DNA of 63,508 nucleotides, the filler included. It is 4 parts of 4 records of this genome, joined end to end, with 100 filler letters (N's around TTAATTAATTAA, not from the genome) between each part and the next. Parts side by side here need not be neighbours in the genome. Positions count along the whole stretch, not along the records: positions 1 to 14,779 come from DRR723986_4073; 3 more parts are not named here. The stretch is one strand, 5' to 3'. The notes beneath the pieces were generated by a model, which was not told where the DNA came from, searched no databases, and was given only the letters and a program-made list of their open reading frames with translations. The first letter of the stretch is position 1. Every line of letters begins with the position of its first letter. Positions 1 to 63,508 of the stretch are shown piece after piece. Position numbers and translations under genes: made by a program.

Positions 1-966
1 GTCGTCACGGCAATTTTTCGAGGTGCCCAACAGGTTGTTCCGATCCAATCCTAATCGGCTGATTGGTGGTTTAGACTTTAGCGCCGAGTGCGGACGGTGC
101 CAATTGTAGAGATGCGTCCATACGGGCAGCTCCGCCGCGCGGTCTTCTGAGGTCTGGTAGGCGCGGGCATAGGCCCATTCGCGCAAAGCGGTTTGGATGA
201 ACCTTTCAGCTTTGCCATTGGTCTTCGGCGTGTAGGGTTTGGTCCTGATGTGCCGGATGCCGAGCCAGGCGCAGGCTGCCTTGAAGGCATTGGATTTGTA
301 GCAACTGCCGTTGTCCGTCATGACCCGCGCCACCTTCACGCCCATGGACGCATACCACGCCACCGCCGCCTTCAGATGTGCGACTGCGCTGACTGCCTTC
401 TCGTCCGGATGGATTTGAGTGGAGGACAGCCGTGACGCATCATCGATGCAGACATGCACATACTCCCAACCGATCCCGCGACTGTTGGACTGGCCTGTCC
501 TGTCGCCGGTGATGCGATGGCCGGTGCGCTCGAACTTGCCGAGGCGTTTGATATCGAGGTGGATCATGTCGCCGGGATGCTCACGTTCATAGCGCCGCAC
601 CGGCTCGGCAGGCTCCAGATCGCGCAGGCGGCTGAGGCCCGCCCGGCGCAGCACCCGGCTCACCGTGGCAGGCGAAACGCCGGTCTTGGCAGCAACATGC
701 GCCCCCGTCAGGCGTTCACGGCGCAAGGAAATGATCCGCTCCGCGACATCCTCAGGCGTCGGATTGCGCAGAGAATGCGGCCGCGACCGGCGGTCCCGCA
801 AACCGCTTCGGCCCTCCTGTTCATATCGTCGCCACCACTTCGCAGCGGTCTTGGCAGAACAGCCGCAAACGGCCCCGGCTTGCGAAAAGGCCATCCCGGC
901 TGCGATCATCCCAACAAGCCGCTCTCGACCCAAAGGCGTCAGTCTGGCATTCTGATGCACGTTCAT
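1..966 (-). CDS. IS481-family DDE transposase (no stop codon inside the window)
   Basis: Manual translation, absent from the ORF track: MNVHQNARLTPLGRERL...HPGDMIHLDIKRL...VCIDDASRL...VMTDNGSCY...PYTPKTNGKAERFIQT...YNWHRPHSAL...NNLL. The frame is open from 966 to 1. Confidence 0.95.
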   Translation of the reverse strand, partial: MNVHQNARLTPLGRERLVGMIAAGMAFSQAGAVCGCSAKTAAKWWRRYEQEGRSGLRDRRSRPHSLRNPTPEDVAERIISLRRERLTGAHVAAKTGVSPATVSRVLRRAGLSRLRDLEPAEPVRRYEREHPGDMIHLDIKRLGKFERTGHRITGDRTGQSNSRGIGWEYVHVCIDDASRLSSTQIHPDEKAVSAVAHLKAAVAWYASMGVKVARVMTDNGSCYKSNAFKAACAWLGIRHIRTKPYTPKTNGKAERFIQTALREWAYARAYQTSEDRAAELPVWTHLYNWHRPHSALKSKPPISRLGLDRNNLLGTSKNCRDD

Positions 967-1049
967 TCGATCCCTCCGAACAGTGTTGAAGCTTGGTAAC
1001 TCCAACCAACTCGGTCAGGATCGAATGGACAACCTGTTGAAAGCTCACA
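1..1049 (-). mobile_element. IS481-family insertion sequence, right end disrupted or running off the contig
   Basis: On the minus strand the left end reads TGTGAGCTTTCAACAGGTTGTCC from 1049, the typical TGT terminus. The inner IR core CAACAGGTTGTTC recurs at 28-40 without the terminal TGT. The element encloses the transposase. Confidence 0.9.
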
Positions 1050-1060
1050 GCTAGGTCATC

Positions 1061-1092
1061 ACCGTCGCCCCTTCTAGGAAGAGGGCGGCGGT
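1061..1092 (+). terminator. Terminator-like hairpin next to the IS481 left end
   Basis: ACCGTCGCCC-CTTCTAGGAAGA-GGGCGGCGGT followed by TTGATCTTT. Confidence 0.45.
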
Positions 1093-1150
1093 TTGATCTT
1101 TGACGAATGAGGCGGGGAGAGTGGCTTCCCGCGCCGTCGGAGACATTGCC

Positions 1151-1669
1151 ATGTTTGACCTTCCCCTGCCGATCCAACCGAGCCCGCGACCGTTGGGCCC
1201 CGTTCCAAATTGCCCGACTGTCGCTCCTGATCCCAACCTACCTTTCGCGCTGACGCGGATGCACCGGACACCTGCAGCCCTGATGTCGGGCACCGCTGCC
1301 CCCGTAGTCGTTGAGCGTTTTGCGACGCTGGCCGATGCCATGCAGGGCGCGTGTGAACTTGCGGAGGACTACGGCCTCGATCCAGCGCCGCAGCTTCTGG
1401 CCATCCTTGATTGCGACCAGCGCCTGGTTCTTGCCGGGGCCGCCAGTCATGGCGCTGTGGCTTGGTGCCACCCTGTCGCCAATGCCCTTGAGGCGCGGGC
1501 CGTCGTGACCGAGGCGGTTCAACTTCGCGCCCAGGCTGGCCGTGCCATTGATTGGCACGAGCCTGAATTGGCGCAGCGGCTGCGTCACCGTGCTGATCTG
1601 CTGGATGCGCGTCTGGTCGACCCGCTCTGGCGCGCCTTTGCCGCTCGCGCGCTGCAGATCGCGGCGTGA
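1151..1669 (+). CDS. Hypothetical protein of the element backbone
   Basis: GGAGA RBS before ATG 1151; co-oriented with the downstream operon. Confidence 0.7.
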   Translation: MFDLPLPIQPSPRPLGPVPNCPTVAPDPNLPFALTRMHRTPAALMSGTAAPVVVERFATLADAMQGACELAEDYGLDPAPQLLAILDCDQRLVLAGAASHGAVAWCHPVANALEARAVVTEAVQLRAQAGRAIDWHEPELAQRLRHRADLLDARLVDPLWRAFAARALQIAA

Positions 1670-1771
1670 CGCCCGAGAGACAGAGGAGGGATGGGAGGGG
1701 TTTGAGCCTCGGGGGCCAGAAGAGTGCGCCACCTGGGGGGTCTGACCTGTCCTCACCGAACGGAGTTATCC

Positions 1772-2263
1772 ATGACCCAGACTGAACCCACTCTGGCCGC
1801 CCCGCTGCGGCCTTCCACCGTCGATTTCAGGGTGATCCTTGCCGCGCATGCCGAACGCACCGCCCGGACCCTCGCTCTGCGCCCGGGCAACAAAGACCGG
1901 CTCTTCGATGGTCTCATTGCCGCCGGCATCACCCATGTCACTGTGACCTTCGACGGTGCCGGGGACAGCGGCCAGATCGAAAGCATCGGCGCATGGTCCG
2001 GCGAGACCGCCGTCGAGTTCCCGGCGACCGAGATCGCCTATGCGGCACTGACCTGGGACGACCCCGAGGTCGAGATGCGGCAGCTCTCGCTGGAAGATGT
2101 CGTCGAGCAGCTGGCCTACGACTTCCTCTCCGACGCCTATGGCAGTTGGGAAAACAACGACGGCGCTTACGGCGAGTTCTGCTTCGACGCATCCGCACGC
2201 TGTATCCATCTGGAGTTCAACGAGCGCTTCACCTCGTCCGAACTCTACACGCACGATTTCTGA
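1772..2263 (+). CDS. DUF6878-like protein
   Basis: GITHVTVTFDGAGDSGQIE and WENNDGAYGEF motifs; acidic; GGAG RBS. Confidence 0.8.
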   Translation: MTQTEPTLAAPLRPSTVDFRVILAAHAERTARTLALRPGNKDRLFDGLIAAGITHVTVTFDGAGDSGQIESIGAWSGETAVEFPATEIAYAALTWDDPEVEMRQLSLEDVVEQLAYDFLSDAYGSWENNDGAYGEFCFDASARCIHLEFNERFTSSELYTHDF

Positions 2264-2273
2264 GGGGGCGGCG

Positions 2274-2651
2274 ATGGCACATCCCTACCACCACGCGCTG
2301 TCCTCGGTGAAGAAATGGGGCGGCACGGTCGACAATTTTATGGCGGTGCATGCCTGGTTCGACCAGAGCAAGGAGATCACCGCCGACTTCCGGCACCGGG
2401 CCCTGCGGCACCATGCCGAGGGCATATTCATGGCCGAGACGATCTTCGGCCAGACCCTCACGCTCTCGACCGGGCGCATCATCCCGACCCGATGGGTTGG
2501 CGAACAACATGTGAAAGAGGATCTCGGCTTCATCCCGAGCTTTGCCGATTGGGTGAAGGCCATCCGGCCCGAACCCTGGATGGGCCGGTCCGAGCGGATC
2601 GAGGCGCTGGTCGATCCGCATCACGCCTCGCCCGTGGTCGAGGTCAGCTGA
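2274..2651 (+). CDS. DUF6915-like protein (His-rich, putative metal-binding)
   Basis: MAHPYHHALSSVKKWGG, HAWFDQSK, RHRALRHHAEG and EQHVKED motifs. Confidence 0.85.
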   Translation: MAHPYHHALSSVKKWGGTVDNFMAVHAWFDQSKEITADFRHRALRHHAEGIFMAETIFGQTLTLSTGRIIPTRWVGEQHVKEDLGFIPSFADWVKAIRPEPWMGRSERIEALVDPHHASPVVEVS

Positions 2652-2652
2652 C

Positions 2653-2850
2653 ATGACTGATCCCGCATACTTGCGCCTCGGTCTGCCGCCGACGGCATCG
2701 CCTCAGACAGTTCTGCGCGCGGCGGTCCGGGCGCTTCACCCCGACACGCGCGCCGTGCGCAGCTTCCGGACGGCGCGCAAGCGCTTCTACCTGCAGATGC
2801 TTTGTGCGCATGCCGCGCAACAGGCGGCGGGTGACAATCCTACCGGCTGA
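2653..2850 (+). CDS. Small basic hypothetical protein
   Basis: 65-aa ORF starting 2 nt after the DUF6915 stop; Arg-rich. Confidence 0.6.
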   Translation: MTDPAYLRLGLPPTASPQTVLRAAVRALHPDTRAVRSFRTARKRFYLQMLCAHAAQQAAGDNPTG

Positions 2851-2926
2851 TCGCTTCCAACCAACCCTTCATCCCAATCCAGCGCCCGGCCCCAAGGCCC
2901 TGGTTTCTCAATCTCAGGAGGTCCCC

Positions 2927-3346
2927 ATGGCGGATTACTTCAACCATTTCTCATGCCTGATCGACGTCGGCAGCCCCGAAAAGGCCGCCCGCGTACTCGC
3001 GCTGTTTCATGACCTGCGCGCTGCGGATCAGGACGCCGACGACCCGGAGGTGGCGGGTTTCACCCTCGTGCATCAGGACGCGCCCGAGGGCAGCACCCTC
3101 TGGATCCATGATGATGAGCACGGCGATGTCGAGGCGGTCATCCGCTTCGTGCTGCGCCTGGCAGAAGACCTCGACCTCACCGGTCTCTGGGGGTTTCAGT
3201 ACGGTCTGACCTGTTCCCGCCCGCGCCTCGACGCCTTCGGCGGCGGCGCGCATGTCATCGATCTCGGCGCGTGCAAGTCCATCGGCTGGACCAGCAGCCA
3301 GGAATGGCTCGCCGCCGCGCTGAACGGAGAGGACGCCGATGCCTGA
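2927..3346 (+). CDS. Hypothetical protein (MADYFNHFSC...WGFQYGLTCSRPRLDAFGGGA)
   Basis: Strong AGGAGG RBS; overlaps the start of the next gene. Confidence 0.8.
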   Translation: MADYFNHFSCLIDVGSPEKAARVLALFHDLRAADQDADDPEVAGFTLVHQDAPEGSTLWIHDDEHGDVEAVIRFVLRLAEDLDLTGLWGFQYGLTCSRPRLDAFGGGAHVIDLGACKSIGWTSSQEWLAAALNGEDADA

Positions 3347-3983
3347 GGTGATCTGCACCACCGTCTACCAGTTCCCCGAGCTTTCGGAAGCGGCCAAGGA
3401 AAAGGCGCGCAGCTGGTATCGCGAGATCGGGCCCCACGACGATTGGTGGGACGCGGTCTATGAGGATTTCGAGCGGGTCTGCGAAATCCTCGGCATCCGC
3501 CTGAAGACCACGCCCTTCCGCCTGATGGGCGGCGGCACGCGGGCAAAGCCCTGCATTTGGTTCTCCGGCTTCTGGAGCCAGGGCGACGGGGCCTGCTTCG
3601 AGGGCTACCTTAGCCATGCCAAGGGTGCGGCCGCGCGCATCCGCGACTACGCGCCCCAAGACGCGGCGTTGCACGGCATCGCCGACCGGCTGCAGGCCAT
3701 CCAGCGGCGTAACTTCTACCATCTCGCTGCCGAGGTCAGCCACCGCGGCCGCTACTACCACGAATACACCATGGCCGTTGACGTCACGCGGCACAGCCCG
3801 ACCTGGCAGCCACCGACCGAGGACGCCGAGGAGATCGTGACCGAGGCGCTGCGTGATCTGGCCCGCTGGCTCTACCGCCAACTTGAGGCTGAATACGACC
3901 ACCTCACTTCGGACGAGGCCATCGAGGAAGGGATCATCGTCAACGAGTACACCTTCACCGAAGGAGGGCGCCACTTCGGGTGA
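3339..3983 (+). CDS. Acidic plasmid/phage-type protein, often auto-annotated 'antitoxin of toxin-antitoxin stability system'
   Basis: VYQFPELSEAAKEKARSWYR, FSGFWSQGDGACFEG and NEYTFTEGG motifs; function unverified. Confidence 0.75.
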   Translation: MPEVICTTVYQFPELSEAAKEKARSWYREIGPHDDWWDAVYEDFERVCEILGIRLKTTPFRLMGGGTRAKPCIWFSGFWSQGDGACFEGYLSHAKGAAARIRDYAPQDAALHGIADRLQAIQRRNFYHLAAEVSHRGRYYHEYTMAVDVTRHSPTWQPPTEDAEEIVTEALRDLARWLYRQLEAEYDHLTSDEAIEEGIIVNEYTFTEGGRHFG

Positions 3984-4001
3984 GGCGGCACGGTTGAAAA
4001 C

Positions 4002-4029
4002 TGTCAGAAAATTGCGCATTTTTCTGACA
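4002..4029. promoter_or_regulatory. 28-bp palindrome, probable autoregulatory operator of the DUF6088 gene
   Basis: TGTCAGAAAA-TTGCGCAT-TTTTCTGACA directly upstream of the AGGAG RBS. Confidence 0.7.
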
Positions 4030-4040
4030 AAGGAGCGATC

Positions 4041-4634
4041 ATGGAGCGCAGGGCCGAGAGCATTATGAAGGTCGCGATGACGTTGCCGGAGGGGGTGCCC
4101 TTGGCAGCGAAGGGGCTCCTGCACCTCGGCTCGCGCGCGGCGGTCGATCAGACGCTGTCGCGTCTGGCCGCGCGCGGCGAGCTGATCCGTGCGGGACGCG
4201 GCATCTACATGCGCCCGGTCCAGACACGCTTTGGCCCGCGCAGTCCGTCCGCTGAACAGGCGATTGAAGCACTCGCTGTGCAGCGGGGCGAGACGATCGT
4301 CCCGAGCGGTGCTGCCGCGGCAAACGTTTTGGGCCTCGCGACACAGGTGCCGGTCAAGTCGGTTTACCTCACCTCGGGGCGAAGCCGCGTACTGAACCTT
4401 GGCCGGCAAGCGGTCGAACTTCGTCATGCGCCGCGTTGGCAGTTGGCCCTTGGGAGCAAGACCTCCGGCCAGGTTGTCCGGGCTCTTGCCTGGCTCGGAC
4501 CGGATGAGGCTCCCAAGGCCCTGCAAATCCTGCGATCCAAGCTCACGGAGACGGCAAAGACTGAACTGATGTCCGCCGCGCCGCAGTTCCCGACTTGGCT
4601 GGCACGATTGGTTGGAGAGATAGTCCATGGCTGA
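4041..4634 (+). CDS. DUF6088 / AbiEi-like wHTH antitoxin (type IV TA)
   Basis: LGSRAAVDQTLSRL...LIRAGRGIY...GAAAANVLGLATQVP...YLTSG. Confidence 0.85.
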   Translation: MERRAESIMKVAMTLPEGVPLAAKGLLHLGSRAAVDQTLSRLAARGELIRAGRGIYMRPVQTRFGPRSPSAEQAIEALAVQRGETIVPSGAAAANVLGLATQVPVKSVYLTSGRSRVLNLGRQAVELRHAPRWQLALGSKTSGQVVRALAWLGPDEAPKALQILRSKLTETAKTELMSAAPQFPTWLARLVGEIVHG

Positions 4635-4660
4635 GGCATCAGTGCACCTGAGCGCTTTGC
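4627..4660 (+). pseudogene. Probable 5' remnant of the cognate AbiEii toxin gene
   Basis: The ATG overlaps the DUF6088 3' end and reads MAEASVHLSA. The frame then gives only a 67-aa ORF with no nucleotidyltransferase motif. Confidence 0.4.
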
Positions 4661-4750
4661 CTGGTGCCCATCCCGAGGCGGGAGGCAAATTCAAGACAGT
4701 CGACGCAGGGGGCCAATGCTCACCCGCCTCGCGACGGTGCGGTGCACGGT

Positions 4751-5668
4751 TCAGCCCAGAAGCTTCAGCAGGGCGTCGCGCTGCGCAGTGTGCTTTATGG
4801 GGTTGTCGCGCTTCAGCTTACTCAGGTTGAGGAGTTTCCACTGCACGGCTGGCAGGTGTACCGCCTGCAACCGGTCGATGGCCGCAAAGTCCGGCTCACC
4901 GTCTTGAAGTGTCAGAAGGAACTGCCTCGCATTGGCATCGAGTCGCGATTGCACATCGGCGATCATTTTCAGCCGCGTCGCCAGAAGTATGTCTAGGGGG
5001 ACCGGTGTTCTGGTCATGCCCTCGAATTCCCGCGCGTAGGGTTGCCCGAGATCGATCAGGTTCGGATCGAGCAGCTCATGCGCCGGGCGCGGCGAACTGG
5101 CGACATAGATCAGGAAGGTCTGGAAGAGGTCCTGCGTCAGGCCCTCGTTCTCGTAAAGGAGCGTGACGTCGTAGAGATCCCGGGGATGCTGCCTGTCGAG
5201 GGCAGCGTGCAGTTTACCAGCGAACAGGTCTTCGAACGAGACGATCTGCATTTCAGCATAGCCATAAGCATCTTCCACAGCAGCCGAGACAGTCCGGATT
5301 TCCGGGTCGTGGACAACGCCTCGGGTCACGGGCGAGGTTTCGATCTTGATCTCGGCATTGCCGAGGCGCGCCAGAAGCCGCGTGGCTCCACCGCCGCCTC
5401 CTTGGATGCGTTGAGATTTCGCGCCGCGGATACCGGTCTCGATGGATGCGGCGATCCGATCCATCGCGGCGTTGATCTCGTTCAGGCTCTCTGCGCGATC
5501 CTTGATTGGCAGGTAGGTCAGGTCGATATCGACCGACAACCGCGGCAGGTCGCGATAGAACAGGTTGATGGCCGTCCCGCCCTTGAGCGCGAAGACGTTT
5601 TCGCTCGCGACATGGGGCAGGACGCGCACCAGGAGCGCAACTTGGGCTTCATAGGTCTCACGCGCCAT
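4751..5668 (-). CDS. abiEii: AbiEii/AbiGii-family nucleotidyltransferase toxin
   Basis: FALKGGTAINLFYRDLPRLSVDIDL and GKLHAALDRQHPRDLYD motifs. Confidence 0.93.
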   Translation of the reverse strand: MARETYEAQVALLVRVLPHVASENVFALKGGTAINLFYRDLPRLSVDIDLTYLPIKDRAESLNEINAAMDRIAASIETGIRGAKSQRIQGGGGGATRLLARLGNAEIKIETSPVTRGVVHDPEIRTVSAAVEDAYGYAEMQIVSFEDLFAGKLHAALDRQHPRDLYDVTLLYENEGLTQDLFQTFLIYVASSPRPAHELLDPNLIDLGQPYAREFEGMTRTPVPLDILLATRLKMIADVQSRLDANARQFLLTLQDGEPDFAAIDRLQAVHLPAVQWKLLNLSKLKRDNPIKHTAQRDALLKLLG

Positions 5669-6479
5669 TGCCGGCCTCCGGTTTTACGAAATCTTCCGGC
5701 ACCATGATCCGATAGCGCGGGTGGATTTTGCCACCTCGGACCAAGGCTCGGTCGCCGCTGCCGAGGTCGAATGCCTGCGGGTCGACCCGTTTGCGCCAGG
5801 GATGATCGTGGCGGTCGGCAAAGACGAAGAACAGGCGCTTGACCTTGATCTTGCGGCACGCCTGGAGGAGGTCGGCAAGCAGTTTCGGGCGAAGGGTCGT
5901 CAGGCTCTCGAAGACCATATCGAGCGTGTGGAAGCTTTCATGGTCAGGCAACTCGTCCATGGCCTCAAGGATCGCGCGCTCCGGCGTCGACATCGTCAGA
6001 CCCCAGTCCCATGGCTGGCCGGTCGTTTTGCCATCAATCAAGCCCAGTTTCGGATCGGTAAACAAGGATCGGGGGCGGGTTCTGATCGTGGCATCCATCG
6101 GCAGTTTCGCCAGCCAGTTGGGGATACTTTCCCCATAGACCCAGACCGGACCGCTTTCGCCGAGGCGCAGATAGTGGGCATGCCCCTGTTCGCCGAGCGC
6201 CGTGGTGCCGCCCACATGCAGGTCGTGGCCCATAATATGCTGCGTGGAGAGGATGCAGGTCTTCCAGTCGATGCCGTTCGATGTCGGGGTGGCTGCGGTG
6301 CTGGGGAGTGGGCGGCGGAATACGCCTCGGGTGATGCGGTCGAGCCAGCCGCGCTTCACATAGTCACGGAAGCTCTCATAGGCGATGCCTTGGGAGACCA
6401 GCCACGCGGCATCGACCAGATACCCGGCGGGCACTGCATCGAGCAGTTTCTTCAGATTCTGTGACCTTGCGGCGTCCAT
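5658..6479 (-). CDS. abiEi: AbiEi-family antitoxin (alternative TTG start at 6488)
   Basis: YVKRGWLDRITRGVFRR N-terminal HTH; STPERAILE; CRKIKVKRLFFVFADRH; overlaps the abiEii start. Confidence 0.9.
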   Translation of the reverse strand: MDAARSQNLKKLLDAVPAGYLVDAAWLVSQGIAYESFRDYVKRGWLDRITRGVFRRPLPSTAATPTSNGIDWKTCILSTQHIMGHDLHVGGTTALGEQGHAHYLRLGESGPVWVYGESIPNWLAKLPMDATIRTRPRSLFTDPKLGLIDGKTTGQPWDWGLTMSTPERAILEAMDELPDHESFHTLDMVFESLTTLRPKLLADLLQACRKIKVKRLFFVFADRHDHPWRKRVDPQAFDLGSGDRALVRGGKIHPRYRIMVPEDFVKPEAGNGA

Positions 6480-6843
6480 GATACCCAAATAGACATATTT
6501 TCAAAGAGACATCTACAGATTTCTTTGATGAGGATGCTTTTCTGGCGTTATGGACGCTCCAACATCACCATTTCCAAAGAACTGAGGGGCTAGCCCCAAG
6601 TGGAGGAAGATCTGAAGACGCTGGGTCGAGAGACGACTACGACTTGCGGTGGTTGCCGAAGGCCGATGTGGGCACCTCCCGGCGTCCCGCCAGGCCCAGG
6701 TCTTGGTCCTTCGGACAGGAGTTTGACCGAGGCTGATGTCCCGAAGGGCTAATCTGCTGACCTATAGGTTGGCAAATACGCTCGGTTTGCCAAGCCACGG
6801 TATGGCAGAAGCTCCGGAAGGCCGGAGCCAGCCGGTGCCGCGC

Positions 6844-7140
6844 TCACTTGTTCCCGTCGATCCACTTCGACATCAGCCCCTTGTCGCGGAAACACTCATC
6901 CGGGACGGCGCGGCGTTTGATCCGGGCGAGGCGCTCGGCAAAGGCGACCTGTTTGGACGAGGGCAGGCTGTCCAGCGCTGTCGCGGGTGTGAGCTTGGCC
7001 TGTGCGTCGATCCAGGCGCTCAGGGACCGCCGATCTTGCTGAACCTCCCACGGCAAAAGTGTCTGATTGCGCAGGGCCAGAGCGCGCGCATAGGCGATCT
7101 GCTTGGGCGTCGCGGGCAGGGCGTAAGTGGTGCTTTCCAT
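6844..7140 (-). CDS. Small protein made of two tandem ~48-aa repeats
   Basis: LPATPKQIAYARALA...D...S.WID and LPSSKQVAFAERLA...D...S.WID; GGGAG RBS upstream. Confidence 0.85.
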   Translation of the reverse strand: MESTTYALPATPKQIAYARALALRNQTLLPWEVQQDRRSLSAWIDAQAKLTPATALDSLPSSKQVAFAERLARIKRRAVPDECFRDKGLMSKWIDGNK

Positions 7141-7175
7141 CGGGGATCTCCCTTCTTGGCGTGGCTCTTAAAATA

Positions 7176-7190
7176 GAACATAGCAAGAAC
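7176..7190 (-). promoter_or_regulatory. Alphaproteobacterial LexA (SOS) box
   Basis: GAAC-ATAGCAA-GAAC, i.e. GTTC-N7-GTTC on the minus strand, about 35 nt upstream of the 7140 start. Confidence 0.8.
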
Positions 7191-7316
7191 AAAAGCAAGC
7201 TACCTGCGAAAATCATGGGGTTTGAGAGGAAGAGGAGGGCCGGGGAAGGTCAGGCCTGAGGGTGCCCGAAAGAGGGTGTCCGGGCCTGATCCTGTTCCTC
7301 ATTCCGGAGTTTCCCG

Positions 7317-10300
7317 ATGACCCATCTCGCCCCCTTTGCGACCGAGCGCGCCCTTGCGCCTCTTGTCCCCATCCCGTCCCTCGATACGGCCGCTGCGATC
7401 TTGAGCGTGGCCGAAGCGCTGCAGACTGACCTGGCGCAAGGTTTCCAGATCGACGCGCTGCGCCTGCGCGTTGAGATGGAGCGCGTCTTTGGCGGCTCTG
7501 ATGCGACCGGCGCTTGGGACTGGAAGCTGGCCTATGAGGCGGGCGAGGCAGCGCAGGTCTTGTTCCTGCGGAAGTTTGGCCGCGCGCTGTTGGCGCGGGC
7601 TGGATCACCCGCCGCGCTGCTGCCGATCCTTGCCAAGGTGTCCGGCCTCTTGCCCACGCATACCCGACGTTCGGAGGAGATGGAGCAGTTCCAGCAGTTC
7701 TCGACGCCGCTGCCCATGGGGCTGGCGGCAATGGCTGCAGCACAGATCACCGCGCGCGATTTGGTGCTGGAGCCATCGGCTGGGACGGGCCTTCTGGCGA
7801 TCCTCGCCGAGATCGCGGATGGCAGACTCGCGTTGAACGAACTCGCCGAGACCCGCGCCGACCTTCTGCGTCACCTCTTTCCGGGCCGACCCGTCACGGG
7901 CTTTGACGCAGCACAGATCGACGATCATCTGGACGCAGGCCTTCGCCCGAGCGTCATCCTGATGAACCCGCCGTTTTCGGCGGTGGCCAATGTCGACGCT
8001 CGCACCACCGAGGCGACAGCCCGGCATCTGCGCTCGGCGCTTGCGCGTCTGGCCCCCGGCGGACGGTTGGTCGCCATCACCGGTGCGGGCTTCGCGCCCG
8101 ATGCGCCCGCCTGGGCGGAAACCTTCGCCCGCCTGACCGAGACCGCGCATCTGGTCTTTACGGGCGCCGTGTCAGGTGCTGCCTTCGCCAAGCACGGCAC
8201 CAGCTTTGAGACGCGGATTTCGGTCTTCGACAAATGCCGCGGTTGCGAGCCGGGCGGCATCACAACCGATCTGACGCGCCCGATATCGCCTGATGTCGCC
8301 AGCCTGCTGTCGCTGATCACTGCCCACGTTCCCCCGCGCCTTGCGCTGGACGCCCGAAGCCCTAGCGCGCACGTCCCCACTTCCACCTTCCCGGGAAATC
8401 TTGCCCGCACCACGCGCGCAGCCATCAGCACATCGCGCGCCACGCCAGCAACACCCGCCACCAACACCGCTCCACAGATCAAGGCCGCAGACCTCGCCTA
8501 TACCCTGCGCGATGCAACCGCGGACGGGGCCAGCACGCGCCTGTCGGATGCCATTTATGAGACCTTCCGCCTGCAGGCGATCGACATACCCGGAGCGGCA
8601 CCGCACCCGACCAAGCTGGTGCAATCTGCCGCCATGGCCTCAGTCGCGCCCCCGAAACCGACCTATCGCCCTAAGCTGCCCGCCGCCATCAAGTGCTGTG
8701 GCCTGCTGTCCGACGCGCAGCTCGAGACCGTGATCTACGCGGGCGAGGCGCATGGCGCGTATCTCGCGGGGTCTTGGACTGTCGATGAAACCGGCGACAT
8801 GGTCTCGGCTGCGCCCGACGATGCCACGGACGCCGTCCGCTTCCGTCGTGGCTTCTTCCTTGGCGATGGCACTGGCGCGGGCAAGGGCCGCCAATCCGCC
8901 GGTATCCTGCTCGACAACTGGTGCCAAGGTCGGCGCAAGGCGCTCTGGATCTCGAAGAGCGACAAGCTTCTCGAGGACGCTCAGCGCGACTGGTCTGCCC
9001 TTGGCCAGGAACGGCTGCTGGTCACGCCGCTGTCGCGTTTTGCCCAAGGCCGCGACATCCCGCTCTCCGAGGGCATTCTGTTCACCACCTATGCGACGCT
9101 GCGCTCCGAAGAGCGGGGGGCAAAAAAGTCCCGGGTCGACCAGATCGTCGACTGGCTTGGGGCGGATTTCGACGGGGTGATTCTCTTCGACGAAAGCCAT
9201 GCCATGGCGAATGCCGCCGGATCGAAGGGCGAACGTGGCGATACCGAAGCGTCGCAGCAGGGCAGGGCTGGCCTGCGCCTGCAGCATAAACTGCCCAGTG
9301 CCCGCATCGTCTATGTCTCAGCCACCGGGGCGACTTCAGTTCACAACCTCGCCTATGCGCAGCGCCTCGGGCTCTGGGGTGGCGAGGACTTTCCGTTTTC
9401 GACGCGGGCGGAATTTGTGCAAGCTATCGAAGCTGGCGGCGTTGCCGCGATGGAGGTGCTGGCCCGCGATCTGCGGTCGCTTGGCCTCTACACGGCGCGC
9501 TCGCTGTCCTATGACGGCGTCGAATACGAGATGCTGGTTCATGCGCTCAGTCCCGAGCAGCGCGGCATCTACGATGCCTATGCCGGGGCCTTCGCCATCA
9601 TCCACAACAACCTGGCCGCCGCGTTGGAAGCTGCAAACATCACTGGAGATTCTGGCACACTGAACCGTCAGGCCAAGTCCGCCGCCCGCTCGGCGTTCGA
9701 GTCTGCCAAGCAGCGCTTCTTCGGGCATCTGCTCACCAGCATGAAAACCCCCACCCTGATTTCAAGCATCGACGCCGATCTTGCCGCAGGCCACGCGGCC
9801 GTCATCCAGATCGTCTCGACTGGCGAGGCGCTGATGGAACGCCGCCTGTCAGACATCCCTACGGATGAATGGAACGATGTGCGGGTGGATATCACGCCAA
9901 GAGAGGCTTGCCTGGACTACCTCGCGCATTCCTTCCCCGTGCAGCTCTACGAGCCTTTCACAGACAGCGAGGGCAACCTGTCCTCGCGGCCTGTCACGCG
10001 AGACGGCCAGCCGGTGGAATGCCGCGAAGCCGTGCGCCGCCGCGATGCGCTCATCGAGCATCTGGCCTCGCTGCCGCCCGTGCCCGGCGCGCTTGACCAG
10101 ATTGTTCAGCGCTTCGGCACCGATCTCGTGGCCGAGGTCACGGGCCGCTCGCGCCGTATCGTGCGCAAGGGCGAAGGTCCTGCCGCCCGCCTTGTCGTCG
10201 AAAGCCGGGCCGGCTCGGCCAATCTCGCGGAAACCGCCGCCTTCATGGATGACCAGAAGCGCATCCTGATCTTCTCGGATGCCGGCGGCACGGGGCGCAG

Positions 10301-11696
10301 CTATCACGCTGATCTCAGGGCAAAGAACCAGCGCCTGCGGGTCCATTACCTTCTGGAACCCGGCTGGAAGGCAGACGCCGCCATCCAGGGATTGGGCCGC
10401 ACCAACCGGACCAATCAGGCGCAGCCGCCGCTGTTTCGCCCGGTCGCCACCGATGTGAAAGCGGAGAAGAGGTTCCTCTCGACCATTGCGCGCCGTCTCG
10501 ACACGCTTGGCGCCATCACGCGCGGTCAACGCCAGACCGGCGGGCAAGGGTTGTTCCGTCCCGAGGACAACCTCGAGAGCCCTTATGCCCGCGATGCCCT
10601 GCGCCAGCTTTACCGCCGCATCTATCGCGGCGATCTGGCCGGATGCTCGCTCGGGGCCTTCGAGGATGCGACTGGTCTCAGCCTGACCGACGACAACGGG
10701 CTGAAGGACGACCTGCCCCCGATCACCACCTTCCTCAATCGCCTGCTGGCGCTGACGATCGACATGCAGGCCGTGCTGTTCTCGGTCTTCGAGGAACTCC
10801 TCGACCAGCGAATCGAGGGCGCTATCGCCGCTGGGGTCTACGACCTCGGGCTCGAGACGCTGCGCGCCGAGAGCTTTCAGGTGACGGACGCACGGGTGAT
10901 CTACACCCATCCCGGCTCCGGCGCGGAAACCCAGCTGCTGAGCATCGCGCAAAAGCAGCGCAATACACCGCTGTCACTGGCGGATGCGCTCGACTGGCTC
11001 GACGACCTAAAGGCACGCCTGCTGGTCAACAGCCGCTCGGGCCGGGCTGCCGTGCAGGTGCCCGCGACCAGCCTGATGCTGGACGATGGCACCATCGAAC
11101 CCCGCCTGCGGCTGATCCGCCCGACTGACGCCAGAACCGTGCCTGCCAAGATCATGGAAGACACCCATTGGCTGGAAGCCGACCGCACGGCCTTCGCCGC
11201 CGCATGGACTGCGGAACTGGCCGAGGTGCCGGAGTTCTCGGAAACCACGCTACACATCGTGGCGGGCCTCTTGCTGCCGATCTGGAAGCAGCTCCCCCAG
11301 GACGAAACCTGCGTCTACCGCTTGCAGACCGGCGATGGCCAGCGCATCATCGGCCGCCGCGTCTCGCCCGCCTGGGTCGTGACCACGCTGGCGGCTGACG
11401 CGCCGGAACTGATGGCGACGCAGATCCATGCCCTCGTACTTGAGGGCAAGACGGTCGTGCGGTTGGCTGAAGGGATGGAGTTGCTCCGTTCACGCGTCAT
11501 GGGCGTGAACCGGATCGAGCTCTCCGGCTTCACTGAGGCCGCCAAAGAACGGCTGAAGGCCGATGGCTTCTTCTCGGAGATCATCAGCTGGAAGCTGCGG
11601 CTCTTCTGCCCAGCAGACCCGAGCGGAATCGCAGTGCTTGATCGTCTGCTTGCACGTTGTCCTGTGACGGGACTACATGCACGAGGAGGTTGCTAA
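7317..11696 (+). CDS. N6/N4 DNA methyltransferase fused to a strawberry-notch-like SF2 NTPase/helicase
   Basis: QQFSTP, VLEPSAGTG and NPPFS (MTase); GDGTGAGKGRQ Walker A; FDESH; YVSATGA; QGLGRTNRTNQ. Confidence 0.93.
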   Translation: MTHLAPFATERALAPLVPIPSLDTAAAILSVAEALQTDLAQGFQIDALRLRVEMERVFGGSDATGAWDWKLAYEAGEAAQVLFLRKFGRALLARAGSPAALLPILAKVSGLLPTHTRRSEEMEQFQQFSTPLPMGLAAMAAAQITARDLVLEPSAGTGLLAILAEIADGRLALNELAETRADLLRHLFPGRPVTGFDAAQIDDHLDAGLRPSVILMNPPFSAVANVDARTTEATARHLRSALARLAPGGRLVAITGAGFAPDAPAWAETFARLTETAHLVFTGAVSGAAFAKHGTSFETRISVFDKCRGCEPGGITTDLTRPISPDVASLLSLITAHVPPRLALDARSPSAHVPTSTFPGNLARTTRAAISTSRATPATPATNTAPQIKAADLAYTLRDATADGASTRLSDAIYETFRLQAIDIPGAAPHPTKLVQSAAMASVAPPKPTYRPKLPAAIKCCGLLSDAQLETVIYAGEAHGAYLAGSWTVDETGDMVSAAPDDATDAVRFRRGFFLGDGTGAGKGRQSAGILLDNWCQGRRKALWISKSDKLLEDAQRDWSALGQERLLVTPLSRFAQGRDIPLSEGILFTTYATLRSEERGAKKSRVDQIVDWLGADFDGVILFDESHAMANAAGSKGERGDTEASQQGRAGLRLQHKLPSARIVYVSATGATSVHNLAYAQRLGLWGGEDFPFSTRAEFVQAIEAGGVAAMEVLARDLRSLGLYTARSLSYDGVEYEMLVHALSPEQRGIYDAYAGAFAIIHNNLAAALEAANITGDSGTLNRQAKSAARSAFESAKQRFFGHLLTSMKTPTLISSIDADLAAGHAAVIQIVSTGEALMERRLSDIPTDEWNDVRVDITPREACLDYLAHSFPVQLYEPFTDSEGNLSSRPVTRDGQPVECREAVRRRDALIEHLASLPPVPGALDQIVQRFGTDLVAEVTGRSRRIVRKGEGPAARLVVESRAGSANLAETAAFMDDQKRILIFSDAGGTGRSYHADLRAKNQRLRVHYLLEPGWKADAAIQGLGRTNRTNQAQPPLFRPVATDVKAEKRFLSTIARRLDTLGAITRGQRQTGGQGLFRPEDNLESPYARDALRQLYRRIYRGDLAGCSLGAFEDATGLSLTDDNGLKDDLPPITTFLNRLLALTIDMQAVLFSVFEELLDQRIEGAIAAGVYDLGLETLRAESFQVTDARVIYTHPGSGAETQLLSIAQKQRNTPLSLADALDWLDDLKARLLVNSRSGRAAVQVPATSLMLDDGTIEPRLRLIRPTDARTVPAKIMEDTHWLEADRTAFAAAWTAELAEVPEFSETTLHIVAGLLLPIWKQLPQDETCVYRLQTGDGQRIIGRRVSPAWVVTTLAADAPELMATQIHALVLEGKTVVRLAEGMELLRSRVMGVNRIELSGFTEAAKERLKADGFFSEIISWKLRLFCPADPSGIAVLDRLLARCPVTGLHARGGC

Positions 11697-11699
11697 GTC

Positions 11700-12731
11700 A
11701 TGTATTCCGAGACCGAAGATGTGATCCGCGCTCTGGCGGAAAACGCAGAAGGCGTTTGTCGCGCCTACCTTCCCGCCGGGCGGCGGGAAGGGTCCTACTG
11801 GATCGTGGGCGATCTGCAGAACAACCCCGGCCGGTCGCTCTTCGTGCGGCTGACTGGACCCACATCAGGACCGGGAGCCCGTGGCAAATGGCAGGACGCG
11901 GCTGTCGGACTGCATGGCGATCTCCTCGACATCATCCGCGAGCGAACCGGGATCTCGCGCTTTCCCGATCTTCTGGCCGAGGCCCGGGCGCATCTTGGCC
12001 GACCCCAGCCGGTCCTCCCGAATACGCCAGTGCCGAAGAAGGCCAAAGCCCCCGGTGGCACGCCAGCGGCGGCGGCGCGATTGTTTGCAGCCTCGGTGCC
12101 GGTCGCAGGCACGCTTGCCGACACCTACCTCCGCTCCCGAGGCATCACCCAAGGCGGCACGATGAGCGCGCTGCGCTTCCACCTGAAGTGCTGGCATCGG
12201 GATGAGGGTCAGACCCGAAGCATCCCCAGACCGGCGCTGATCGCGGCTGTCACCGATGGGGCAGGGGCCTTGCAGGGTGTGCATCGCACTTGGTTGGCAC
12301 CTGACGGACAGGGGAAGGCGGAGGTCGAGACGCATCGGCGGGCCATGGGTCACCTCCTCGGTAATGCCGTCAGGCTGACCCCGCAGCACAACATCCTCGT
12401 GGTCGGCGAAGGCATCGAGACCATGCTGTCCCTGTCCGAGGCGGCCTCCGGCCTTCCCGTCTGGGCGGCTCTCTCGTCGGGTCACCTCGGGGCGGTCCAG
12501 TTGCCGGAGGGGCTGCAGCGCCTTTACATCGCCATCGACCGCGATCCTGCCGGGCAACGCGCGGCGGAGAGGTTGAGCGCCAGAGCCCTTGATGCCGGGA
12601 TTGCCGTCCGGGTGCTGGAACCGCTTCTCGGAGATTTCAACGATGATCTCCGAGCGAACGGCAAGGAGGCGCTGCGTCAGCATCTGGCTGGGCAGATCGG
12701 GCGAGAGGATCTGCAGCGCCTCTTGGGTTGA
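11700..12731 (+). CDS. Toprim-domain (primase-like) protein
   Basis: N-terminal GKWQD...GDLLDII; YLRSRGI; GVHRTWL; VGEGIETMLSL; IAIDRD; GDFNDDL. Confidence 0.9.
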   Translation: MYSETEDVIRALAENAEGVCRAYLPAGRREGSYWIVGDLQNNPGRSLFVRLTGPTSGPGARGKWQDAAVGLHGDLLDIIRERTGISRFPDLLAEARAHLGRPQPVLPNTPVPKKAKAPGGTPAAAARLFAASVPVAGTLADTYLRSRGITQGGTMSALRFHLKCWHRDEGQTRSIPRPALIAAVTDGAGALQGVHRTWLAPDGQGKAEVETHRRAMGHLLGNAVRLTPQHNILVVGEGIETMLSLSEAASGLPVWAALSSGHLGAVQLPEGLQRLYIAIDRDPAGQRAAERLSARALDAGIAVRVLEPLLGDFNDDLRANGKEALRQHLAGQIGREDLQRLLG

Positions 12732-12843
12732 GCTGCATGGCGCAGAGGGTGGTCAGGGGCTGAGGGGGTAGGGGTCCTGCAGTCCTGTCGTGGGTGTGGA
12801 TCATCACATTTGCCTCTTCCCGGATAAATCTCATCCACCCGAC

Positions 12844-13062
12844 ACCCGAGCGGCCTTCAAGAGATGGGCAGGCGGCCGTCAAAGGGGACGCCCCTTCAAG
12901 GACGGGGAGCGACTGATTTCCGCCGACGGGGACAAGCCCCGCCTTTGCATCGCGAAGCAAATCAGCCGCCCTCCGTCCTCCTCCACATGCCTTTCGGCCC
13001 CGAAAGGGGGTGAAGGGGCGGCCCCCGTGACGGCTTCCGCAGCCCATGAAGGCCGCGCGGGT
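12844..13062. other. ~220-nt nested inverted-repeat foldback (candidate ssDNA origin/promoter or ncRNA)
   Basis: Nested stems: CCCGAGCGGCCTTCA/TGAAGGCCGCGCGGG, ATGGGC/GCCCAT, GCCGTCA/TGACGGC, CGCCCCTTCA/TGAAGGGGCG, AGGACGG/CCGTCCT, CTGATTT/AAATCAG, CCTTTCG/CGAAAGG. Confidence 0.75.
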
Positions 13063-13099
13063 TGACGCGCGGACGAGACTAGCCCGGAGGCAAGAACCG

Positions 13100-14032
13100 A
13101 TGACGATCCACATCCACGACGACGCGCATGAACCCGCCCACACCGCATCCCAGACCGCCCATGCGCTCGACGAGCTGCAGCTCTATGGCTACCGCCCCTT
13201 TGACGAGCCCGATCCGCGCCCGATGCCCGATGGGCAGCGCCTCGCGGTCGCCGTCGCCGACATCTTCGACGCCCTCGTCGCGACCCTCGAAGACACCCGC
13301 ATGGAACCCGACCTCGAAGAAGTGCTCTGGGGCCAGGTCAACCTCTTCCACCGCGCGACGGCCCGGATCGAGCGGTCACTCGATGAGAACGAACAGGCGC
13401 AGCGGCGCCTCCAGCGCGAGCAGGATGGCTCCGAGGTGAAATCCACCGAACTCGAGCGGCTGACGGCCGAAGGCCTCACCCTGATCGAACGTCGGAACTG
13501 CATGGACATGATGCGGGATCACGCCGCCACCGAGTTTGTCCATCACACGGGCTCTGCCTGGCGCCCCCGCACCGGCTCGATGGTGAACCGCCAGCACATG
13601 ACCGCAGCGCTCATCGACAGCCGCGACTTCCTGGCCGCCAAGCGCCGCGCGGAAACCGAGGTGATGCTCCCCACAGGCCCCAAGGTCGCCCTCACCGGCG
13701 GGACCGACTTCAACGATCACCGCCTGATCTGGGGCAGGCTCGATCAGGTCCGGACCAAGTATCCCGACATGGTGCTCCTGCACGGTGGCAGCCCCAAGGG
13801 CGCAGAGCTCATCGCCGCCAAATGGGCCGAGGCCCGGGGCGTGACGCAGGTCGCCTTCAAGCCCGACTGGACCAAGCACGCCAAGGCCGCGCCCTTCAAG
13901 CGCAACGACGCGATGCTCGATGTGCTGCCCGTGGGTGTTCTCGTCTTCCCGGGCACCGGCATCCAGGAAAACCTCGCCGACAAGGCTTCGAGGCTCGGCA
14001 TCCCGGTCATGAAGTTCGAGAAGGGGGCGTGA
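13100..14032 (+). CDS. DUF2493 (YspA-like SLOG) domain protein with N-terminal helical region
   Basis: KVALTGGTDFND, VLLHGGSPKGAELIAAKWA, AAPFKRND and FPGTG motifs; GGAGG RBS. Confidence 0.88.
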   Translation: MTIHIHDDAHEPAHTASQTAHALDELQLYGYRPFDEPDPRPMPDGQRLAVAVADIFDALVATLEDTRMEPDLEEVLWGQVNLFHRATARIERSLDENEQAQRRLQREQDGSEVKSTELERLTAEGLTLIERRNCMDMMRDHAATEFVHHTGSAWRPRTGSMVNRQHMTAALIDSRDFLAAKRRAETEVMLPTGPKVALTGGTDFNDHRLIWGRLDQVRTKYPDMVLLHGGSPKGAELIAAKWAEARGVTQVAFKPDWTKHAKAAPFKRNDAMLDVLPVGVLVFPGTGIQENLADKASRLGIPVMKFEKGA

Positions 14033-14116
14033 GCCCCCTCTTTCTTTTCGGGATAGAACATTGTGGAAACACGGCCATGCACTTGATATTGTGGTCTGGA
14101 GAGAGGCGCCAACAAC

Positions 14117-14389
14117 ATGTTCGACATATCGCAGCAAATGGAAGTGTTCCCGACCACGGTCGATCTCAAGCGGATCGACCCCTCCGTCAACATGCGGCGC
14201 TTCTATCGGATGACGATTCAGCCGGACTTGTTCGGTGGCGCATGCCTCGTGCGGGAATGGGGCCGTATCGGGTACCGAGGTCAGATGCTGATCGAACAGC
14301 ACTCGGACGAAGGGCGCGCCGTCAATGCGCTCATGAAGCTTGCGGTGACGAAGAAGCGTCGGGGGTATCAGTTATTGTTTGAATCGTAA
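14117..14389 (+). CDS. Stand-alone WGR-domain protein
   Basis: NMRRFYRMTIQPDLFGGACLVREWGRIG...KKRRGY. Confidence 0.9.
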   Translation: MFDISQQMEVFPTTVDLKRIDPSVNMRRFYRMTIQPDLFGGACLVREWGRIGYRGQMLIEQHSDEGRAVNALMKLAVTKKRRGYQLLFES

Positions 14390-14595
14390 GAACGGCCCAT
14401 TGCTGCCGTTCATCATGCTATCGCGATGCTGCGGCAGCCGCTCGCATAGCGGACGTTCGGCAAGGTCTGCAACAATCATCGTCGCGGAAGGTCGGATTGA
14501 CGGCTTCGTACCCGACATCAAATCTTGGTCTTCGCTGGCGCTGTTGCTTCTTGCGCAAACTGCGAAGGTCCGGCTTTCGAAGAAGTCGGCAATTT

Positions 14596-14778
14596 CTATA
14601 TTCTTTCCAGAATTTGATCGGGATCGCAGGGCAATACAATACGTTTCCTGACGCCGATCCGCTCGAGAAACGCCGCATCGTGGCTGAGCACCAAGATCGC
14701 GCTGTCATAGGCCGTGAGCGCAGTCTCGAGTTCCTCGATTGCGGCCAGATCGAGGTGGTTGGTCGGTTCGTCGAGGAT
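14596..14778 (-). CDS. ABC-F-type ATP-binding protein, C-terminal fragment at the contig end
   Basis: Manual translation ILDEPTNHLDLAAIEELETALTAYDSAILVLSHDAAFLERIG...*. Confidence 0.85.
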   Translation of the reverse strand: MLDEPTNHLDLAAIEELETALTAYDSAILVLSHDAAFLERIGVRKRIVLPCDPDQILERI

Positions 14779-14779
14779 C

Positions 14780-14879
14780 NNNNNNNNNNNNNNNNNNNNN
14801 NNNNNNNNNNNNNNNNNNNNNNNTTAATTAATTAANNNNNNNNNNNNNNNNNNNNNNNNNNNNNNNNNNNNNNNNNNNN
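14780..14879. other. Artificial contig linker
   Basis: N-run, TTAATTAATTAA, N-run. Confidence 0.99.
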
Positions 14880-15000
14880 GAGCTCCTTGCTTTGCTGCGG
14901 GCTCAGGCTTTATTGATTTTCTTGTTTGTCACGCAGTATTAAGCTGGAAGTCGGTGTGATTGCCAAGGAGTAGATCAGGATTTAAGGCGCATTTTTTAGT
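14880..15000. repeat. Dispersed intergenic repeat, copy A
   Basis: 14894-14944 matches 24190-24240 at 38/51 positions ungapped (manual alignment), plus a shared downstream AAGGCGCA block. Confidence 0.7.
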
Positions 15001-15011
15001 AAACAAATAGA

Positions 15012-15044
15012 ATCGGCACAAGCTCTGGTCAAGCCTGTGCCGAT
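15012..15044 (-). terminator. Hairpin downstream of pccB
   Basis: ATCGGCACAAGCT...AGCCTGTGCCGAT. Confidence 0.6.
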
Positions 15045-15071
15045 AGATTGTAGCTGGATCACGAGTCGCTG

Positions 15072-16625
15072 TTAGAGCGGAATATTGCCGTGTTTTTTGG
15101 CCGGATTTTCGTCAACTTTAGTTTCCAGCAACTGCAATGATTCGATAAGACGTGCACGCGTGTCGCGTGGCAGAATTACGTCGTCAATATAACCGCGCTC
15201 AGCGGCGATATATGGATTGCAGAAAGTGGTGTTGTATTCTTCTTCCAGCTGTTTTACCAATTCGTCTTTATTCTCGGCTTGTTTAATCTGCTTGCGATGC
15301 AGGATCTCTACTGCGCCTTTGGCACCCATAACAGCGATTTCAGCCGTGGGCCAGGCAAAGTTAAAGTCGCCGCGAATGTGTTTTGAGTTCATCACATCAT
15401 ACGCACCGCCATAGGCCTTGCGCGTAATCACGGTGACTTTGGGGACAGTCGCTTCGCAGAAGGCGTAGAGCAGTTTAGCGCCGTGACGGATGATGCCGCG
15501 CCATTCCTGATCGGTGCCGGGCAGGAAGCCGGGAACATCTTCAAAAACCACCAGCGGAATGTTAAACGCATCACAGAAACGCACAAACCGCGCGCCTTTA
15601 ACACTCGAAGCGATGTCGAGCACACCGGCCAGCTGTGAAGGTTGGTTGGCAACGATGCCGACGGGTTTGGAGCCGAGCGTCGCAAAGCCCACGATGATAT
15701 TCGGTGCAAAGTCGGCATGCACCTCCATGAAGTCACCTTCATCCACGATTTCGCCGATGACTTCAAGCATGTCGTACGGTTTGTTCGGATTCTCCGGAAC
15801 TATCGTATCAAGTTTTTCGCCGCTGCGATCTTGTGGATCATCGGTTGGCAGGGTCGGCGCGTCATCGCGATTGTTGGACGGCAGATAGTTCATCAGGCGC
15901 CGCACAGACATCAGACACTCAACCTCATTTTCCTCAGCAAAGTGTGCCACGCCCGAGCGCGAAGCATGTGTGTCCGCACCACCAAGCTCTTCCAGCGTGA
16001 CTTCTTCATGTGTCACAGTCTTGACCACGTCCGGCCCGGTGACGAACATATAAGACGAGCCGCGCGTCATGAACACAAAGTCGGTGATCGCCGGTGAGTA
16101 AACCGCACCGCCGGCACAGGGGCCCAGAATAACGGAAATTTGCGGGATAACGCCGCTGGCGAGTGTATTGCGCAGGAAGACGTCCGCATAACCACCCAGC
16201 GAAACAACGCCTTCCTGAATCCGCGCACCGCCGGAGTCATTCAGTCCGATAACCGGCGCGCCAATTTTCATGGCCAGATCCATGATCTTGCAGAGTTTTT
16301 CAGCATGCGCCTCAGAAAGTGAGCCACCAAAAACGGTGAAGTCCTGCGAGAAGACACAAACCACACGGCCGTTGATCGTACCCGTTCCGGTGACGACACC
16401 GTCGCCCAGTGGGCGCGTATTTTCGAGGCCAAAGCCGCGCGAACGGTGGCGCACGAGCATATCCAGCTCGCGGAATGAGCCTTCGTCCAGCAGGACGTCC
16501 AGGCGTTCACGCGCTGTGAGTTTGCCGCGTTTGTGCTGTGCTGCGATTCTATCGGCACCGCCGCCCAGTTGGGCTTCCTGGCGCAGTTGTTCCAGATGTT
16601 GGAGTTGCTCTTGACGTTTGTCCAT
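15072..16625 (-). CDS. pccB: Acyl-CoA (propionyl-CoA) carboxylase beta subunit
   Basis: [55 protein letters not shown] and KKHGNIPL motifs. Confidence 0.95.
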
Positions 16626-16709
16626 GTGTCTGTTGCCGTTCTCTTGGTCGGTAAATGCAGAGAATCACAAGTTACGAAGGGCCGCCGGTTCGACCAACAG
16701 CTGCGAATT

Positions 16710-18038
16710 TCAGGGCTGCGTCGGCGTGGCACCCAACTGCGGTCCAATCAGCATTGAGCTGTCGCCATAGGAGAGGAAACGATAGGGGCCGTCCAGCGCC
16801 GCGCGGTAGACTTCGCGCCAGAGTTTGCGCCCCAGGAGCGCCGCCACAAGCAGAATCAGGCTGCTGCCGGGCTGATGGAAGTTGGTAATCAGCGCGTCAC
16901 ACATCTGAAAGCGATAGCCCGGCAGGATCATTAATTGTGTTTCGCCCAGCAATTGCTCCACCCCCTGTTCTTCCAGCCAGTTTTTAACTTCTTGCAGCGC
17001 CGCAGATGCCGGCAGCGCGGCATGGCAATTGCCCTCGGAGTCATAGGGTGCCCACTGGTCCAGCTGCATTGTAGTCGCATCGGTTTTTGCAGTCCCGGCA
17101 TGCAGCTGAGTGCCGAACCAGTAGAGTGATTCGAGAGTGCGCACGGAAGTTGTGCCTACCGGAATCAGCGGGTGCCTGGCAGTTCCGTGTTCTTCGCGCC
17201 GTTTGCAGTGCCGAATCAGGTTCTGCAGGGTGGCGCGCGGCACGATAATCTGCTCGGAGTGCATGACGTGTTTAGCCGGGTCACTGCTGCTGAGCGGCTT
17301 AAATGTTCCTGCCCCCACGTGCAGAGTCAGCCGTTCAATCTGTACGCCGCTACTGCTGAGTTCACTGAGTAAATCAGTATTAAAATGCAGGCCCGCCGTC
17401 GGCGCGGCTACTGAACCTCCGCGTTTGGCATAGACAGTTTGATAGCGCTGCACGTCGGCGTCGTCGGCTTCGCGTTTGATGTATGGCGGCAGCGGAGTGT
17501 GGCCAAATACGTCCAGGATTTCGGCAAAACTCGTGTCTGATTTGTTCCATTCCAGCTGAACATCGGCCTCGCCGTCCTGGCGTTTGAGGATCGTGGCCCG
17601 CAGCTGGATATCAGCGACTGTCCTCTGCAGCTGCGTGCCTTCGTGCAGGCGCCTGCCGCCGAGCATGCAGCGCCAGGTGCAGCTGTTTTGGGCGGCCAGC
17701 GTCACCGCCGGATCATCCGAGGGTGCCAGGGCTTTCAGCAGGAAAATCTCGGCGGCGCCGCCGCTGAGTTTGTGCATGTGCAGGCGCGCGGCTATCACGC
17801 GTGTTTGATTAACTACAAGCATCGCGCCGCCGGGTACATACTGCGGCAGTGAGTTGAATTTCTCGTGAGTAATCGCGCCGTCGGCGCAGTTGGCCAGCAG
17901 CAGACGGCCGTCGGTGCGCTGTTCGGCGGGCCGTGCGGCAATGCGCTCCGGCGGCAGCTCATAGTCGTAGTCGGCAGAATTAAAATCGCCAAATTTTGGA
18001 GCCTGATGCATACTAGAATCCAGCAGCTGTTGAGTCAC
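16710..18038 (-). CDS. queA: S-adenosylmethionine:tRNA ribosyltransferase-isomerase (long, Bacteroidota-type)
   Basis: YDYELPPERIA, PLPPYIKR, YQTVYA, SVAAPTAGLHF, LHVGAGTF, TNFHQP and YRFLSYGDS motifs. Confidence 0.95.
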   Translation of the reverse strand: MTQQLLDSSMHQAPKFGDFNSADYDYELPPERIAARPAEQRTDGRLLLANCADGAITHEKFNSLPQYVPGGAMLVVNQTRVIAARLHMHKLSGGAAEIFLLKALAPSDDPAVTLAAQNSCTWRCMLGGRRLHEGTQLQRTVADIQLRATILKRQDGEADVQLEWNKSDTSFAEILDVFGHTPLPPYIKREADDADVQRYQTVYAKRGGSVAAPTAGLHFNTDLLSELSSSGVQIERLTLHVGAGTFKPLSSSDPAKHVMHSEQIIVPRATLQNLIRHCKRREEHGTARHPLIPVGTTSVRTLESLYWFGTQLHAGTAKTDATTMQLDQWAPYDSEGNCHAALPASAALQEVKNWLEEQGVEQLLGETQLMILPGYRFQMCDALITNFHQPGSSLILLVAALLGRKLWREVYRAALDGPYRFLSYGDSSMLIGPQLGATPTQP

Positions 18039-18313
18039 TAATCACAATTTCTGCGAGCCCAATGCCGCTAGGACGCAGCAGCAGCGGCCGGATTGATGTA
18101 ATATCGCCGCCGCGCGTTTCGAAATTGGGCCCGCCGCCAAACAATTCTGCCTGGACGCCGGAGTACCTTGACGCGGCCGCAGGTCTTAAGTAGATTTGGA
18201 TCACCCCCACCCATCAATTGTCAAGCGCCGCCTTCGGAACCGATCTTGGTTGCACTGCCACCGAAGCGGCGACACTATCCGCTTTCTTCACATTCAATTT
18301 TAGGAGTTAGATC

Positions 18314-18727
18314 ATGCAAAAGCATGTTAGGCTAATGGTCTGCACACTATTCCTGGCGGCCGCTGCGCTGCTGGAAATGCAGGCCCAATCGATTACATAT
18401 GAAATCCGCAACTGTACTGATGAGACCTGGTGTGTTAGCGCCATGCCGCATTCACCCACACCGCCGGGCTGTACGCCCTACATCGAAGTCTGCTTCGGAT
18501 CCACGCTGCTGGGACCCAACTCAACGACGGCACGTACGATTGACACGCAATGTTTTTTTCTGAACGTTTCGATGCAGCCTACGAATTCGCCGAGAATTAC
18601 CAACTATGATCCCAGCGGACCTTACGGCAGCTATTGTGCCTGTTGGGATTACAGTGGCGTTAATCCGGTCTTGACCATCTACGAGGGCGACTGCACGACA
18701 CCCTGCCCCGCTCCGGCCTGTCCATAA
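18314..18727 (+). CDS. Small secreted cysteine-rich protein
   Basis: Signal peptide ending MQA-Q; 10 Cys in the ~113-aa mature part; AGGAG RBS. Confidence 0.75.
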   Translation: MQKHVRLMVCTLFLAAAALLEMQAQSITYEIRNCTDETWCVSAMPHSPTPPGCTPYIEVCFGSTLLGPNSTTARTIDTQCFFLNVSMQPTNSPRITNYDPSGPYGSYCACWDYSGVNPVLTIYEGDCTTPCPAPACP

Positions 18728-18779
18728 CCGTCAAATCAAGCGATAAACACAACTGCGTCTTCAGACGACTAAAACACAG

Positions 18780-18811
18780 AACGGCCCGCTGCCATCAGGC
18801 AGCGGGCCGTT
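18780..18811. terminator. Bidirectional rho-independent terminator
   Basis: AACGGCCCGCTGCC-ATCA-GGCAGCGGGCCGTT between convergent genes. Confidence 0.85.
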
Positions 18812-18847
18812 CATTTTCGGTTTTCCCGGAAGGCTGAGTTAAACAAC

Positions 18848-20023
18848 TCAGAGCATTTCAACGATCAATGCACTGGCTTCACCACCACCGATGCAGAGCG
18901 TAGCCAGGCCGTATTTTTTGCCCTGCTGCTTGAGGGCGTGAATCAACGTTGTTAATACGCGGGCACCGGAAGCGCCAATTGGGTGGCCCAAGGCAATCGC
19001 ACCGCCGTGGACGTTGATTTTCTCAACCGGAATACCCAGCTCTTCGCTGGCTGCCAGTGTGACGACTGCAAAAGCTTCGTTGATCTCAAACAGATCGATG
19101 TCTTCCAGCTTCATGTCGGCTTTGGCTACGGCGCGGCGGATGCCTTCAATCGGCGCAGTTGTGAACCACTCCGGCTTTTGTGCAAAGGAGGCATGTGCCA
19201 CAATGCGCGCCAGTGGTTTGACACCCAGCTCGGCGGCTTTTTTTTCCGAAGCGATTACGAGTGCGGCAGCACCGTCATCGATTGAACTGGCATTGGCGGC
19301 CGTGACCGTTCCGTCTTTTTTGAAGACGGGACGCAGATTTGGAATCTTTTCAAATTTAACGCGGCCCGGCTCTTCATCGCTCTCAACAACCGTGTCGCCT
19401 TTGCGACCTTTGATTGTCACAGCTGCGATTTCGTCGTTGAACAGACCTTTTTCCTGTGCTTCAATGGCGCGTTTGTATGAAAGCACGGTGTAGTTGTCCT
19501 GGCCGTCACGCGAGATATTGCATTCGCTGGCGCACAGCTCAGCCGCAATGCCCATGTGGTGATCATTGTAGACGTCCCACAGGCCGTCATGCACCATCAG
19601 GTCAACCAGTTCGCCGTTGCCCATCTTGTATCCGGCACGTGCTTTAGGCAGTGCGTAGGGCGTGTTGGACATGGATTCCTGACCACCGGCCACAACAATT
19701 TCTGCATCGCCGCAGCGGATCGCCTGGTCGGCGAGCATCACGGATTTGAGTCCGCTACCACAAACTTTATTGATCGTCATGCAGGGCACGGATTCTGGTA
19801 CGCCGGCATAAATTGCTGCCTGGCGTGCCGGCGCCTGACCCACACCGCCGGTCAGTACGTTGCCCATAATAACTTCGCTTACCTTATCGGCAGAAACACC
19901 GGCGCGTTCCAGGGCTGCTTTGATGGCTACAGCGCCCAGCTGTGGTGCGCTTTGTGAAGACAGTGCGCCCATGAAAGCGCCAATCGGCGTACGCGCGGCG
20001 GAAAGAATGACGGACTTTTCCAT
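18848..20023 (-). CDS. atoB: Acetyl-CoA C-acetyltransferase (thiolase)
   Basis: NKVCGSGL, NEAFA, GHPIGASG and CIGGG motifs. Confidence 0.95.
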   Translation of the reverse strand: MEKSVILSAARTPIGAFMGALSSQSAPQLGAVAIKAALERAGVSADKVSEVIMGNVLTGGVGQAPARQAAIYAGVPESVPCMTINKVCGSGLKSVMLADQAIRCGDAEIVVAGGQESMSNTPYALPKARAGYKMGNGELVDLMVHDGLWDVYNDHHMGIAAELCASECNISRDGQDNYTVLSYKRAIEAQEKGLFNDEIAAVTIKGRKGDTVVESDEEPGRVKFEKIPNLRPVFKKDGTVTAANASSIDDGAAALVIASEKKAAELGVKPLARIVAHASFAQKPEWFTTAPIEGIRRAVAKADMKLEDIDLFEINEAFAVVTLAASEELGIPVEKINVHGGAIALGHPIGASGARVLTTLIHALKQQGKKYGLATLCIGGGEASALIVEML

Positions 20024-20123
20024 GTGGTTCAACCTCAATAACTCTATATAGATTCTACAAACGAACTTGCTGAATTTTGGACGCCAATTTTACGTCGGCG
20101 CTTGTAATTGCACTCAAGCGCAC

Positions 20124-20131
20124 TAATTTTG
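20124..20131 (+). promoter_or_regulatory. Bacteroidota-type -7 promoter element (TAnnTTTG)
   Basis: TAATTTTG just before ATG 20139. Confidence 0.5.
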
Positions 20132-20138
20132 CGCGGTA

Positions 20139-20798
20139 ATGGAAGAAAAAGAGCTAAAAATATTTCCCGTAGAAGCCGGACCGGCGCTCACCTTTGGATA
20201 TTTTGTGATGGATGCCGCCTCCGCAGAGGCCGTCGTCATTGATGTTCCCAAAGACGCTGCGGCTACTTTTCTGGAAATTGCCGAAGCAGAAGGTGTTCAA
20301 ATAAAACGCATCCTGCTCACGCACTCGCATTGGGATCATGTGGCCGACGCCGCAGAACTGCGCGCCGCAAGTAATGCGCCGATTGCAATTCACGAGCTGG
20401 ACGTCTACCGCCTGCGCGCGCCCATGCAGTTCAGCTCAATGCCCCTGCCCTTTACCATCGAGCCATTTGAGCCCGACGAAATTCTGGTGGAAGGCCGCCA
20501 GGTGACCTGCGGTCGCTGGACTTTCGACATATTGTTGACGCCCGGGCACAGTGAAGGCAGTGTCAGTTTTGTCGATAGTGCGCGGAACCTGGCCATGACA
20601 GGTGATGTTCTCTTCGCCGGCTCAATTGGGCGGACCGATCTGCAGGGCGGTGATACGGCGCAGTTACTGGCGACGATCAAGGATGTACTCTTGCCATTGG
20701 GTGATTCGATGAACATCCTGCCGGGCCACGGCCCCACAACGACTATCGGCCAGGAGCGCCGCAGCAATCCATTTTTGCAGGGATTTGCCGACGCCTGA
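20139..20798 (+). CDS. MBL-fold metallo-hydrolase (glyoxalase II-like)
   Basis: THSHWDH, TPGHSEG, GDVLFAGSIGRTDL and PGHGP motifs. Confidence 0.92.
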   Translation: MEEKELKIFPVEAGPALTFGYFVMDAASAEAVVIDVPKDAAATFLEIAEAEGVQIKRILLTHSHWDHVADAAELRAASNAPIAIHELDVYRLRAPMQFSSMPLPFTIEPFEPDEILVEGRQVTCGRWTFDILLTPGHSEGSVSFVDSARNLAMTGDVLFAGSIGRTDLQGGDTAQLLATIKDVLLPLGDSMNILPGHGPTTTIGQERRSNPFLQGFADA

Positions 20799-20819
20799 GC
20801 CAGAAAACTTCCCGAGCCT

Positions 20820-21356
20820 ATGTTTCAACAGACAGTGATTCAAAAAATGTCCAATATACGCCAGGCTGCGCTCGTAGCTCTGCTTGTGACGCTAAGCTGT
20901 GCGCTCGGCAGCTGTTACTCCTTTACCGGAGCCTCCGTTCCGGCACACCTGGAAACGCTCCAGATTCCTACCGTTGAGGACCGCAGTGGCTTTGGTGACG
21001 CGCCGCGCTACCGCAGTGAACTGACGGAAAAACTGGTAGACCAGTTCCAGAATGACAACTCATTTACGCTTGAAGCCGATAATGCCGACGCCTTGCTTAA
21101 AGTCGCCATTACCTCCGTGCGCGATGATATCGCCAACGTCGGTGCCGGTGAAATCGAGAACGAACGCAAGCTGACCGTCACGGTCCAGGCCGTCTACAGT
21201 GATCAGGTCAAAAACATTCAGGTCTGGGATAAAAAAATCAGCGGTTTTGAGTTCTACGACGCCGGCGGCGGTGCCGCAGCGCGGGACGCAGCCGTAGAAA
21301 TTATCCTGGATCGCATTGCCGAAGACACCCTCCTTGAGGTTGTTTCCGGCTGGTAA
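20820..21356 (+). CDS. lptE: LptE-family lipoprotein
   Basis: Lipobox LGSC followed by YSFTGASVP; C-terminal W, like Bacteroidota LptE. Confidence 0.75.
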   Translation: MFQQTVIQKMSNIRQAALVALLVTLSCALGSCYSFTGASVPAHLETLQIPTVEDRSGFGDAPRYRSELTEKLVDQFQNDNSFTLEADNADALLKVAITSVRDDIANVGAGEIENERKLTVTVQAVYSDQVKNIQVWDKKISGFEFYDAGGGAAARDAAVEIILDRIAEDTLLEVVSGW

Positions 21357-21501
21357 CTTTTACGTCAGCTACTAGTGCCCGCGTGGATGCTTAGGTCCTC
21401 CAGGGCAAATAAATCAAGGTATTTGCTGCAAGAATCCCTATTTTTGGGGTTTGGGTCATGCAGCAGCACGCTAGGGCTGTTCATCAAGCCGGGATGCTCC
21501 T

Positions 21502-22992
21502 ATGGAAAGTGTAATACTTGGTATTTACTTTCTTTCCCTCTTTATTCTCTGTCTCTTTGGATTGCACGGTCTTGTGATGATATTCTACTATCACAAGACA
21601 GCGGGTGTGGCTAAGTCAAACCCTGAGCCCCCCGAAGAGTTGCCAATCGTCACCGTGCAGCTGCCGGTTTTCAACGAAATGTACGTCGTTGAACGCCTCG
21701 TCAAAGCCGTCTGTGAACTCGATTATCCACGCGAAAAACTCGAAATCCAACTGCTGGATGACTCGACGGATGAAACCTACGAGATATCAGCGAAAATCTC
21801 GCGTCAATTCCTCGACGCCGGATTTGATATAAAACACATTCACCGTACCGACCGCACAGGTTTTAAAGCCGGCGCACTACGTGCCGGACTCGAATCCGCC
21901 CGCGGTGAATTTGTTGCCATTTTTGACGCCGACTTCGTTCCCCGCCCCGAATTCCTCAAGTCCACCGTAGCGCATTTCCTGCGCGATGAACGCGTGGGCA
22001 TGGTGCAGACGCGCTGGGAACACCTGAATGAAGATTATTCCTTCCTGACGCGTGCACAGGCGATGGCGCTCGATGGCCACTTCGTCATTGAACAGCAGGT
22101 CCGCAACCGCGCCGGATTCTTCATCAACTTTAACGGCACCGCCGGCATCTGGCGCAAATCCTGCATCATCGATGCCGGAAACTGGCAGAGTGATACGCTC
22201 ACCGAAGACCTGGACCTCAGCTATCGCGCCCAACTGCGCGGCTGGCGTTTTGTGTTTCTCAACGACGTCACCAGCCCGGCCGAACTGCCTGCCGAAATCA
22301 ATGCGCTCAAATCCCAGCAGTTCCGCTGGACCAAAGGCGCAATTGAAACCGCCAAGAAAATGTTGCCAAATGTGTGGCGCTCCAAGCTGCCGCTGGAAGT
22401 CAAACTCCAGTGTACCGTGCATCTGGCCAACAATATCGTCTTCCCCTTTATTCTGCTCGTAGCCATCCTCAACGTGCCGATCGTCATCATCAAAAACAGT
22501 TTTGCCGGCTACGATGAGTTTTACACGCTGATGTCCGTCTTTGTGCTGGCATCAATTTCCACCTTCATGTTCTACATGTACGCGCAGCGCGCAATTCACC
22601 TGGACTGGCGCAGGCGTATATTACTCTTCCCGATATTTATGGCCGGCAGTATGGGGCTCGCCGTCAATAACTCGCGGGCCGTCATGGAAGCACTCTTTGG
22701 CAAAAAGAGCGAATTCGTGCGTACACCCAAGTACAGCGTGGAAGAGACAGGCGACACCTGGAAAGACAAAAAGTACGTTCGCAAAAAGCTGGATAAAACC
22801 GTCTTTGTGGAACTTGGCCTGGCAGTTTATTACCTCTTTGGTATCGCCGCCTCGCTGTTTTACCTGGAGATAGCTGCAATCCCGTTTCAGCTGATGTTCC
22901 TCGCCGGCTTTGGTTTTGTGGGTTTCCTGTCCCTGCGGCATGCCCTTGGCAACCGCAAAGCCGAAAAGCGCGCGCAGCTCTCCAAGAATTAA
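21502..22992 (+). CDS. Membrane processive GT2 glycosyltransferase (cellulose-synthase-like)
   Basis: VTVQLPVFNE, LDDSTD, KAGAL, FDADF, TEDLDL and QQFRW (QxxRW) motifs; C-terminal TM helices. Confidence 0.92.
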   Translation: MESVILGIYFLSLFILCLFGLHGLVMIFYYHKTAGVAKSNPEPPEELPIVTVQLPVFNEMYVVERLVKAVCELDYPREKLEIQLLDDSTDETYEISAKISRQFLDAGFDIKHIHRTDRTGFKAGALRAGLESARGEFVAIFDADFVPRPEFLKSTVAHFLRDERVGMVQTRWEHLNEDYSFLTRAQAMALDGHFVIEQQVRNRAGFFINFNGTAGIWRKSCIIDAGNWQSDTLTEDLDLSYRAQLRGWRFVFLNDVTSPAELPAEINALKSQQFRWTKGAIETAKKMLPNVWRSKLPLEVKLQCTVHLANNIVFPFILLVAILNVPIVIIKNSFAGYDEFYTLMSVFVLASISTFMFYMYAQRAIHLDWRRRILLFPIFMAGSMGLAVNNSRAVMEALFGKKSEFVRTPKYSVEETGDTWKDKKYVRKKLDKTVFVELGLAVYYLFGIAASLFYLEIAAIPFQLMFLAGFGFVGFLSLRHALGNRKAEKRAQLSKN

Positions 22993-23185
22993 TCTATCCG
23001 CATCTAAGTAGCTGCTATATCAGGTTGCCGCCAACAGTTCAGGCCCCGATCCTGCAGCTCCCCGGCCGCCTGTAACCGAATTGACCGCGCCGCTGTCCGT
23101 TTTGCGCTGCGGAGCTGTCCAGCACTCCGGTACCTTGCTGCCGGAATTATGTAAGTCCATTGCATTCAGACCTAACGACGTGACT

Positions 23186-24142
23186 ATGACCAGAGAATCC
23201 CTGCTGCGTATCTGTTTTGTTTGTTGCTGCCTAAGCCTGTCTGGGCTCTTGACTTTTTGCTCCTCATCTGAAAACCAGGAAGCCGGCGGCGGCGCTGCCG
23301 ACGAGGAGTATTCGGGTCCACTGCCCAATATTCTGGACACCGTCTGCCTGGCATATCGCTTCAAAAGTGGTGACTCGCTGGTGTACACGGCGCAGTCCTA
23401 CGATTCGATTATTGCCTTCAACAGCCGCCCGCTCCTCAAAGTCCGCCGCGAAACCTGGTCGCTCGTCTGTGACACGGTCGATCGCAACGGCAATCTGTAT
23501 CTGCGCTGGCAGCTCGAAAACTTTGAGGGCCTCGAAACACAGGGAAAGGACGAGAATGTGCGCCGCGAAACCAGCCCCTGGGTTGGCCGCACAGTTTATA
23601 TGGCTATCGATTCGCTCGGCGAACGCAAACAGGTTTTTCTGGCAGATGCCGCGCCGGGAATGGGACCGGGTGGACCCTTCCAGCCGCCATTTTTGGTTAA
23701 TCTGGAGCAGGGCTGCAAAGGGCTGGACGAAGGGTGGCTCACAGCGCGCGTCGTCGATACTGTCTACGAAAATGGTTTTCCACCGCCGATCCGTTCGGCC
23801 AGTTATAAGTTCCGCATCAAGGGCCGCACCGACACGCTTGGCCATCCCAGCGTACGCTTTGAGTACGTTCTTTCGGGTCAGGGCACTTCCAGCACTCCGG
23901 CTTCACACACGCCTCTGCTTACGACTTCCGTCATCGCCGGTTTTGGCTCAACTGTTATGCGTGAGAGCGATATGCTGCCGCTTGGTCTGCTGCGCACCAG
24001 TGAGATCAAATTGGTCGCCAAAGTCCCCGAGGGCCGCGAATCCAAGGCCACACATTACCTCAACAGCGATTTCCGCCTGCGCGAGCATTTCCGCCATGGT
24101 GTCCTGCAGGAGCAGTTTGACGTTCCCGACCGCAATAAATAA
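23186..24142 (+). CDS. Hypothetical exported or lipoprotein
   Basis: Hydrophobic N-terminus ending LTFC; long ORF. Confidence 0.7.
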   Translation: MTRESLLRICFVCCCLSLSGLLTFCSSSENQEAGGGAADEEYSGPLPNILDTVCLAYRFKSGDSLVYTAQSYDSIIAFNSRPLLKVRRETWSLVCDTVDRNGNLYLRWQLENFEGLETQGKDENVRRETSPWVGRTVYMAIDSLGERKQVFLADAAPGMGPGGPFQPPFLVNLEQGCKGLDEGWLTARVVDTVYENGFPPPIRSASYKFRIKGRTDTLGHPSVRFEYVLSGQGTSSTPASHTPLLTTSVIAGFGSTVMRESDMLPLGLLRTSEIKLVAKVPEGRESKATHYLNSDFRLREHFRHGVLQEQFDVPDRNK

Positions 24143-24175
24143 GCTAGAATAAATAATCTCCACTTGAGCCGCTTT

Positions 24176-24294
24176 GAGTTCTTGCTAACGCTGCGCCCTC
24201 AGGCTTCTATGAGTTTCTTGTTTTGCACCGAGAGTTCAGCCCAACACCGCTGAGGCAGTCCCCAGCTGCAAACTTCAAGGCGCAAAACTTGAGT
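24176..24294. repeat. Dispersed intergenic repeat, copy B
   Basis: Shares GCTGCG, CTCAGGCTT, TTTCTTGTTT and AAGGCGCA blocks with copy A. Confidence 0.7.
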
Positions 24295-24825
24295 GCGCCG
24301 TGATCAGTGCTACGTGGCGCGACTTTCGGATTGAGCGGTCAATTTTTAAGCATTCAGATACCTGGATAAACAATCGTTTTAGCCAAAATCGTTCGCCAGA
24401 ACCTCAGCGTCAATTCTGCGGATGCTGTGATACTACTTTGATCACTTTTTGCACTGGAATGCGCAGGCTGGTTTTGCCTTGTTTGACAGATTTTGGCGTA
24501 TGGGTTTGGCGTTGAATTTGGCATTGGAGTCTGGGGGCTTGTGCCTGGCAGAATGGCTGGAGATTTGTGATTATTGCTACGTGAACCTGGGGTGGACTGA
24601 GCGGCATCCGGTTTCTGGTACAGCGACTAACAAAAGCAAAAAACAAGCCGAAAGAACTTTGTCATCAAAGGGCGCCGGCGAAGTGCTCAAGCTGCCTGGC
24701 AAGCGCTTAAGCGCAAATGTAAAGCTGTCAAAAACGCAACTCGATACACGTAAAACAGGCCTAAAAAATCACGGCTTTGCGGCTGATGCCCCAGGCGAAA
24801 ATGCGGTCGCGATTCAGAAAACAAG

Positions 24826-24857
24826 AAAGGCTGCCCCCCAAATGAGGAGCAGCCTTT
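24826..24857 (-). terminator. Terminator of the 24895-28647 gene
   Basis: AAAGGCTGC...GCAGCCTTT hairpin. Confidence 0.75.
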
Positions 24858-24894
24858 TAAGACTGAAAACCAAGCAGACTGCGCGTATTAAACG

Positions 24895-27800
24895 TTAGCG
24901 GACCACTTGCATGGACTGCGTCAGTTCAAATGCGTCGGTTGCCAGTTTGTAGATGTAGCTGCCGGCGGGCAGGTCCGTGCAATCGACGTTGACGGTGTGT
25001 GTGCCACCTGCAACCTGCTGGTTGACCAGAGTAGCTACACGTTGACCGCGCATGTCATACAGTTCCAGGCTAACGTTTTGCAAGCTTGGGATGCTGTACT
25101 CGATGACCGTCTGGTTGCGCACGGGGTTCGGGCTGCTTGTGAGCAACTCATAACCTGCGGCGCGTGCCTGCTCAACGATGTCTGTGACGCTGCCGTTGAT
25201 GGTAATGGCCAGTGGATTTGGATCGCCATTGGAAGCGATGTTCAGCGTGGCCTGTGCCGTAGCACCGTCCGTTGGAGCGTATTCGAATACAACCGTTACG
25301 TTACCTTGCGGTGCGATTTCGGTTGAAGGAATGTCAATGATTGAGAACTGAGCTGCATCCGGACCGGCAAAGTTGCTGGACGTTGGATCGAGTGTCAGCG
25401 GCAGGTCACCAGTATTTGTGACTGTGACGTTGACGGTTTCGGGCACGTACGTACCGAGAATCCAGTCTGCGTTCACAGTGATACTTGGATCAGCATCCGG
25501 TGTACGCAGACCGATGTAACCGGCCAGGTCGATGTCAACTGGATTCAGGTTTGTGGAGTTGTTGCCGACGGACATTGTACCGGTTTTGTTCTCAGAGCTT
25601 GAGCTGCTGAGCGTGACGTTAACCGAAGCTGCTTCACCTGGAGCCAAAACACCGCCTGTGTAGTCGCTGCTGTAGTCTGGGCTGCTGAAGTTCGGTGCGC
25701 TGAGGTCAAGAGGAACCGTACCAACGTTTTCAATGATGACCGTTTCGGTTACACTCTCACCGGTGCCGATCGCGACGTCGGTGAAGAGAGTTACATCCGG
25801 AGCGGAGACAAGGCGCGTCTCGCCGGTACCTGTCATGGCAAAAACGAGGTCGCCATCGGCGGCACTGCTTTCGATGATCAGGTTGGCGATTTTGCCGGGT
25901 CCAGCGGATTTCGGCTCAAACTGCACAGTAATTACGCTGCTGCCCAGGTCATCAACAGGTCCGATATTATCGGTTGAGATGACTGCAAAGTCGGCAGCAT
26001 CGGGGCCTTCGATACGGATATTTGTGATAACCAGCTGTGGGCCGCCAGTGTGCGTAAGGGTAATGTCGGCGGTTGGGAATGTTTCCGGCGCGTCAACAAT
26101 TGCTGAGAGGTTGTCGAAGAGTGGTTCACCTTCGACGTCCACTGTGATTTGGGCATTGGCTTCACCAACACCGGTCACAGTTACGTAGCGCTCACCAACC
26201 AGGCCGTCCGGCGTTGGTGTTGAGTCATTCGTAACAAAGTAGAGTGTTGTGAAACGCGTACCGGCGCGTTCTGGAACGAAGTTGAGGAAGATGCGTCCCG
26301 TCTCACCGATCGGAATGATGGCTTTGCCTTGTTCCGTGCGCTGTTGATCAGGAAAAATATCGCCGATGGTGAAGTCATCATCACCAGGCCAGAGGCGCAC
26401 GGAGCCGATGTCAACCAGGAGGCGGGAGTCACCGGTATTTGTGACTTCCAGGAATTCCTGCGATGCGGTACGTCCAACTTCAGTTGTTGGGAATATCACG
26501 GCGCTCAGTTGCTCAACAAAGCTGTTGCGTGCACCAAAACCATACAGCTCATAGGAGAGCAGTTGTGGTGTCAGCTCATCAGCTGGATTGAGAGTTTCAA
26601 CTGGACGGAAACCTTGGTCAACGGTTGCATCGGTGTTAAAGAACATCCGCACGTACTTAAATCCGGAACGACGTGGAGCAAAGACTACACGCAGTTTGAT
26701 AGCTTCCTTGGCACCGAGTGTGATGCGGTCTTCGGGCATAACGCGGACCCATGCGCCGTTTTGATCGCGCTCAACGTAAAAGTCGTTGGAGAGGAGTGGA
26801 ACTCCATTGCCAAAACCTTCAGTCCAGCGAACGCGGAAGCGGCGGTTGAACTGCTCGGAGCGGTCCAGTTCGTAGAACATGAAGTTCTCAAGGTTGATTG
26901 CGCCAACAGCACCGGTGTTCGTAACTGTGAAGTTGCGGTAGGTTGGGTTTTCGCCAACTGCAGCAACGCCGTTACGTCCCAGGAGGGAGCCGTCAGGAGC
27001 GTGCGCACCTTCGTCGTTAATCAGGAATTCAATACGTGTTGGAGTAGCGTCACCAATCACGTTTACTGTAATTTCGTTCGAGAAGATTTCGTCATTGACG
27101 TCGGAATAGATCAGCTCAATTGAAGCGTTCTGCACACCCTGGAGTGTAGGCATAAAGCGCAGCGGAACGCTGGCGTTTTCGCCGGCGCCAACGGTGGCTG
27201 TATAACTTGTGGCTGCATTTCCGGCGTCATCGGTGAGCATGTACTCTGTACCAACCAGGCCATTGGCCGTGAATGTGTACTTGATGTCACCAGGTGAGTC
27301 GTTCGTGAACAGGTCAAAGTAGCGCCAGGTATCGGAGTTAACCCCAACTTCACCGAAGTCAACGATTGGTTCTTCTTCGGGGATGATGCTGACGAGACCT
27401 GGAACGAGGCCAAGCATCGTTAGAGTGCCGGATGGTTTAACCACTGGGCAGTCGGCGCCGTCCATAGTTGTAATGCCAACTTCAACTTCAGCTAATTGCT
27501 CGCCGAAACCGGCGGGTTTGAAGGTGATGTTAAAGATTTGGCTGGTACCTGGTTCGATGTTGTCAACGCCTGGAGGGTCAACACTATACGAATCGGCGCC
27601 AACACCGCTTACGTTCATCGCAACTTTAATCGGTACGTCTGAAGTAGCGGGGTTTGAGACGCGGTAGGTTTTGGTCAGTTCTGCGTCAGCGGCTACGATA
27701 TCTTCGTCATTGTTTGTGTAGTCGAAGATGGTTGCATCTTCGGCTTCGGCGGTGATATCCGGGGCCAGGCAGAAACGGATGTTACGCGTAGGCCATTCAC

Positions 27801-28647
27801 CGAAAGTGGCGAAGAGGCCGTTCAGGTCTGAAGCGTCGGTTGTACTTTCCCACTGTCCGCCGATCCAGCGTGCAGCCACATAGTTACCTGGGTCACCATC
27901 ATATTCTTTGGCATCGACGTTACCGTTGTTGGTTGCGGTGCCATCGTTCATCCCAGTGTAGTAGAACTGGCTTGGGATTTCACTTTCATTTGGACCGTAA
28001 ACAACGTGGATTTCGGGAGTGAAGCTATCGTTGGAGATAAACATCTGGAAGGAGATTGGCCCACCAGCTGTAAAGAAGAACTCGGCTTTTTGCCATTCAA
28101 CGATAAGATAGTCTTTGCCGCCGATTGTACGTGTACCAATCAGAATTTTGGCATCGTCGCCGGTCATGTCCAGGTCGCCCTGGAATGCAAAAACGCGTGT
28201 CCAGATTTGCGAATTACCATAGTATCCGCCGCCATTGGGATTCCAAAGCGGGTCAACATTCAAGGTACCACCGGCACCGTTGTTGACTGAGCGTGTAAAG
28301 TAGAAGCCCCCGTTCGTGGAGATAGCGCCGGATGCTCCCAGCTGGTCGCCCATGAATTGCAGGTTAAAGGGAAGTGCGATAAACGGTGCGTTCCCGAAGT
28401 TTCCAAGTAGGACTACACCTTCGTCATAGTCACCAAAGAGCGAGCCTGGAAGGCCGCCACCCTGATACTCTTCTTCATCGGATAAATCCTGAAAACCAAC
28501 TGAGTTGTCCCTTGTAAGGGCCTGATATGTAAAATCAGATTGTGAAACCGAATAGTATTCGGCGGTTTGATCCCGCTGAGCAAAAAGGTTGCTGGTTCCC
28601 AGTAGCAGGATTGCGGCAACCGCAAAAGCAGTCAGACGTGATTGCAT
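24895..28647 (-). CDS. Large T9SS-secreted protein with tandem ASH/choice-of-anchor-D Ig-like domains
   Basis: Signal peptide; repeated 'FG....G...N.G...F.P...G' Ig modules; T9SS-type CTD SPNPVRNQT.IEY...LYDMRGQRV...LPAGSYIYKL...MQVVR. Confidence 0.88.
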   Translation of the reverse strand: MQSRLTAFAVAAILLLGTSNLFAQRDQTAEYYSVSQSDFTYQALTRDNSVGFQDLSDEEEYQGGGLPGSLFGDYDEGVVLLGNFGNAPFIALPFNLQFMGDQLGASGAISTNGGFYFTRSVNNGAGGTLNVDPLWNPNGGGYYGNSQIWTRVFAFQGDLDMTGDDAKILIGTRTIGGKDYLIVEWQKAEFFFTAGGPISFQMFISNDSFTPEIHVVYGPNESEIPSQFYYTGMNDGTATNNGNVDAKEYDGDPGNYVAARWIGGQWESTTDASDLNGLFATFGEWPTRNIRFCLAPDITAEAEDATIFDYTNNDEDIVAADAELTKTYRVSNPATSDVPIKVAMNVSGVGADSYSVDPPGVDNIEPGTSQIFNITFKPAGFGEQLAEVEVGITTMDGADCPVVKPSGTLTMLGLVPGLVSIIPEEEPIVDFGEVGVNSDTWRYFDLFTNDSPGDIKYTFTANGLVGTEYMLTDDAGNAATSYTATVGAGENASVPLRFMPTLQGVQNASIELIYSDVNDEIFSNEITVNVIGDATPTRIEFLINDEGAHAPDGSLLGRNGVAAVGENPTYRNFTVTNTGAVGAINLENFMFYELDRSEQFNRRFRVRWTEGFGNGVPLLSNDFYVERDQNGAWVRVMPEDRITLGAKEAIKLRVVFAPRRSGFKYVRMFFNTDATVDQGFRPVETLNPADELTPQLLSYELYGFGARNSFVEQLSAVIFPTTEVGRTASQEFLEVTNTGDSRLLVDIGSVRLWPGDDDFTIGDIFPDQQRTEQGKAIIPIGETGRIFLNFVPERAGTRFTTLYFVTNDSTPTPDGLVGERYVTVTGVGEANAQITVDVEGEPLFDNLSAIVDAPETFPTADITLTHTGGPQLVITNIRIEGPDAADFAVISTDNIGPVDDLGSSVITVQFEPKSAGPGKIANLIIESSAADGDLVFAMTGTGETRLVSAPDVTLFTDVAIGTGESVTETVIIENVGTVPLDLSAPNFSSPDYSSDYTGGVLAPGEAASVNVTLSSSSSENKTGTMSVGNNSTNLNPVDIDLAGYIGLRTPDADPSITVNADWILGTYVPETVNVTVTNTGDLPLTLDPTSSNFAGPDAAQFSIIDIPSTEIAPQGNVTVVFEYAPTDGATAQATLNIASNGDPNPLAITINGSVTDIVEQARAAGYELLTSSPNPVRNQTVIEYSIPSLQNVSLELYDMRGQRVATLVNQQVAGGTHTVNVDCTDLPAGSYIYKLATDAFELTQSMQVVR

Positions 28648-29284
28648 AGTTTGTTACTCCATTGCTGATGAATAAGGGCGTATTATTAAACGTGTGTCGT
28701 CAATGTTCTCAAGATGATTTCTCGGACGCATTCCAAGGGTTGTCAGTCACTAACCAGAGCGGCGATGATGCTTCTGGTTTGGCGACGGCGGCGATGATGG
28801 GCACAGTTAGGGCAGTGCACCTTCTGATAGCCAAGAAATGTGACCGGGGGGCAGTGGTCCGCAGTGTCTCGGCGGTAATAGCCTAATAAAATGCAAAAAT
28901 ATCACAAGAATACCAGCAGATACGGCGTTGGGTACAGGAATTTTGTTCTGCTGATTGAGATATTTTGCAACGTATAATAATATCACGTGTTGCGCAAGAA
29001 TTCAATAGAAAACTTGATAGTGCCGAATTTTGCCCTGATAGTTTAGGGGCGAATGTTCCTTGGACATTCGGTTTGGGGGTGGACTGAGAGTTTTGTTTGC
29101 CCAGTTTACAGAGTGACACAAAAGGCGGCAGCAGTTTCCGAAGTGCTAGATCGCAAGAGTCGTATGATGTTGGCACAGTCGCCGGTTTGGATTTTGAAGT
29201 TTAGGTGAGCGATCATAAGCTTTGTATTTACAGTTGAATCCACCGGATTTCCAGGTGAAAGACCTTGTGCATAAGTTGGCGAAT

Positions 29285-29305
29285 AATTCTTTGTGACAAA
29301 GAATT
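29285..29305. promoter_or_regulatory. Perfect palindrome in the divergent promoter region
   Basis: AATTCTTTGT-G-ACAAAGAATT. Confidence 0.5.
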
Positions 29306-29583
29306 GGGATCGTGTGTCATTTGCCAAGAACCGCAGAATGTGCGTCGGAGTAGCGCCCGACAGAAAGACAACGACGGCAGCGTGTCTTGAAGGCAAAGTC
29401 ATCTGGTAGAAGGCACTGAATCTACACGGAACCTTGGGTAAAGCCCGGTCTGGATCCGTTCAGGTTTGCAAGTTGTTGGAAATATCCGTAAGCTTTGAAC
29501 CTTACACGCATTGGCGTCAGCATACACTGTACATTATTTTATCAGTCATACAATCAATTTCCCCTCTCTTAGGAGTACACAGA

Positions 29584-32500
29584 ATGGCTAACCCGTACCG
29601 ATTACTATTATCGGCTCTGTTCGCTCTCGTTTGTTTCGGCGCTCCGGCCCTTGCTGCCGGAGAAGACGCAGGTGAACTGACGGAAGATCAGATCCGAGCA
29701 CTCGTTGAAGAAACGATTTCATGTAACAACAACCTTGGGAACGAATTCTGGCTGTCTTTCCCGCCATGCTATGAGCAAGGCGGCAGCGACAATCAGTTGG
29801 TTCTTTATATCTCTTCTCAGGTTGAGACGAAAGTAAAAGTTGAGATTCCTGGTCGTGGAATCGTGAAAAACGTTACAACGGTGCCGAATGACATCGTTTA
29901 TGTTTCGCTTTCACCTGCTGAAGGTCAACCATTTAACAAGAATCCGAACCAGGCCGCGCCTGCTCAGGATGTTTACCCAGGTGCCGGTGTCCGCGTTATC
30001 GCTGAAGACCCGGTTGTAGTGTACGGTGTTACTCGTTTTGAGTTTACGTCCGACAGTTTCCTTGCTATCCCGGTCAACTCACTTGGTACAGAGTATGTTG
30101 TTTCTTCATACTCAGATATGTCGGCCATGTATCCCGGTCTGAACTTACCTAGTGAAACTACAATTACGGCTGCATATGATGACACGAAAGTGTTTTTTAC
30201 CCTTGGCGGTAATGCACTGACTGAGACGAATAACGGCATGCGCGAAGGAAATACCCGTTCCTTCAGTCTTAATAAAGGTGATGTACTTGCAATCAGCTCG
30301 ATTACATCCGAAGGTGACGTTAGCGGTAGTTATGTTCGCTCCACCAAACCGGTCGCAGTTGTGTCCGGTAACCAGTGTGCGAACGTTCCGACAATCATCC
30401 GCTGGTGTGACTACATTGTTGAAATGCAGCAGCCAATGCACGCATGGTCAACAGCCTACCACGTTCCTTCATTCGCAACACGCGAAAACACTCCATATGT
30501 AAAAGTCTATGCCAAGAAGCCGAACACGGTTGTTTGGATGGACAATATTGAGTTTGGAATCATTCAAGAAGGCAAAGGTGGATCTGAAGGTCTTGGTTTC
30601 ATTCACAAGCCACTGGCTGACGGCGTTGCGACTCCACACGTAATCTGGTCAGAAGACCCGATTTATGTTGAGGTCTTCAACCGCGGTCAGGAAGATGATG
30701 ATATCACATCTGATCCATTCCAGTTGACTTGTACGCCAACCGATCAATACCAAGAAGAAATTGTCTTTAATGCACCAGGTGTGGCACAGTTGAGCTTCTC
30801 GCTGAACTGGGCAAGCATCGTGTATGAAGTAGATGATAACGGTCTGGTACCAGACGAACTTGAGTTCGCGATTGTAAACAATGGTGAGTTTGAGTGGACT
30901 CGTATCAAGGATCAGTACGGAAGTACGCCTGGTTACGTATTTGAAAAGGACATCGATGGCAAAAAGTTCGCCATGAAAACGATTGTTCTGCCAGATCCGG
31001 CCGGTGTCTACAAATTGCGTGCCGATCACCCAATTGCCGTGTACCTGAACGGTGCAAATAACTATGACACTTATGGCCACCCAGGCAGTATCGCCCTGCG
31101 TGACCTTGACAAAGTTGATGATGAAGACAAGCCAGTTGTCGAATACACCATCGGTTGTGATGGAAACGTTGAAGACGGTGAAGTGCGTGACAAGCCAGAG
31201 AACGATGCAATTCGTTCAAACATGGCGCGCATCTTCATGGTTAAAGAGTATTCCTGCAACTATGAGCTTGAGTACGACGACTTTGTACCTGGACAGGCTG
31301 TTCAAGTGAAATGGAAGCTCAGAGTAATTGATCCAAAACAGAGTGGTCGTGCCGTTGTTGTCTTCACAGATCGCAACTGTAATTTTGAGACGGTGGTCGT
31401 TGAATACGATGCCTTCAATATTGCGATTGTAGAAGAAGAAACTGACTTTGGAACTTTGAAGCCTGGTGAAAACCGCACGGAGCAGATCAAAATTGTCAAC
31501 ATGAACCCAACCGGTCCAGTTGAGATTTCGAAAATTAATCTGCGCGGCATTGTTGATGGAGATCCTCAAGGATTTCAAATCACGGGTACTAATCCGCCAC
31601 TCCCGGCGAATCTGACGGCATATGACGAAAACAGCCCTGACGTAGGGACACACATCATGACTGTGAACGTTCAGTTTACAGCAACAGAGTCTGGCGACTT
31701 TGAAGATGTGCTCGTTGTAGGTAACGAATGCCAGGAAATAGAAGGCAAAGTCAAAGCCAGCGTTGGATCTCTCTCCATTGATGTTAAAAACCACGACTTC
31801 CTGCAGGTCAATGTATTCACCTCGCGTGATAAAAACATTGAAGTCAAGAATATCGGTGAGTCCGCAATCGTGTTGACCGAGATTCAGAATGCCGCCCCGG
31901 CTGCCGATGGTTCCTGGACCTTTGACTGGGCTTCGGCTCGTAACGCCGAAGGCGTCAGCTTCCAGCAATTGATTGACGGTGAAGTTCCGTCGATGACGAT
32001 TGCCAAGGGTGAAACGATTATTTTCAAAGCTATATTTGAGCCTCAAGCTGCCATCGTTTACGAGCGTGATATCTTCTTTATCAGTGATGCCGGTACAACG
32101 ATTGACAACGTCTGTGAGCTTGACGGTGAAGGTATTACCTCCGAACTTGAGATCTACACCGAAGAATGGACGCAACATCGCATCAATAAAGGACCATATG
32201 CAGGTGGTTTGATTCGCCTGACGAACAATGGAGATGTTGAGATTCGCATTCAAACTGAGGGCGCACCAGCCTTAGCACTTGACAATGCGAACATCATAGC
32301 TCCAGGTGGTGCCGATGCATTGGCTGCGATCAACATTGAAGACTTCATTGCAGACATCAGTGGAGACCAAGGTAAAGCTACTTTGGATCCAGGTGAAAGC
32401 TATGAATTCCAGATGGTGTTTAATCCAGCGGTTGCTGGTGAGTACCGCGTAGGAGTTACCATTCCTTATACCATCAATGGTGTAACGGAAACCCGCTCAG

Positions 32501-34014
32501 CCCAGCTGAATGGTACTGGTATCCAGACGGTGCTGACATCAACGGACATCAGCTTTGGTAACATGTTGATCAACGATGAAGATAACCGATTGACAAACTC
32601 AGCTTTCTTTGAGGCGGTTGCCGGTCCATTTAACACTACTGTTAATGTGACGGGTTTTGACCTCAGTGCTGGTTGGGATGTCACCGAGTTTTCGAATCCT
32701 AATACCGATCCTCAGATTCAATACTTAGTGGATGGTACTCCTGCCACCTTGCCGGTTGATCTTGTTCCTGGTGAAGTGCTTGAAGTACGCAACGCATGGT
32801 ATGTTGCTCGTTCAGCAGGTAACGTCTCTGTAGTCGCAACTCCTGCGGGTGACATTGACTTCCTGGAGCGCCCATCTACATGGGATGGTGCTGGTGATCC
32901 TCCTGGAGATCTTTCTTTGACCGCTCCGGATCCAATCCAGATTTGTGTTGACGAAACTGGAATCATCCGTGCACAGTTGTCTTCGCAGGACATGCGCATC
33001 AACAGCATTAGCCTCAGAGATCCAAGTGAGCACTTTACTATCAACGGTACTACCGTAGGTGGCCAGATTGTTCAGCCGGATGAAAGTTTTGACCTGCAGG
33101 GTACTGCTGACATTAACATTCAGTACAACCCACAATCGACGGGTGAACACTCAGCTGTGATTGTAGTTAGCTACACGCTTGCTACGAATGAAGTCGAAAC
33201 TGCAACAGTAAACATCAACAGTTCTGCTGTTGACTTTAGTGCTGAATATGTTCTGGCGGCCAGTGTAGGTGGTGACGAGAGGGCGAGTATCGTTCCTGGT
33301 GACGATCTTGAGTTCGACCTGAATATCGCGAACAGCTCGATCAATGCAACTGCTGGTGTAAGCGAGGTTGTTCTAGTCATTGACTATGATCTGGAAGTTC
33401 TCAAAGTTGACCTGAGCACCGTAACTGTAAATGCAGCTTATGGCCAGCTCATTGGATTTGATCCGAACAATCCAGCCCAGCACCTGACTAACCTTGCAGG
33501 TGGACGGCAGGAAATGCGTTTGACTGTTGGCATCACAACTGATGGTAGCATTCCAGACGGCAACCTGATTTCAGCGACGTTTAATACGTTTCTGGCTGAA
33601 TATCACAACAAGGATTACAATACTCAGATCAACGCAGATGTTATTGTTACTGACAGTGACTTCAACTGCATTGAAATTGAAGGGAAAGCGGATGACACAG
33701 GCTTGAGTTTGGTCTGTGCCATTAACCTGCGTCCATTTGTGACCAGTGGCGTTTCCTACGGCCTCAGCCAGAACACACCAAATCCGGCACCGGTCAATAC
33801 CTCGATTCAGTTCGCGGTTGGTATCGAAGCACAAACAACTCTGGTTGTTCGTGATGCCAATGGTGACATTGTGAAAACGCTGATCGACGCACGTCTGACT
33901 CCAGGCGAGTACGAAGTAGTACTGGAAACAAGTGAACTGTCATCCGGTACTTATTTCTACTCGATTGATTCAGGTCCATATAGTGAAACCAAGCGTATGG
34001 TAATCACACGCTAA
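29584..34014 (+). CDS. Large T9SS-secreted protein: IgGFc-binding-like N-domain, Ig-like repeats, cohesin-like domain, CTD
   Basis: GNEFWLSFP, SDSFLAIPVNSLGTEYVV, KPVAVVSGNQCA and CDYIVE motifs; CTD QNTPNP...LSSGTYFYSI...KRMVITR; AGGAG RBS. Confidence 0.88.
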   Translation: MANPYRLLLSALFALVCFGAPALAAGEDAGELTEDQIRALVEETISCNNNLGNEFWLSFPPCYEQGGSDNQLVLYISSQVETKVKVEIPGRGIVKNVTTVPNDIVYVSLSPAEGQPFNKNPNQAAPAQDVYPGAGVRVIAEDPVVVYGVTRFEFTSDSFLAIPVNSLGTEYVVSSYSDMSAMYPGLNLPSETTITAAYDDTKVFFTLGGNALTETNNGMREGNTRSFSLNKGDVLAISSITSEGDVSGSYVRSTKPVAVVSGNQCANVPTIIRWCDYIVEMQQPMHAWSTAYHVPSFATRENTPYVKVYAKKPNTVVWMDNIEFGIIQEGKGGSEGLGFIHKPLADGVATPHVIWSEDPIYVEVFNRGQEDDDITSDPFQLTCTPTDQYQEEIVFNAPGVAQLSFSLNWASIVYEVDDNGLVPDELEFAIVNNGEFEWTRIKDQYGSTPGYVFEKDIDGKKFAMKTIVLPDPAGVYKLRADHPIAVYLNGANNYDTYGHPGSIALRDLDKVDDEDKPVVEYTIGCDGNVEDGEVRDKPENDAIRSNMARIFMVKEYSCNYELEYDDFVPGQAVQVKWKLRVIDPKQSGRAVVVFTDRNCNFETVVVEYDAFNIAIVEEETDFGTLKPGENRTEQIKIVNMNPTGPVEISKINLRGIVDGDPQGFQITGTNPPLPANLTAYDENSPDVGTHIMTVNVQFTATESGDFEDVLVVGNECQEIEGKVKASVGSLSIDVKNHDFLQVNVFTSRDKNIEVKNIGESAIVLTEIQNAAPAADGSWTFDWASARNAEGVSFQQLIDGEVPSMTIAKGETIIFKAIFEPQAAIVYERDIFFISDAGTTIDNVCELDGEGITSELEIYTEEWTQHRINKGPYAGGLIRLTNNGDVEIRIQTEGAPALALDNANIIAPGGADALAAINIEDFIADISGDQGKATLDPGESYEFQMVFNPAVAGEYRVGVTIPYTINGVTETRSAQLNGTGIQTVLTSTDISFGNMLINDEDNRLTNSAFFEAVAGPFNTTVNVTGFDLSAGWDVTEFSNPNTDPQIQYLVDGTPATLPVDLVPGEVLEVRNAWYVARSAGNVSVVATPAGDIDFLERPSTWDGAGDPPGDLSLTAPDPIQICVDETGIIRAQLSSQDMRINSISLRDPSEHFTINGTTVGGQIVQPDESFDLQGTADINIQYNPQSTGEHSAVIVVSYTLATNEVETATVNINSSAVDFSAEYVLAASVGGDERASIVPGDDLEFDLNIANSSINATAGVSEVVLVIDYDLEVLKVDLSTVTVNAAYGQLIGFDPNNPAQHLTNLAGGRQEMRLTVGITTDGSIPDGNLISATFNTFLAEYHNKDYNTQINADVIVTDSDFNCIEIEGKADDTGLSLVCAINLRPFVTSGVSYGLSQNTPNPAPVNTSIQFAVGIEAQTTLVVRDANGDIVKTLIDARLTPGEYEVVLETSELSSGTYFYSIDSGPYSETKRMVITR

Positions 34015-34042
34015 GCGTTTGCTTATCTGGCGATTGAAATAG

Positions 34043-34080
34043 AAGCGGGGAGCGTTTTAGAAACGCTCCCCGCTTTTTTT
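34043..34080 (+). terminator. Rho-independent terminator
   Basis: AAGCGGGGAGCGTTT...AAACGCTCCCCGCTT plus T-run. Confidence 0.92.
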
Positions 34081-34259
34081 ATGCCCAAAATTTTCGTTTC
34101 CAGTTGAAAAAAGGTGCTGGACTCTTCAAGCTTGAACGGATTTAATGTTTGGATAGCATATCGTTCACAGCTAACTTTAAGTTTACGGCCCAATTACTAC
34201 AATTGTTATTGCCTATTGCTCTTTGTACCTCCTCTTCTCATACTTAGGTCAGATTCAGA

Positions 34260-36422
34260 ATGAAGCTCACTTCTGCTCTCCTCCTGTGTGCCGGACTGTT
34301 GTTTACAGCATTACCGGACAGTGAAATATTGGCGCAACAATCCAGCGAATCCGATGCGGCCGCAGCAGACAGCGTGTTGTGGAATTACATCGGCTTGTAC
34401 GGTGGATTTAATATCAACAACCACAGCGCCGACTTCCGCGCCTTACCGGGCGTCCCCAACTGCTGCCCGCAGTTTGCCTCCGGCAGCGGTACCGGACTTG
34501 CCTTTGGATTGTTATATGAAATGCCGCTGACGCGCCAGTGGTGGTTTGAGATGCGTGCGGGGTACTCACAACGCAATGCAGAGCTTTCACGTGAAGAGTT
34601 AATCGGAAACGCCGAAGAGCTTTCGGGTAATACAGCGGTACCGGCCTTCAGCGAGCACACGCTGGATGCAACGCTTAATTATATCGGTATAGAGCCCACT
34701 GCTGAGTTTCGCGGTTTTGGTGGTCTTTCTATCAATGTAGGTGCTGCAATCGGCTTCTGGATGACGGGCGACTATGAACAGCTGGAAACACTCACGACCC
34801 CGAATGACGTGACGTTTGTTGGTGGTTCAAAGGAGCGCAATGCCTCCGCCGGCGAAATTCCAGAGAAAGAATCTATCTACCTGGGGGCCGTTGCCGGTGC
34901 CGGGTATGATTTGCCGATGAGCGAGCGCATGTTTCTTACTCCGGAAGTTCGTTTCCACATTCCATTAAACAACGTTGCATCAGTTTCATGGTCAGCCGCC
35001 GCAATCCAGTTAGGCGCATCAGTTAAAATGCAGCTGGGTTCTCTTGAGAAAGACGTTGTTCGCGATACCGTTTATATCCGCGACACGATGGAAGTTATCG
35101 TTGCCGGACTCGATCGTCAGGCCTTGAAATTGATCGATAGCAATGATGAGACTACGTCAGAAGAAATTGATGATTACATTTTGGAGCGCACGACGATTAC
35201 GGAAGAGTATCGACTTGATATTCCGCGCCCATTTACTTTGGAAGCTCAGATAGCGGTCTATGGAATCGATGAAAATGGCCGCCGGGTCCAAAATCCAAAT
35301 GTTGTAATCGAAGAGACTGAGATATTTGAGACTCTACCGCTCTTGCCACATGTGTTCTTTGACCAGGGCAGTGCCGACCTTTCAGCTACGCGGGTAGACA
35401 TAATCGATAAGTCCGAAGCTGAAAGCTGGTCGATCAATGAAGTACCGGCATCTGCGCTTGAAGTATATTCCAACTCACTTAACGTTCTGGGTTCGCGACT
35501 GCGTGCGGAGCCGGATTCGCGTATCACGGTGCGCGGACATAACAACAATCTGAACGATGAGCGTGGCAACACGCAGCTTTCACAGCAGCGCGCCGATGCG
35601 GTCAAGAACTATCTGGTTTCTGTTTGGGGGATTGACGCTGGGCGCATAACTACGCAGGCGCGCAATCTGCCTGAGAAACCTTCCAACAACAAAACTGAAG
35701 ATGGTCAGGCGGAAAACCGCCGCGTCGAAATCATCGCCTCCAATGCCAAGGTGTTGCTCCCGGTAAGCATCGAAGAAGTTGAATTGAATGCCACTCCGGA
35801 GACCTTGGAAGTAGAAGCCAATGTCTACGCCGAAGGTGGCCTGCAGCAGTATTCCGTGGATGTGATGCAGGGAGGCGCGCGTTTGCAGAACTTTACGGGC
35901 GACGACACGTCGGCAGTACACCGCTGGAGTGTACTTGAGCCACGTCCGGCCAACCAGCAGGCGCTTACTGTGCGATTTGCAGGTACGGACGAGAGTAATC
36001 AGCAATTCTCTGAGAGCACGGAGGTGCCGCTTGAGCAGTTGACACTTTCAGTGAAACGCGCTGAATTACAAGGTGATAAGCGCATCGAAATCTTCTCGCT
36101 GATTCTGTTTGACTTCGGCAAGGCCACGCTTGATTCACGCAACAAACGCATCATGGATCGCGTGCGTGCGCGTATCGAACCAAATTCAACCGTTAAAATC
36201 TTTGGATACGCTGACCGCCAGGGTGAAGCCGACTTCAACCGCGAACTGGCGCGCAAGCGTAGCGCTGAAGCGCGACGTGCCCTGGGCAACGCCGTCAGTG
36301 AAGATCGGGTGCAGGTAATTGCAGTTGGAAGTGATCAGCTGTTGTACAATAATGATCTGCCGGAAGGTCGCTCTTATTCACGTACGGTGCGGATTGTGAT
36401 CGAAACACCGGTCAGTGAATAA
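34260..36422 (+). CDS. OmpA-family protein (N-terminal beta-barrel, two OmpA-like domains)
   Basis: LSQQRADAVKNYL...ENRRVEI and LFDFGKATL...GYADRQG...LARKRS...RTVRI. Confidence 0.85.
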   Translation: MKLTSALLLCAGLLFTALPDSEILAQQSSESDAAAADSVLWNYIGLYGGFNINNHSADFRALPGVPNCCPQFASGSGTGLAFGLLYEMPLTRQWWFEMRAGYSQRNAELSREELIGNAEELSGNTAVPAFSEHTLDATLNYIGIEPTAEFRGFGGLSINVGAAIGFWMTGDYEQLETLTTPNDVTFVGGSKERNASAGEIPEKESIYLGAVAGAGYDLPMSERMFLTPEVRFHIPLNNVASVSWSAAAIQLGASVKMQLGSLEKDVVRDTVYIRDTMEVIVAGLDRQALKLIDSNDETTSEEIDDYILERTTITEEYRLDIPRPFTLEAQIAVYGIDENGRRVQNPNVVIEETEIFETLPLLPHVFFDQGSADLSATRVDIIDKSEAESWSINEVPASALEVYSNSLNVLGSRLRAEPDSRITVRGHNNNLNDERGNTQLSQQRADAVKNYLVSVWGIDAGRITTQARNLPEKPSNNKTEDGQAENRRVEIIASNAKVLLPVSIEEVELNATPETLEVEANVYAEGGLQQYSVDVMQGGARLQNFTGDDTSAVHRWSVLEPRPANQQALTVRFAGTDESNQQFSESTEVPLEQLTLSVKRAELQGDKRIEIFSLILFDFGKATLDSRNKRIMDRVRARIEPNSTVKIFGYADRQGEADFNRELARKRSAEARRALGNAVSEDRVQVIAVGSDQLLYNNDLPEGRSYSRTVRIVIETPVSE

Positions 36423-36486
36423 ACTTAAACTGGCGCCGCAGTAAGGCTGCCGACTACGTGATGAAGATGTCTTGTAAAAGGCCGTT

Positions 36487-38244
36487 CTATGTAGAGCGGC
36501 CTTTTTTTGTGGTGCTAAACTCAATCATGCTGCAGCGAATCACATCGTGGAGCTGATTCAGCAGCGATTCTTTTGATTGGCCGTTGATGTAGACAAAACG
36601 GCCAACATCGCGATGGCGGTGCAGCCATGCAGCAATAATGCGCATCTCATCGACTTCTTCACGGATCTGCATGTAGGTGTGCTCAGAGTCTGCGGCCAGC
36701 TCGTGTTCAAAGTAGACCCGTTCAATGTAACGCTCGACGTCTTCGGTTTCGACCGAGCCAGGATGCAGGTATTGAAACTGCAGGCGTCCGTGGCGCACCA
36801 TGAAGACTTCAACGTGTTTTTTGCCGACCGTAGGCGCCACAATGATGACGTTGTTATCATGCACGGCGGCTGAAATAGGCTCCTGGCGGTACAACATGCG
36901 TTCGACGTCTTTAATGCGGTCTCGCAGCCATCCGGCCTCTTCAAACTCCATAGCCTCGGCATGCACCTGCATCTGTTCTTTGAGCGTGTTTATGACGCCC
37001 TCATGCCGGCCATTCAGGAAGCGGCGTACGCGTTCAACTTCGCGTCCATAGTCTTCAATGTTTTGTTTGCCTGCGCAGGGTGCAGTACAGCGGTCAATCT
37101 GGTAAAAGAGGCAGGGCGAGCGATCCATGTCGGCACGGATGTTCTCTGTGCATTCACGCAGATTAAATGTGCGGTTGACAATTTCAATGATCATCTCTGC
37201 CATGGCCCGTCCGCGAAATGGGCCGAAGTATTCGGCGCCATCTATCTGAATTTCATCGCAGCATTCCAGGCGTGGGAATTGATCTTTACTGGACAGGCGC
37301 ACAAAGGAGTGGCGCGTATAACGTTTGATCAGCGAATTATAGCGTGGCTGGTGCCGTTTGATTTCGCGTGATTCCAGCAGCAGAGCCGAGAGTTCCGTTT
37401 GTGTCTCAACCCAGCCAATGTCGGAAACGCGTCGTACCAGATCGCGGACTTTAGAGTCCTGGCGTGCTCCGCGCCGGAAATAGCTGGCTACGCGTTCACG
37501 CAGGACTTTGGCTTTGCCAATGTAGAGGACTTCGCCCTTGCCGGAGTAATAGAAATAGACGCCCGGGCGCCGTGGAATTTTCTGGAGCGTGTTGACCAGG
37601 TATTTGCGCAGTTTGTTGCGTTCAGATGCAGGAGCGCTGCTGGTAGTTGTCAGGCGGCGGCGCTGCAGTTGCAGCAGTTCAGCCAGATTGTCTATCTCAT
37701 GCTGCTCGTAGGCCATTTTGAGTAGTTCAGCCAGGATTGTAGCTGTGGCAAGTGCGTCGTCACCGGCGCGATGGTGTTTGCCGTTGTCACACTTGAAGTG
37801 TTTGGAAAGTGCCGCCAAATTAAATTTGCGTTTCTCCACCAAAAGGCGCCGCGCCAACCTGTAGGTGCAAAGTCTGGGCGGCTCAATTGGAGCAAGCCCG
37901 AGGCGCACAAAGGTCTGATGCACAAATGACCAGTCAAATTCAACATTGTGGCCCACGAAGACGGCATCGGGTTGGCTTAACATCTCGTGCAATTGTGGGA
38001 AGACTTCGATAGCCTGCGGAGCGGTGCGTAGCATGCGATTGTGGATGCCGGTCATGCGCGCCACAAATGGTGGAACGATCTGCTCAGTGTGCACAAGCGA
38101 GGAAAAACTCTCACCGACTGCGCCGCGCTGCATAACAGTGGTGCCCAATTCCATCACGCGGTGTTTGCGTGGATCCGTTCCGGTCGTTTCAACATCAACG
38201 ACCACGAAGGTGAGTGAATCGAGGCTCGCATCGGCGAATAACAT
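36487..38244 (-). CDS. DEDDh 3'-5' exonuclease fused to a UvrC-like GIY-YIG/UVR endonuclease
   Basis: VVDVETTG, HNVEFD and HRAGDDA; PGVYFY...LYIGKAK.LRERVASYF; LRECT...CLFYQIDRCTAPC; MEFEEAGWLRD. Confidence 0.92.
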   Translation of the reverse strand: MLFADASLDSLTFVVVDVETTGTDPRKHRVMELGTTVMQRGAVGESFSSLVHTEQIVPPFVARMTGIHNRMLRTAPQAIEVFPQLHEMLSQPDAVFVGHNVEFDWSFVHQTFVRLGLAPIEPPRLCTYRLARRLLVEKRKFNLAALSKHFKCDNGKHHRAGDDALATATILAELLKMAYEQHEIDNLAELLQLQRRRLTTTSSAPASERNKLRKYLVNTLQKIPRRPGVYFYYSGKGEVLYIGKAKVLRERVASYFRRGARQDSKVRDLVRRVSDIGWVETQTELSALLLESREIKRHQPRYNSLIKRYTRHSFVRLSSKDQFPRLECCDEIQIDGAEYFGPFRGRAMAEMIIEIVNRTFNLRECTENIRADMDRSPCLFYQIDRCTAPCAGKQNIEDYGREVERVRRFLNGRHEGVINTLKEQMQVHAEAMEFEEAGWLRDRIKDVERMLYRQEPISAAVHDNNVIIVAPTVGKKHVEVFMVRHGRLQFQYLHPGSVETEDVERYIERVYFEHELAADSEHTYMQIREEVDEMRIIAAWLHRHRDVGRFVYINGQSKESLLNQLHDVIRCSMIEFSTTKKGRST

Positions 38245-38266
38245 GAGTGTTCCCTGCCGCTATCTA

Positions 38267-38905
38267 TCAGTGTAAAAGAAGGTCTGCCAAGCCTGGCAGA
38301 GCGTCGGGATGTTCAAGCAGAACTGCGTGCATGCCAAAGAGTTCCGCCGCGCGAACATTCGGTTCAGAGTCGTCAATCAGCAGAATGTCTGAAGCCGGAA
38401 CTCCAATTCTTCTAACTACTTCCGCATAGATGGCTGTATCCGGCTTGCGCTCACCCAGCTCGTGCGAATAAAAGCAGGTGCGGAACATGCTCAGCACCGC
38501 ACTTGCCGGTTGAATGAATGCATCGTGATGCAGCTGGTTTGTGTTGCTCAACAGGTAGAGTTGGTAGCGCTGGGACAATTTCTGTAGCAGCTCAACCCGG
38601 CCGGCAAAGACCTCGCCCAGAATGCAGTTCCAGGCCGCGTCGATTGCGGCATCACTGCCTGCCAGTGCATGTTTTTCTCGCAGCGTTTCGCGAAATTGCG
38701 CTGGTGTAATCGCGCCGACTTCCAGCTGTGAGAACACTTCGGACTGGCGGTGTTTGTTGTACTTTGGAGCGTGCGGTAGCTGATCTGGACTGGCAACCAG
38801 TTTCCTGAAGGCCGGTTCGGCGCGCTCAAAAAATACTTCGATCAATACCTGGCCGAAGTCGAACAGCAGGATTGGCACCTGCGGAAGATTGCTGAAGTTT
38901 GACAT
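38267..38905 (-). CDS. HAD-superfamily phosphatase (YihX-like)
   Basis: FDFGQVL, LLSNTN, RKPD and IDD motifs. Confidence 0.88.
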   Translation of the reverse strand: MSNFSNLPQVPILLFDFGQVLIEVFFERAEPAFRKLVASPDQLPHAPKYNKHRQSEVFSQLEVGAITPAQFRETLREKHALAGSDAAIDAAWNCILGEVFAGRVELLQKLSQRYQLYLLSNTNQLHHDAFIQPASAVLSMFRTCFYSHELGERKPDTAIYAEVVRRIGVPASDILLIDDSEPNVRAAELFGMHAVLLEHPDALPGLADLLLH

Positions 38906-39163
38906 CGCGTTTTTTAGCTTTGCGGGATTGGCCTGACGACGGGAAATTCCAATTTTGCCGCCTGTCGGCTTGTTTACATACTCTGCGTCGGCGGGGCACT
39001 GCACGCTGCATGCCGGCGGCAAAACTCGGATCACGCCAAAGATGGCAGCTGGGGATGTTAATTACAGCGGCAGCGACAAAAATAACAATTATGCGCGAAG
39101 GCAGTCGCTTTACTGCCGACGAGAGGCTCCAATTGGAATTCAGCTACAGGGAAGAAGGACGCC

Positions 39164-40045
39164 ATGCAAGCAAGTGCACGCTATGAATTGATCGTGCTGG
39201 GAATTGGGCAGGATGCCGGCAATCCACACATCGGATGCCGCAAAACATGCTGCCGTGATGCGCGGCGCGCGTGTTTGCCTGCCTGCCTGGCAATCGTAGA
39301 TCGTCAGGATAATCAATATTGGTTGATCGACGCCACACCGCGGCTTCCAGAACAGGTGCAGGCGCTGCATGTGGCACTTCACAGTAGCACGGCAGCTGAG
39401 AGCGTGATGCCCACTCTTGCCGGAATTCTGCTGACACATGCGCACATGGGGCACTATACCGGGCTCATGTACCTTGGACGCGAGGCGATGAATGCGAAGC
39501 GGCTTTCGGTCTTTGCAATGCCGCAGATGCGCGCGTTTCTGGAAAACAACGGCCCCTGGGATCAGTTGGTGCGGCTGGAGAATATTACTCTAAAGGACCT
39601 TTCGCCGCAGGAGTCGATCATTCTGGCTCCGGGGCTGAGCATTGAAGCGCTTCCGGTGCCGCACCGCGGTGAGTACTCGGAGACTGTAGCGTTTGTGATT
39701 TCCGGTCCGCAGCAGCGCGCGCTGTATTTACCGGACATCGATACCTGGGAAACAATGCAGCCGCCGCTAACAACACTGCTGCAGGATGTTGATGTAGCCT
39801 GGCTGGACGCGACGTTTTATGATGAGGCTGAACTTCCCTCGCAGCGGCAGGCGTCTGTGCCACATCCGCCGGTGGTGCAGACTTTAAAGGTTCTCTCCGG
39901 CGAATATGCTGCTTTGCGCTCCAAAGTGCGGCTGCTGCATTTTAACCATTCGAATCCTCTGCTGGATTCAGATTCGGCAGCATGTGCGTTCGTCAAGGCC
40001 GAGGGAGTCCAATTGGCACGGGAGCTGGAGAAGTTTTTTATCTGA
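39164..40045 (+). CDS. PqqB-like MBL-fold metallo-hydrolase
   Basis: LGIGQDAGNPHIGC..CC, THAHMGHY, VPHR.EYSET, YLPDID and HFNHSNP motifs. Confidence 0.85.
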   Translation: MQASARYELIVLGIGQDAGNPHIGCRKTCCRDARRACLPACLAIVDRQDNQYWLIDATPRLPEQVQALHVALHSSTAAESVMPTLAGILLTHAHMGHYTGLMYLGREAMNAKRLSVFAMPQMRAFLENNGPWDQLVRLENITLKDLSPQESIILAPGLSIEALPVPHRGEYSETVAFVISGPQQRALYLPDIDTWETMQPPLTTLLQDVDVAWLDATFYDEAELPSQRQASVPHPPVVQTLKVLSGEYAALRSKVRLLHFNHSNPLLDSDSAACAFVKAEGVQLARELEKFFI

Positions 40046-40072
40046 TCATTGAGCAAAAAGTTCGCTACATGT

Positions 40073-41806
40073 TTACTGCAGGTCTGGATAGAGTCGCTGA
40101 AACATTGCGACAACATCGGCTTCGGTAAAGTTGAGTGTGAAGTCTCCGTGTTCCGAGGGTTTGAATTTGCCCCTACTGAAGAACGCGTCCGAATAGTCTG
40201 TAAATATTGCCGAAAAGTTGGTTAACTTTTTTGCGCTAAAGTTAACACCTTTGTGAGAGATGAATTCCTTGCTACCATCGGCATGTTCTATCGTGAGAGC
40301 TCTGTACCCGCCGCTGTAAAACTGGCTTTTACTCAGGCGAAAACCTTCAACGCGAGCATTTTTGGCGCTGTATATAACTTCTCCTTCAAAATTGCGAATC
40401 TGCAACTCCTTTGCGAACGCGCTCCCACTGGATTCAAATACCAACCCCAAATCCGGCATGTATGTGTATGTTGCGTCAAGCCAGGGGGTTAATTCCTGGC
40501 CTTCAAAAGAAACAAATTTCGATGAGACGCCACCGGCATCCGAGTGCCAGGCATCTTGGCTAAAACCGTCAATTGTTTCGGATGAGGCCGTTCTGTCGAC
40601 TTTAATAAATCTCTTGGCACTTGAATAGTCAGAGCGGTATCTGAACGTTGCGTCACTCTCATCAAAAGCGAACACGAGTTCAAACTTACTATTGCGAATC
40701 TCAAATGTTTGACCACCCAACAATGTCGTGGATACCATGTGAATCAGCCCAGAGTCATCAAAGTTATATCCTACCTGATGATTGGTGCCAATGTCCCAGT
40801 CGGAGTCGGAATCGCTGTAGACAACAGTGCCATCAGGGGCCAGGACATTCTTTCCACTGAGTAAACCTGAATATGTGCGAAACCCGGCTGGATTTGGCGA
40901 ATGCACGCGGTAGGTGCCAGGGTCAAACGTGTGCACGATATAACCACTAGTGTCGATTAAATGAAAGGAACCGTTGTGACGCACCAAGGCCTTTGAGTCA
41001 ATGAAGTGAAATTCATTGCAGCCATCATGGCAGGCATCAACATTCCCAAAACGACTGTCATACTCCTTTTCAAGCATAAATTTAGGTGGGATTGCAATGT
41101 TGCCAAACGTATCGATAAACCCATAGTGAAGAGGTGACGCCAGCATTGTCCCACCCGGAGTGTATTTGCCAATGAAAAATTTGGCGCGATTGCCGTGAAA
41201 TGGCTCAAACCACATACAAAACTTTGCATCAAAAAAATGGAGAAGCGGTGTACCGTTAAAATTGCGTAGATCAAAGTCCAGCGTGGGTGAATAACGATCG
41301 GCCCGCCTTACGTCCAGTGTGTTGTGTTCCATCCCACAATTGACTGCCTGATTGAGTTGCCGGCCCGTAAAATCCAGAACGCGCCATACTCCGGTATCCG
41401 GCTCAAGAACTTTGATATGGTCTGGAGAGCAAGTCTCGTTATAGCCGAATTTTGCAATGTTTTTGACAATAACTGGCTTTGAGTCGTATTCGAATGGTAG
41501 GATGATCTGGTTGTTGTGATCTATCACACCGTATTTATCTCCGATTCTTGCGGTCGTGATTCTTCCGTTCCAGTGCTCGCCTAACTCGTCGTATTGCGCC
41601 GGAATCATCCACTCACCCAACATGTTTATCCAGCCGAACTTACCATTGAGTTGTGCCTTGGTAATCTTGTATTTGAAGGCTGAATCAGCAAGCGGTGGCG
41701 GCAGGAGCGCCGCGATTTCTTGAGGCTCGAGCGTCACAGCGTCTTCGTGGCATCCAGCAAACATTAGGCCGAATAATACTGCGATTGCAATCAGATTTTT
41801 TTTCAT
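40073..41806 (-). CDS. WG-repeat-containing lipoprotein
   Basis: Lipobox FAGC; GKFGWINMLG..IPAQYD, KYGVID...ILPFEYD and YGFIDTFG..IPPKF repeats. Confidence 0.8.
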   Translation of the reverse strand: MKKNLIAIAVLFGLMFAGCHEDAVTLEPQEIAALLPPPLADSAFKYKITKAQLNGKFGWINMLGEWMIPAQYDELGEHWNGRITTARIGDKYGVIDHNNQIILPFEYDSKPVIVKNIAKFGYNETCSPDHIKVLEPDTGVWRVLDFTGRQLNQAVNCGMEHNTLDVRRADRYSPTLDFDLRNFNGTPLLHFFDAKFCMWFEPFHGNRAKFFIGKYTPGGTMLASPLHYGFIDTFGNIAIPPKFMLEKEYDSRFGNVDACHDGCNEFHFIDSKALVRHNGSFHLIDTSGYIVHTFDPGTYRVHSPNPAGFRTYSGLLSGKNVLAPDGTVVYSDSDSDWDIGTNHQVGYNFDDSGLIHMVSTTLLGGQTFEIRNSKFELVFAFDESDATFRYRSDYSSAKRFIKVDRTASSETIDGFSQDAWHSDAGGVSSKFVSFEGQELTPWLDATYTYMPDLGLVFESSGSAFAKELQIRNFEGEVIYSAKNARVEGFRLSKSQFYSGGYRALTIEHADGSKEFISHKGVNFSAKKLTNFSAIFTDYSDAFFSRGKFKPSEHGDFTLNFTEADVVAMFQRLYPDLQ

Positions 41807-42255
41807 AGGTTATTGACTCGCTGACTTTTTAGACCTTGGCCGTTCAACTAGGCATTGGTATCCATCTACAGGAGTTTTTATACAAGCTCGGGTAGCGCTT
41901 ACGTAATTGAGGCATGTGGTCGGAGTGTCTCTGGACGGCCCAGTGGGCTGAGAAACGGTGCCGGGAGGAATCCACCATACCTCAATTTACAAAATGTAGC
42001 AATAGCTGGAATCTGGTGTTGCTGGAGCCAAGCGTAATCTTGAAATCACTTTTGCCAGAAACTACGTTGAACGTCCAGATGGTCATGCAGAAAAGCGCGC
42101 CGGAGCACAAATGAGCGTGCCGATCCGTTAATCACTATCTGCGGAATTGTGCGGGGCGTTTTAGATGGAAGTGATTCGTCTCAAACTGCCCTTGGGTAAT
42201 TAGATTGATGCTTGGGCGCGGTAGCAGCGGATAACAGCAAAAAGGACGTGTAGAC

Positions 42256-42867
42256 GTGATACTGACAGATGGCATTCACCTGGCGGCTGCCGATTTGAAT
42301 GAACTACATGAATTTGCAGCATCGATTGGATTGCCACGGCGCTGGTTTCATGCGCATCAACGCCACCCGCATTACGACCTCTTGACGGCCGAGGCGCGTT
42401 CCAGGGCACTGGCTGCCGGTGCCAAACTCGTGCGTTCGCGCGAAATAGTTTTGTTGCTCAAGGCCAACTTTGAAGGTGAGGCCGGCCGCCGCTGGCTCAA
42501 AGCATTTCCAGATATCAGCGCGCGGTCGGGTGCGGCCGCAATTCGGGAGTTTTCTATGTTTTTATATGCCGTAACTGTGTCAATTGATCTCGAGGTTCAC
42601 GACGAGTGGTCGGAGTGGATGCGAACGGTGCATATTCCAGATGTGATGGCAACGGGTTTGTTCCGCGCCGCGCGCATGCTGCAGGTGAGTGAACCGAGTA
42701 CTGCCGGCCGTGTGACTTACCGCTTTGAATATGAGCTGCCTGACCAGGCGACCTATGACAAATACCAGAGTGAACATGCTCCGCGGCTGCAAGCTGATCA
42801 TACAGAGCGCTTCGCTGGTCGCTTTGAGGCCTCGCGCAGTCTTGCGCAACTTCAGGCCGAATGGTAA
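42256..42867 (+). CDS. DUF4031-like domain in frame with a DUF4286-like domain (internal ATG at 42556)
   Basis: ELHEFAASIGLPRRWF...HYDL...ALAAGA, then Y.VTVSID...EWSEWM..HIPDVMATGLF. Confidence 0.75.
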   Translation: MILTDGIHLAAADLNELHEFAASIGLPRRWFHAHQRHPHYDLLTAEARSRALAAGAKLVRSREIVLLLKANFEGEAGRRWLKAFPDISARSGAAAIREFSMFLYAVTVSIDLEVHDEWSEWMRTVHIPDVMATGLFRAARMLQVSEPSTAGRVTYRFEYELPDQATYDKYQSEHAPRLQADHTERFAGRFEASRSLAQLQAEW

Positions 42868-42981
42868 AGCGCGGGCCAAACATAAAAAAAAAGCGTGAAG
42901 ACCCCTGGGGGCTCCACGCCTGGTACAAATAATCTGGACTTGAAACGGGTTGAGGCCAAGCTGCGAACTCAGCCAGAGCGG

Positions 42982-44580
42982 TTAACGAGTGACCTGGAGT
43001 TTGTTGGCCAAAGTGTATTCGCCGGCCTGAAGTACGAGCATGTAAGCGCCACTGCCCAAGGAGCTTGTTTCGAGCATTTGCATGTGTTCACCGGCCTCCA
43101 GCGCGCCCAGAGGCAACTCGAGAACTGTGCGACCGCTGACGTCCTGGACCATAACGGTGACTTCGGCGGCTTTGCGTAGAGCAAAACTGAGCTGTGTGAT
43201 ATCGTCTGCCGGATTCGGCGCGATTTTGACGGCCTGAGGGTCGAGTGGATTATTGGGATCCACACTCACGATCAGAATTCCGTTGCCAAGCAGAGTCACG
43301 ATTTTGGGTGTGAGTCCGTTGGCAAAGCGGATAGTCATTGTGCCGCTGGTAGCACCAAGAACGTCCGGTGCAAACCAGACCTGAAATTGTGTTGAGGCAC
43401 TGGGCTGAACGGTAACCGGTCCACTGAAATCGTGGCGGAACATGCCGCGTGGATTTTCGGTAATGTCTACGTTGGTAAATGTAATCGCAGCATCACCTTC
43501 GTTGCTGATTTGCAGCGTCGTAACGGTCTCAAAACCGCGGCCAAAGTCACCGAAGTCAATCAGGTCGGGTTTGTTGTCGATCAACTTGACGTCCGCCGAT
43601 TCCAGGTACCACACCAGCACGTTATTGTCCGTACCACCGCTGATTACTGTGCCGTTGCTGGGACCGAAGTTGGCATAACGCACCGAGCCTTCGTGGCCCT
43701 GCAGATTTTCGATTTCGTCCTGCGATTCCACGTCCCAAACGCGTACCGAGGCGTCACCGGCGGCAGAAACCATGCGAGTACCATCGCGACTAAATTTTGC
43801 ACAGTTAACCGTTCCCTCGTGTCCGCTGAAACGAGCAACTTCGGTGCCACTTTCGATGTCCCAAAGGATGATGTTAAAGTCAAGTCCGGCAGTCGCCAGG
43901 CGCCCATCCGGATGGAATTCCACCCAGCGTGAGCCACCGGGATTTCCGGTGAAGGTGCGCAAGAGTGTACCGTTGCCGGCATCCCAGATATTGACTTCGC
44001 CCTCGCGGCTGGTGGCTGCCAGGCGTGTAGCGTCGTTGTTAAGCGCCACTGACTGCACAACTGAGGTTTCGACCGGGATGCGTTGTACAATTGTTTTGCT
44101 TGCGGGATCGGAGATCAGGATCTCGGTGTCGCGTCCGCCACTGGCAATGCGTGTGCCGTCGCCGGAGTAGCTTACCGTCAGGACGTCGCCCTGATGCTGC
44201 AGGACTGTGTCGATCAGCGTCAGATCATCGGGGTTCCAGCGCATGACGAGGCCATCCCAGCCACTGGTCAGAATGTAGCTGTAGTCCGGTGCATACTGTG
44301 CCGTATAGACGGCGGTGGTATGTGCGAACTCGTCTTTAACCGTTTCCCTGCGGAAGGGTTCCCACAGGCGGATAAATTGATCGCTGCTACCGCTGATAGC
44401 GCGCGACCCATCCGCGTTGAGGTTAGCCATAAAGACTGAGCTTGTGTGACCTTCAAGGAGAACCGATTCAAATGCTGTGCTGGAGGACGTTGCCAGGAAA
44501 AAGATCGTAGCTGCGGCCAGGATTGTCTGTGTCAACTTCGTCAGATTTCGCGACTGTGCACGCGCGTGGCGAGCGTTCAT
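42982..44580 (-). CDS. WD40 beta-propeller with ASH Ig-like domain and T9SS CTD
   Basis: About 7 GH...WD repeats; DFGDFGRG..ISNEGD; APNPADD...LGSGAYMLVL...KLQVTR. Confidence 0.88.
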   Translation of the reverse strand: MNARHARAQSRNLTKLTQTILAAATIFFLATSSSTAFESVLLEGHTSSVFMANLNADGSRAISGSSDQFIRLWEPFRRETVKDEFAHTTAVYTAQYAPDYSYILTSGWDGLVMRWNPDDLTLIDTVLQHQGDVLTVSYSGDGTRIASGGRDTEILISDPASKTIVQRIPVETSVVQSVALNNDATRLAATSREGEVNIWDAGNGTLLRTFTGNPGGSRWVEFHPDGRLATAGLDFNIILWDIESGTEVARFSGHEGTVNCAKFSRDGTRMVSAAGDASVRVWDVESQDEIENLQGHEGSVRYANFGPSNGTVISGGTDNNVLVWYLESADVKLIDNKPDLIDFGDFGRGFETVTTLQISNEGDAAITFTNVDITENPRGMFRHDFSGPVTVQPSASTQFQVWFAPDVLGATSGTMTIRFANGLTPKIVTLLGNGILIVSVDPNNPLDPQAVKIAPNPADDITQLSFALRKAAEVTVMVQDVSGRTVLELPLGALEAGEHMQMLETSSLGSGAYMLVLQAGEYTLANKLQVTR

Positions 44581-45014
44581 ATGGAACACCTGTGTAGATT
44601 CTTTTTGTGAAAAACGAGTCGTGGAGGTAGCGATGTAGGGACGCATCGCTTGAAGGAACTGGATTTCACCGTCTCTTCCCTCCTGTTTATGCTGCTGCTG
44701 GAGACAATAACGCCGAACGGGGATGAACGGCGCAACATGCAGTTTACGAAATGACGTGGACCTGGGCAAGATTGGCCGGACGTATGCTTTAAAGAGACTG
44801 TGATGTGGCGTCAATTTTGGCAACCTGGCTTTGTGCTCAGGTTGTATGTTCCGGGGCCAGGGGTAATGCATGTGGAAGTGTCTAAAACGGTTTTTTGGCT
44901 TCTGTGGACGTGTGTGTATTGGCTGTAATGTGATCCACAAAAACTGAATTGCTGGCCGTTCACGGCAGAAAACTATTCGTTTGTTTTTTTACAGATGTGC
45001 AGGTCAAAAAAGAT

Positions 45015-45114
45015 NNNNNNNNNNNNNNNNNNNNNNNNNNNNNNNNNNNNNNNNNNNNTTAATTAATTAANNNNNNNNNNNNNNNNNNNNNNNNNNNNNN
45101 NNNNNNNNNNNNNN
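45015..45114. other. Artificial contig linker
   Basis: N-run with TTAATTAATTAA. Confidence 0.99.
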
Positions 45115-46291
45115 TTTCCATGTTCACCACCATGATGATGCCCAGGTGAATGGGATCCACGCCCAGCTCAATCGCGATCGGGAACACCAGCGGCGCCACG
45201 ATGACCAACAGGCCCGATGGCTCCATAAACTGACCACCGATCAACAGGATCACGTTCACAATCACCAGGAACATGATCGGCCCAAAACCCGCATCCAACA
45301 TCGCCGCCGAGATTTGCTGCGGGATCTGTTCGTCGGTCAGAACATGCTTGAGGATCAACGCATTGGCGATGATGAACATCAGCGTCACCGTCAGCTTGCC
45401 GGCCTCAAACAGCGTATGGCGTGTGTCGCGGTGGAAAAAGGCTGTGAACAGCGCCATCGGCTTTTCGAGCAGCGACAGGTTGCGGGGCATTTCGGCCTGA
45501 TGCAGCGGCCCCATGTCGCGATAGACAAAGGAGGCGATGAAGAAGGCATAGACCGCCGCCACCGCGGCCGCCTCGGTCGGGGTAAAGATACCGCCGTAGA
45601 TGCCGCCAAGGATGATCACGATCAGGAACAGCCCCCAACCGGCCTCGCGCCCCGACGACCAGACCTCGCCCCAGCCCAGCCATTCGCCTTTGGGCAGGTT
45701 CTTGATCTTGGCCATGGCATAGATCGTCACCATCAACATGGTGCCCGCCATCAGCCCCGGAATAACGCCCGCAAGGAACATCCGCCCGACAGAGACATCC
45801 GTGGCGGAGGCATAGACCACCATCACGATGGAGGGCGGGATCAGGATGCCAAGTGTGCCCGCGTTGGCGATGACGCCTGCGGCAAATTCCTTGGTATAGC
45901 CAACCTGCCGCATGCCCGCGATCACGATGGACCCGATAGCAACCACCGTGGCCGGGGATGATCCGCTCAGCGCGGCAAACAGCATACAGGCAAAGACGCC
46001 CGCAATCGCCAGACCGCCGGGCAAATGCCCGACCAGAGCGATGGAAAACCGGATGATCCGCCGCGCCACGCCGCCCGTGGACATGAAGGACGACGCCAGA
46101 ATGAAGAACGGGATCGCCAGCAAGGTGTAATGCCCCGCCATCGCCTGAAAGAACGTCTGGGCAATCGAGGCCATCGACGTGTCCGACAGCGCCAGCAGAA
46201 AGACGATAGAGGACAGGCCCAGCGATACGGCAATCGGCACGCCGATCAGCATCAGACCGACAACCATTGTAAATAGGATCACAACTTCCAT
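45115..46291 (-). CDS. dctM: TRAP transporter large permease (3' truncated at the contig end)
   Basis: LLAIPFFILA, ALSGSSPATV, GTLGILIPPSI and FTPTEAA motifs. Confidence 0.95.
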
Positions 46292-46295
46292 GATC

Positions 46296-46976
46296 TTATC
46301 CTTCCGCGTTCATATGTTTGACGTCTTCGACCGCATCCTCGGCCTCGTGGCTGACGATCAGGCTGGTTTGACGCCCGGCGATGACATGCAAGGTGGCCTG
46401 GACAAAGCGCAGCAACAGCAGCGCCGCGCCAAAGGGCAGCATGAAATAGGGAATGAACCGGGGCAGTTTTTCATAGGCCTCGCCCTCGTTCATAATCGGT
46501 TCGATAAAGCGCAGCCATTCGGGGATTGGCGTATCAATCACCTCGTACCATGCCTGATCGCGGCTGTTCTCAAACCCTGTTGGGAACCAGCGCCCCGATG
46601 TGGCATCCAGCCCGGCAAAAGGCGCCCAGTAATCCCATGCGCCTTTCATCAGCAGGCCTGCATAGATCACACAGATCAGTCCGGCGATCACCGCCAGAAC
46701 CTTGCGCGGCCCTTCGTTAAATAGGTTGATCACCGCATCCACGCCGAGATGCGCCGTGACCTTGACCGCATAGCTCATGCCAAACAGCACCAGCCAGGCA
46801 AACAGGAATGTCACCGCTTCAAGACCCCAGATGATCCCTGTGTTAAAGCCATATCGCAGCACCACGTTGATAAAGGTGATGATGGTCATCAATCCCAAGA
46901 TCAGCGCAATTGCGGTCTCTTCGATTTCACTCACAATGCGGCCTAGGCCGCTTTGGGCTTGCCCGTGCGTTGCCAT
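46296..46976 (-). CDS. dctQ: TRAP transporter small permease
   Basis: Four TM segments; NVVLRY; HLGVD; located between dctP and dctM. Confidence 0.92.
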   Translation of the reverse strand: MATHGQAQSGLGRIVSEIEETAIALILGLMTIITFINVVLRYGFNTGIIWGLEAVTFLFAWLVLFGMSYAVKVTAHLGVDAVINLFNEGPRKVLAVIAGLICVIYAGLLMKGAWDYWAPFAGLDATSGRWFPTGFENSRDQAWYEVIDTPIPEWLRFIEPIMNEGEAYEKLPRFIPYFMLPFGAALLLLRFVQATLHVIAGRQTSLIVSHEAEDAVEDVKHMNAEG

Positions 46977-47021
46977 GTGGTTCCCCCCACTTGCCTTGAA
47001 TTTCGGTGAAAATAGTAAAGT

Positions 47022-47051
47022 GCAGCCAGCCCTTTGCCAAAGGCTGGCTGC
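47022..47051 (-). terminator. Intercistronic hairpin after dctP
   Basis: GCAGCCAGCC...GGCTGGCTGC. Confidence 0.7.
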
Positions 47052-47060
47052 GGTAAGCGC

Positions 47061-48062
47061 TTAGTGCTTGGCGTTGATCGCCTGCGCTGCGTCGATGTTT
47101 TCCTGGCCAACGTCGCCTTTGAACTGCTCCCAAACAGGTTTCATAACGCTCACCCATTCGGCACGCTGTTCATCGCTCAGCTGGCGCACCACGCCGCCGG
47201 CTTCGATGACGGCGTTTTTCGCCTCTTCGTTCACCTTGGTGGATTCGGCGTTCCGCGCTTCTGTCACTTCCTTGATGATGGTGCCAAGCTGGTCACGGAC
47301 ATCCGCATCCAGGCTGTCCCACCAGTCAGAAGAAGTCACCAGCATGTAATCAATGATTCCGTGGTTGGTTTCGGTCACACCGTCCTGCACTTCAAAGAAC
47401 TTTTTGCCATAGATATTGGACCATGTGTTTTCCTGACCGTCCACAACGCCGGTTTGCAGGGCGCCGTATACTTCGGAAAAGGCCATCGGCTGCGGGGAGC
47501 CGCCAATCGCGGCCATCTGCGCCTTCAGCACGTCAGAGTTCTGCACGCGGAACTTCAGGCCGTTGGCGTCGGATGGGCTTTCCAGCGGCTTGTTGGCCGA
47601 CATCTGTTTCATGCCGTTGTGCCAGAACGCAAGACCCAGCAGACCGCGGCGGGTCATGCTTTCCTTCATTGCCTGACCGGTTTCGGAGTTCTGGAACTCA
47701 TCCACGGCATTGATGTTCTTGAACATGAACGGCAGATCAAAAATGCGGAATTGCTTGGTGAACTGCTCAAACTTGGACAGCGATGGCGCGGCCAGTTGAA
47801 CGTCACCCTGAAGCAGCGCCTCGAGCACCTGATCATCGTTATAAAGTGTCGAGTTCGGGAACACTTCGATGCAGGCCTTGCCGTTCATCTCTTCGTTCAC
47901 ACGGGTTTCCAGAAGCGACGCGGCGATCCCTTTTGGGTGCTTGTCGGTGTTGGTCACGTGGCTGAACTTGATGACGATTTCGCCATCATCACATGCGGCA
48001 GAGACTGCGCCTGCGCTGACAGTCATGGTCAGGGCGACGGCGGCGGCGGTGAAAAACTTCAT
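47061..48062 (-). CDS. dctP: TRAP C4-dicarboxylate-binding protein
   Basis: IKFSHV, FDLPF, GLKFRVQ and ALQTGVVDGQEN motifs. Confidence 0.95.
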   Translation of the reverse strand: MKFFTAAAVALTMTVSAGAVSAACDDGEIVIKFSHVTNTDKHPKGIAASLLETRVNEEMNGKACIEVFPNSTLYNDDQVLEALLQGDVQLAAPSLSKFEQFTKQFRIFDLPFMFKNINAVDEFQNSETGQAMKESMTRRGLLGLAFWHNGMKQMSANKPLESPSDANGLKFRVQNSDVLKAQMAAIGGSPQPMAFSEVYGALQTGVVDGQENTWSNIYGKKFFEVQDGVTETNHGIIDYMLVTSSDWWDSLDADVRDQLGTIIKEVTEARNAESTKVNEEAKNAVIEAGGVVRQLSDEQRAEWVSVMKPVWEQFKGDVGQENIDAAQAINAKH

Positions 48063-48216
48063 TGGTTTCCTCCCAGAAAACGAGAATCACAGTTTGGACA
48101 TCCGTCGTGGATGCACTGGAAGCTATCAAACAGATCGCAATGCGGTCTCACAAGATTGTGTTAACCGTGATGATCGCGAGGTTGTTTTTGCAATTATATT
48201 CAAACAGCTAGCGTCC

Positions 48217-48254
48217 AAATCGCCCCTTGGTCAGCCAAGGCCAAGGGGCGATTT
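48217..48254. terminator. Hairpin downstream of dctD
   Basis: AAATCGCCCCTTGG-N10-CCAAGGGGCGATTT. Confidence 0.65.
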
Positions 48255-48303
48255 GTGCGAAATCTCGCACAGGCGATCCGGCTCTTGTGCGAAAATCCGC
48301 ACA
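48254..48303. promoter_or_regulatory. Tandem DctD-type upstream activator sites
   Basis: TGTGCG-AAATCT-CGCACA (48254-48271) and TGTGCG-AAAATC-CGCACA (48286-48303), 32 bp apart; resemble rhizobial DctD UAS. Confidence 0.85.
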
Positions 48304-48305
48304 GT

Positions 48306-49535
48306 TCACTGTCGGAATTTCTCGGGGCGAATGCCATAGCGGGCCAGCTTGTCATAAAACGTTTTGCGCGGCAGTTTCAGCGCCTCTGCCGCTGCTGAGG
48401 CCTGCCCCCCTGCGCGGCGCAAGGCGGCTTCCAACAGCGACTTTTCCACCAGCGACATCTGCTCATTTAGCCCAAGCGCGGCATCAGGGGCCACATCATC
48501 GGGCAATCCCATCACAAACCGCATCGCCACCGACATCAGCGATCGCGCATTGCCCGGCCAATCGCGCCGCATCAACCCTGCCACTACCTCTGGTGTCACG
48601 TCCGGCTTTTGCAGGCCCGCCTGTTCTGCCGCCTGATCGACATAGCGGCGGAACATCACGGGAATGTCCTCTGGCCGCTCTGCCAATGACGGAATGCGCA
48701 CGCTCAGCCCCTCCATCCGGTAATAGAGATCGGCGTTGAACCGGCCCGCGTTGACCTCGGCCTTGAGATCACGGGTGTTGCCCACCATCAGGCGCACGCC
48801 CTCCGCCGGACTGCCGGTTTCGCTGAGCGTGAGTTGCAGTTGCGGGGACAGATGGGTGATCTCATCCACAAACAGGCTGCCGCCGTCAGCCTCCTGCATC
48901 GCCTGGGCCAGCGTTTCCGCCGTCAGCCCTGCCGCCGCGCGTTTGACAAAAGGCGCTTTGGACCGGGCGGAGCTGAGGTGAATGACCTCCGCCACCTTCG
49001 ATGTGCCGGACCCCGGCGCACCGTTGACCAGCACATCCTCCTCGGTCTGCGCCACCAGACGCACCCGCTTGCGCAGCGCCTCGGCCATTGCCGAAGTGCC
49101 AAACAGCATCCGCGCTGCGGGATCACCGGTTTCCACCAGCTTTAGCAACCGGCGGTTTTCCAGCACCAACGCGCGGGTCTTGAGCGCCCGTTCCAGAACC
49201 CCCAGCAAATCGGCAGGCGCGCAAGGCTTTTCCAGAAACCCGAAGGCACCCTGCCCCATCGCCGCCACCGCCATGGGAATATCGCCCTCACCGGTCAGCA
49301 AGATCACCGGCAAATCCGCATCCTGTTTCTGGGCGTAATCCAGCAGATGAAACCCGTCCCGCCCCGGCATGCGAATGTCCGACAGGATCACCCCGTCAAA
49401 ACCTGCGGTGATCCGGTCCTTGGCCGCCACAAAGGATCCCGCGGGGATCGCGGTGATCTCTGCCAGCTCAAGCGTTTGGGCCAATGCCTCGCGCACGGCG
49501 GCATCGTCATCCACCAAAAGTACCTGCCCTGTCAT
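48306..49535 (-). CDS. dctD: DctD-like response regulator with degenerate AAA+ domain
   Basis: Receiver (VDDD, SDIRMP, FLEKP); RFNADLYYR; WPGNAR; Fis-type HTH. Confidence 0.9.
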   Translation of the reverse strand: MTGQVLLVDDDAAVREALAQTLELAEITAIPAGSFVAAKDRITAGFDGVILSDIRMPGRDGFHLLDYAQKQDADLPVILLTGEGDIPMAVAAMGQGAFGFLEKPCAPADLLGVLERALKTRALVLENRRLLKLVETGDPAARMLFGTSAMAEALRKRVRLVAQTEEDVLVNGAPGSGTSKVAEVIHLSSARSKAPFVKRAAAGLTAETLAQAMQEADGGSLFVDEITHLSPQLQLTLSETGSPAEGVRLMVGNTRDLKAEVNAGRFNADLYYRMEGLSVRIPSLAERPEDIPVMFRRYVDQAAEQAGLQKPDVTPEVVAGLMRRDWPGNARSLMSVAMRFVMGLPDDVAPDAALGLNEQMSLVEKSLLEAALRRAGGQASAAAEALKLPRKTFYDKLARYGIRPEKFRQ

Positions 49536-51298
49536 GCCACCTCTGCCTGCTTCACCTGTTCTGCGGCGCGTTCAAGCGTCACGGAGAACAACGCCCCGCT
49601 GCCCTCACAATTGCTGCCTTTGATTTGTCCGCCAAAGCTTTGCACAATGCCATAGCTGATCGACAGGCCCAGCCCCATACCGCCCGTGTCACCCGCCGGT
49701 TTGGTTGTATAGAACGGATCGAACACCTTGTCCGGCATTTCAATCCCCGGCCCGGTGTCGCGGAAATTCACCGCCAGCGCATCGCCATCTGTTACCGAAA
49801 TGCGAAGCACTTTGAGATCACTGTCACTCATCGCATCCACGGCATTGGTGATCAGATTGACAAACACCTGCCCCAGCCGCACCTCGCCGCCGCGCACCCA
49901 CAAGGGGCCATCTCCTGCGGGATCATAGATCAGCTCAACCCCCGCATCCGCGATATGATTGGCCGTCAGATCCAGCGCCGATTGCAACACGGCCCGCAGC
50001 TCAACCCGTTCATCGGGGCGGTTTTCCTGCCGGGCAAAGGCCCGCAGGTTCTGGATGATCCGCCCCATGCGCCGTGCCATGTCTGAGATCCGGGTGAGGT
50101 TTTCAGTGGCGCGGTCCGGCGCGCCGCGGTCCATGAACTGCACCGCGTTTTCGGCAAAGGACCGGATCGCCATCAAGGGTTGGTTCAACTCATGGCTGAT
50201 GCCCGCAGACATCTGGCCCAAAGCGCTGAGCTTGCCCGCTTGCACCAGATCATCCTGCGCCCGCCGCAACGCCGCCTGCGCCTCCTCGCGCTCTGCCGCC
50301 TCGCGGCGCAACTGGGCGTTGGTGTCGCGCAAGGCGGCGGTGCGTTCCGCCACCCGCGCCTCAAGCTGCACATTGGCCTGTGTGAGGGCCCGCCGCCGCT
50401 CCGCTGCGAGAAACAGCAACGATCCAAAGGCAAGACAAAGCGCCGCCACGGCCGCTGCCTGCGCCAGCGCGAACTGCCGGGTCTGCGCCACATCAAGCAA
50501 AACCTCGCCGGTGAGCCCGATGACCGGCAGAGCCTGGGTCAGATGCAGACCTTCTTGCGGCAGATACGGACCCCAGCCCAGCTGCCAGATTTCATGCCCG
50601 CCAATGTACCGCGCCGAAAAGTCGGGCGCATCGCCCTGGGGCGGGAGCAATCCAGGGCTGTCTTCGGGCCGCTGCCAGAACAGGATTTCGGACCGGTTGG
50701 AGATATAGACCTCCCCCGCCGCATCGGTGAAAAACGCCGGCGGATTGGTGCCGCGCCAATTGTAATCAATGCCATTGAGATCGGTCATCACCACCACCGC
50801 ACCCTGCACGCGGCCCGAAGGATCAAACACCGGGGCGGCATGGAAAAACGCCCGGCGGGTCAAAGGCTCTCCCGGCCCGTGACCCCAGCCCAACGCGCCG
50901 CGCAGCGCCCGTTTGATATAACGCTGCTGCGCCAGATCCGCAGGTTCCGCACCAATGGCCGAGGCCGCAACGCGCCCCTGCGCATCCACGATCAACACAT
51001 CCAGTGCCGCCGATTTATCCGCCACCTCAAGCAACAAATCGGTGCTGCGCGTGACGCCAATGCCCGACAATTCCGCCGCCACCGTGGGGTGATCGGCCAG
51101 CATCACCGCCAGATCGCGATACCGCTGCAATTGCCCGACCAATCGGTCCCCGGCCAAGGCCAGATCCGCCTGCCCCCGCGCGGCCAGCTGATCCAGACCT
51201 TTGACAAAGGCATAGCGCCAAACCCCGCCCGAAAGCGCGGCCACCACCAGCAGAAAGGCCAGCACATACCCGGCCCGTTGTCGCAAATTGCCATTCAT
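49532..51298 (-). CDS. dctB: DctB-like sensor histidine kinase
   Basis: GQMSAGISHELNQPL, NLITNAVDAM, DTGPG and GMGLGLSIS motifs. Confidence 0.92.
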   Translation of the reverse strand: MNGNLRQRAGYVLAFLLVVAALSGGVWRYAFVKGLDQLAARGQADLALAGDRLVGQLQRYRDLAVMLADHPTVAAELSGIGVTRSTDLLLEVADKSAALDVLIVDAQGRVAASAIGAEPADLAQQRYIKRALRGALGWGHGPGEPLTRRAFFHAAPVFDPSGRVQGAVVVMTDLNGIDYNWRGTNPPAFFTDAAGEVYISNRSEILFWQRPEDSPGLLPPQGDAPDFSARYIGGHEIWQLGWGPYLPQEGLHLTQALPVIGLTGEVLLDVAQTRQFALAQAAAVAALCLAFGSLLFLAAERRRALTQANVQLEARVAERTAALRDTNAQLRREAAEREEAQAALRRAQDDLVQAGKLSALGQMSAGISHELNQPLMAIRSFAENAVQFMDRGAPDRATENLTRISDMARRMGRIIQNLRAFARQENRPDERVELRAVLQSALDLTANHIADAGVELIYDPAGDGPLWVRGGEVRLGQVFVNLITNAVDAMSDSDLKVLRISVTDGDALAVNFRDTGPGIEMPDKVFDPFYTTKPAGDTGGMGLGLSISYGIVQSFGGQIKGSNCEGSGALFSVTLERAAEQVKQAEVA

Positions 51299-51358
51299 CA
51301 GCCCATGATTGCACCTTCCCCCTTGCAAAGGCCAGTGCCGCGCGGCTTATCTGCGGCC

Positions 51359-52540
51359 ATGAAAACACTTCAGCAGTCTCCGCTCGATCCCGAATTTGTG
51401 CAAAACCCCTATGCCGCCTACGCCAAGGCACGGGCGGATGGCCCTGTGATGTACTGGCAGGACTACGCCATGCCCGCCGCCTTTGACGCGGCCACCGTGC
51501 AGGCGCTGTTGCGTGACCGGCGGCTGGGCCGCGAAGTGCCTCAAGGCGCACGCCCACCCTATCCGGCGCATCTGGGCGACTGGGCCGCGATGGAAGGCCA
51601 CTCCATGCTGGAGCTGGAACCGCCACGCCACACCCGTCTGCGCGGTCTGGTCCTGCGGGCCTTTACCTCCCGGCGGATCTCAGCGCTTTTGCCCGATATC
51701 GAGGAGGTCACAGCTCAGCTGTTGGCAGGGCTGCCTCACGATCCTTTCGATCTAATCCCCGCCTATTGCACCGAATTGCCCGTGCGCATCATCGCCCGGC
51801 TTTTGGGCGTGCCCGAAGCGATGTCAGCGGATCTGCTGCGCTGGTCCAACGCGATGGTGGCGATGTATCAAGCGGGCCGCAGCCGCGCGGTGGAAGACGC
51901 CGCCAACACCGCCACAGCCGAATTTGTGAAATTCCTGCGCGGCTACGTCGAAAAGCGCCGCAATGACCCGCGTGATGATCTGATCACCAGCCTGATTGCC
52001 GCCGAAGAAGACGGCGAAAAGCTCACCCCGGATGAATTGATCGGCACCTGCATCCTGCTGCTGAATGCGGGCCATGAGGCGACGGTGCATTCCATGGGCA
52101 ATGCGGTGAAATGCCTGCTGGAGCATGAAACACCCGCCGCCGCGCTGGCCCCCGACCAAATCGGTGCGACCGTTGAAGAGCTGCTGCGTTACGACCCGCC
52201 ACTGCATATGTTCACTCGCTTTGCCTATGAAGACATCGAATTGGAAGGCACGGCCCTGCAAAAGGGCGATGAAATCGCGCTGATGCTGGGGGCCGCAGCC
52301 CGTGATCCGGCGGTCTATGATGACCCTGATGCGTTTGATCCCTACCGGCCCGCAAAACCCCATGCGGTCTTTGGCGGCGGCCTGCATTTCTGCGTCGGCG
52401 CGCCACTGGCGCGAATGGAATTACAGGTGGCCCTGCCCGCGCTGTTTGGGCAGCTGCCTAAAATGACGCTGGCCGAAACCCCGCGCTACGCCATGAGCTA
52501 CCATTTCCACAAGCTGGACCTGCTGATGATCGCGCCATAA
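51359..52540 (+). CDS. Cytochrome P450
   Basis: HTRLR, AGHEAT, EELLRYDPP and FGGGLHFCVG motifs. Confidence 0.95.
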   Translation: MKTLQQSPLDPEFVQNPYAAYAKARADGPVMYWQDYAMPAAFDAATVQALLRDRRLGREVPQGARPPYPAHLGDWAAMEGHSMLELEPPRHTRLRGLVLRAFTSRRISALLPDIEEVTAQLLAGLPHDPFDLIPAYCTELPVRIIARLLGVPEAMSADLLRWSNAMVAMYQAGRSRAVEDAANTATAEFVKFLRGYVEKRRNDPRDDLITSLIAAEEDGEKLTPDELIGTCILLLNAGHEATVHSMGNAVKCLLEHETPAAALAPDQIGATVEELLRYDPPLHMFTRFAYEDIELEGTALQKGDEIALMLGAAARDPAVYDDPDAFDPYRPAKPHAVFGGGLHFCVGAPLARMELQVALPALFGQLPKMTLAETPRYAMSYHFHKLDLLMIAP

Positions 52541-52592
52541 CAGGCGGCACTGCATGACGCAGACACCCGGGGCTTTGCCCCGGACCCCAGAG

Positions 52593-52692
52593 NNNNNNNN
52601 NNNNNNNNNNNNNNNNNNNNNNNNNNNNNNNNNNNNTTAATTAATTAANNNNNNNNNNNNNNNNNNNNNNNNNNNNNNNNNNNNNNNNNNNN
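52593..52692. other. Artificial contig linker
   Basis: N-run with TTAATTAATTAA. Confidence 0.99.
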
Positions 52693-52957
52693 TTGCGGGC
52701 GGCAGCCCCGACATGTCGGGGCGGCGGGCAAGGTCTGTCACCAGCTTGATCTGCGGCAGGAAGCCTGCGCCCTTTTCGGCATAGATCGCGCGAAGGCGGC
52801 GTTGCGTGCGGGTCGTGTTGACGTAGATCTCTACCCGCGCCAGGGCGTGCGGTGGCTGCCCCGTCAGGCGCTCGGCCACGCCCCTGACCAGTGCTGCTGT
52901 GAAATCGACGCCAAGCGGTGTGGCGAAGACGCGGGGGGTGGGGGTGGCGTCAAACAT
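52693..52957 (-). CDS. addB: Double-strand break repair protein AddB, N-terminal part
   Basis: PRVFATPLGVDF...IYVNTTR...FLPQIKL; conserved position after tsaE-amgK-murU. Confidence 0.85.
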
Positions 52958-53636
52958 GGGTCAGCATTTCCTCGGCCAATCCGATCCCTTCGGGGTGGCC
53001 CACATCGGCCCAATGCCCGTGATAGGGCGTGCCGAACATCCTGCCCTTGGCCATCGCCGCGCGCCAGACCTCATGCAGGGAAAATGGCCCGTCGGGATAG
53101 CCCTGCAAGACCTGCGTTCTGAGGATTTGCGCACCGGTATAGACCTCTCCCGCCTTGTCCCAGCTTAGCCTGCCGTGCGCGTCGCGGGCAAAATCGCCCC
53201 CCGCCTGCCGCCCAACGGCGCGCGATTGCGGGACCATCAGCGTCAGGACGTCCATCGTGTCAGGGTTCCAGTCGGCCACCAGCGTGGTCAGCGCATTGGG
53301 GCCGGACCAGACCGCATCGGCATTGAGGGTAAAGACGGTGTCAGCCTTCAACAGCGGCAAGGCGTGGCGGATGCCGCCGGCACTGTCGAGGATCAGCGGC
53401 TGTTCTTCAGAGAACGCAACGTCCGGCATGTCGGCCAGATAAGCGCGCATCTGGTCTGCTTGATAGTGGCCGTTCACAACGATCCGCCCCACGTCAGCGC
53501 CGCGCGCCTGTTCCAGCGCGTGGTCGATCAGGGGCCGCCCCGCGACCGGGATCAGCGGCTTTGGCCGCGTCCGCGTCAGCGCGCCCATGCGGGTGCCGAA
53601 CCCGGCGGCCAGGATCATGCAGGCGGGCGGGGTCAT
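52950..53636 (-). CDS. murU: Nucleotidyltransferase (MurU-like)
   Basis: MILAAGFGTRMGALT..PKPL and WADVGHP motifs. Confidence 0.8.
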   Translation of the reverse strand: MTPPACMILAAGFGTRMGALTRTRPKPLIPVAGRPLIDHALEQARGADVGRIVVNGHYQADQMRAYLADMPDVAFSEEQPLILDSAGGIRHALPLLKADTVFTLNADAVWSGPNALTTLVADWNPDTMDVLTLMVPQSRAVGRQAGGDFARDAHGRLSWDKAGEVYTGAQILRTQVLQGYPDGPFSLHEVWRAAMAKGRMFGTPYHGHWADVGHPEGIGLAEEMLTHV

Positions 53637-54556
53637 GGGCTGAGCCCCGGCAGCAACGGGCGCATTGCGGCAGCAAGATCTGTCAGCGCGGGGTGGTCCA
53701 GCGCCACGGTCACATGGGCGTAAACGCGCGGCAGATGGGTCAGGTAGACGGGCTTGTTCCGGTCCCGCGCCAACCGGCGAAAGACGCCGATGATCCGCAG
53801 ATTGCGCTGAAAGCTTAGCAGCGCGCATTGGGTTTTGAACGCATCCTCTGCCAGATCCAGCGCCTGCGCATAGCGGGCGGTCATGGCGGCGGCGATCTTT
53901 TCAGGAATAGCGCGGCGGGCATCCTTGATGAAAGACACGAGGTCATAGCCCGGCGGGGCCAGCACCGCATCCTGGAAATCCAGCAGTCCCACGCGGGTCA
54001 GGCCAAGGCGGCCCGGCAGCCACAGCAGGTTTTCCGCATGCACATCGCGCAGGGCGGGGACAAGCGGCTCGGTGAATATGCTTGCGAATTGCGCCTGCAT
54101 TTGCGCCATGGCCGCGTCGGTATCGGGGCCATCTGGCAACGCGATGCGGGTCATTTCCGCCATCACATGCGGGGTCAGGGCAGGCAGGGTCCAGCCATCG
54201 CGTTGATGGCCCAGATGGATCAGAACATCGGTCGCGGCAAGGCTGGCTTCGGGCAGGTCGGGGCCGAGTGCGGTGAAATCGCGGTCGCCAAGATCCTCCA
54301 ACAGCATCAAACCCTTATCCTTGTCGGATCCGATGATCTGCGGCGCTGACAGCCCCAGCCTGCGCAGCTTGGCGGCGATGCTGAGAAAGGCATCGAAACT
54401 TGCACGATCCTCTGGCGGGGCAAGCATCAGAACCGCGCTGGTCCCGTCCAGTGTCAGGCGGTCATAGCGCCGGGCAGAGGCATCGCCCGCCAACGCCGCA
54501 CGGTCCGCCAAGCCCCAGCCAATCCCGTCCAGAAATGCATGTGCGGCATCGTTCAT
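53633..54556 (-). CDS. amgK: Aminoglycoside-phosphotransferase family protein (AmgK-like)
   Basis: LAGDASARRYDR, LLEDLGD, RDVHAENL and LDFQDA motifs. Confidence 0.8.
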   Translation of the reverse strand: MNDAAHAFLDGIGWGLADRAALAGDASARRYDRLTLDGTSAVLMLAPPEDRASFDAFLSIAAKLRRLGLSAPQIIGSDKDKGLMLLEDLGDRDFTALGPDLPEASLAATDVLIHLGHQRDGWTLPALTPHVMAEMTRIALPDGPDTDAAMAQMQAQFASIFTEPLVPALRDVHAENLLWLPGRLGLTRVGLLDFQDAVLAPPGYDLVSFIKDARRAIPEKIAAAMTARYAQALDLAEDAFKTQCALLSFQRNLRIIGVFRRLARDRNKPVYLTHLPRVYAHVTVALDHPALTDLAAAMRPLLPGLSP

Positions 54557-55056
54557 GCGGGCACCAGCGTGCGTAGCCGGTCGGCCCAAAGCCCTGGCCT
54601 GTCACTCGACAGGATCAGGGACCGCGCATCATCCTGCCCCGGCACCATCCGCAGTGACAGCCACAGGGCGCGGGCGGGCATTTCATCGCCCAATCGGTCG
54701 GGCCATTCCACAAGACAGATCGCCGTGTCGAATGCCTCGGTCAGGCCCAGTTCGTCCACCTCCTGCGGATCGCTGAGCCGATAGAGGTCGGCGTGCCAGA
54801 TCTCTCGCCCCCCGGCCTCGTAGGTCTGGACCAGCGTGAAAGTGGGTGACGGCACATCCTCCACCCGTCCATCTGCCGCTTGCAGGTGCTGGATCAGCGA
54901 CCGGGCGAAATGGGTTTTTCCGGCCCCCAGATCGCCGTCGAGGCAGAGGATATCGCCCGGCTCCAACTGCTCTGACAGATGGGCAGCCAGCCGCGCCGTG
55001 GCCTCGGGTGAGGTCAGCGTGATCTTGGCAAGTATGGAACGGGCGGGGGTCGGCAT
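54553..55056 (-). CDS. tsaE: tRNA threonylcarbamoyladenosine biosynthesis ATPase
   Basis: GDLGAGKT, VPSPTFTLVQ.Y, HADLYRL and VEWP motifs. Confidence 0.95.
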   Translation of the reverse strand: MPTPARSILAKITLTSPEATARLAAHLSEQLEPGDILCLDGDLGAGKTHFARSLIQHLQAADGRVEDVPSPTFTLVQTYEAGGREIWHADLYRLSDPQEVDELGLTEAFDTAICLVEWPDRLGDEMPARALWLSLRMVPGQDDARSLILSSDRPGLWADRLRTLVPA

Positions 55057-55105
55057 GGGCGCGAGTGTATCAAGGCCCCGCCGGGCCGCAACCACGCCTG
55101 AACAC

Positions 55106-56677
55106 TCAGGCCGAGGAAATCAGCACGTCCTCGGCCTCAACCTCGGGTTCCGGGGGTGACAAGGGCACTGGCGCCGCGTCCTTGAGGAATCCCACAAGGC
55201 TCGCCCCACCTTTCAGCGGCGCAATCCGGCAGACGACGCAGCCACCCTCTGTCAGCACCACCCGATCTGCCCAAGCGCTTCGATCCCCGTAACCGCCGAC
55301 GAAATCCCGAATCTCTCCCCATAGCGGCGTGGGCGCACAGGCCCCCTGCCATTGGCCGGTGGCCTCTGACACGCTTGCCGCCTTGTCCGGCCACATGGCC
55401 GTGTAGGCGCGATTGCCCATGACGAACCGCCCATCTCGGGAAAACACCGCCATCGCCTCGGAATTGCTGTCCAGAACGGATTGATAGAGGTCCATGTCGC
55501 CCCGGAATTTGCGGGTCAGAGTTACTTCCTGGCTGATATCTTCGAACAGGAAGGCCACCGCCCCGTCCGCATGGGGCCTGCCGATCACGCGAAAGGTCTG
55601 GCCATTGGGCAGGCTCCACATTTCCTGGTAGGTGCCATCGCGGGCGGCTTGTTCCAGCTCTCCCAGACTGGCGCGCCATGCCTGGTAATCCTTCGGCTCC
55701 GGCATCCGCTGCTTTTCACGCAGCTTGTCGAGGAAGCCATAGAGATCGGGCCGTGCCGACAGCCAGTCGGCGGGCAGGGTCGACAAGGACACAAGCGCCG
55801 GGTTGAACAGGACCAGCTGCCGCTGCTTGTCGAAAATGGCCAGCCCGATGGGCAGATGGGCAAAGGTCCGCGACAGGGTCTGCACGAAATCGCGCAACGA
55901 GGTTTCTGCGGCAACCAGCCGGTTGATCGGATGCGCCGCAAACAGCGTCCCGGACCCGTAGGCGCGGGCCGTCACGTCGAACCAGACCGTGCTGCCGCGT
56001 TCCAGCGGCATCCGACGCCCCTGCCCTTCGGACAGCGGTTCGTCCACGGAAAAGAGCTTGTGGATCGGCCAGACAAGCGCATTCGCCGTATCGTCAGTCT
56101 TCTGAAGCATGTCGAAATAGGCGCGGTTGGCCCAGATGATCTGGCCTTCGCAATCCTCCTGCCACAGCAGCGCCTCGCTGACATCCAGCCCGTGACGCAG
56201 CAGGTCCAGTTCGGATTCCAGCGCGTCCAGCCCGGCCTGGTCGATCATCTTGCGGTCGCGCCCCGGTTCCAGCGAGGCAACGGTGATCAGGCAGCGGCCC
56301 TCGGACCGGCGGCCACTGATGGACAGTTCATCGCCCCCGATCCGCCCGATCAGGACAAAGCCATCGCCCCGTTCGCGCAGCGCCTCCATCTTGACCGCGA
56401 CATCGGGGTTCAGCGCCGACAGGCTTTCGCTAAGCTCCGCCCAGGCGCCGACGCGGTCGGCAGGATCGGTCAGCATCGCGTCGGTGCCGTCGAAATCGGA
56501 CAAGAGATAGCCGTCGCGAAACACGTAGCTGCGCGGCAGGTCCAGCCCGCGCAGCATCACATGGCGGAAGCCGCCGCCACGGCGGGTCAGCGACATGCCC
56601 AGCACGGCGGAAAATCCCCCCGCTGCAAGGCTGATGCCGACAAGAAACAGGATGATGGTCGGATCGGTCAGTGTCAT
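55106..56677 (-). CDS. divL: Membrane-anchored multi-PAS protein without kinase domain (Rhodobacteraceae DivL)
   Basis: N-terminal TM; PAS repeats (IIWANRAY, LAIFD...LFNPA, GNRAY); no H-box; lies downstream of regB as in R. capsulatus; CtrA box upstream. Confidence 0.75.
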   Translation of the reverse strand: MTLTDPTIILFLVGISLAAGGFSAVLGMSLTRRGGGFRHVMLRGLDLPRSYVFRDGYLLSDFDGTDAMLTDPADRVGAWAELSESLSALNPDVAVKMEALRERGDGFVLIGRIGGDELSISGRRSEGRCLITVASLEPGRDRKMIDQAGLDALESELDLLRHGLDVSEALLWQEDCEGQIIWANRAYFDMLQKTDDTANALVWPIHKLFSVDEPLSEGQGRRMPLERGSTVWFDVTARAYGSGTLFAAHPINRLVAAETSLRDFVQTLSRTFAHLPIGLAIFDKQRQLVLFNPALVSLSTLPADWLSARPDLYGFLDKLREKQRMPEPKDYQAWRASLGELEQAARDGTYQEMWSLPNGQTFRVIGRPHADGAVAFLFEDISQEVTLTRKFRGDMDLYQSVLDSNSEAMAVFSRDGRFVMGNRAYTAMWPDKAASVSEATGQWQGACAPTPLWGEIRDFVGGYGDRSAWADRVVLTEGGCVVCRIAPLKGGASLVGFLKDAAPVPLSPPEPEVEAEDVLISSA

Positions 56678-56700
56678 GTCGTCCCCAGCACCGAATGGCC

Positions 56701-56709
56701 TGTGGATAA
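56701..56709 (-). promoter_or_regulatory. Perfect DnaA box
   Basis: TGTGGATAA, i.e. TTATCCACA on the minus strand. Confidence 0.5.
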
Positions 56710-56722
56710 CAACAGATGAATG

Positions 56723-56738
56723 GTTAAGACGAGGTTAA
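56723..56738 (-). promoter_or_regulatory. CtrA binding site
   Basis: Minus strand TTAA-CCTCGTC-TTAAC, overlapping the regB stop codon. Confidence 0.8.
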
Positions 56739-58141
56739 GCGCGGAACTGCCGATTCTCTCCCAGCGGCGCATGAGCCACACCCTCGGCCAGTTGAATCGC
56801 GCCCGACGGCCAGATCACCTCGACCATCGCGCCACCGCGCTCACCGCTTTCCTCGGCCAGCAGGAACGGATCGGTCGCATTGCGGAAACCGACCCTGGCA
56901 CCGGACCGTTCCAGCAGCGTCTTGGCGATGAACAACCCCAGACCCATGCCCTCGTAACCCGGTCGCTTTTCGACCTCGCGCGCGGACTTGCGGCGTTTCA
57001 GAAACGGATCGCCCAGCCGCCCGATCAGATCCTGTGGAAAGCCCGCGCCATCGTCGGTCATGCGCAGAGTGATGGTCTGCCCGTCCCACAGCCCATCGAC
57101 CCAGACGTCATCAACGGCAAAATCCACCGCGTTCTGCACGAGATTGCGGATGCCGTGGATGATCTCGGGGCGACGGTAGATCACCGGTTGGGCCTCGGGC
57201 GCACCGGGCATTGGCGCGAACTCGAAATGCACCCGAACCCCCCGGTCCACATGCGGTTCCGCCGCTTCGCGCACCACGGCACCGAACGGGGCGGAATGCA
57301 TGTGCAGGTCATCCTTCCCGGCGCGACCCATGTCGCGCAGGATATCACGGCAGCGATCCGCCTGTTCGCGGATCAGCCGGGCGTCCTCGGCCAGTTCGGG
57401 GCTGCCTTCCAGCTCCTCCGCCAGTTCGGTGGACACCAGTTTGATCGTGGCCAGCGGCGTCCCCAGCTCATGCGCGGCGGCGGCGACCACGCCACCCAGA
57501 TCGGTCAGCTTCTGTTCCCGCGACAGGGCTTCCTGCGTGGCCAGCAGGGCCTGGCTCATCGTGTGAATTTCCAGCGTCACGCGGCGCGCGTAGCCCGACA
57601 GGAAGACAATCCCGATGACGATGGCGGCCCAAAAGCCTGCCAGGAACAAGGTGGGCAACTCAATCACCTCGCCCGCGCGCGTCGTCAGCGGCACATGGTA
57701 AAACGCCACCAGAGTGATCAGCACGATGGCCGCAAGTCCCAGAATCACCGTGGACCGCATGGTCAGCGCCGTGGCCGAGATCGTCACAGGCGCAAGGATC
57801 AGCAGCGCAAAGGGGTTGTTCAGCCCGCCGGTCAGGAACAGCAGGAACGACAGCTGCGTCAGGTCAAACAGCAGCGTCAGCATCGCGTCCCAATCCGCCA
57901 GCCGCTGGTTTGGCGGAAACACCGTCATGGCGATCATGTTGGACAAGACCGAGGTGCCGATGGCCAGAAAACACAGGCCCAGTTCCACCCTGAGGCCCAG
58001 AAACAGGCTGGCCACCACCACCGTGGTGGTCTGACCCAGGATCGCCAGCCAGCGCAGCACCAGCAAGGTCCGCAGCCGCACCCAGTCGCTGCGCAGGTCG
58101 CGCGTCAGCAGATTGCGGGTCGGGTCGATCGTTTGGGCCAT
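56735..58141 (-). CDS. regB: Redox sensor histidine kinase RegB/PrrB
   Basis: GGLNNPF quinone motif; AAAAHELGTPLATI; DRCRDIL; GMGLGLFIA. Confidence 0.95.
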   Translation of the reverse strand: MAQTIDPTRNLLTRDLRSDWVRLRTLLVLRWLAILGQTTTVVVASLFLGLRVELGLCFLAIGTSVLSNMIAMTVFPPNQRLADWDAMLTLLFDLTQLSFLLFLTGGLNNPFALLILAPVTISATALTMRSTVILGLAAIVLITLVAFYHVPLTTRAGEVIELPTLFLAGFWAAIVIGIVFLSGYARRVTLEIHTMSQALLATQEALSREQKLTDLGGVVAAAAHELGTPLATIKLVSTELAEELEGSPELAEDARLIREQADRCRDILRDMGRAGKDDLHMHSAPFGAVVREAAEPHVDRGVRVHFEFAPMPGAPEAQPVIYRRPEIIHGIRNLVQNAVDFAVDDVWVDGLWDGQTITLRMTDDGAGFPQDLIGRLGDPFLKRRKSAREVEKRPGYEGMGLGLFIAKTLLERSGARVGFRNATDPFLLAEESGERGGAMVEVIWPSGAIQLAEGVAHAPLGENRQFRA

Positions 58142-58250
58142 GCGGGGCGTCCTGTTGCGGCGAGGGCGTTCTGTCACAGTTGCGCAGACGTGAATTGATA
58201 GACAGGTCATTTTCAACGATCAACGCTGCAACGTTACCGAGGATCCTGCC

Positions 58251-58886
58251 ATGAACCGCATCTATGCCGCCAGCGCCCTTGCCCTGACCGCCGCCCTTCT
58301 GGGCGGAATCGGCCTGTCGATCCTGTGGGGCCGCGCCAATCAGGATGAGGATATCTTTGCCCAGTGCCGTGCAACGCGGGTCGCGGGCGGCCCCGGCGAT
58401 ATCGGCGGGCCGTTCGAACTGGTGTCGGAAACCGGTGACACCGTGACCGACGCCGATGTCATCACGGGCCCCACCCTGATCTATTTCGGCTACACGTTCT
58501 GCCCCGATGTCTGCCCGCTGGACAATGCAAGGAACGCCATCGCCGTGGAAATCCTGGAAGAGCAGGGCCGCATGGTCACGCCGGTCTTCATCTCGATCGA
58601 TCCCCAACGCGACACGCCCGAGATTCTTGCCGATTTCACCGACAACATGCACCCGCGCATGATCGGCCTCACCGGCTCGCTCGACCAGACAACCGCCGCG
58701 TCGCAGGCCTACCGGACCTATTTCAACCATCAGGAACCAGGCGATGACGGGTATTACCTCGTCGATCATTCGACCTTCACATATCTGGTGCTGCCGGATC
58801 ATGGCTTTGTCGAGTTCTTCCGCCGCGACGACACACCCGAGGAAATGGCCGCGCGCGTGTCCTGTTTCATGGATGCCGCGTCCTGA
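58251..58886 (+). CDS. senC: SCO-family protein SenC/PrrC
   Basis: YFGYTFCPDVCP and YLVDHS motifs. Confidence 0.93.
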   Translation: MNRIYAASALALTAALLGGIGLSILWGRANQDEDIFAQCRATRVAGGPGDIGGPFELVSETGDTVTDADVITGPTLIYFGYTFCPDVCPLDNARNAIAVEILEEQGRMVTPVFISIDPQRDTPEILADFTDNMHPRMIGLTGSLDQTTAASQAYRTYFNHQEPGDDGYYLVDHSTFTYLVLPDHGFVEFFRRDDTPEEMAARVSCFMDAAS

Positions 58887-58955
58887 TCCCGATCTGTTTG
58901 ACCATTGCGCGATTTTCGCCATATATGAAAGAAAATTGCGAAGAGGATTGCTTGC

Positions 58956-59513
58956 ATGGCCACGGAACGCTCGCTGCGTGATATCGGACCGGATAAATCC
59001 CTGCTGCTCGTCGATGACGACGAACCGTTTCTGAGGCGCCTGCAACGCGCCATGGAAAAGCGCGGATTCGAAGTGGAAGCCGCCGATTCCGTTGCCGGCG
59101 GCAAGGCCATCGCCACCGCCCGTCCGCCCGCCTATGCGGTGATCGACCTGCGGCTAGAGGACGGCAACGGGCTCGACGTTGTGGAACTGCTGCGCGAAAA
59201 GCGCCCCGATTCCCGTATTGTGGTGCTGACCGGCTATGGCGCGATTGCCACTGCCGTGGCCGCCGTCAAGATCGGCGCGACCGATTACCTGTCGAAGCCC
59301 GCCGATGCCAATGACATCACCGCCGCCCTTCTGGCGGAAGAAGACGACATGCCGCCGCCGCCGGAAAACCCGATGAGCGCGGATCGCGTCCGGTGGGAAC
59401 ATATCCAACGCGTCTATGAGCTGTGCGACCGCAATGTCAGTGAAACCGCGCGTCGCCTGAACATGCACCGCCGCACACTGCAACGCATCCTCGCCAAGCG
59501 CAGTCCGCGCTAG
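58956..59513 (+). CDS. regA: Response regulator RegA/PrrA
   Basis: PPPPENPMSADRVRWEHIQRVYELCDRNVSETARRLNMHRRTLQRIL. Confidence 0.97.
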   Translation: MATERSLRDIGPDKSLLLVDDDEPFLRRLQRAMEKRGFEVEAADSVAGGKAIATARPPAYAVIDLRLEDGNGLDVVELLREKRPDSRIVVLTGYGAIATAVAAVKIGATDYLSKPADANDITAALLAEEDDMPPPPENPMSADRVRWEHIQRVYELCDRNVSETARRLNMHRRTLQRILAKRSPR

Positions 59514-59514
59514 G

Positions 59515-60006
59515 ATGCGCGCGGCCCTTCTGCTGATCGCTGCCCTGACGGCCTGCACCCCGTTGCCCTTACCGACATCGGCACCCGGCGGTGGTGGTGG
59601 GCTCACACCCGATTCCGCTGGCCTGCAACCGGGCGGCACCGATCTGCGAATCGACTTTGGCCGCGCTGAGGATGGCGTGATCGAGACCGTGTCTCGCCTT
59701 GTCGGGTCCAACCCCGCTGACGTCACCCTGATCGAGGAATGCGGCGCAGGCCCGGTGACAGCGGCCTATTGGCAGAACGGGCTGACCGCGAACTTCCTCG
59801 ACGGCGATTTCGTTGGCTGGACTGTGACCGAACCGGGCCTGCCTGTCGCAGGCGGTCTCAGCGTCGGCATGGCCCCACCACCCGTTCAGATGGCCGAAAC
59901 CACCCTGGGACGAGAGTTCGAGACCAACGGCGTTTGGGCCTTGGTCGAGGACGGCAGCGCCGAGATCACGGTGCTTTGGTCAGGGATCACCTGCTTCTTC
60001 CGCTAA
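59515..60006 (+). CDS. Hypothetical lipoprotein
   Basis: Lipobox LTAC; EECGAG; C-terminal TCFFR. Confidence 0.75.
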   Translation: MRAALLLIAALTACTPLPLPTSAPGGGGGLTPDSAGLQPGGTDLRIDFGRAEDGVIETVSRLVGSNPADVTLIEECGAGPVTAAYWQNGLTANFLDGDFVGWTVTEPGLPVAGGLSVGMAPPPVQMAETTLGREFETNGVWALVEDGSAEITVLWSGITCFFR

Positions 60007-60893
60007 GCCGACCCGTGCAGCCATTTCAGGAACACCCGGGCCTGTGGACTGATCGTGGTTGGGTTGTGAACGGAATAATAGCCCAGATCCGATTCCGGCT
60101 CTTCCAGCAGCGCCACCAACCGCCCATCCTCCAGATCGCTTTGCACCACGGCCACGGGCTGCCGGGTGATCCCGGCGCCTGACCGCACGGCCGCCAGAAC
60201 CAGCCCGTTGGTCTGCATCCGCGTCACCTGCATCCTGTCCGGGTCGGCCCCCAGCGCCCGGAACCATGTGAAAATCTCCATATCCGTCGGGTCCGGCAGC
60301 CATGGAGAGGCGGCCAGCGCACGGATCGCATCGGGCGATGTCGCGGAATATTCTACCGGCAGCCGCGCCGCCAAGCCGGGATGTGCCACCACAACCCGGT
60401 GCCCGCGCGTCAGCAGCCGCGCCTCCACCCCCGGCCATTTTCCCTGCCCGAAGCGGATTGCCAGATCGAACCCGTCGCGACGCAGGTCCACCACCGCATT
60501 GTCGGGCGCAATCGTCACCGGCAATTCCGGGTGCGCCTTCCAGAACCCCGCCAGACGCGCCGCCAGCCAGTTTTCGGCAAAGTTCTGCGTGGTCGAAACC
60601 GCAATCGGCCGATCCGCCCGCGCCTGCGACAGCGCCCGGACCCCGGCCGCGATGATGCCGAACCCCTCGCCCAGATCCTGCGCCAGCCTGCGCCCCGACA
60701 CTGTCACGGCCATGCTACGGCCCGACCGTTCCATCAGAACCTGCCCGAAATGATCCTCCAACGCGCGCACATGCTGTGCAATCGCGGCATGGGTCACGTT
60801 CAGTTCCCGCGCCGCGGCCGAAAAGCTTTGCAGCCGGGCCGCCGCCTCGAACGCCTTCAGCGCCGCCAGTGAAGGGATATCGCGCCAATTCAT
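60003..60893 (-). CDS. LysR-family regulator (GcvA-like, at the HvrB position)
   Basis: PSLAALKAFEAAAR..SFSAAARELNVT..AIAQHVRALE and DLAIRFG motifs. Confidence 0.92.
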   Translation of the reverse strand: MNWRDIPSLAALKAFEAAARLQSFSAAARELNVTHAAIAQHVRALEDHFGQVLMERSGRSMAVTVSGRRLAQDLGEGFGIIAAGVRALSQARADRPIAVSTTQNFAENWLAARLAGFWKAHPELPVTIAPDNAVVDLRRDGFDLAIRFGQGKWPGVEARLLTRGHRVVVAHPGLAARLPVEYSATSPDAIRALAASPWLPDPTDMEIFTWFRALGADPDRMQVTRMQTNGLVLAAVRSGAGITRQPVAVVQSDLEDGRLVALLEEPESDLGYYSVHNPTTISPQARVFLKWLHGSA

Positions 60894-60896
60894 ATC

Positions 60897-60913
60897 TGTA
60901 AGCTCCACTTACA
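60897..60913. promoter_or_regulatory. LysR-type T-N11-A palindromic site
   Basis: TGTAAG-CTCCA-CTTACA between the LysR gene and the divergent small ORF. Confidence 0.65.
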
Positions 60914-60992
60914 TATTGGAGATATTGCTGATTCGAGATCGCAAGGCAAGCCCGCTATACCTGATCCATCGGAAAACACAGGAGCTTACCCA

Positions 60993-61160
60993 ATGTTCTC
61001 TCTCCTCTCTCGCGCCATTAAAACCGCAACGCGCCTTGAAACATGGGACATGCCCGACCATTGGCGTGCCCAGCACGAAGACTATCGCACCCGCCGTCAA
61101 CGGGCTGACTTCGACCGGGCGCGGATGCGCCGCAAGCTTCGCGAAACCGGTCTTCGGTAG
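60993..61160 (+). CDS. 55-aa small protein divergent from LysR (not in the ORF track)
   Basis: AGGAG RBS; MFSLLSRAIKTATRLETWDMPDHWRAQHEDYRTRRQRADFDRARMRRKLRETGLR*. Confidence 0.75.
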   Translation: MFSLLSRAIKTATRLETWDMPDHWRAQHEDYRTRRQRADFDRARMRRKLRETGLR

Positions 61161-61214
61161 CGCAGACTTTCAGCCCAGCTAACAGAAATGAAGGCGGTTG
61201 CCAGTGGCAGCCGC

Positions 61215-61706
61215 CTAGGCCCCATCACCCAAAGTCAGCAATTTGGTCACCCGGTCTACCGGGGTGCCATCGGCAAGTGGCACATCGCGCGTGACATGAT
61301 GATCGGCAAATCCCATCCGCCCATAATAGCACAACCCGCCACTGTTATCGGCCCGGATCGTGGCGTCGATCGTGCGGTAGCCAAAGCCGATCGCGGCCTG
61401 CCGCGTCGCGCCGAACAGGGCCGCGCCGATGCCCCGCTGCGTGCTGCCCAGCCGCGCGAAAGTTGCGATTGTGGCCCGGTCCTCCGGCCCGCCCTTCAGC
61501 GGAAAGATATACTGAAAGCCCAACAGCAGATCGCCCTCCTCGGCAACATGGCAGATGCCGCGCGGATCCGACCCCGCAAGGACCGGCGCCAGAAAATCCG
61601 CCGGAACCTGTCCCTGAAAGGCGGTCGTGCCGCCCTTGTCCACCACATCCTGTAGCAGGGCCACGATCTGATGCGCATCGTCGGGGGTTGCCGGTCGGAT
61701 GATCAC
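61215..61706 (-). CDS. GNAT-family N-acetyltransferase
   Basis: IRPATPDDA, QRGIGAALF and N..GL.YYGRMGF motifs. Confidence 0.88.
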   Translation of the reverse strand: MIIRPATPDDAHQIVALLQDVVDKGGTTAFQGQVPADFLAPVLAGSDPRGICHVAEEGDLLLGFQYIFPLKGGPEDRATIATFARLGSTQRGIGAALFGATRQAAIGFGYRTIDATIRADNSGGLCYYGRMGFADHHVTRDVPLADGTPVDRVTKLLTLGDGA

Positions 61707-62299
61707 AGCTGCCCCAGCAAGCTGTTGTGCCGTCTGGTGAAATCCGCCCGCACCTCTGCCGGGGGGCGCAAATGCAGACGCAACCCCTCGATCAGCGCCG
61801 GTGTCGGGCGGCCGAAGAACCTGTCGGCTTCGCCTTCGGAGAACCCTGCCAACTGCACCGCCTCTAACCAGGCCGAGACCTTGTCGGCCCGTTTGATCCG
61901 CGCCTTCACCGTCTTGGGGATCGCCGCGGGCAGGCCGAAGCGCAGATGGATCGCCGCCGCCAACCGGTCATCAAGTGCCCCATAACCAGTGCCTACTGCG
62001 GCTTTCACAGGGCTGATCATATCCCCGATCACGTATTCCGGCGCGTCGTGCAGCAGCGCCGCCAGCCGCCATTTCACTGGCGCCTTTGGGTCGATCCGGG
62101 CAAAGATCTGCTCTACCAGCAGCGAATGCTCCGCGACCGAATAGGCAAAATCCCCGCGCGTCTGTCCGTTCCAGCGGGCGACAAAGGCCAGCCCGTGGGC
62201 GATATCCTCGATCTCGATATCCACCGGGGTCGGATCCAGCAGATCCAGCCTGCGCCCCGACAGCATCCGCTGCCATGCTCTTGGTGTTGCTTTGGCCAT
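61703..62299 (-). CDS. HD-family hydrolase (YfbR-like)
   Basis: RAWQRMLSGRRLDLLDP, YSVAEHS and LLHDAPEY motifs. Confidence 0.9.
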   Translation of the reverse strand: MAKATPRAWQRMLSGRRLDLLDPTPVDIEIEDIAHGLAFVARWNGQTRGDFAYSVAEHSLLVEQIFARIDPKAPVKWRLAALLHDAPEYVIGDMISPVKAAVGTGYGALDDRLAAAIHLRFGLPAAIPKTVKARIKRADKVSAWLEAVQLAGFSEGEADRFFGRPTPALIEGLRLHLRPPAEVRADFTRRHNSLLGQL

Positions 62300-62489
62300 C
62301 GTTCTCCACCTTGCGCGCTGCCCACGGCACAGACCTCCTAGAAACCAATTCGCGCCCCGGAATTCAACGCCCGCCCTCGGATCGCACGCCATTTTCTTGC
62401 GCAGACTCAGAGACCGGGCAGATTCTCCTTGGTAAATGGGCCATCCGGCGATTAGTCTTACGTGGTTAACCAATTTGAAGGAGCCCATT

Positions 62490-62642
62490 ATGAGCAAAGA
62501 AGACACCCCCGAGAACGCACCCGCCCGCAAGGATCAAAGCGCCAAAGGCCCCGCAGCCCAGCAGGGCAGCATGTCCGACAAGGGCGGCAGCGCCTCTGGC
62601 TCGTCCCAAAGCGGCGTGGCCCCGAAGGGCGGCAGCAAGTAA
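62490..62642 (+). CDS. 50-aa low-complexity hydrophilic protein
   Basis: AAGGAG RBS; followed by a terminator-like hairpin. Confidence 0.55.
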
Positions 62643-62670
62643 CGGCTGACCAGTTCTCCACCAACAGTTC

Positions 62671-62702
62671 GGGGCCGCGCCATGGTGCGGCCCCGTTTTT
62701 TG
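62671..62702 (+). terminator. Rho-independent terminator
   Basis: GGGGCCGCGCC-AT-GGTGCGGCCCC followed by GTTTTTT. Confidence 0.75.
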
Positions 62703-62782
62703 TTGCCTCTCCGGCCATTGTCCCTAAATGCCTGTCCTGCTATGTCGCGCCAAACGCAGATGACGCCCGTCAGGAGACCGGA

Positions 62783-63508
62783 ATGACCGATTACATCGTT
62801 AAAGATATTGCCCTCGCCGAGTTTGGCCGCAAGGAACTCGACATTGCGGAAACCGAGATGCCGGGGCTGATGGCCCTGCGCGAGGAATACGGCGAAAGCA
62901 AACCGCTGAAAGGCGCGCGCATCGCGGGCAGCCTGCACATGACCATTCAGACCGCCGTGCTGATCGAAACACTGGTGCATCTGGGGGCCGAGGTCCGTTG
63001 GGCATCGTGCAACATCTTCTCCACCCAGGATCACGCCGCCGCAGCGATTGCCGCCGCTGGCATTCCGGTCTTCGCCATCAAGGGCGAGACGCTGGAAGAA
63101 TACTGGGATTACGCCGACCGCATCTTCATGTTCGAAGAAGGCGGCTGCAACATGATCCTCGACGATGGCGGTGACGCCACGCTCTATATCTTGATGGGCG
63201 CACGGGTCGAGGAAGGTGAAACCGACCTGATCGAAGTGCCCACCAGCGAAGAAGAGGTCGCCCTCTTCGCCCAGATCAAGAAGCGCATCGCGGAAACCCC
63301 CGGCTGGTTCGTCAAGCAGCGTCCCCTGATCCAGGGCGTGACCGAGGAAACCACCACCGGTGTACACCGCCTGTATCAGATGATGGAAAAGGGCCACCTG
63401 CCCTTCCCCGCCATCAACGTGAATGACAGCGTCACCAAGTCCAAGTTCGACAACAAGTATGGCTGTAAGGAGAGCCTCGTCGACGGCATCCGCCGCGCCA
63501 CCGACACC
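62783..63508 (+). CDS. ahcY: Adenosylhomocysteinase, 5' part (runs off the window)
   Basis: Manual translation [30 protein letters not shown]...[12 protein letters not shown]...SCNIFSTQD...EETTTG...[15 protein letters not shown]. Confidence 0.97.

Follow-up and report, generated by a model that had tools for sequence, protein, structure and literature searches.

The locus lies on the first piece (positions 1-14779) of the window, by which we mean the whole 63,508-nucleotide stretch of DNA that was analysed, four contigs joined by N spacers, and its left limit here is a minus-strand IS481-family transposase gene that runs off the window's left end (1..1005; Pfam rve, rve_3 and LZ_Tnp_IS481). 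The block opens on the plus strand with a gene of 172 codons (1151..1669; start codon picked by eye) that matches no Pfam or NCBIfam family, followed by a 163-residue DUF6878 protein (1772..2263; Pfam PF21798, E 5.9e-47) and a 125-residue DUF6915 protein (2274..2651; Pfam PF21866, E 1.2e-47). Two small plus-strand genes come next, both without a match in Pfam or NCBIfam: an ORF of 65 codons adjoining the preceding stop (2653..2850), where a similar-sized gene is annotated at the equivalent place in plasmid pP97_c, and one of 139 codons with a GGAGG ribosome site ahead of its ATG (2927..3346), whose pP97_c counterpart is annotated as a 139-residue hypothetical protein. The ORF for a 214-residue protein (3339..3983, plus) finds no Pfam family at E <= 0.1, and its positional counterparts in pP97_c and pRA04 are annotated 'antitoxin of toxin-antitoxin stability system'. 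After it comes a DUF6088/AbiEi-like antitoxin-type regulator (4041..4634, plus; Pfam PF19570, E 3.1e-24), with a palindrome ahead of its start and no toxin gene behind it. On the minus strand an AbiEii nucleotidyltransferase toxin (4751..5668; Pfam PF08843, E 5.3e-44) and an AbiEi antitoxin/regulator that overlaps its start (5658..6488; Pfam PF11459 and PF17194) stand adjacent, as in type IV toxin-antitoxin or abortive infection systems of the AbiE kind. The third minus-strand gene (6844..7140) encodes a 98-residue protein in which we read two repeats of about 40 residues and to which family searches assigned no family; it is kept at 82-100% identity in 17/17 loci that belong to the close helicase subgroup and still have the upstream flank (L014-L030 and L041) and is absent from all 12 other loci compared.

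Divergent from this gene, and on the plus strand, is the largest protein of the block, a 1459-residue fusion of an N6-adenine methylase with a strawberry-notch-type SF2 helicase (7317..11696; Pfam AAA_34 and Helicase_C_4), in whose N-terminal part LEPSAGTG (the SAM-binding motif I of adenine methylases) and NPPF (their motif IV) are present. It is followed by a primase-like DUF7146 + Toprim_3 protein (11700..12731, plus; Pfam Toprim_3, E 2.7e-26) with the acidic residues of Toprim and the DaN-acidic motif (EGIE, DRD and DFND), by a 310-residue YspA-type SLOG (DUF2493) protein with a GGAGG ribosome site at its start (13100..14032, plus; Pfam PF10686, E 6.6e-30), and by a stand-alone WGR-domain protein of 90 residues (14117..14389, plus; Pfam PF05406, E 2.6e-20). 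As read from the sequence, the catalytic motifs of the methylase and of the Toprim domain are intact. The original prediction of small uncharacterised genes together with a methylase-SF2 helicase fusion, Toprim, SLOG and WGR proteins was thus confirmed by Pfam and by direct reading, and its description of the genes as co-oriented holds for the 11 on the plus strand but not for AbiEii, AbiEi and the 98-residue gene. None of the block's genes matches an experimentally tested anti-defence family. DarB of phage P1 is a related example of a methylase-helicase. Iyer et al. 2017 (PMC5512222) describe methylase-helicase dyads and the Toprim_3 primases of T4SS elements. The block resembles those systems both in the fusion of an adenine methylase to a strawberry-notch/SWI2-type helicase and in having, on a T4SS element, a gene for a Toprim_3 protein that shows the DaN-acidic motif; it differs in having separate mid-sized proteins where that source describes one giant polyvalent protein. 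Unlike the conjugative Toprim primases of the TraC1/Sog type, the block's protein is without the zinc-binding template-recognition domain: it has only two cysteines, no zinc-finger family was matched, and DUF7146 stands in that place.

The divergent promoter region in front of the helicase gene contains an exact match to the LexA-type SOS box GAAC-N7-GAAC (7176..7190, plus strand), a direct repeat of the host's type, given that the same pattern precedes recA and lexA in the near-identical host genome G001, and so a predicted alphaproteobacterial LexA operator. Its half-sites are invariant in 15/15 related loci while the spacer varies. The pattern is not enriched over the window as a whole (54 matches against 48.7 expected). 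In more distant helicase subfamilies the box is missing at 11/11 loci, and pRL7 lacks it too, which makes any SOS control lineage-specific. A second LexA-type box had also been proposed; it lies at 14056-14070 with one mismatch and is not kept in the two other plasmids checked, so that of the LexA-type boxes only the exact one was upheld.

Related hairpin leaders had been predicted ahead of three genes, and a covariance model (R1) built on the leader of the helicase operon (7220..7319, plus; 118 bits, E 7e-26) and then run over the window recovered two of them. The second copy stands ahead of the DUF6878 gene (1671..1775, plus; 45.2 bits, E 5e-9), with R1 matches at the equivalent position in pP97_c and pRA04, whereas the claimed third leader (~12738-12800) gave no R1 match at E <= 5 and has in common with the others only the short motif GGTCAGG..CTGAGGG. 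G:U pairs are abundant on the plus (sense) strand of the helicase leader, and the leaders are therefore sense-strand RNA structures; we considered them as Frpo-type single-stranded-DNA promoters on the template strand and rejected this because it is the sense strand that has the G:U pairs. The radC RNA motif is a structured 5' leader common to several DNA-handling genes of mobile elements, and the leaders described here are alike in that arrangement, but an Rfam search of positions 1-14779 returned no match at E <= 1, the radC motif (RF01754) included.

Between the Toprim and SLOG genes lies a conserved foldback of 285 nt (12810..13095, strand-neutral), and here the large foldback of the original prediction was strongly borne out by folding and covariation. 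Folded as single-stranded DNA it reaches -107 kcal/mol (z = -7.95), and across 14 relatives 78 pairs reach 96.9% pairing where slid controls give 34-49%, with double changes at 14 pairs (73 cells, against 0-13 cells in slid controls). It is retained in 9/11 further loci of more distant subfamilies, as one copy per element and always ahead of SLOG. The cells of the main stem comprise 1033 Watson-Crick pairs, 25 G:U on the plus strand (of which a single invariant pair accounts for 13), 12 G:U on the minus strand and 22 others. This near-pure Watson-Crick pairing, in which wobble pairs show no strand bias, suggests an element that acts at the level of DNA. An RNA function, namely a long intercistronic hairpin in a Toprim-SLOG transcript that governs SLOG translation or transcript stability, would account for its location within an apparent operon, for a base that, in the closest subgroup, reaches the ribosome site of SLOG, for the z-score of -3.5 when folded as RNA, and for a short RNA-library contig that covers 12829-13078, which is weak support because such libraries can contain DNA. 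However, one-sided variation is seen at no more than 4 pairs and two-sided variation at 14, G:U pairs make up just 2.3% of the main stem on the plus strand and 1.1% on the minus strand where the RNA leader of the same genomes has many on the plus strand, and in the 70% subfamily the SLOG ribosome site falls outside the stem, so that we consider the RNA reading somewhat unlikely.

The DNA-level reading invites comparison with Frpo and ssi, the single-stranded-DNA promoters reportedly characterised by Masai and Arai in 1997. Like them, the foldback is a long, structure-conserved hairpin upstream of a gene on the leading side, and it has maintained Watson-Crick pairing, which a mimic of double-stranded DNA would require. 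It is also an imperfect, intergenic hairpin of a few hundred bases within a leading-side string of genes, as are the elements of F, ColIb-P9 and pESBL (PMC12672017). There are also differences: the foldback occurs once per element and not several times, always follows a primase-like gene, and has no recognised -35/-10 pair. In fact no sigma-70-like site was seen in 12700-13100, a consensus that may not fit alphaproteobacterial promoters, a reading of the 14 aligned copies revealed no conserved pair of hexamers at a spacing of 16-18 nt, and a promoter scan over 14.8 kb gave one promoter-like site, inside the IS, where 1.7 were expected. We tentatively propose that the foldback may be a start signal active only on single-stranded DNA arriving by conjugation and paired with the preceding primase-like Toprim gene, which would form an alphaproteobacterial ssi/Frpo-type class of its own, with no sequence relationship to the enterobacterial elements, and would prime the complementary strand and/or allow early expression of SLOG and WGR. 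We found no description of this large conserved DNA hairpin in print.

The wider setting of the block can be read from a near-identical copy, since window positions 28-14399 match G001:C6:79555-93926 at 99.99% identity. G001:C6 is a 143.6-kb RepABC plasmid contig in which repABC, a ParB-like gene, SSB, a DUF932-like gene and RadC lie upstream of the block, with the IS481 gene placed between RadC and the block, and in which MobC, a VirD2-type relaxase, VirD4 and VirB genes lie downstream. Past base 14399 the window's contig diverges from this plasmid, and distances to oriT are therefore those of G001:C6. Near-identical copies of a 7.6-kb stretch also occur in DNA runs of several studies, labelled with several different organisms. 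Helicase homologues were found in 665 plasmid records and in 61/301 of the Rhodobacterales genomes sampled. Across whole elements the order is ParB-like, H-NS, SSB, DUF932, RadC, DUF6878, small genes, a swappable toxin-antitoxin slot, methylase-helicase, Toprim, foldback, SLOG and WGR, all read toward a downstream oriT and relaxase, and the slot is filled by AbiE here, by RES/Xre in pP97_c, by another pair in pRA04 and by Phd/PIN in an integrated element of genome G075. That integrated element carries on one strand ArdC, DUF2958, DUF6878, Phd/PIN, helicase, Toprim, SLOG, SSB, RepA, ParA, methylase, an S26 peptidase, relaxase and TraG. The module is hosted by RepABC plasmids of Rhodobacterales and Rhizobiales and also by integrated conjugative elements.

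In 21/21 elements with helicase and relaxase on one record or contig, which represent related backbones and not independent events, the helicase gene is on the relaxase strand 9-48 kb upstream of it, placing the block across oriT from the relaxase. These cases are all 16 plasmid records common to two search tables (two of which may be one plasmid), pP97_c, G001, G193:C10, G075:C1, G267:C1 and G267:C84, and the co-orientation holds over helicase subfamilies of 45-100% identity and over differing relaxase sizes. On G261:C4 the two genes share a strand and their order is ambiguous. The rule that the relaxase enters last has been applied for F and RP4 and by Samuel et al. 2024 (PMC11541004). From this rule we infer that the recipient receives the block's side first and that the transferred strand serves as template, as the 11/14 genes on the relaxase strand would fit given that polarity. 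Mapping oriT and relaxase in homologous elements, the check put forward with the original prediction, therefore puts the block on the predicted leading side.

Transfer in the opposite sense, with MobC and the relaxase entering first, the block among the last DNA and the coding strand as the transferred one, would find a basis in the G001-type oriT, where an inverted repeat is followed about 8 nt on (plus strand) by an invariant stretch ending G CCC T, which we take to recall the nick region of RSF1010-type origins. The invariant stretch is in fact flanked by two inverted repeats, so that a nick on either strand fits, and a second oriT type gave no useful alignment. We regard this reversal as distinctly unlikely, as the relaxases are of MOBP type with a PF03432 domain, and in the MOBP models RP4 and R64 the operon of accessory protein and relaxase reads away from oriT and enters last. 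Moreover, the SSB, RadC, DUF932, ArdC and methylase genes are oriented like leading genes elsewhere (Samuel et al. 2024).

That study found its enrichment over the first 30 gene positions from oriT (PMC11541004). WGR is the 16th gene from oriT in pP97_c and DUF932 the 30th, which leaves the block inside the first 30, as are SLOG to DUF6878 in the G075 integrated element. In G001:C6, however, about 25 kb of metal-resistance cargo lies between block and oriT, the block is 25.4-38.6 kb from the candidate oriT and about 31 called genes (25.4 kb) precede WGR, which puts the block beyond those 30 positions. In plasmids the module always adjoins repABC, and it is retained there in pRA04, which has no relaxase. 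The original reading of the block as a leading-region equivalent is partly supported. The module might instead be an accessory of replication and maintenance (helicase, primase-like protein, SSB, ParB-like, H-NS) inherited with repABC, its position relative to oriT being a by-product of the common backbone and not of selection for early entry. Its place directly downstream of repABC in G001:C6, pP97_c, pRA04 and pRL7, its persistence in pRA04 and the 230/665 helicase-bearing plasmid records typed non-mobilizable all speak for this account. We nevertheless judge it unlikely, because an integrated element without repABC has these genes in the same order, 6-30 genes upstream of the relaxase and with ArdC, because co-orientation persists over the helicase subfamilies and relaxase sizes given above, and because WGR and strawberry-notch are already leading-region families in the 2024 supplement, whose file 6 gives 219 members for WGR and 63 and 9 for strawberry-notch/methylase.

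Taken together, these observations suggest that the block probably makes up most of a conserved backbone module, one that belongs to alphaproteobacterial conjugative elements of the VirB/Trb transfer type and would serve establishment from the leading side. Like the leading regions of IncF and IncI plasmids and the 'anti-defence islands' of Samuel et al. (PMC11541004), it lies opposite the relaxase across oriT with genes read toward oriT, and has an orphan methylase, toxin-antitoxin genes, SSB, RadC/DUF932 neighbours and many small unknown genes. It is unlike them in its families and cis elements, in the 9-48 kb, cargo slot included, that separate it from the relaxase, in adjoining repABC and persisting in relaxase-less plasmids, and in that PsiB, ArdA and KlcA are absent from the block. 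We infer that the module's genes serve the establishment of incoming DNA: the methylase-helicase would methylate and remodel it against restriction, the Toprim primase-like protein would prime the complementary strand, and SLOG and WGR would bind nucleotides or DNA ends. The common RNA leader may coordinate expression of the module's genes, which in this lineage could also follow SOS induction provoked by incoming single-stranded DNA. The foldback would act on DNA, most likely as a single-stranded-DNA start signal, which could be either a site where the neighbouring primase-like protein begins priming or a Frpo-like promoter for SLOG-WGR. In this genome the IS481 element and some 25 kb of cargo for metal resistance appear to have been inserted around the block, which would explain why it is no longer near oriT.

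How conjugative DNA becomes established early on is known almost exclusively from enterobacterial IncF and IncI plasmids. The module described here is common and widely spread among conjugative plasmids and integrated elements of Alphaproteobacteria. Conjugation has been demonstrated for roseobacter plasmids (Patzelt et al. 2016, as cited in the Martelella paper, PMC5613091), and these are possible systems in which to test it. Should the module prove to be an alphaproteobacterial equivalent of a leading region, it would supply candidate establishment proteins in DUF6878, DUF6915, SLOG, WGR and the small genes, along with a common RNA leader, a link to SOS and a candidate single-stranded-DNA signal.

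Read from Pfam matches and directly, the gene string opens behind an IS481-type transposase (1-1005, minus strand) with a 172-aa gene of no family, followed, likewise on the plus strand, by DUF6878, DUF6915, three genes without family (65, 139 and 214 aa) and a regulator of DUF6088/AbiEi-like type that is not followed by a toxin gene. Three minus-strand genes come next, an AbiEii/AbiEi pair and one for a 98-aa repeat protein (6844-7140), and the string returns to the plus strand with a 1459-aa protein (the helicase, 7317-11696), which has adenine-methylase motifs in its N-terminal part (LEPSAGTG, NPPF) and is for the remainder a helicase of the strawberry-notch type. Then follow a DUF7146-Toprim_3 protein, which shows EGIE, DRD and DFND motifs but no zinc finger, a YspA-SLOG (DUF2493) protein and, as last gene of the block, a 90-aa WGR protein. 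The methylase-helicase fusion, Toprim, SLOG and WGR genes of the original prediction are thus all confirmed, and the co-orientation it claimed is borne out by 11 plus-strand genes but not by the three on the minus strand. Searches of Pfam (E <= 1), NCBIfam and PDB sequences and one Atlas look-up left the 172-, 65-, 139-, 214- and 98-aa proteins unassigned, and likewise the helicase N-terminus and the Toprim and SLOG proteins; the sole lead among the small proteins was DUF3072 (score 0.79) for the 98-aa protein, which consists of two ~40-aa repeats (P.xKQ.A.A..LA...P.....S.WID) of no family. Directly 5' of the orphan DUF6088 gene we observe a palindrome (CTGTCAGAAAA..TTTTCTGACA, 3995-4035) that is likely an autoregulatory operator.

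The block lies entirely within the first of the four contigs into which the window is split (1-14779, 14880-45014, 45115-52592 and 52693-63508), where G+C is 63-67%; the contigs are joined by three N44-TTAATTAATTAA-N44 spacers (14780-14879, 45015-45114 and 52593-52692), and features are not readable across these points. The second contig has ~50% G+C and a Bacteroidota-like profile; among its products are two giant proteins that carry C-terminal sorting domains of type IX secretion, and DUF4286 and OmpA-like proteins. Its G+C and sorting domains indicate a different kind of organism. The contigs around it are alphaproteobacterial (RegB/RegA/SenC and AhcY on 52693-63508), and the bin looks mixed. 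Positions 28-14399 match 79555-93926 of G001:C6, a RepABC plasmid contig, at 99.99% identity, and after base 14399 the window's contig diverges from it; the genomic context below is taken from this copy and from relatives, and describes G001 and not the window's own replicon. Between 97 and 100% of the words sampled from 6800-14389 are present in 13 DNA runs, of which five are flagged as potential origins of this DNA. The runs are labelled with several different organisms and belong to at least seven studies, and this suggests that a near-identical element has recently spread.

In G001:C6 (143,555 bp) repA, repB and repC at 63.3-66.9 kb are followed by a 762-aa ParB-like protein, a low-G+C ABC-3C defence set, H-NS, SSB, a DUF932-like gene, RadC and IS481, then by the block at 80.6-93.9 kb and by ~25 kb of copper and other metal genes with an IS256-type transposase. 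Beyond this cargo the minus strand encodes Fic and a VirC1-like ATPase; next comes a gap rich in repeats, which includes two inverted repeats (119.28-119.37 kb), after which the plus strand carries MobC, a relaxase of the VirD2 type (PF03432) and VirD4, followed by the virB genes. The order is the same, with a smaller cargo, in Phaeobacter porticola pP97_c, in which WGR is the 16th and DUF932 the 30th gene counted from the relaxase side, and Roseicitreum pRA04 has the repABC-to-WGR string in identical order, without a relaxase. Rhizobium pRL7 holds repABC, AbiE, ParB, helicase, Toprim, a 380-nt gap and DUF2493, and an integrated element in G075 runs on a single strand throughout from ArdC, DUF2958, DUF6878, Phd/PIN, helicase, Toprim, SLOG, SSB, RepA and ParA to a methylase, an S26 peptidase, a DUF3363-type relaxase, TraG and Trb. 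The block is a real backbone module, conserved and mobile. Between its 214-aa gene and its helicase operon is a slot, compared at window 3984-6843, L012 17905-19004, L013 93-1156 and L056 5517-6202 (L numbers denote loci analysed), whose toxin-antitoxin pair differs from element to element (AbiE, Xre/RES, 'mobile mystery protein' or Phd/PIN) and which acts like a hotspot of exchange. The backbone has another variable slot between the ParB-like gene and H-NS, which contains the ABC-3C set in G001:C6 (70639-73614; L004 10639-13614), a TrlF ATPase in pP97_c and an ImmA-type peptidase in pRA04.

Helicase homologues occur in 61 of the 301 Rhodobacterales genomes sampled and in 665 plasmid records, typed as 356 conjugative, 79 mobilizable and 230 non-mobilizable. 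Sixteen records were common to the 100 helicase matches and the 60 relaxase matches listed, and in all 16 of these, two of which are possibly one plasmid, the helicase lies 11-48 kb upstream of the relaxase with the strand shared. The same order and strand are seen in pP97_c, G001:C6, G193:C10, G075:C1, G267:C1 and G267:C84; in G261:C4 the two genes are co-stranded and their order is ambiguous, and the contigs G261:C1 and G051:C13 carry no PF03432 relaxase. In F, RP4 and R64 the relaxosome genes lie in the lagging region. Samuel et al. (2024, PMC11541004) likewise place relaxosome genes there, and by this rule the block would be on the leading side, the transferred strand being the template for its plus-strand genes.

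Just before mobC in G001:C6 is a candidate oriT (118925-119405; L006 18925-19405), in which several GAGACGG-type direct repeats are followed by an inverted repeat with 10-bp arms, 8 nt and a 62-nt hairpin; the first repeat shows compensatory changes among three plasmids. Nick cores of the RP4/VirD2 and RSF1010 types were sought in two oriT families. In the G001 type an invariant stretch is flanked by the two inverted repeats 8 nt apart and a nick is conceivable on either strand, and the second oriT type was uninformative, so nick-core motifs were dropped as a marker of polarity. An ATCCTG on the minus strand of pP97_c is not kept in three related plasmids, whose regions hardly align. Mapping homologous elements against oriT and relaxase, as had been proposed, gave helicase upstream of relaxase on the same strand in 21 of 21 elements, a count that reflects conserved synteny of related backbones and not independent events, and in the G001-type oriT a sequence that fits a nick on either strand. 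The original prediction of a leading region is reasonable but only partly supported: place and orientation fit, although the copy studied here is displaced from oriT by cargo.

Previous work bears on several of these genes. Iyer et al. (2017, PMC5512222) describe the methylase-helicase dyad and treat Toprim_3 domains as DnaG-like primases of T4SS elements, and supplement file 6 of Samuel et al. (2024, PMC11541004) includes WGR (219 members) among 'other unknown leading families', a class in which that study also has strawberry-notch/methylase (63 and 9 members). The literature searched contained no paper combining 'Frpo' with 'Alphaproteobacteria', none of the five papers with 'DUF2493' is, judged by title and opening of the abstract, on conjugative elements, and the module is not taken up in the Martelella and Mesorhizobium papers.

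Between the 98-aa gene and the helicase gene lies a GAAC-N7-GAAC box (7176-7190), whose half-sites are the same in all 15 loci and whose seven spacer bases vary; G001 recA and lexA are each preceded by GAAC-N7-GAAC-N7-GAAC. The pattern is not enriched across the window, and of the LexA-type boxes first proposed this one holds and a second, which is not conserved, was rejected. The box is missing upstream of the helicase in pRL7 and in all 11 loci examined from remoter subfamilies, so that SOS control, though probably real, is lineage-specific. These same loci are also without the 98-aa gene, and SOS control may belong mainly to that gene; 98-aa protein and box strictly co-occur.

The 100 nt 5' of the helicase gene (7220-7319) form a hairpin kept in 15 loci. 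Sense-strand G:U is frequent in it (one pair is G:U in 15/15 loci, others in 11-13/15) and one-sided changes exceed double changes, which is the signature of a coding-strand RNA structure. Since a sense-strand G:U is a C:A mismatch on the template strand, the leader is not an Frpo-type promoter, and the idea that such leaders act as single-strand promoters gives way to RNA. Two of the three related leaders originally described stand: a covariance model of the helicase leader found a second copy before DUF6878 (1671-1775), in the window and two other plasmids, but none before the SLOG gene, even with filters off. Weak copies precede the DUF932 gene (E = 0.02, 0.79 and 0.08). Rfam gave no matching family at E <= 1, and a promoter and terminator scan gave nothing above shuffles.

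Most original in the finding is the large foldback (12810-13095), a 285-nt hairpin in the 369-nt Toprim-SLOG gap with a free energy as DNA of -107 kcal/mol (z = -7.95; z = -3.5 as RNA). That it is real, as first claimed, is evident from 14 relatives, in which pairing across the main stem (78 pairs) is 96.9%, against 34-49% with slid partners, and two-sided changes affect 14 pairs and 73 cells (0-13 cells in slid controls), with only 4 pairs changed on one side alone. It recurs (z <= -3) in 9 of 11 loci of more distant subfamilies, the exceptions being L032 and pRL7, as a single copy per element that is always before SLOG; nhmmer found no second copy in any element searched, and neither a scan nor reading of the sequences recognised a -35/-10 pair within it. 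Four metatranscriptome runs from four studies contain contigs that lie on the block, mostly at 90-95% likeness, which come from relatives, are short, lack strand and ends, possibly include DNA and carry no inference of expression. At the foldback apex in L027 (G196:C15) and L036 (G267:C1), which belong to two different helicase subfamilies, an identical ~40-nt palindromic unit is inserted (core CCCCACGCGAC..GTCGCGTGGGG), and this hints at a small element targeting extruded hairpin tips. Among the 1092 main-stem cells 1033 are Watson-Crick, 25 are G:U on the plus strand (13 of them one invariant pair), 12 are G:U on the minus strand and 22 are other, so that in the same genomes the foldback is nearly all Watson-Crick whereas the helicase leader is rich in sense-strand G:U. 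This pattern of substitution points to a true base-pairing constraint without strand preference, as would be expected of a hairpin that acts at the level of DNA.
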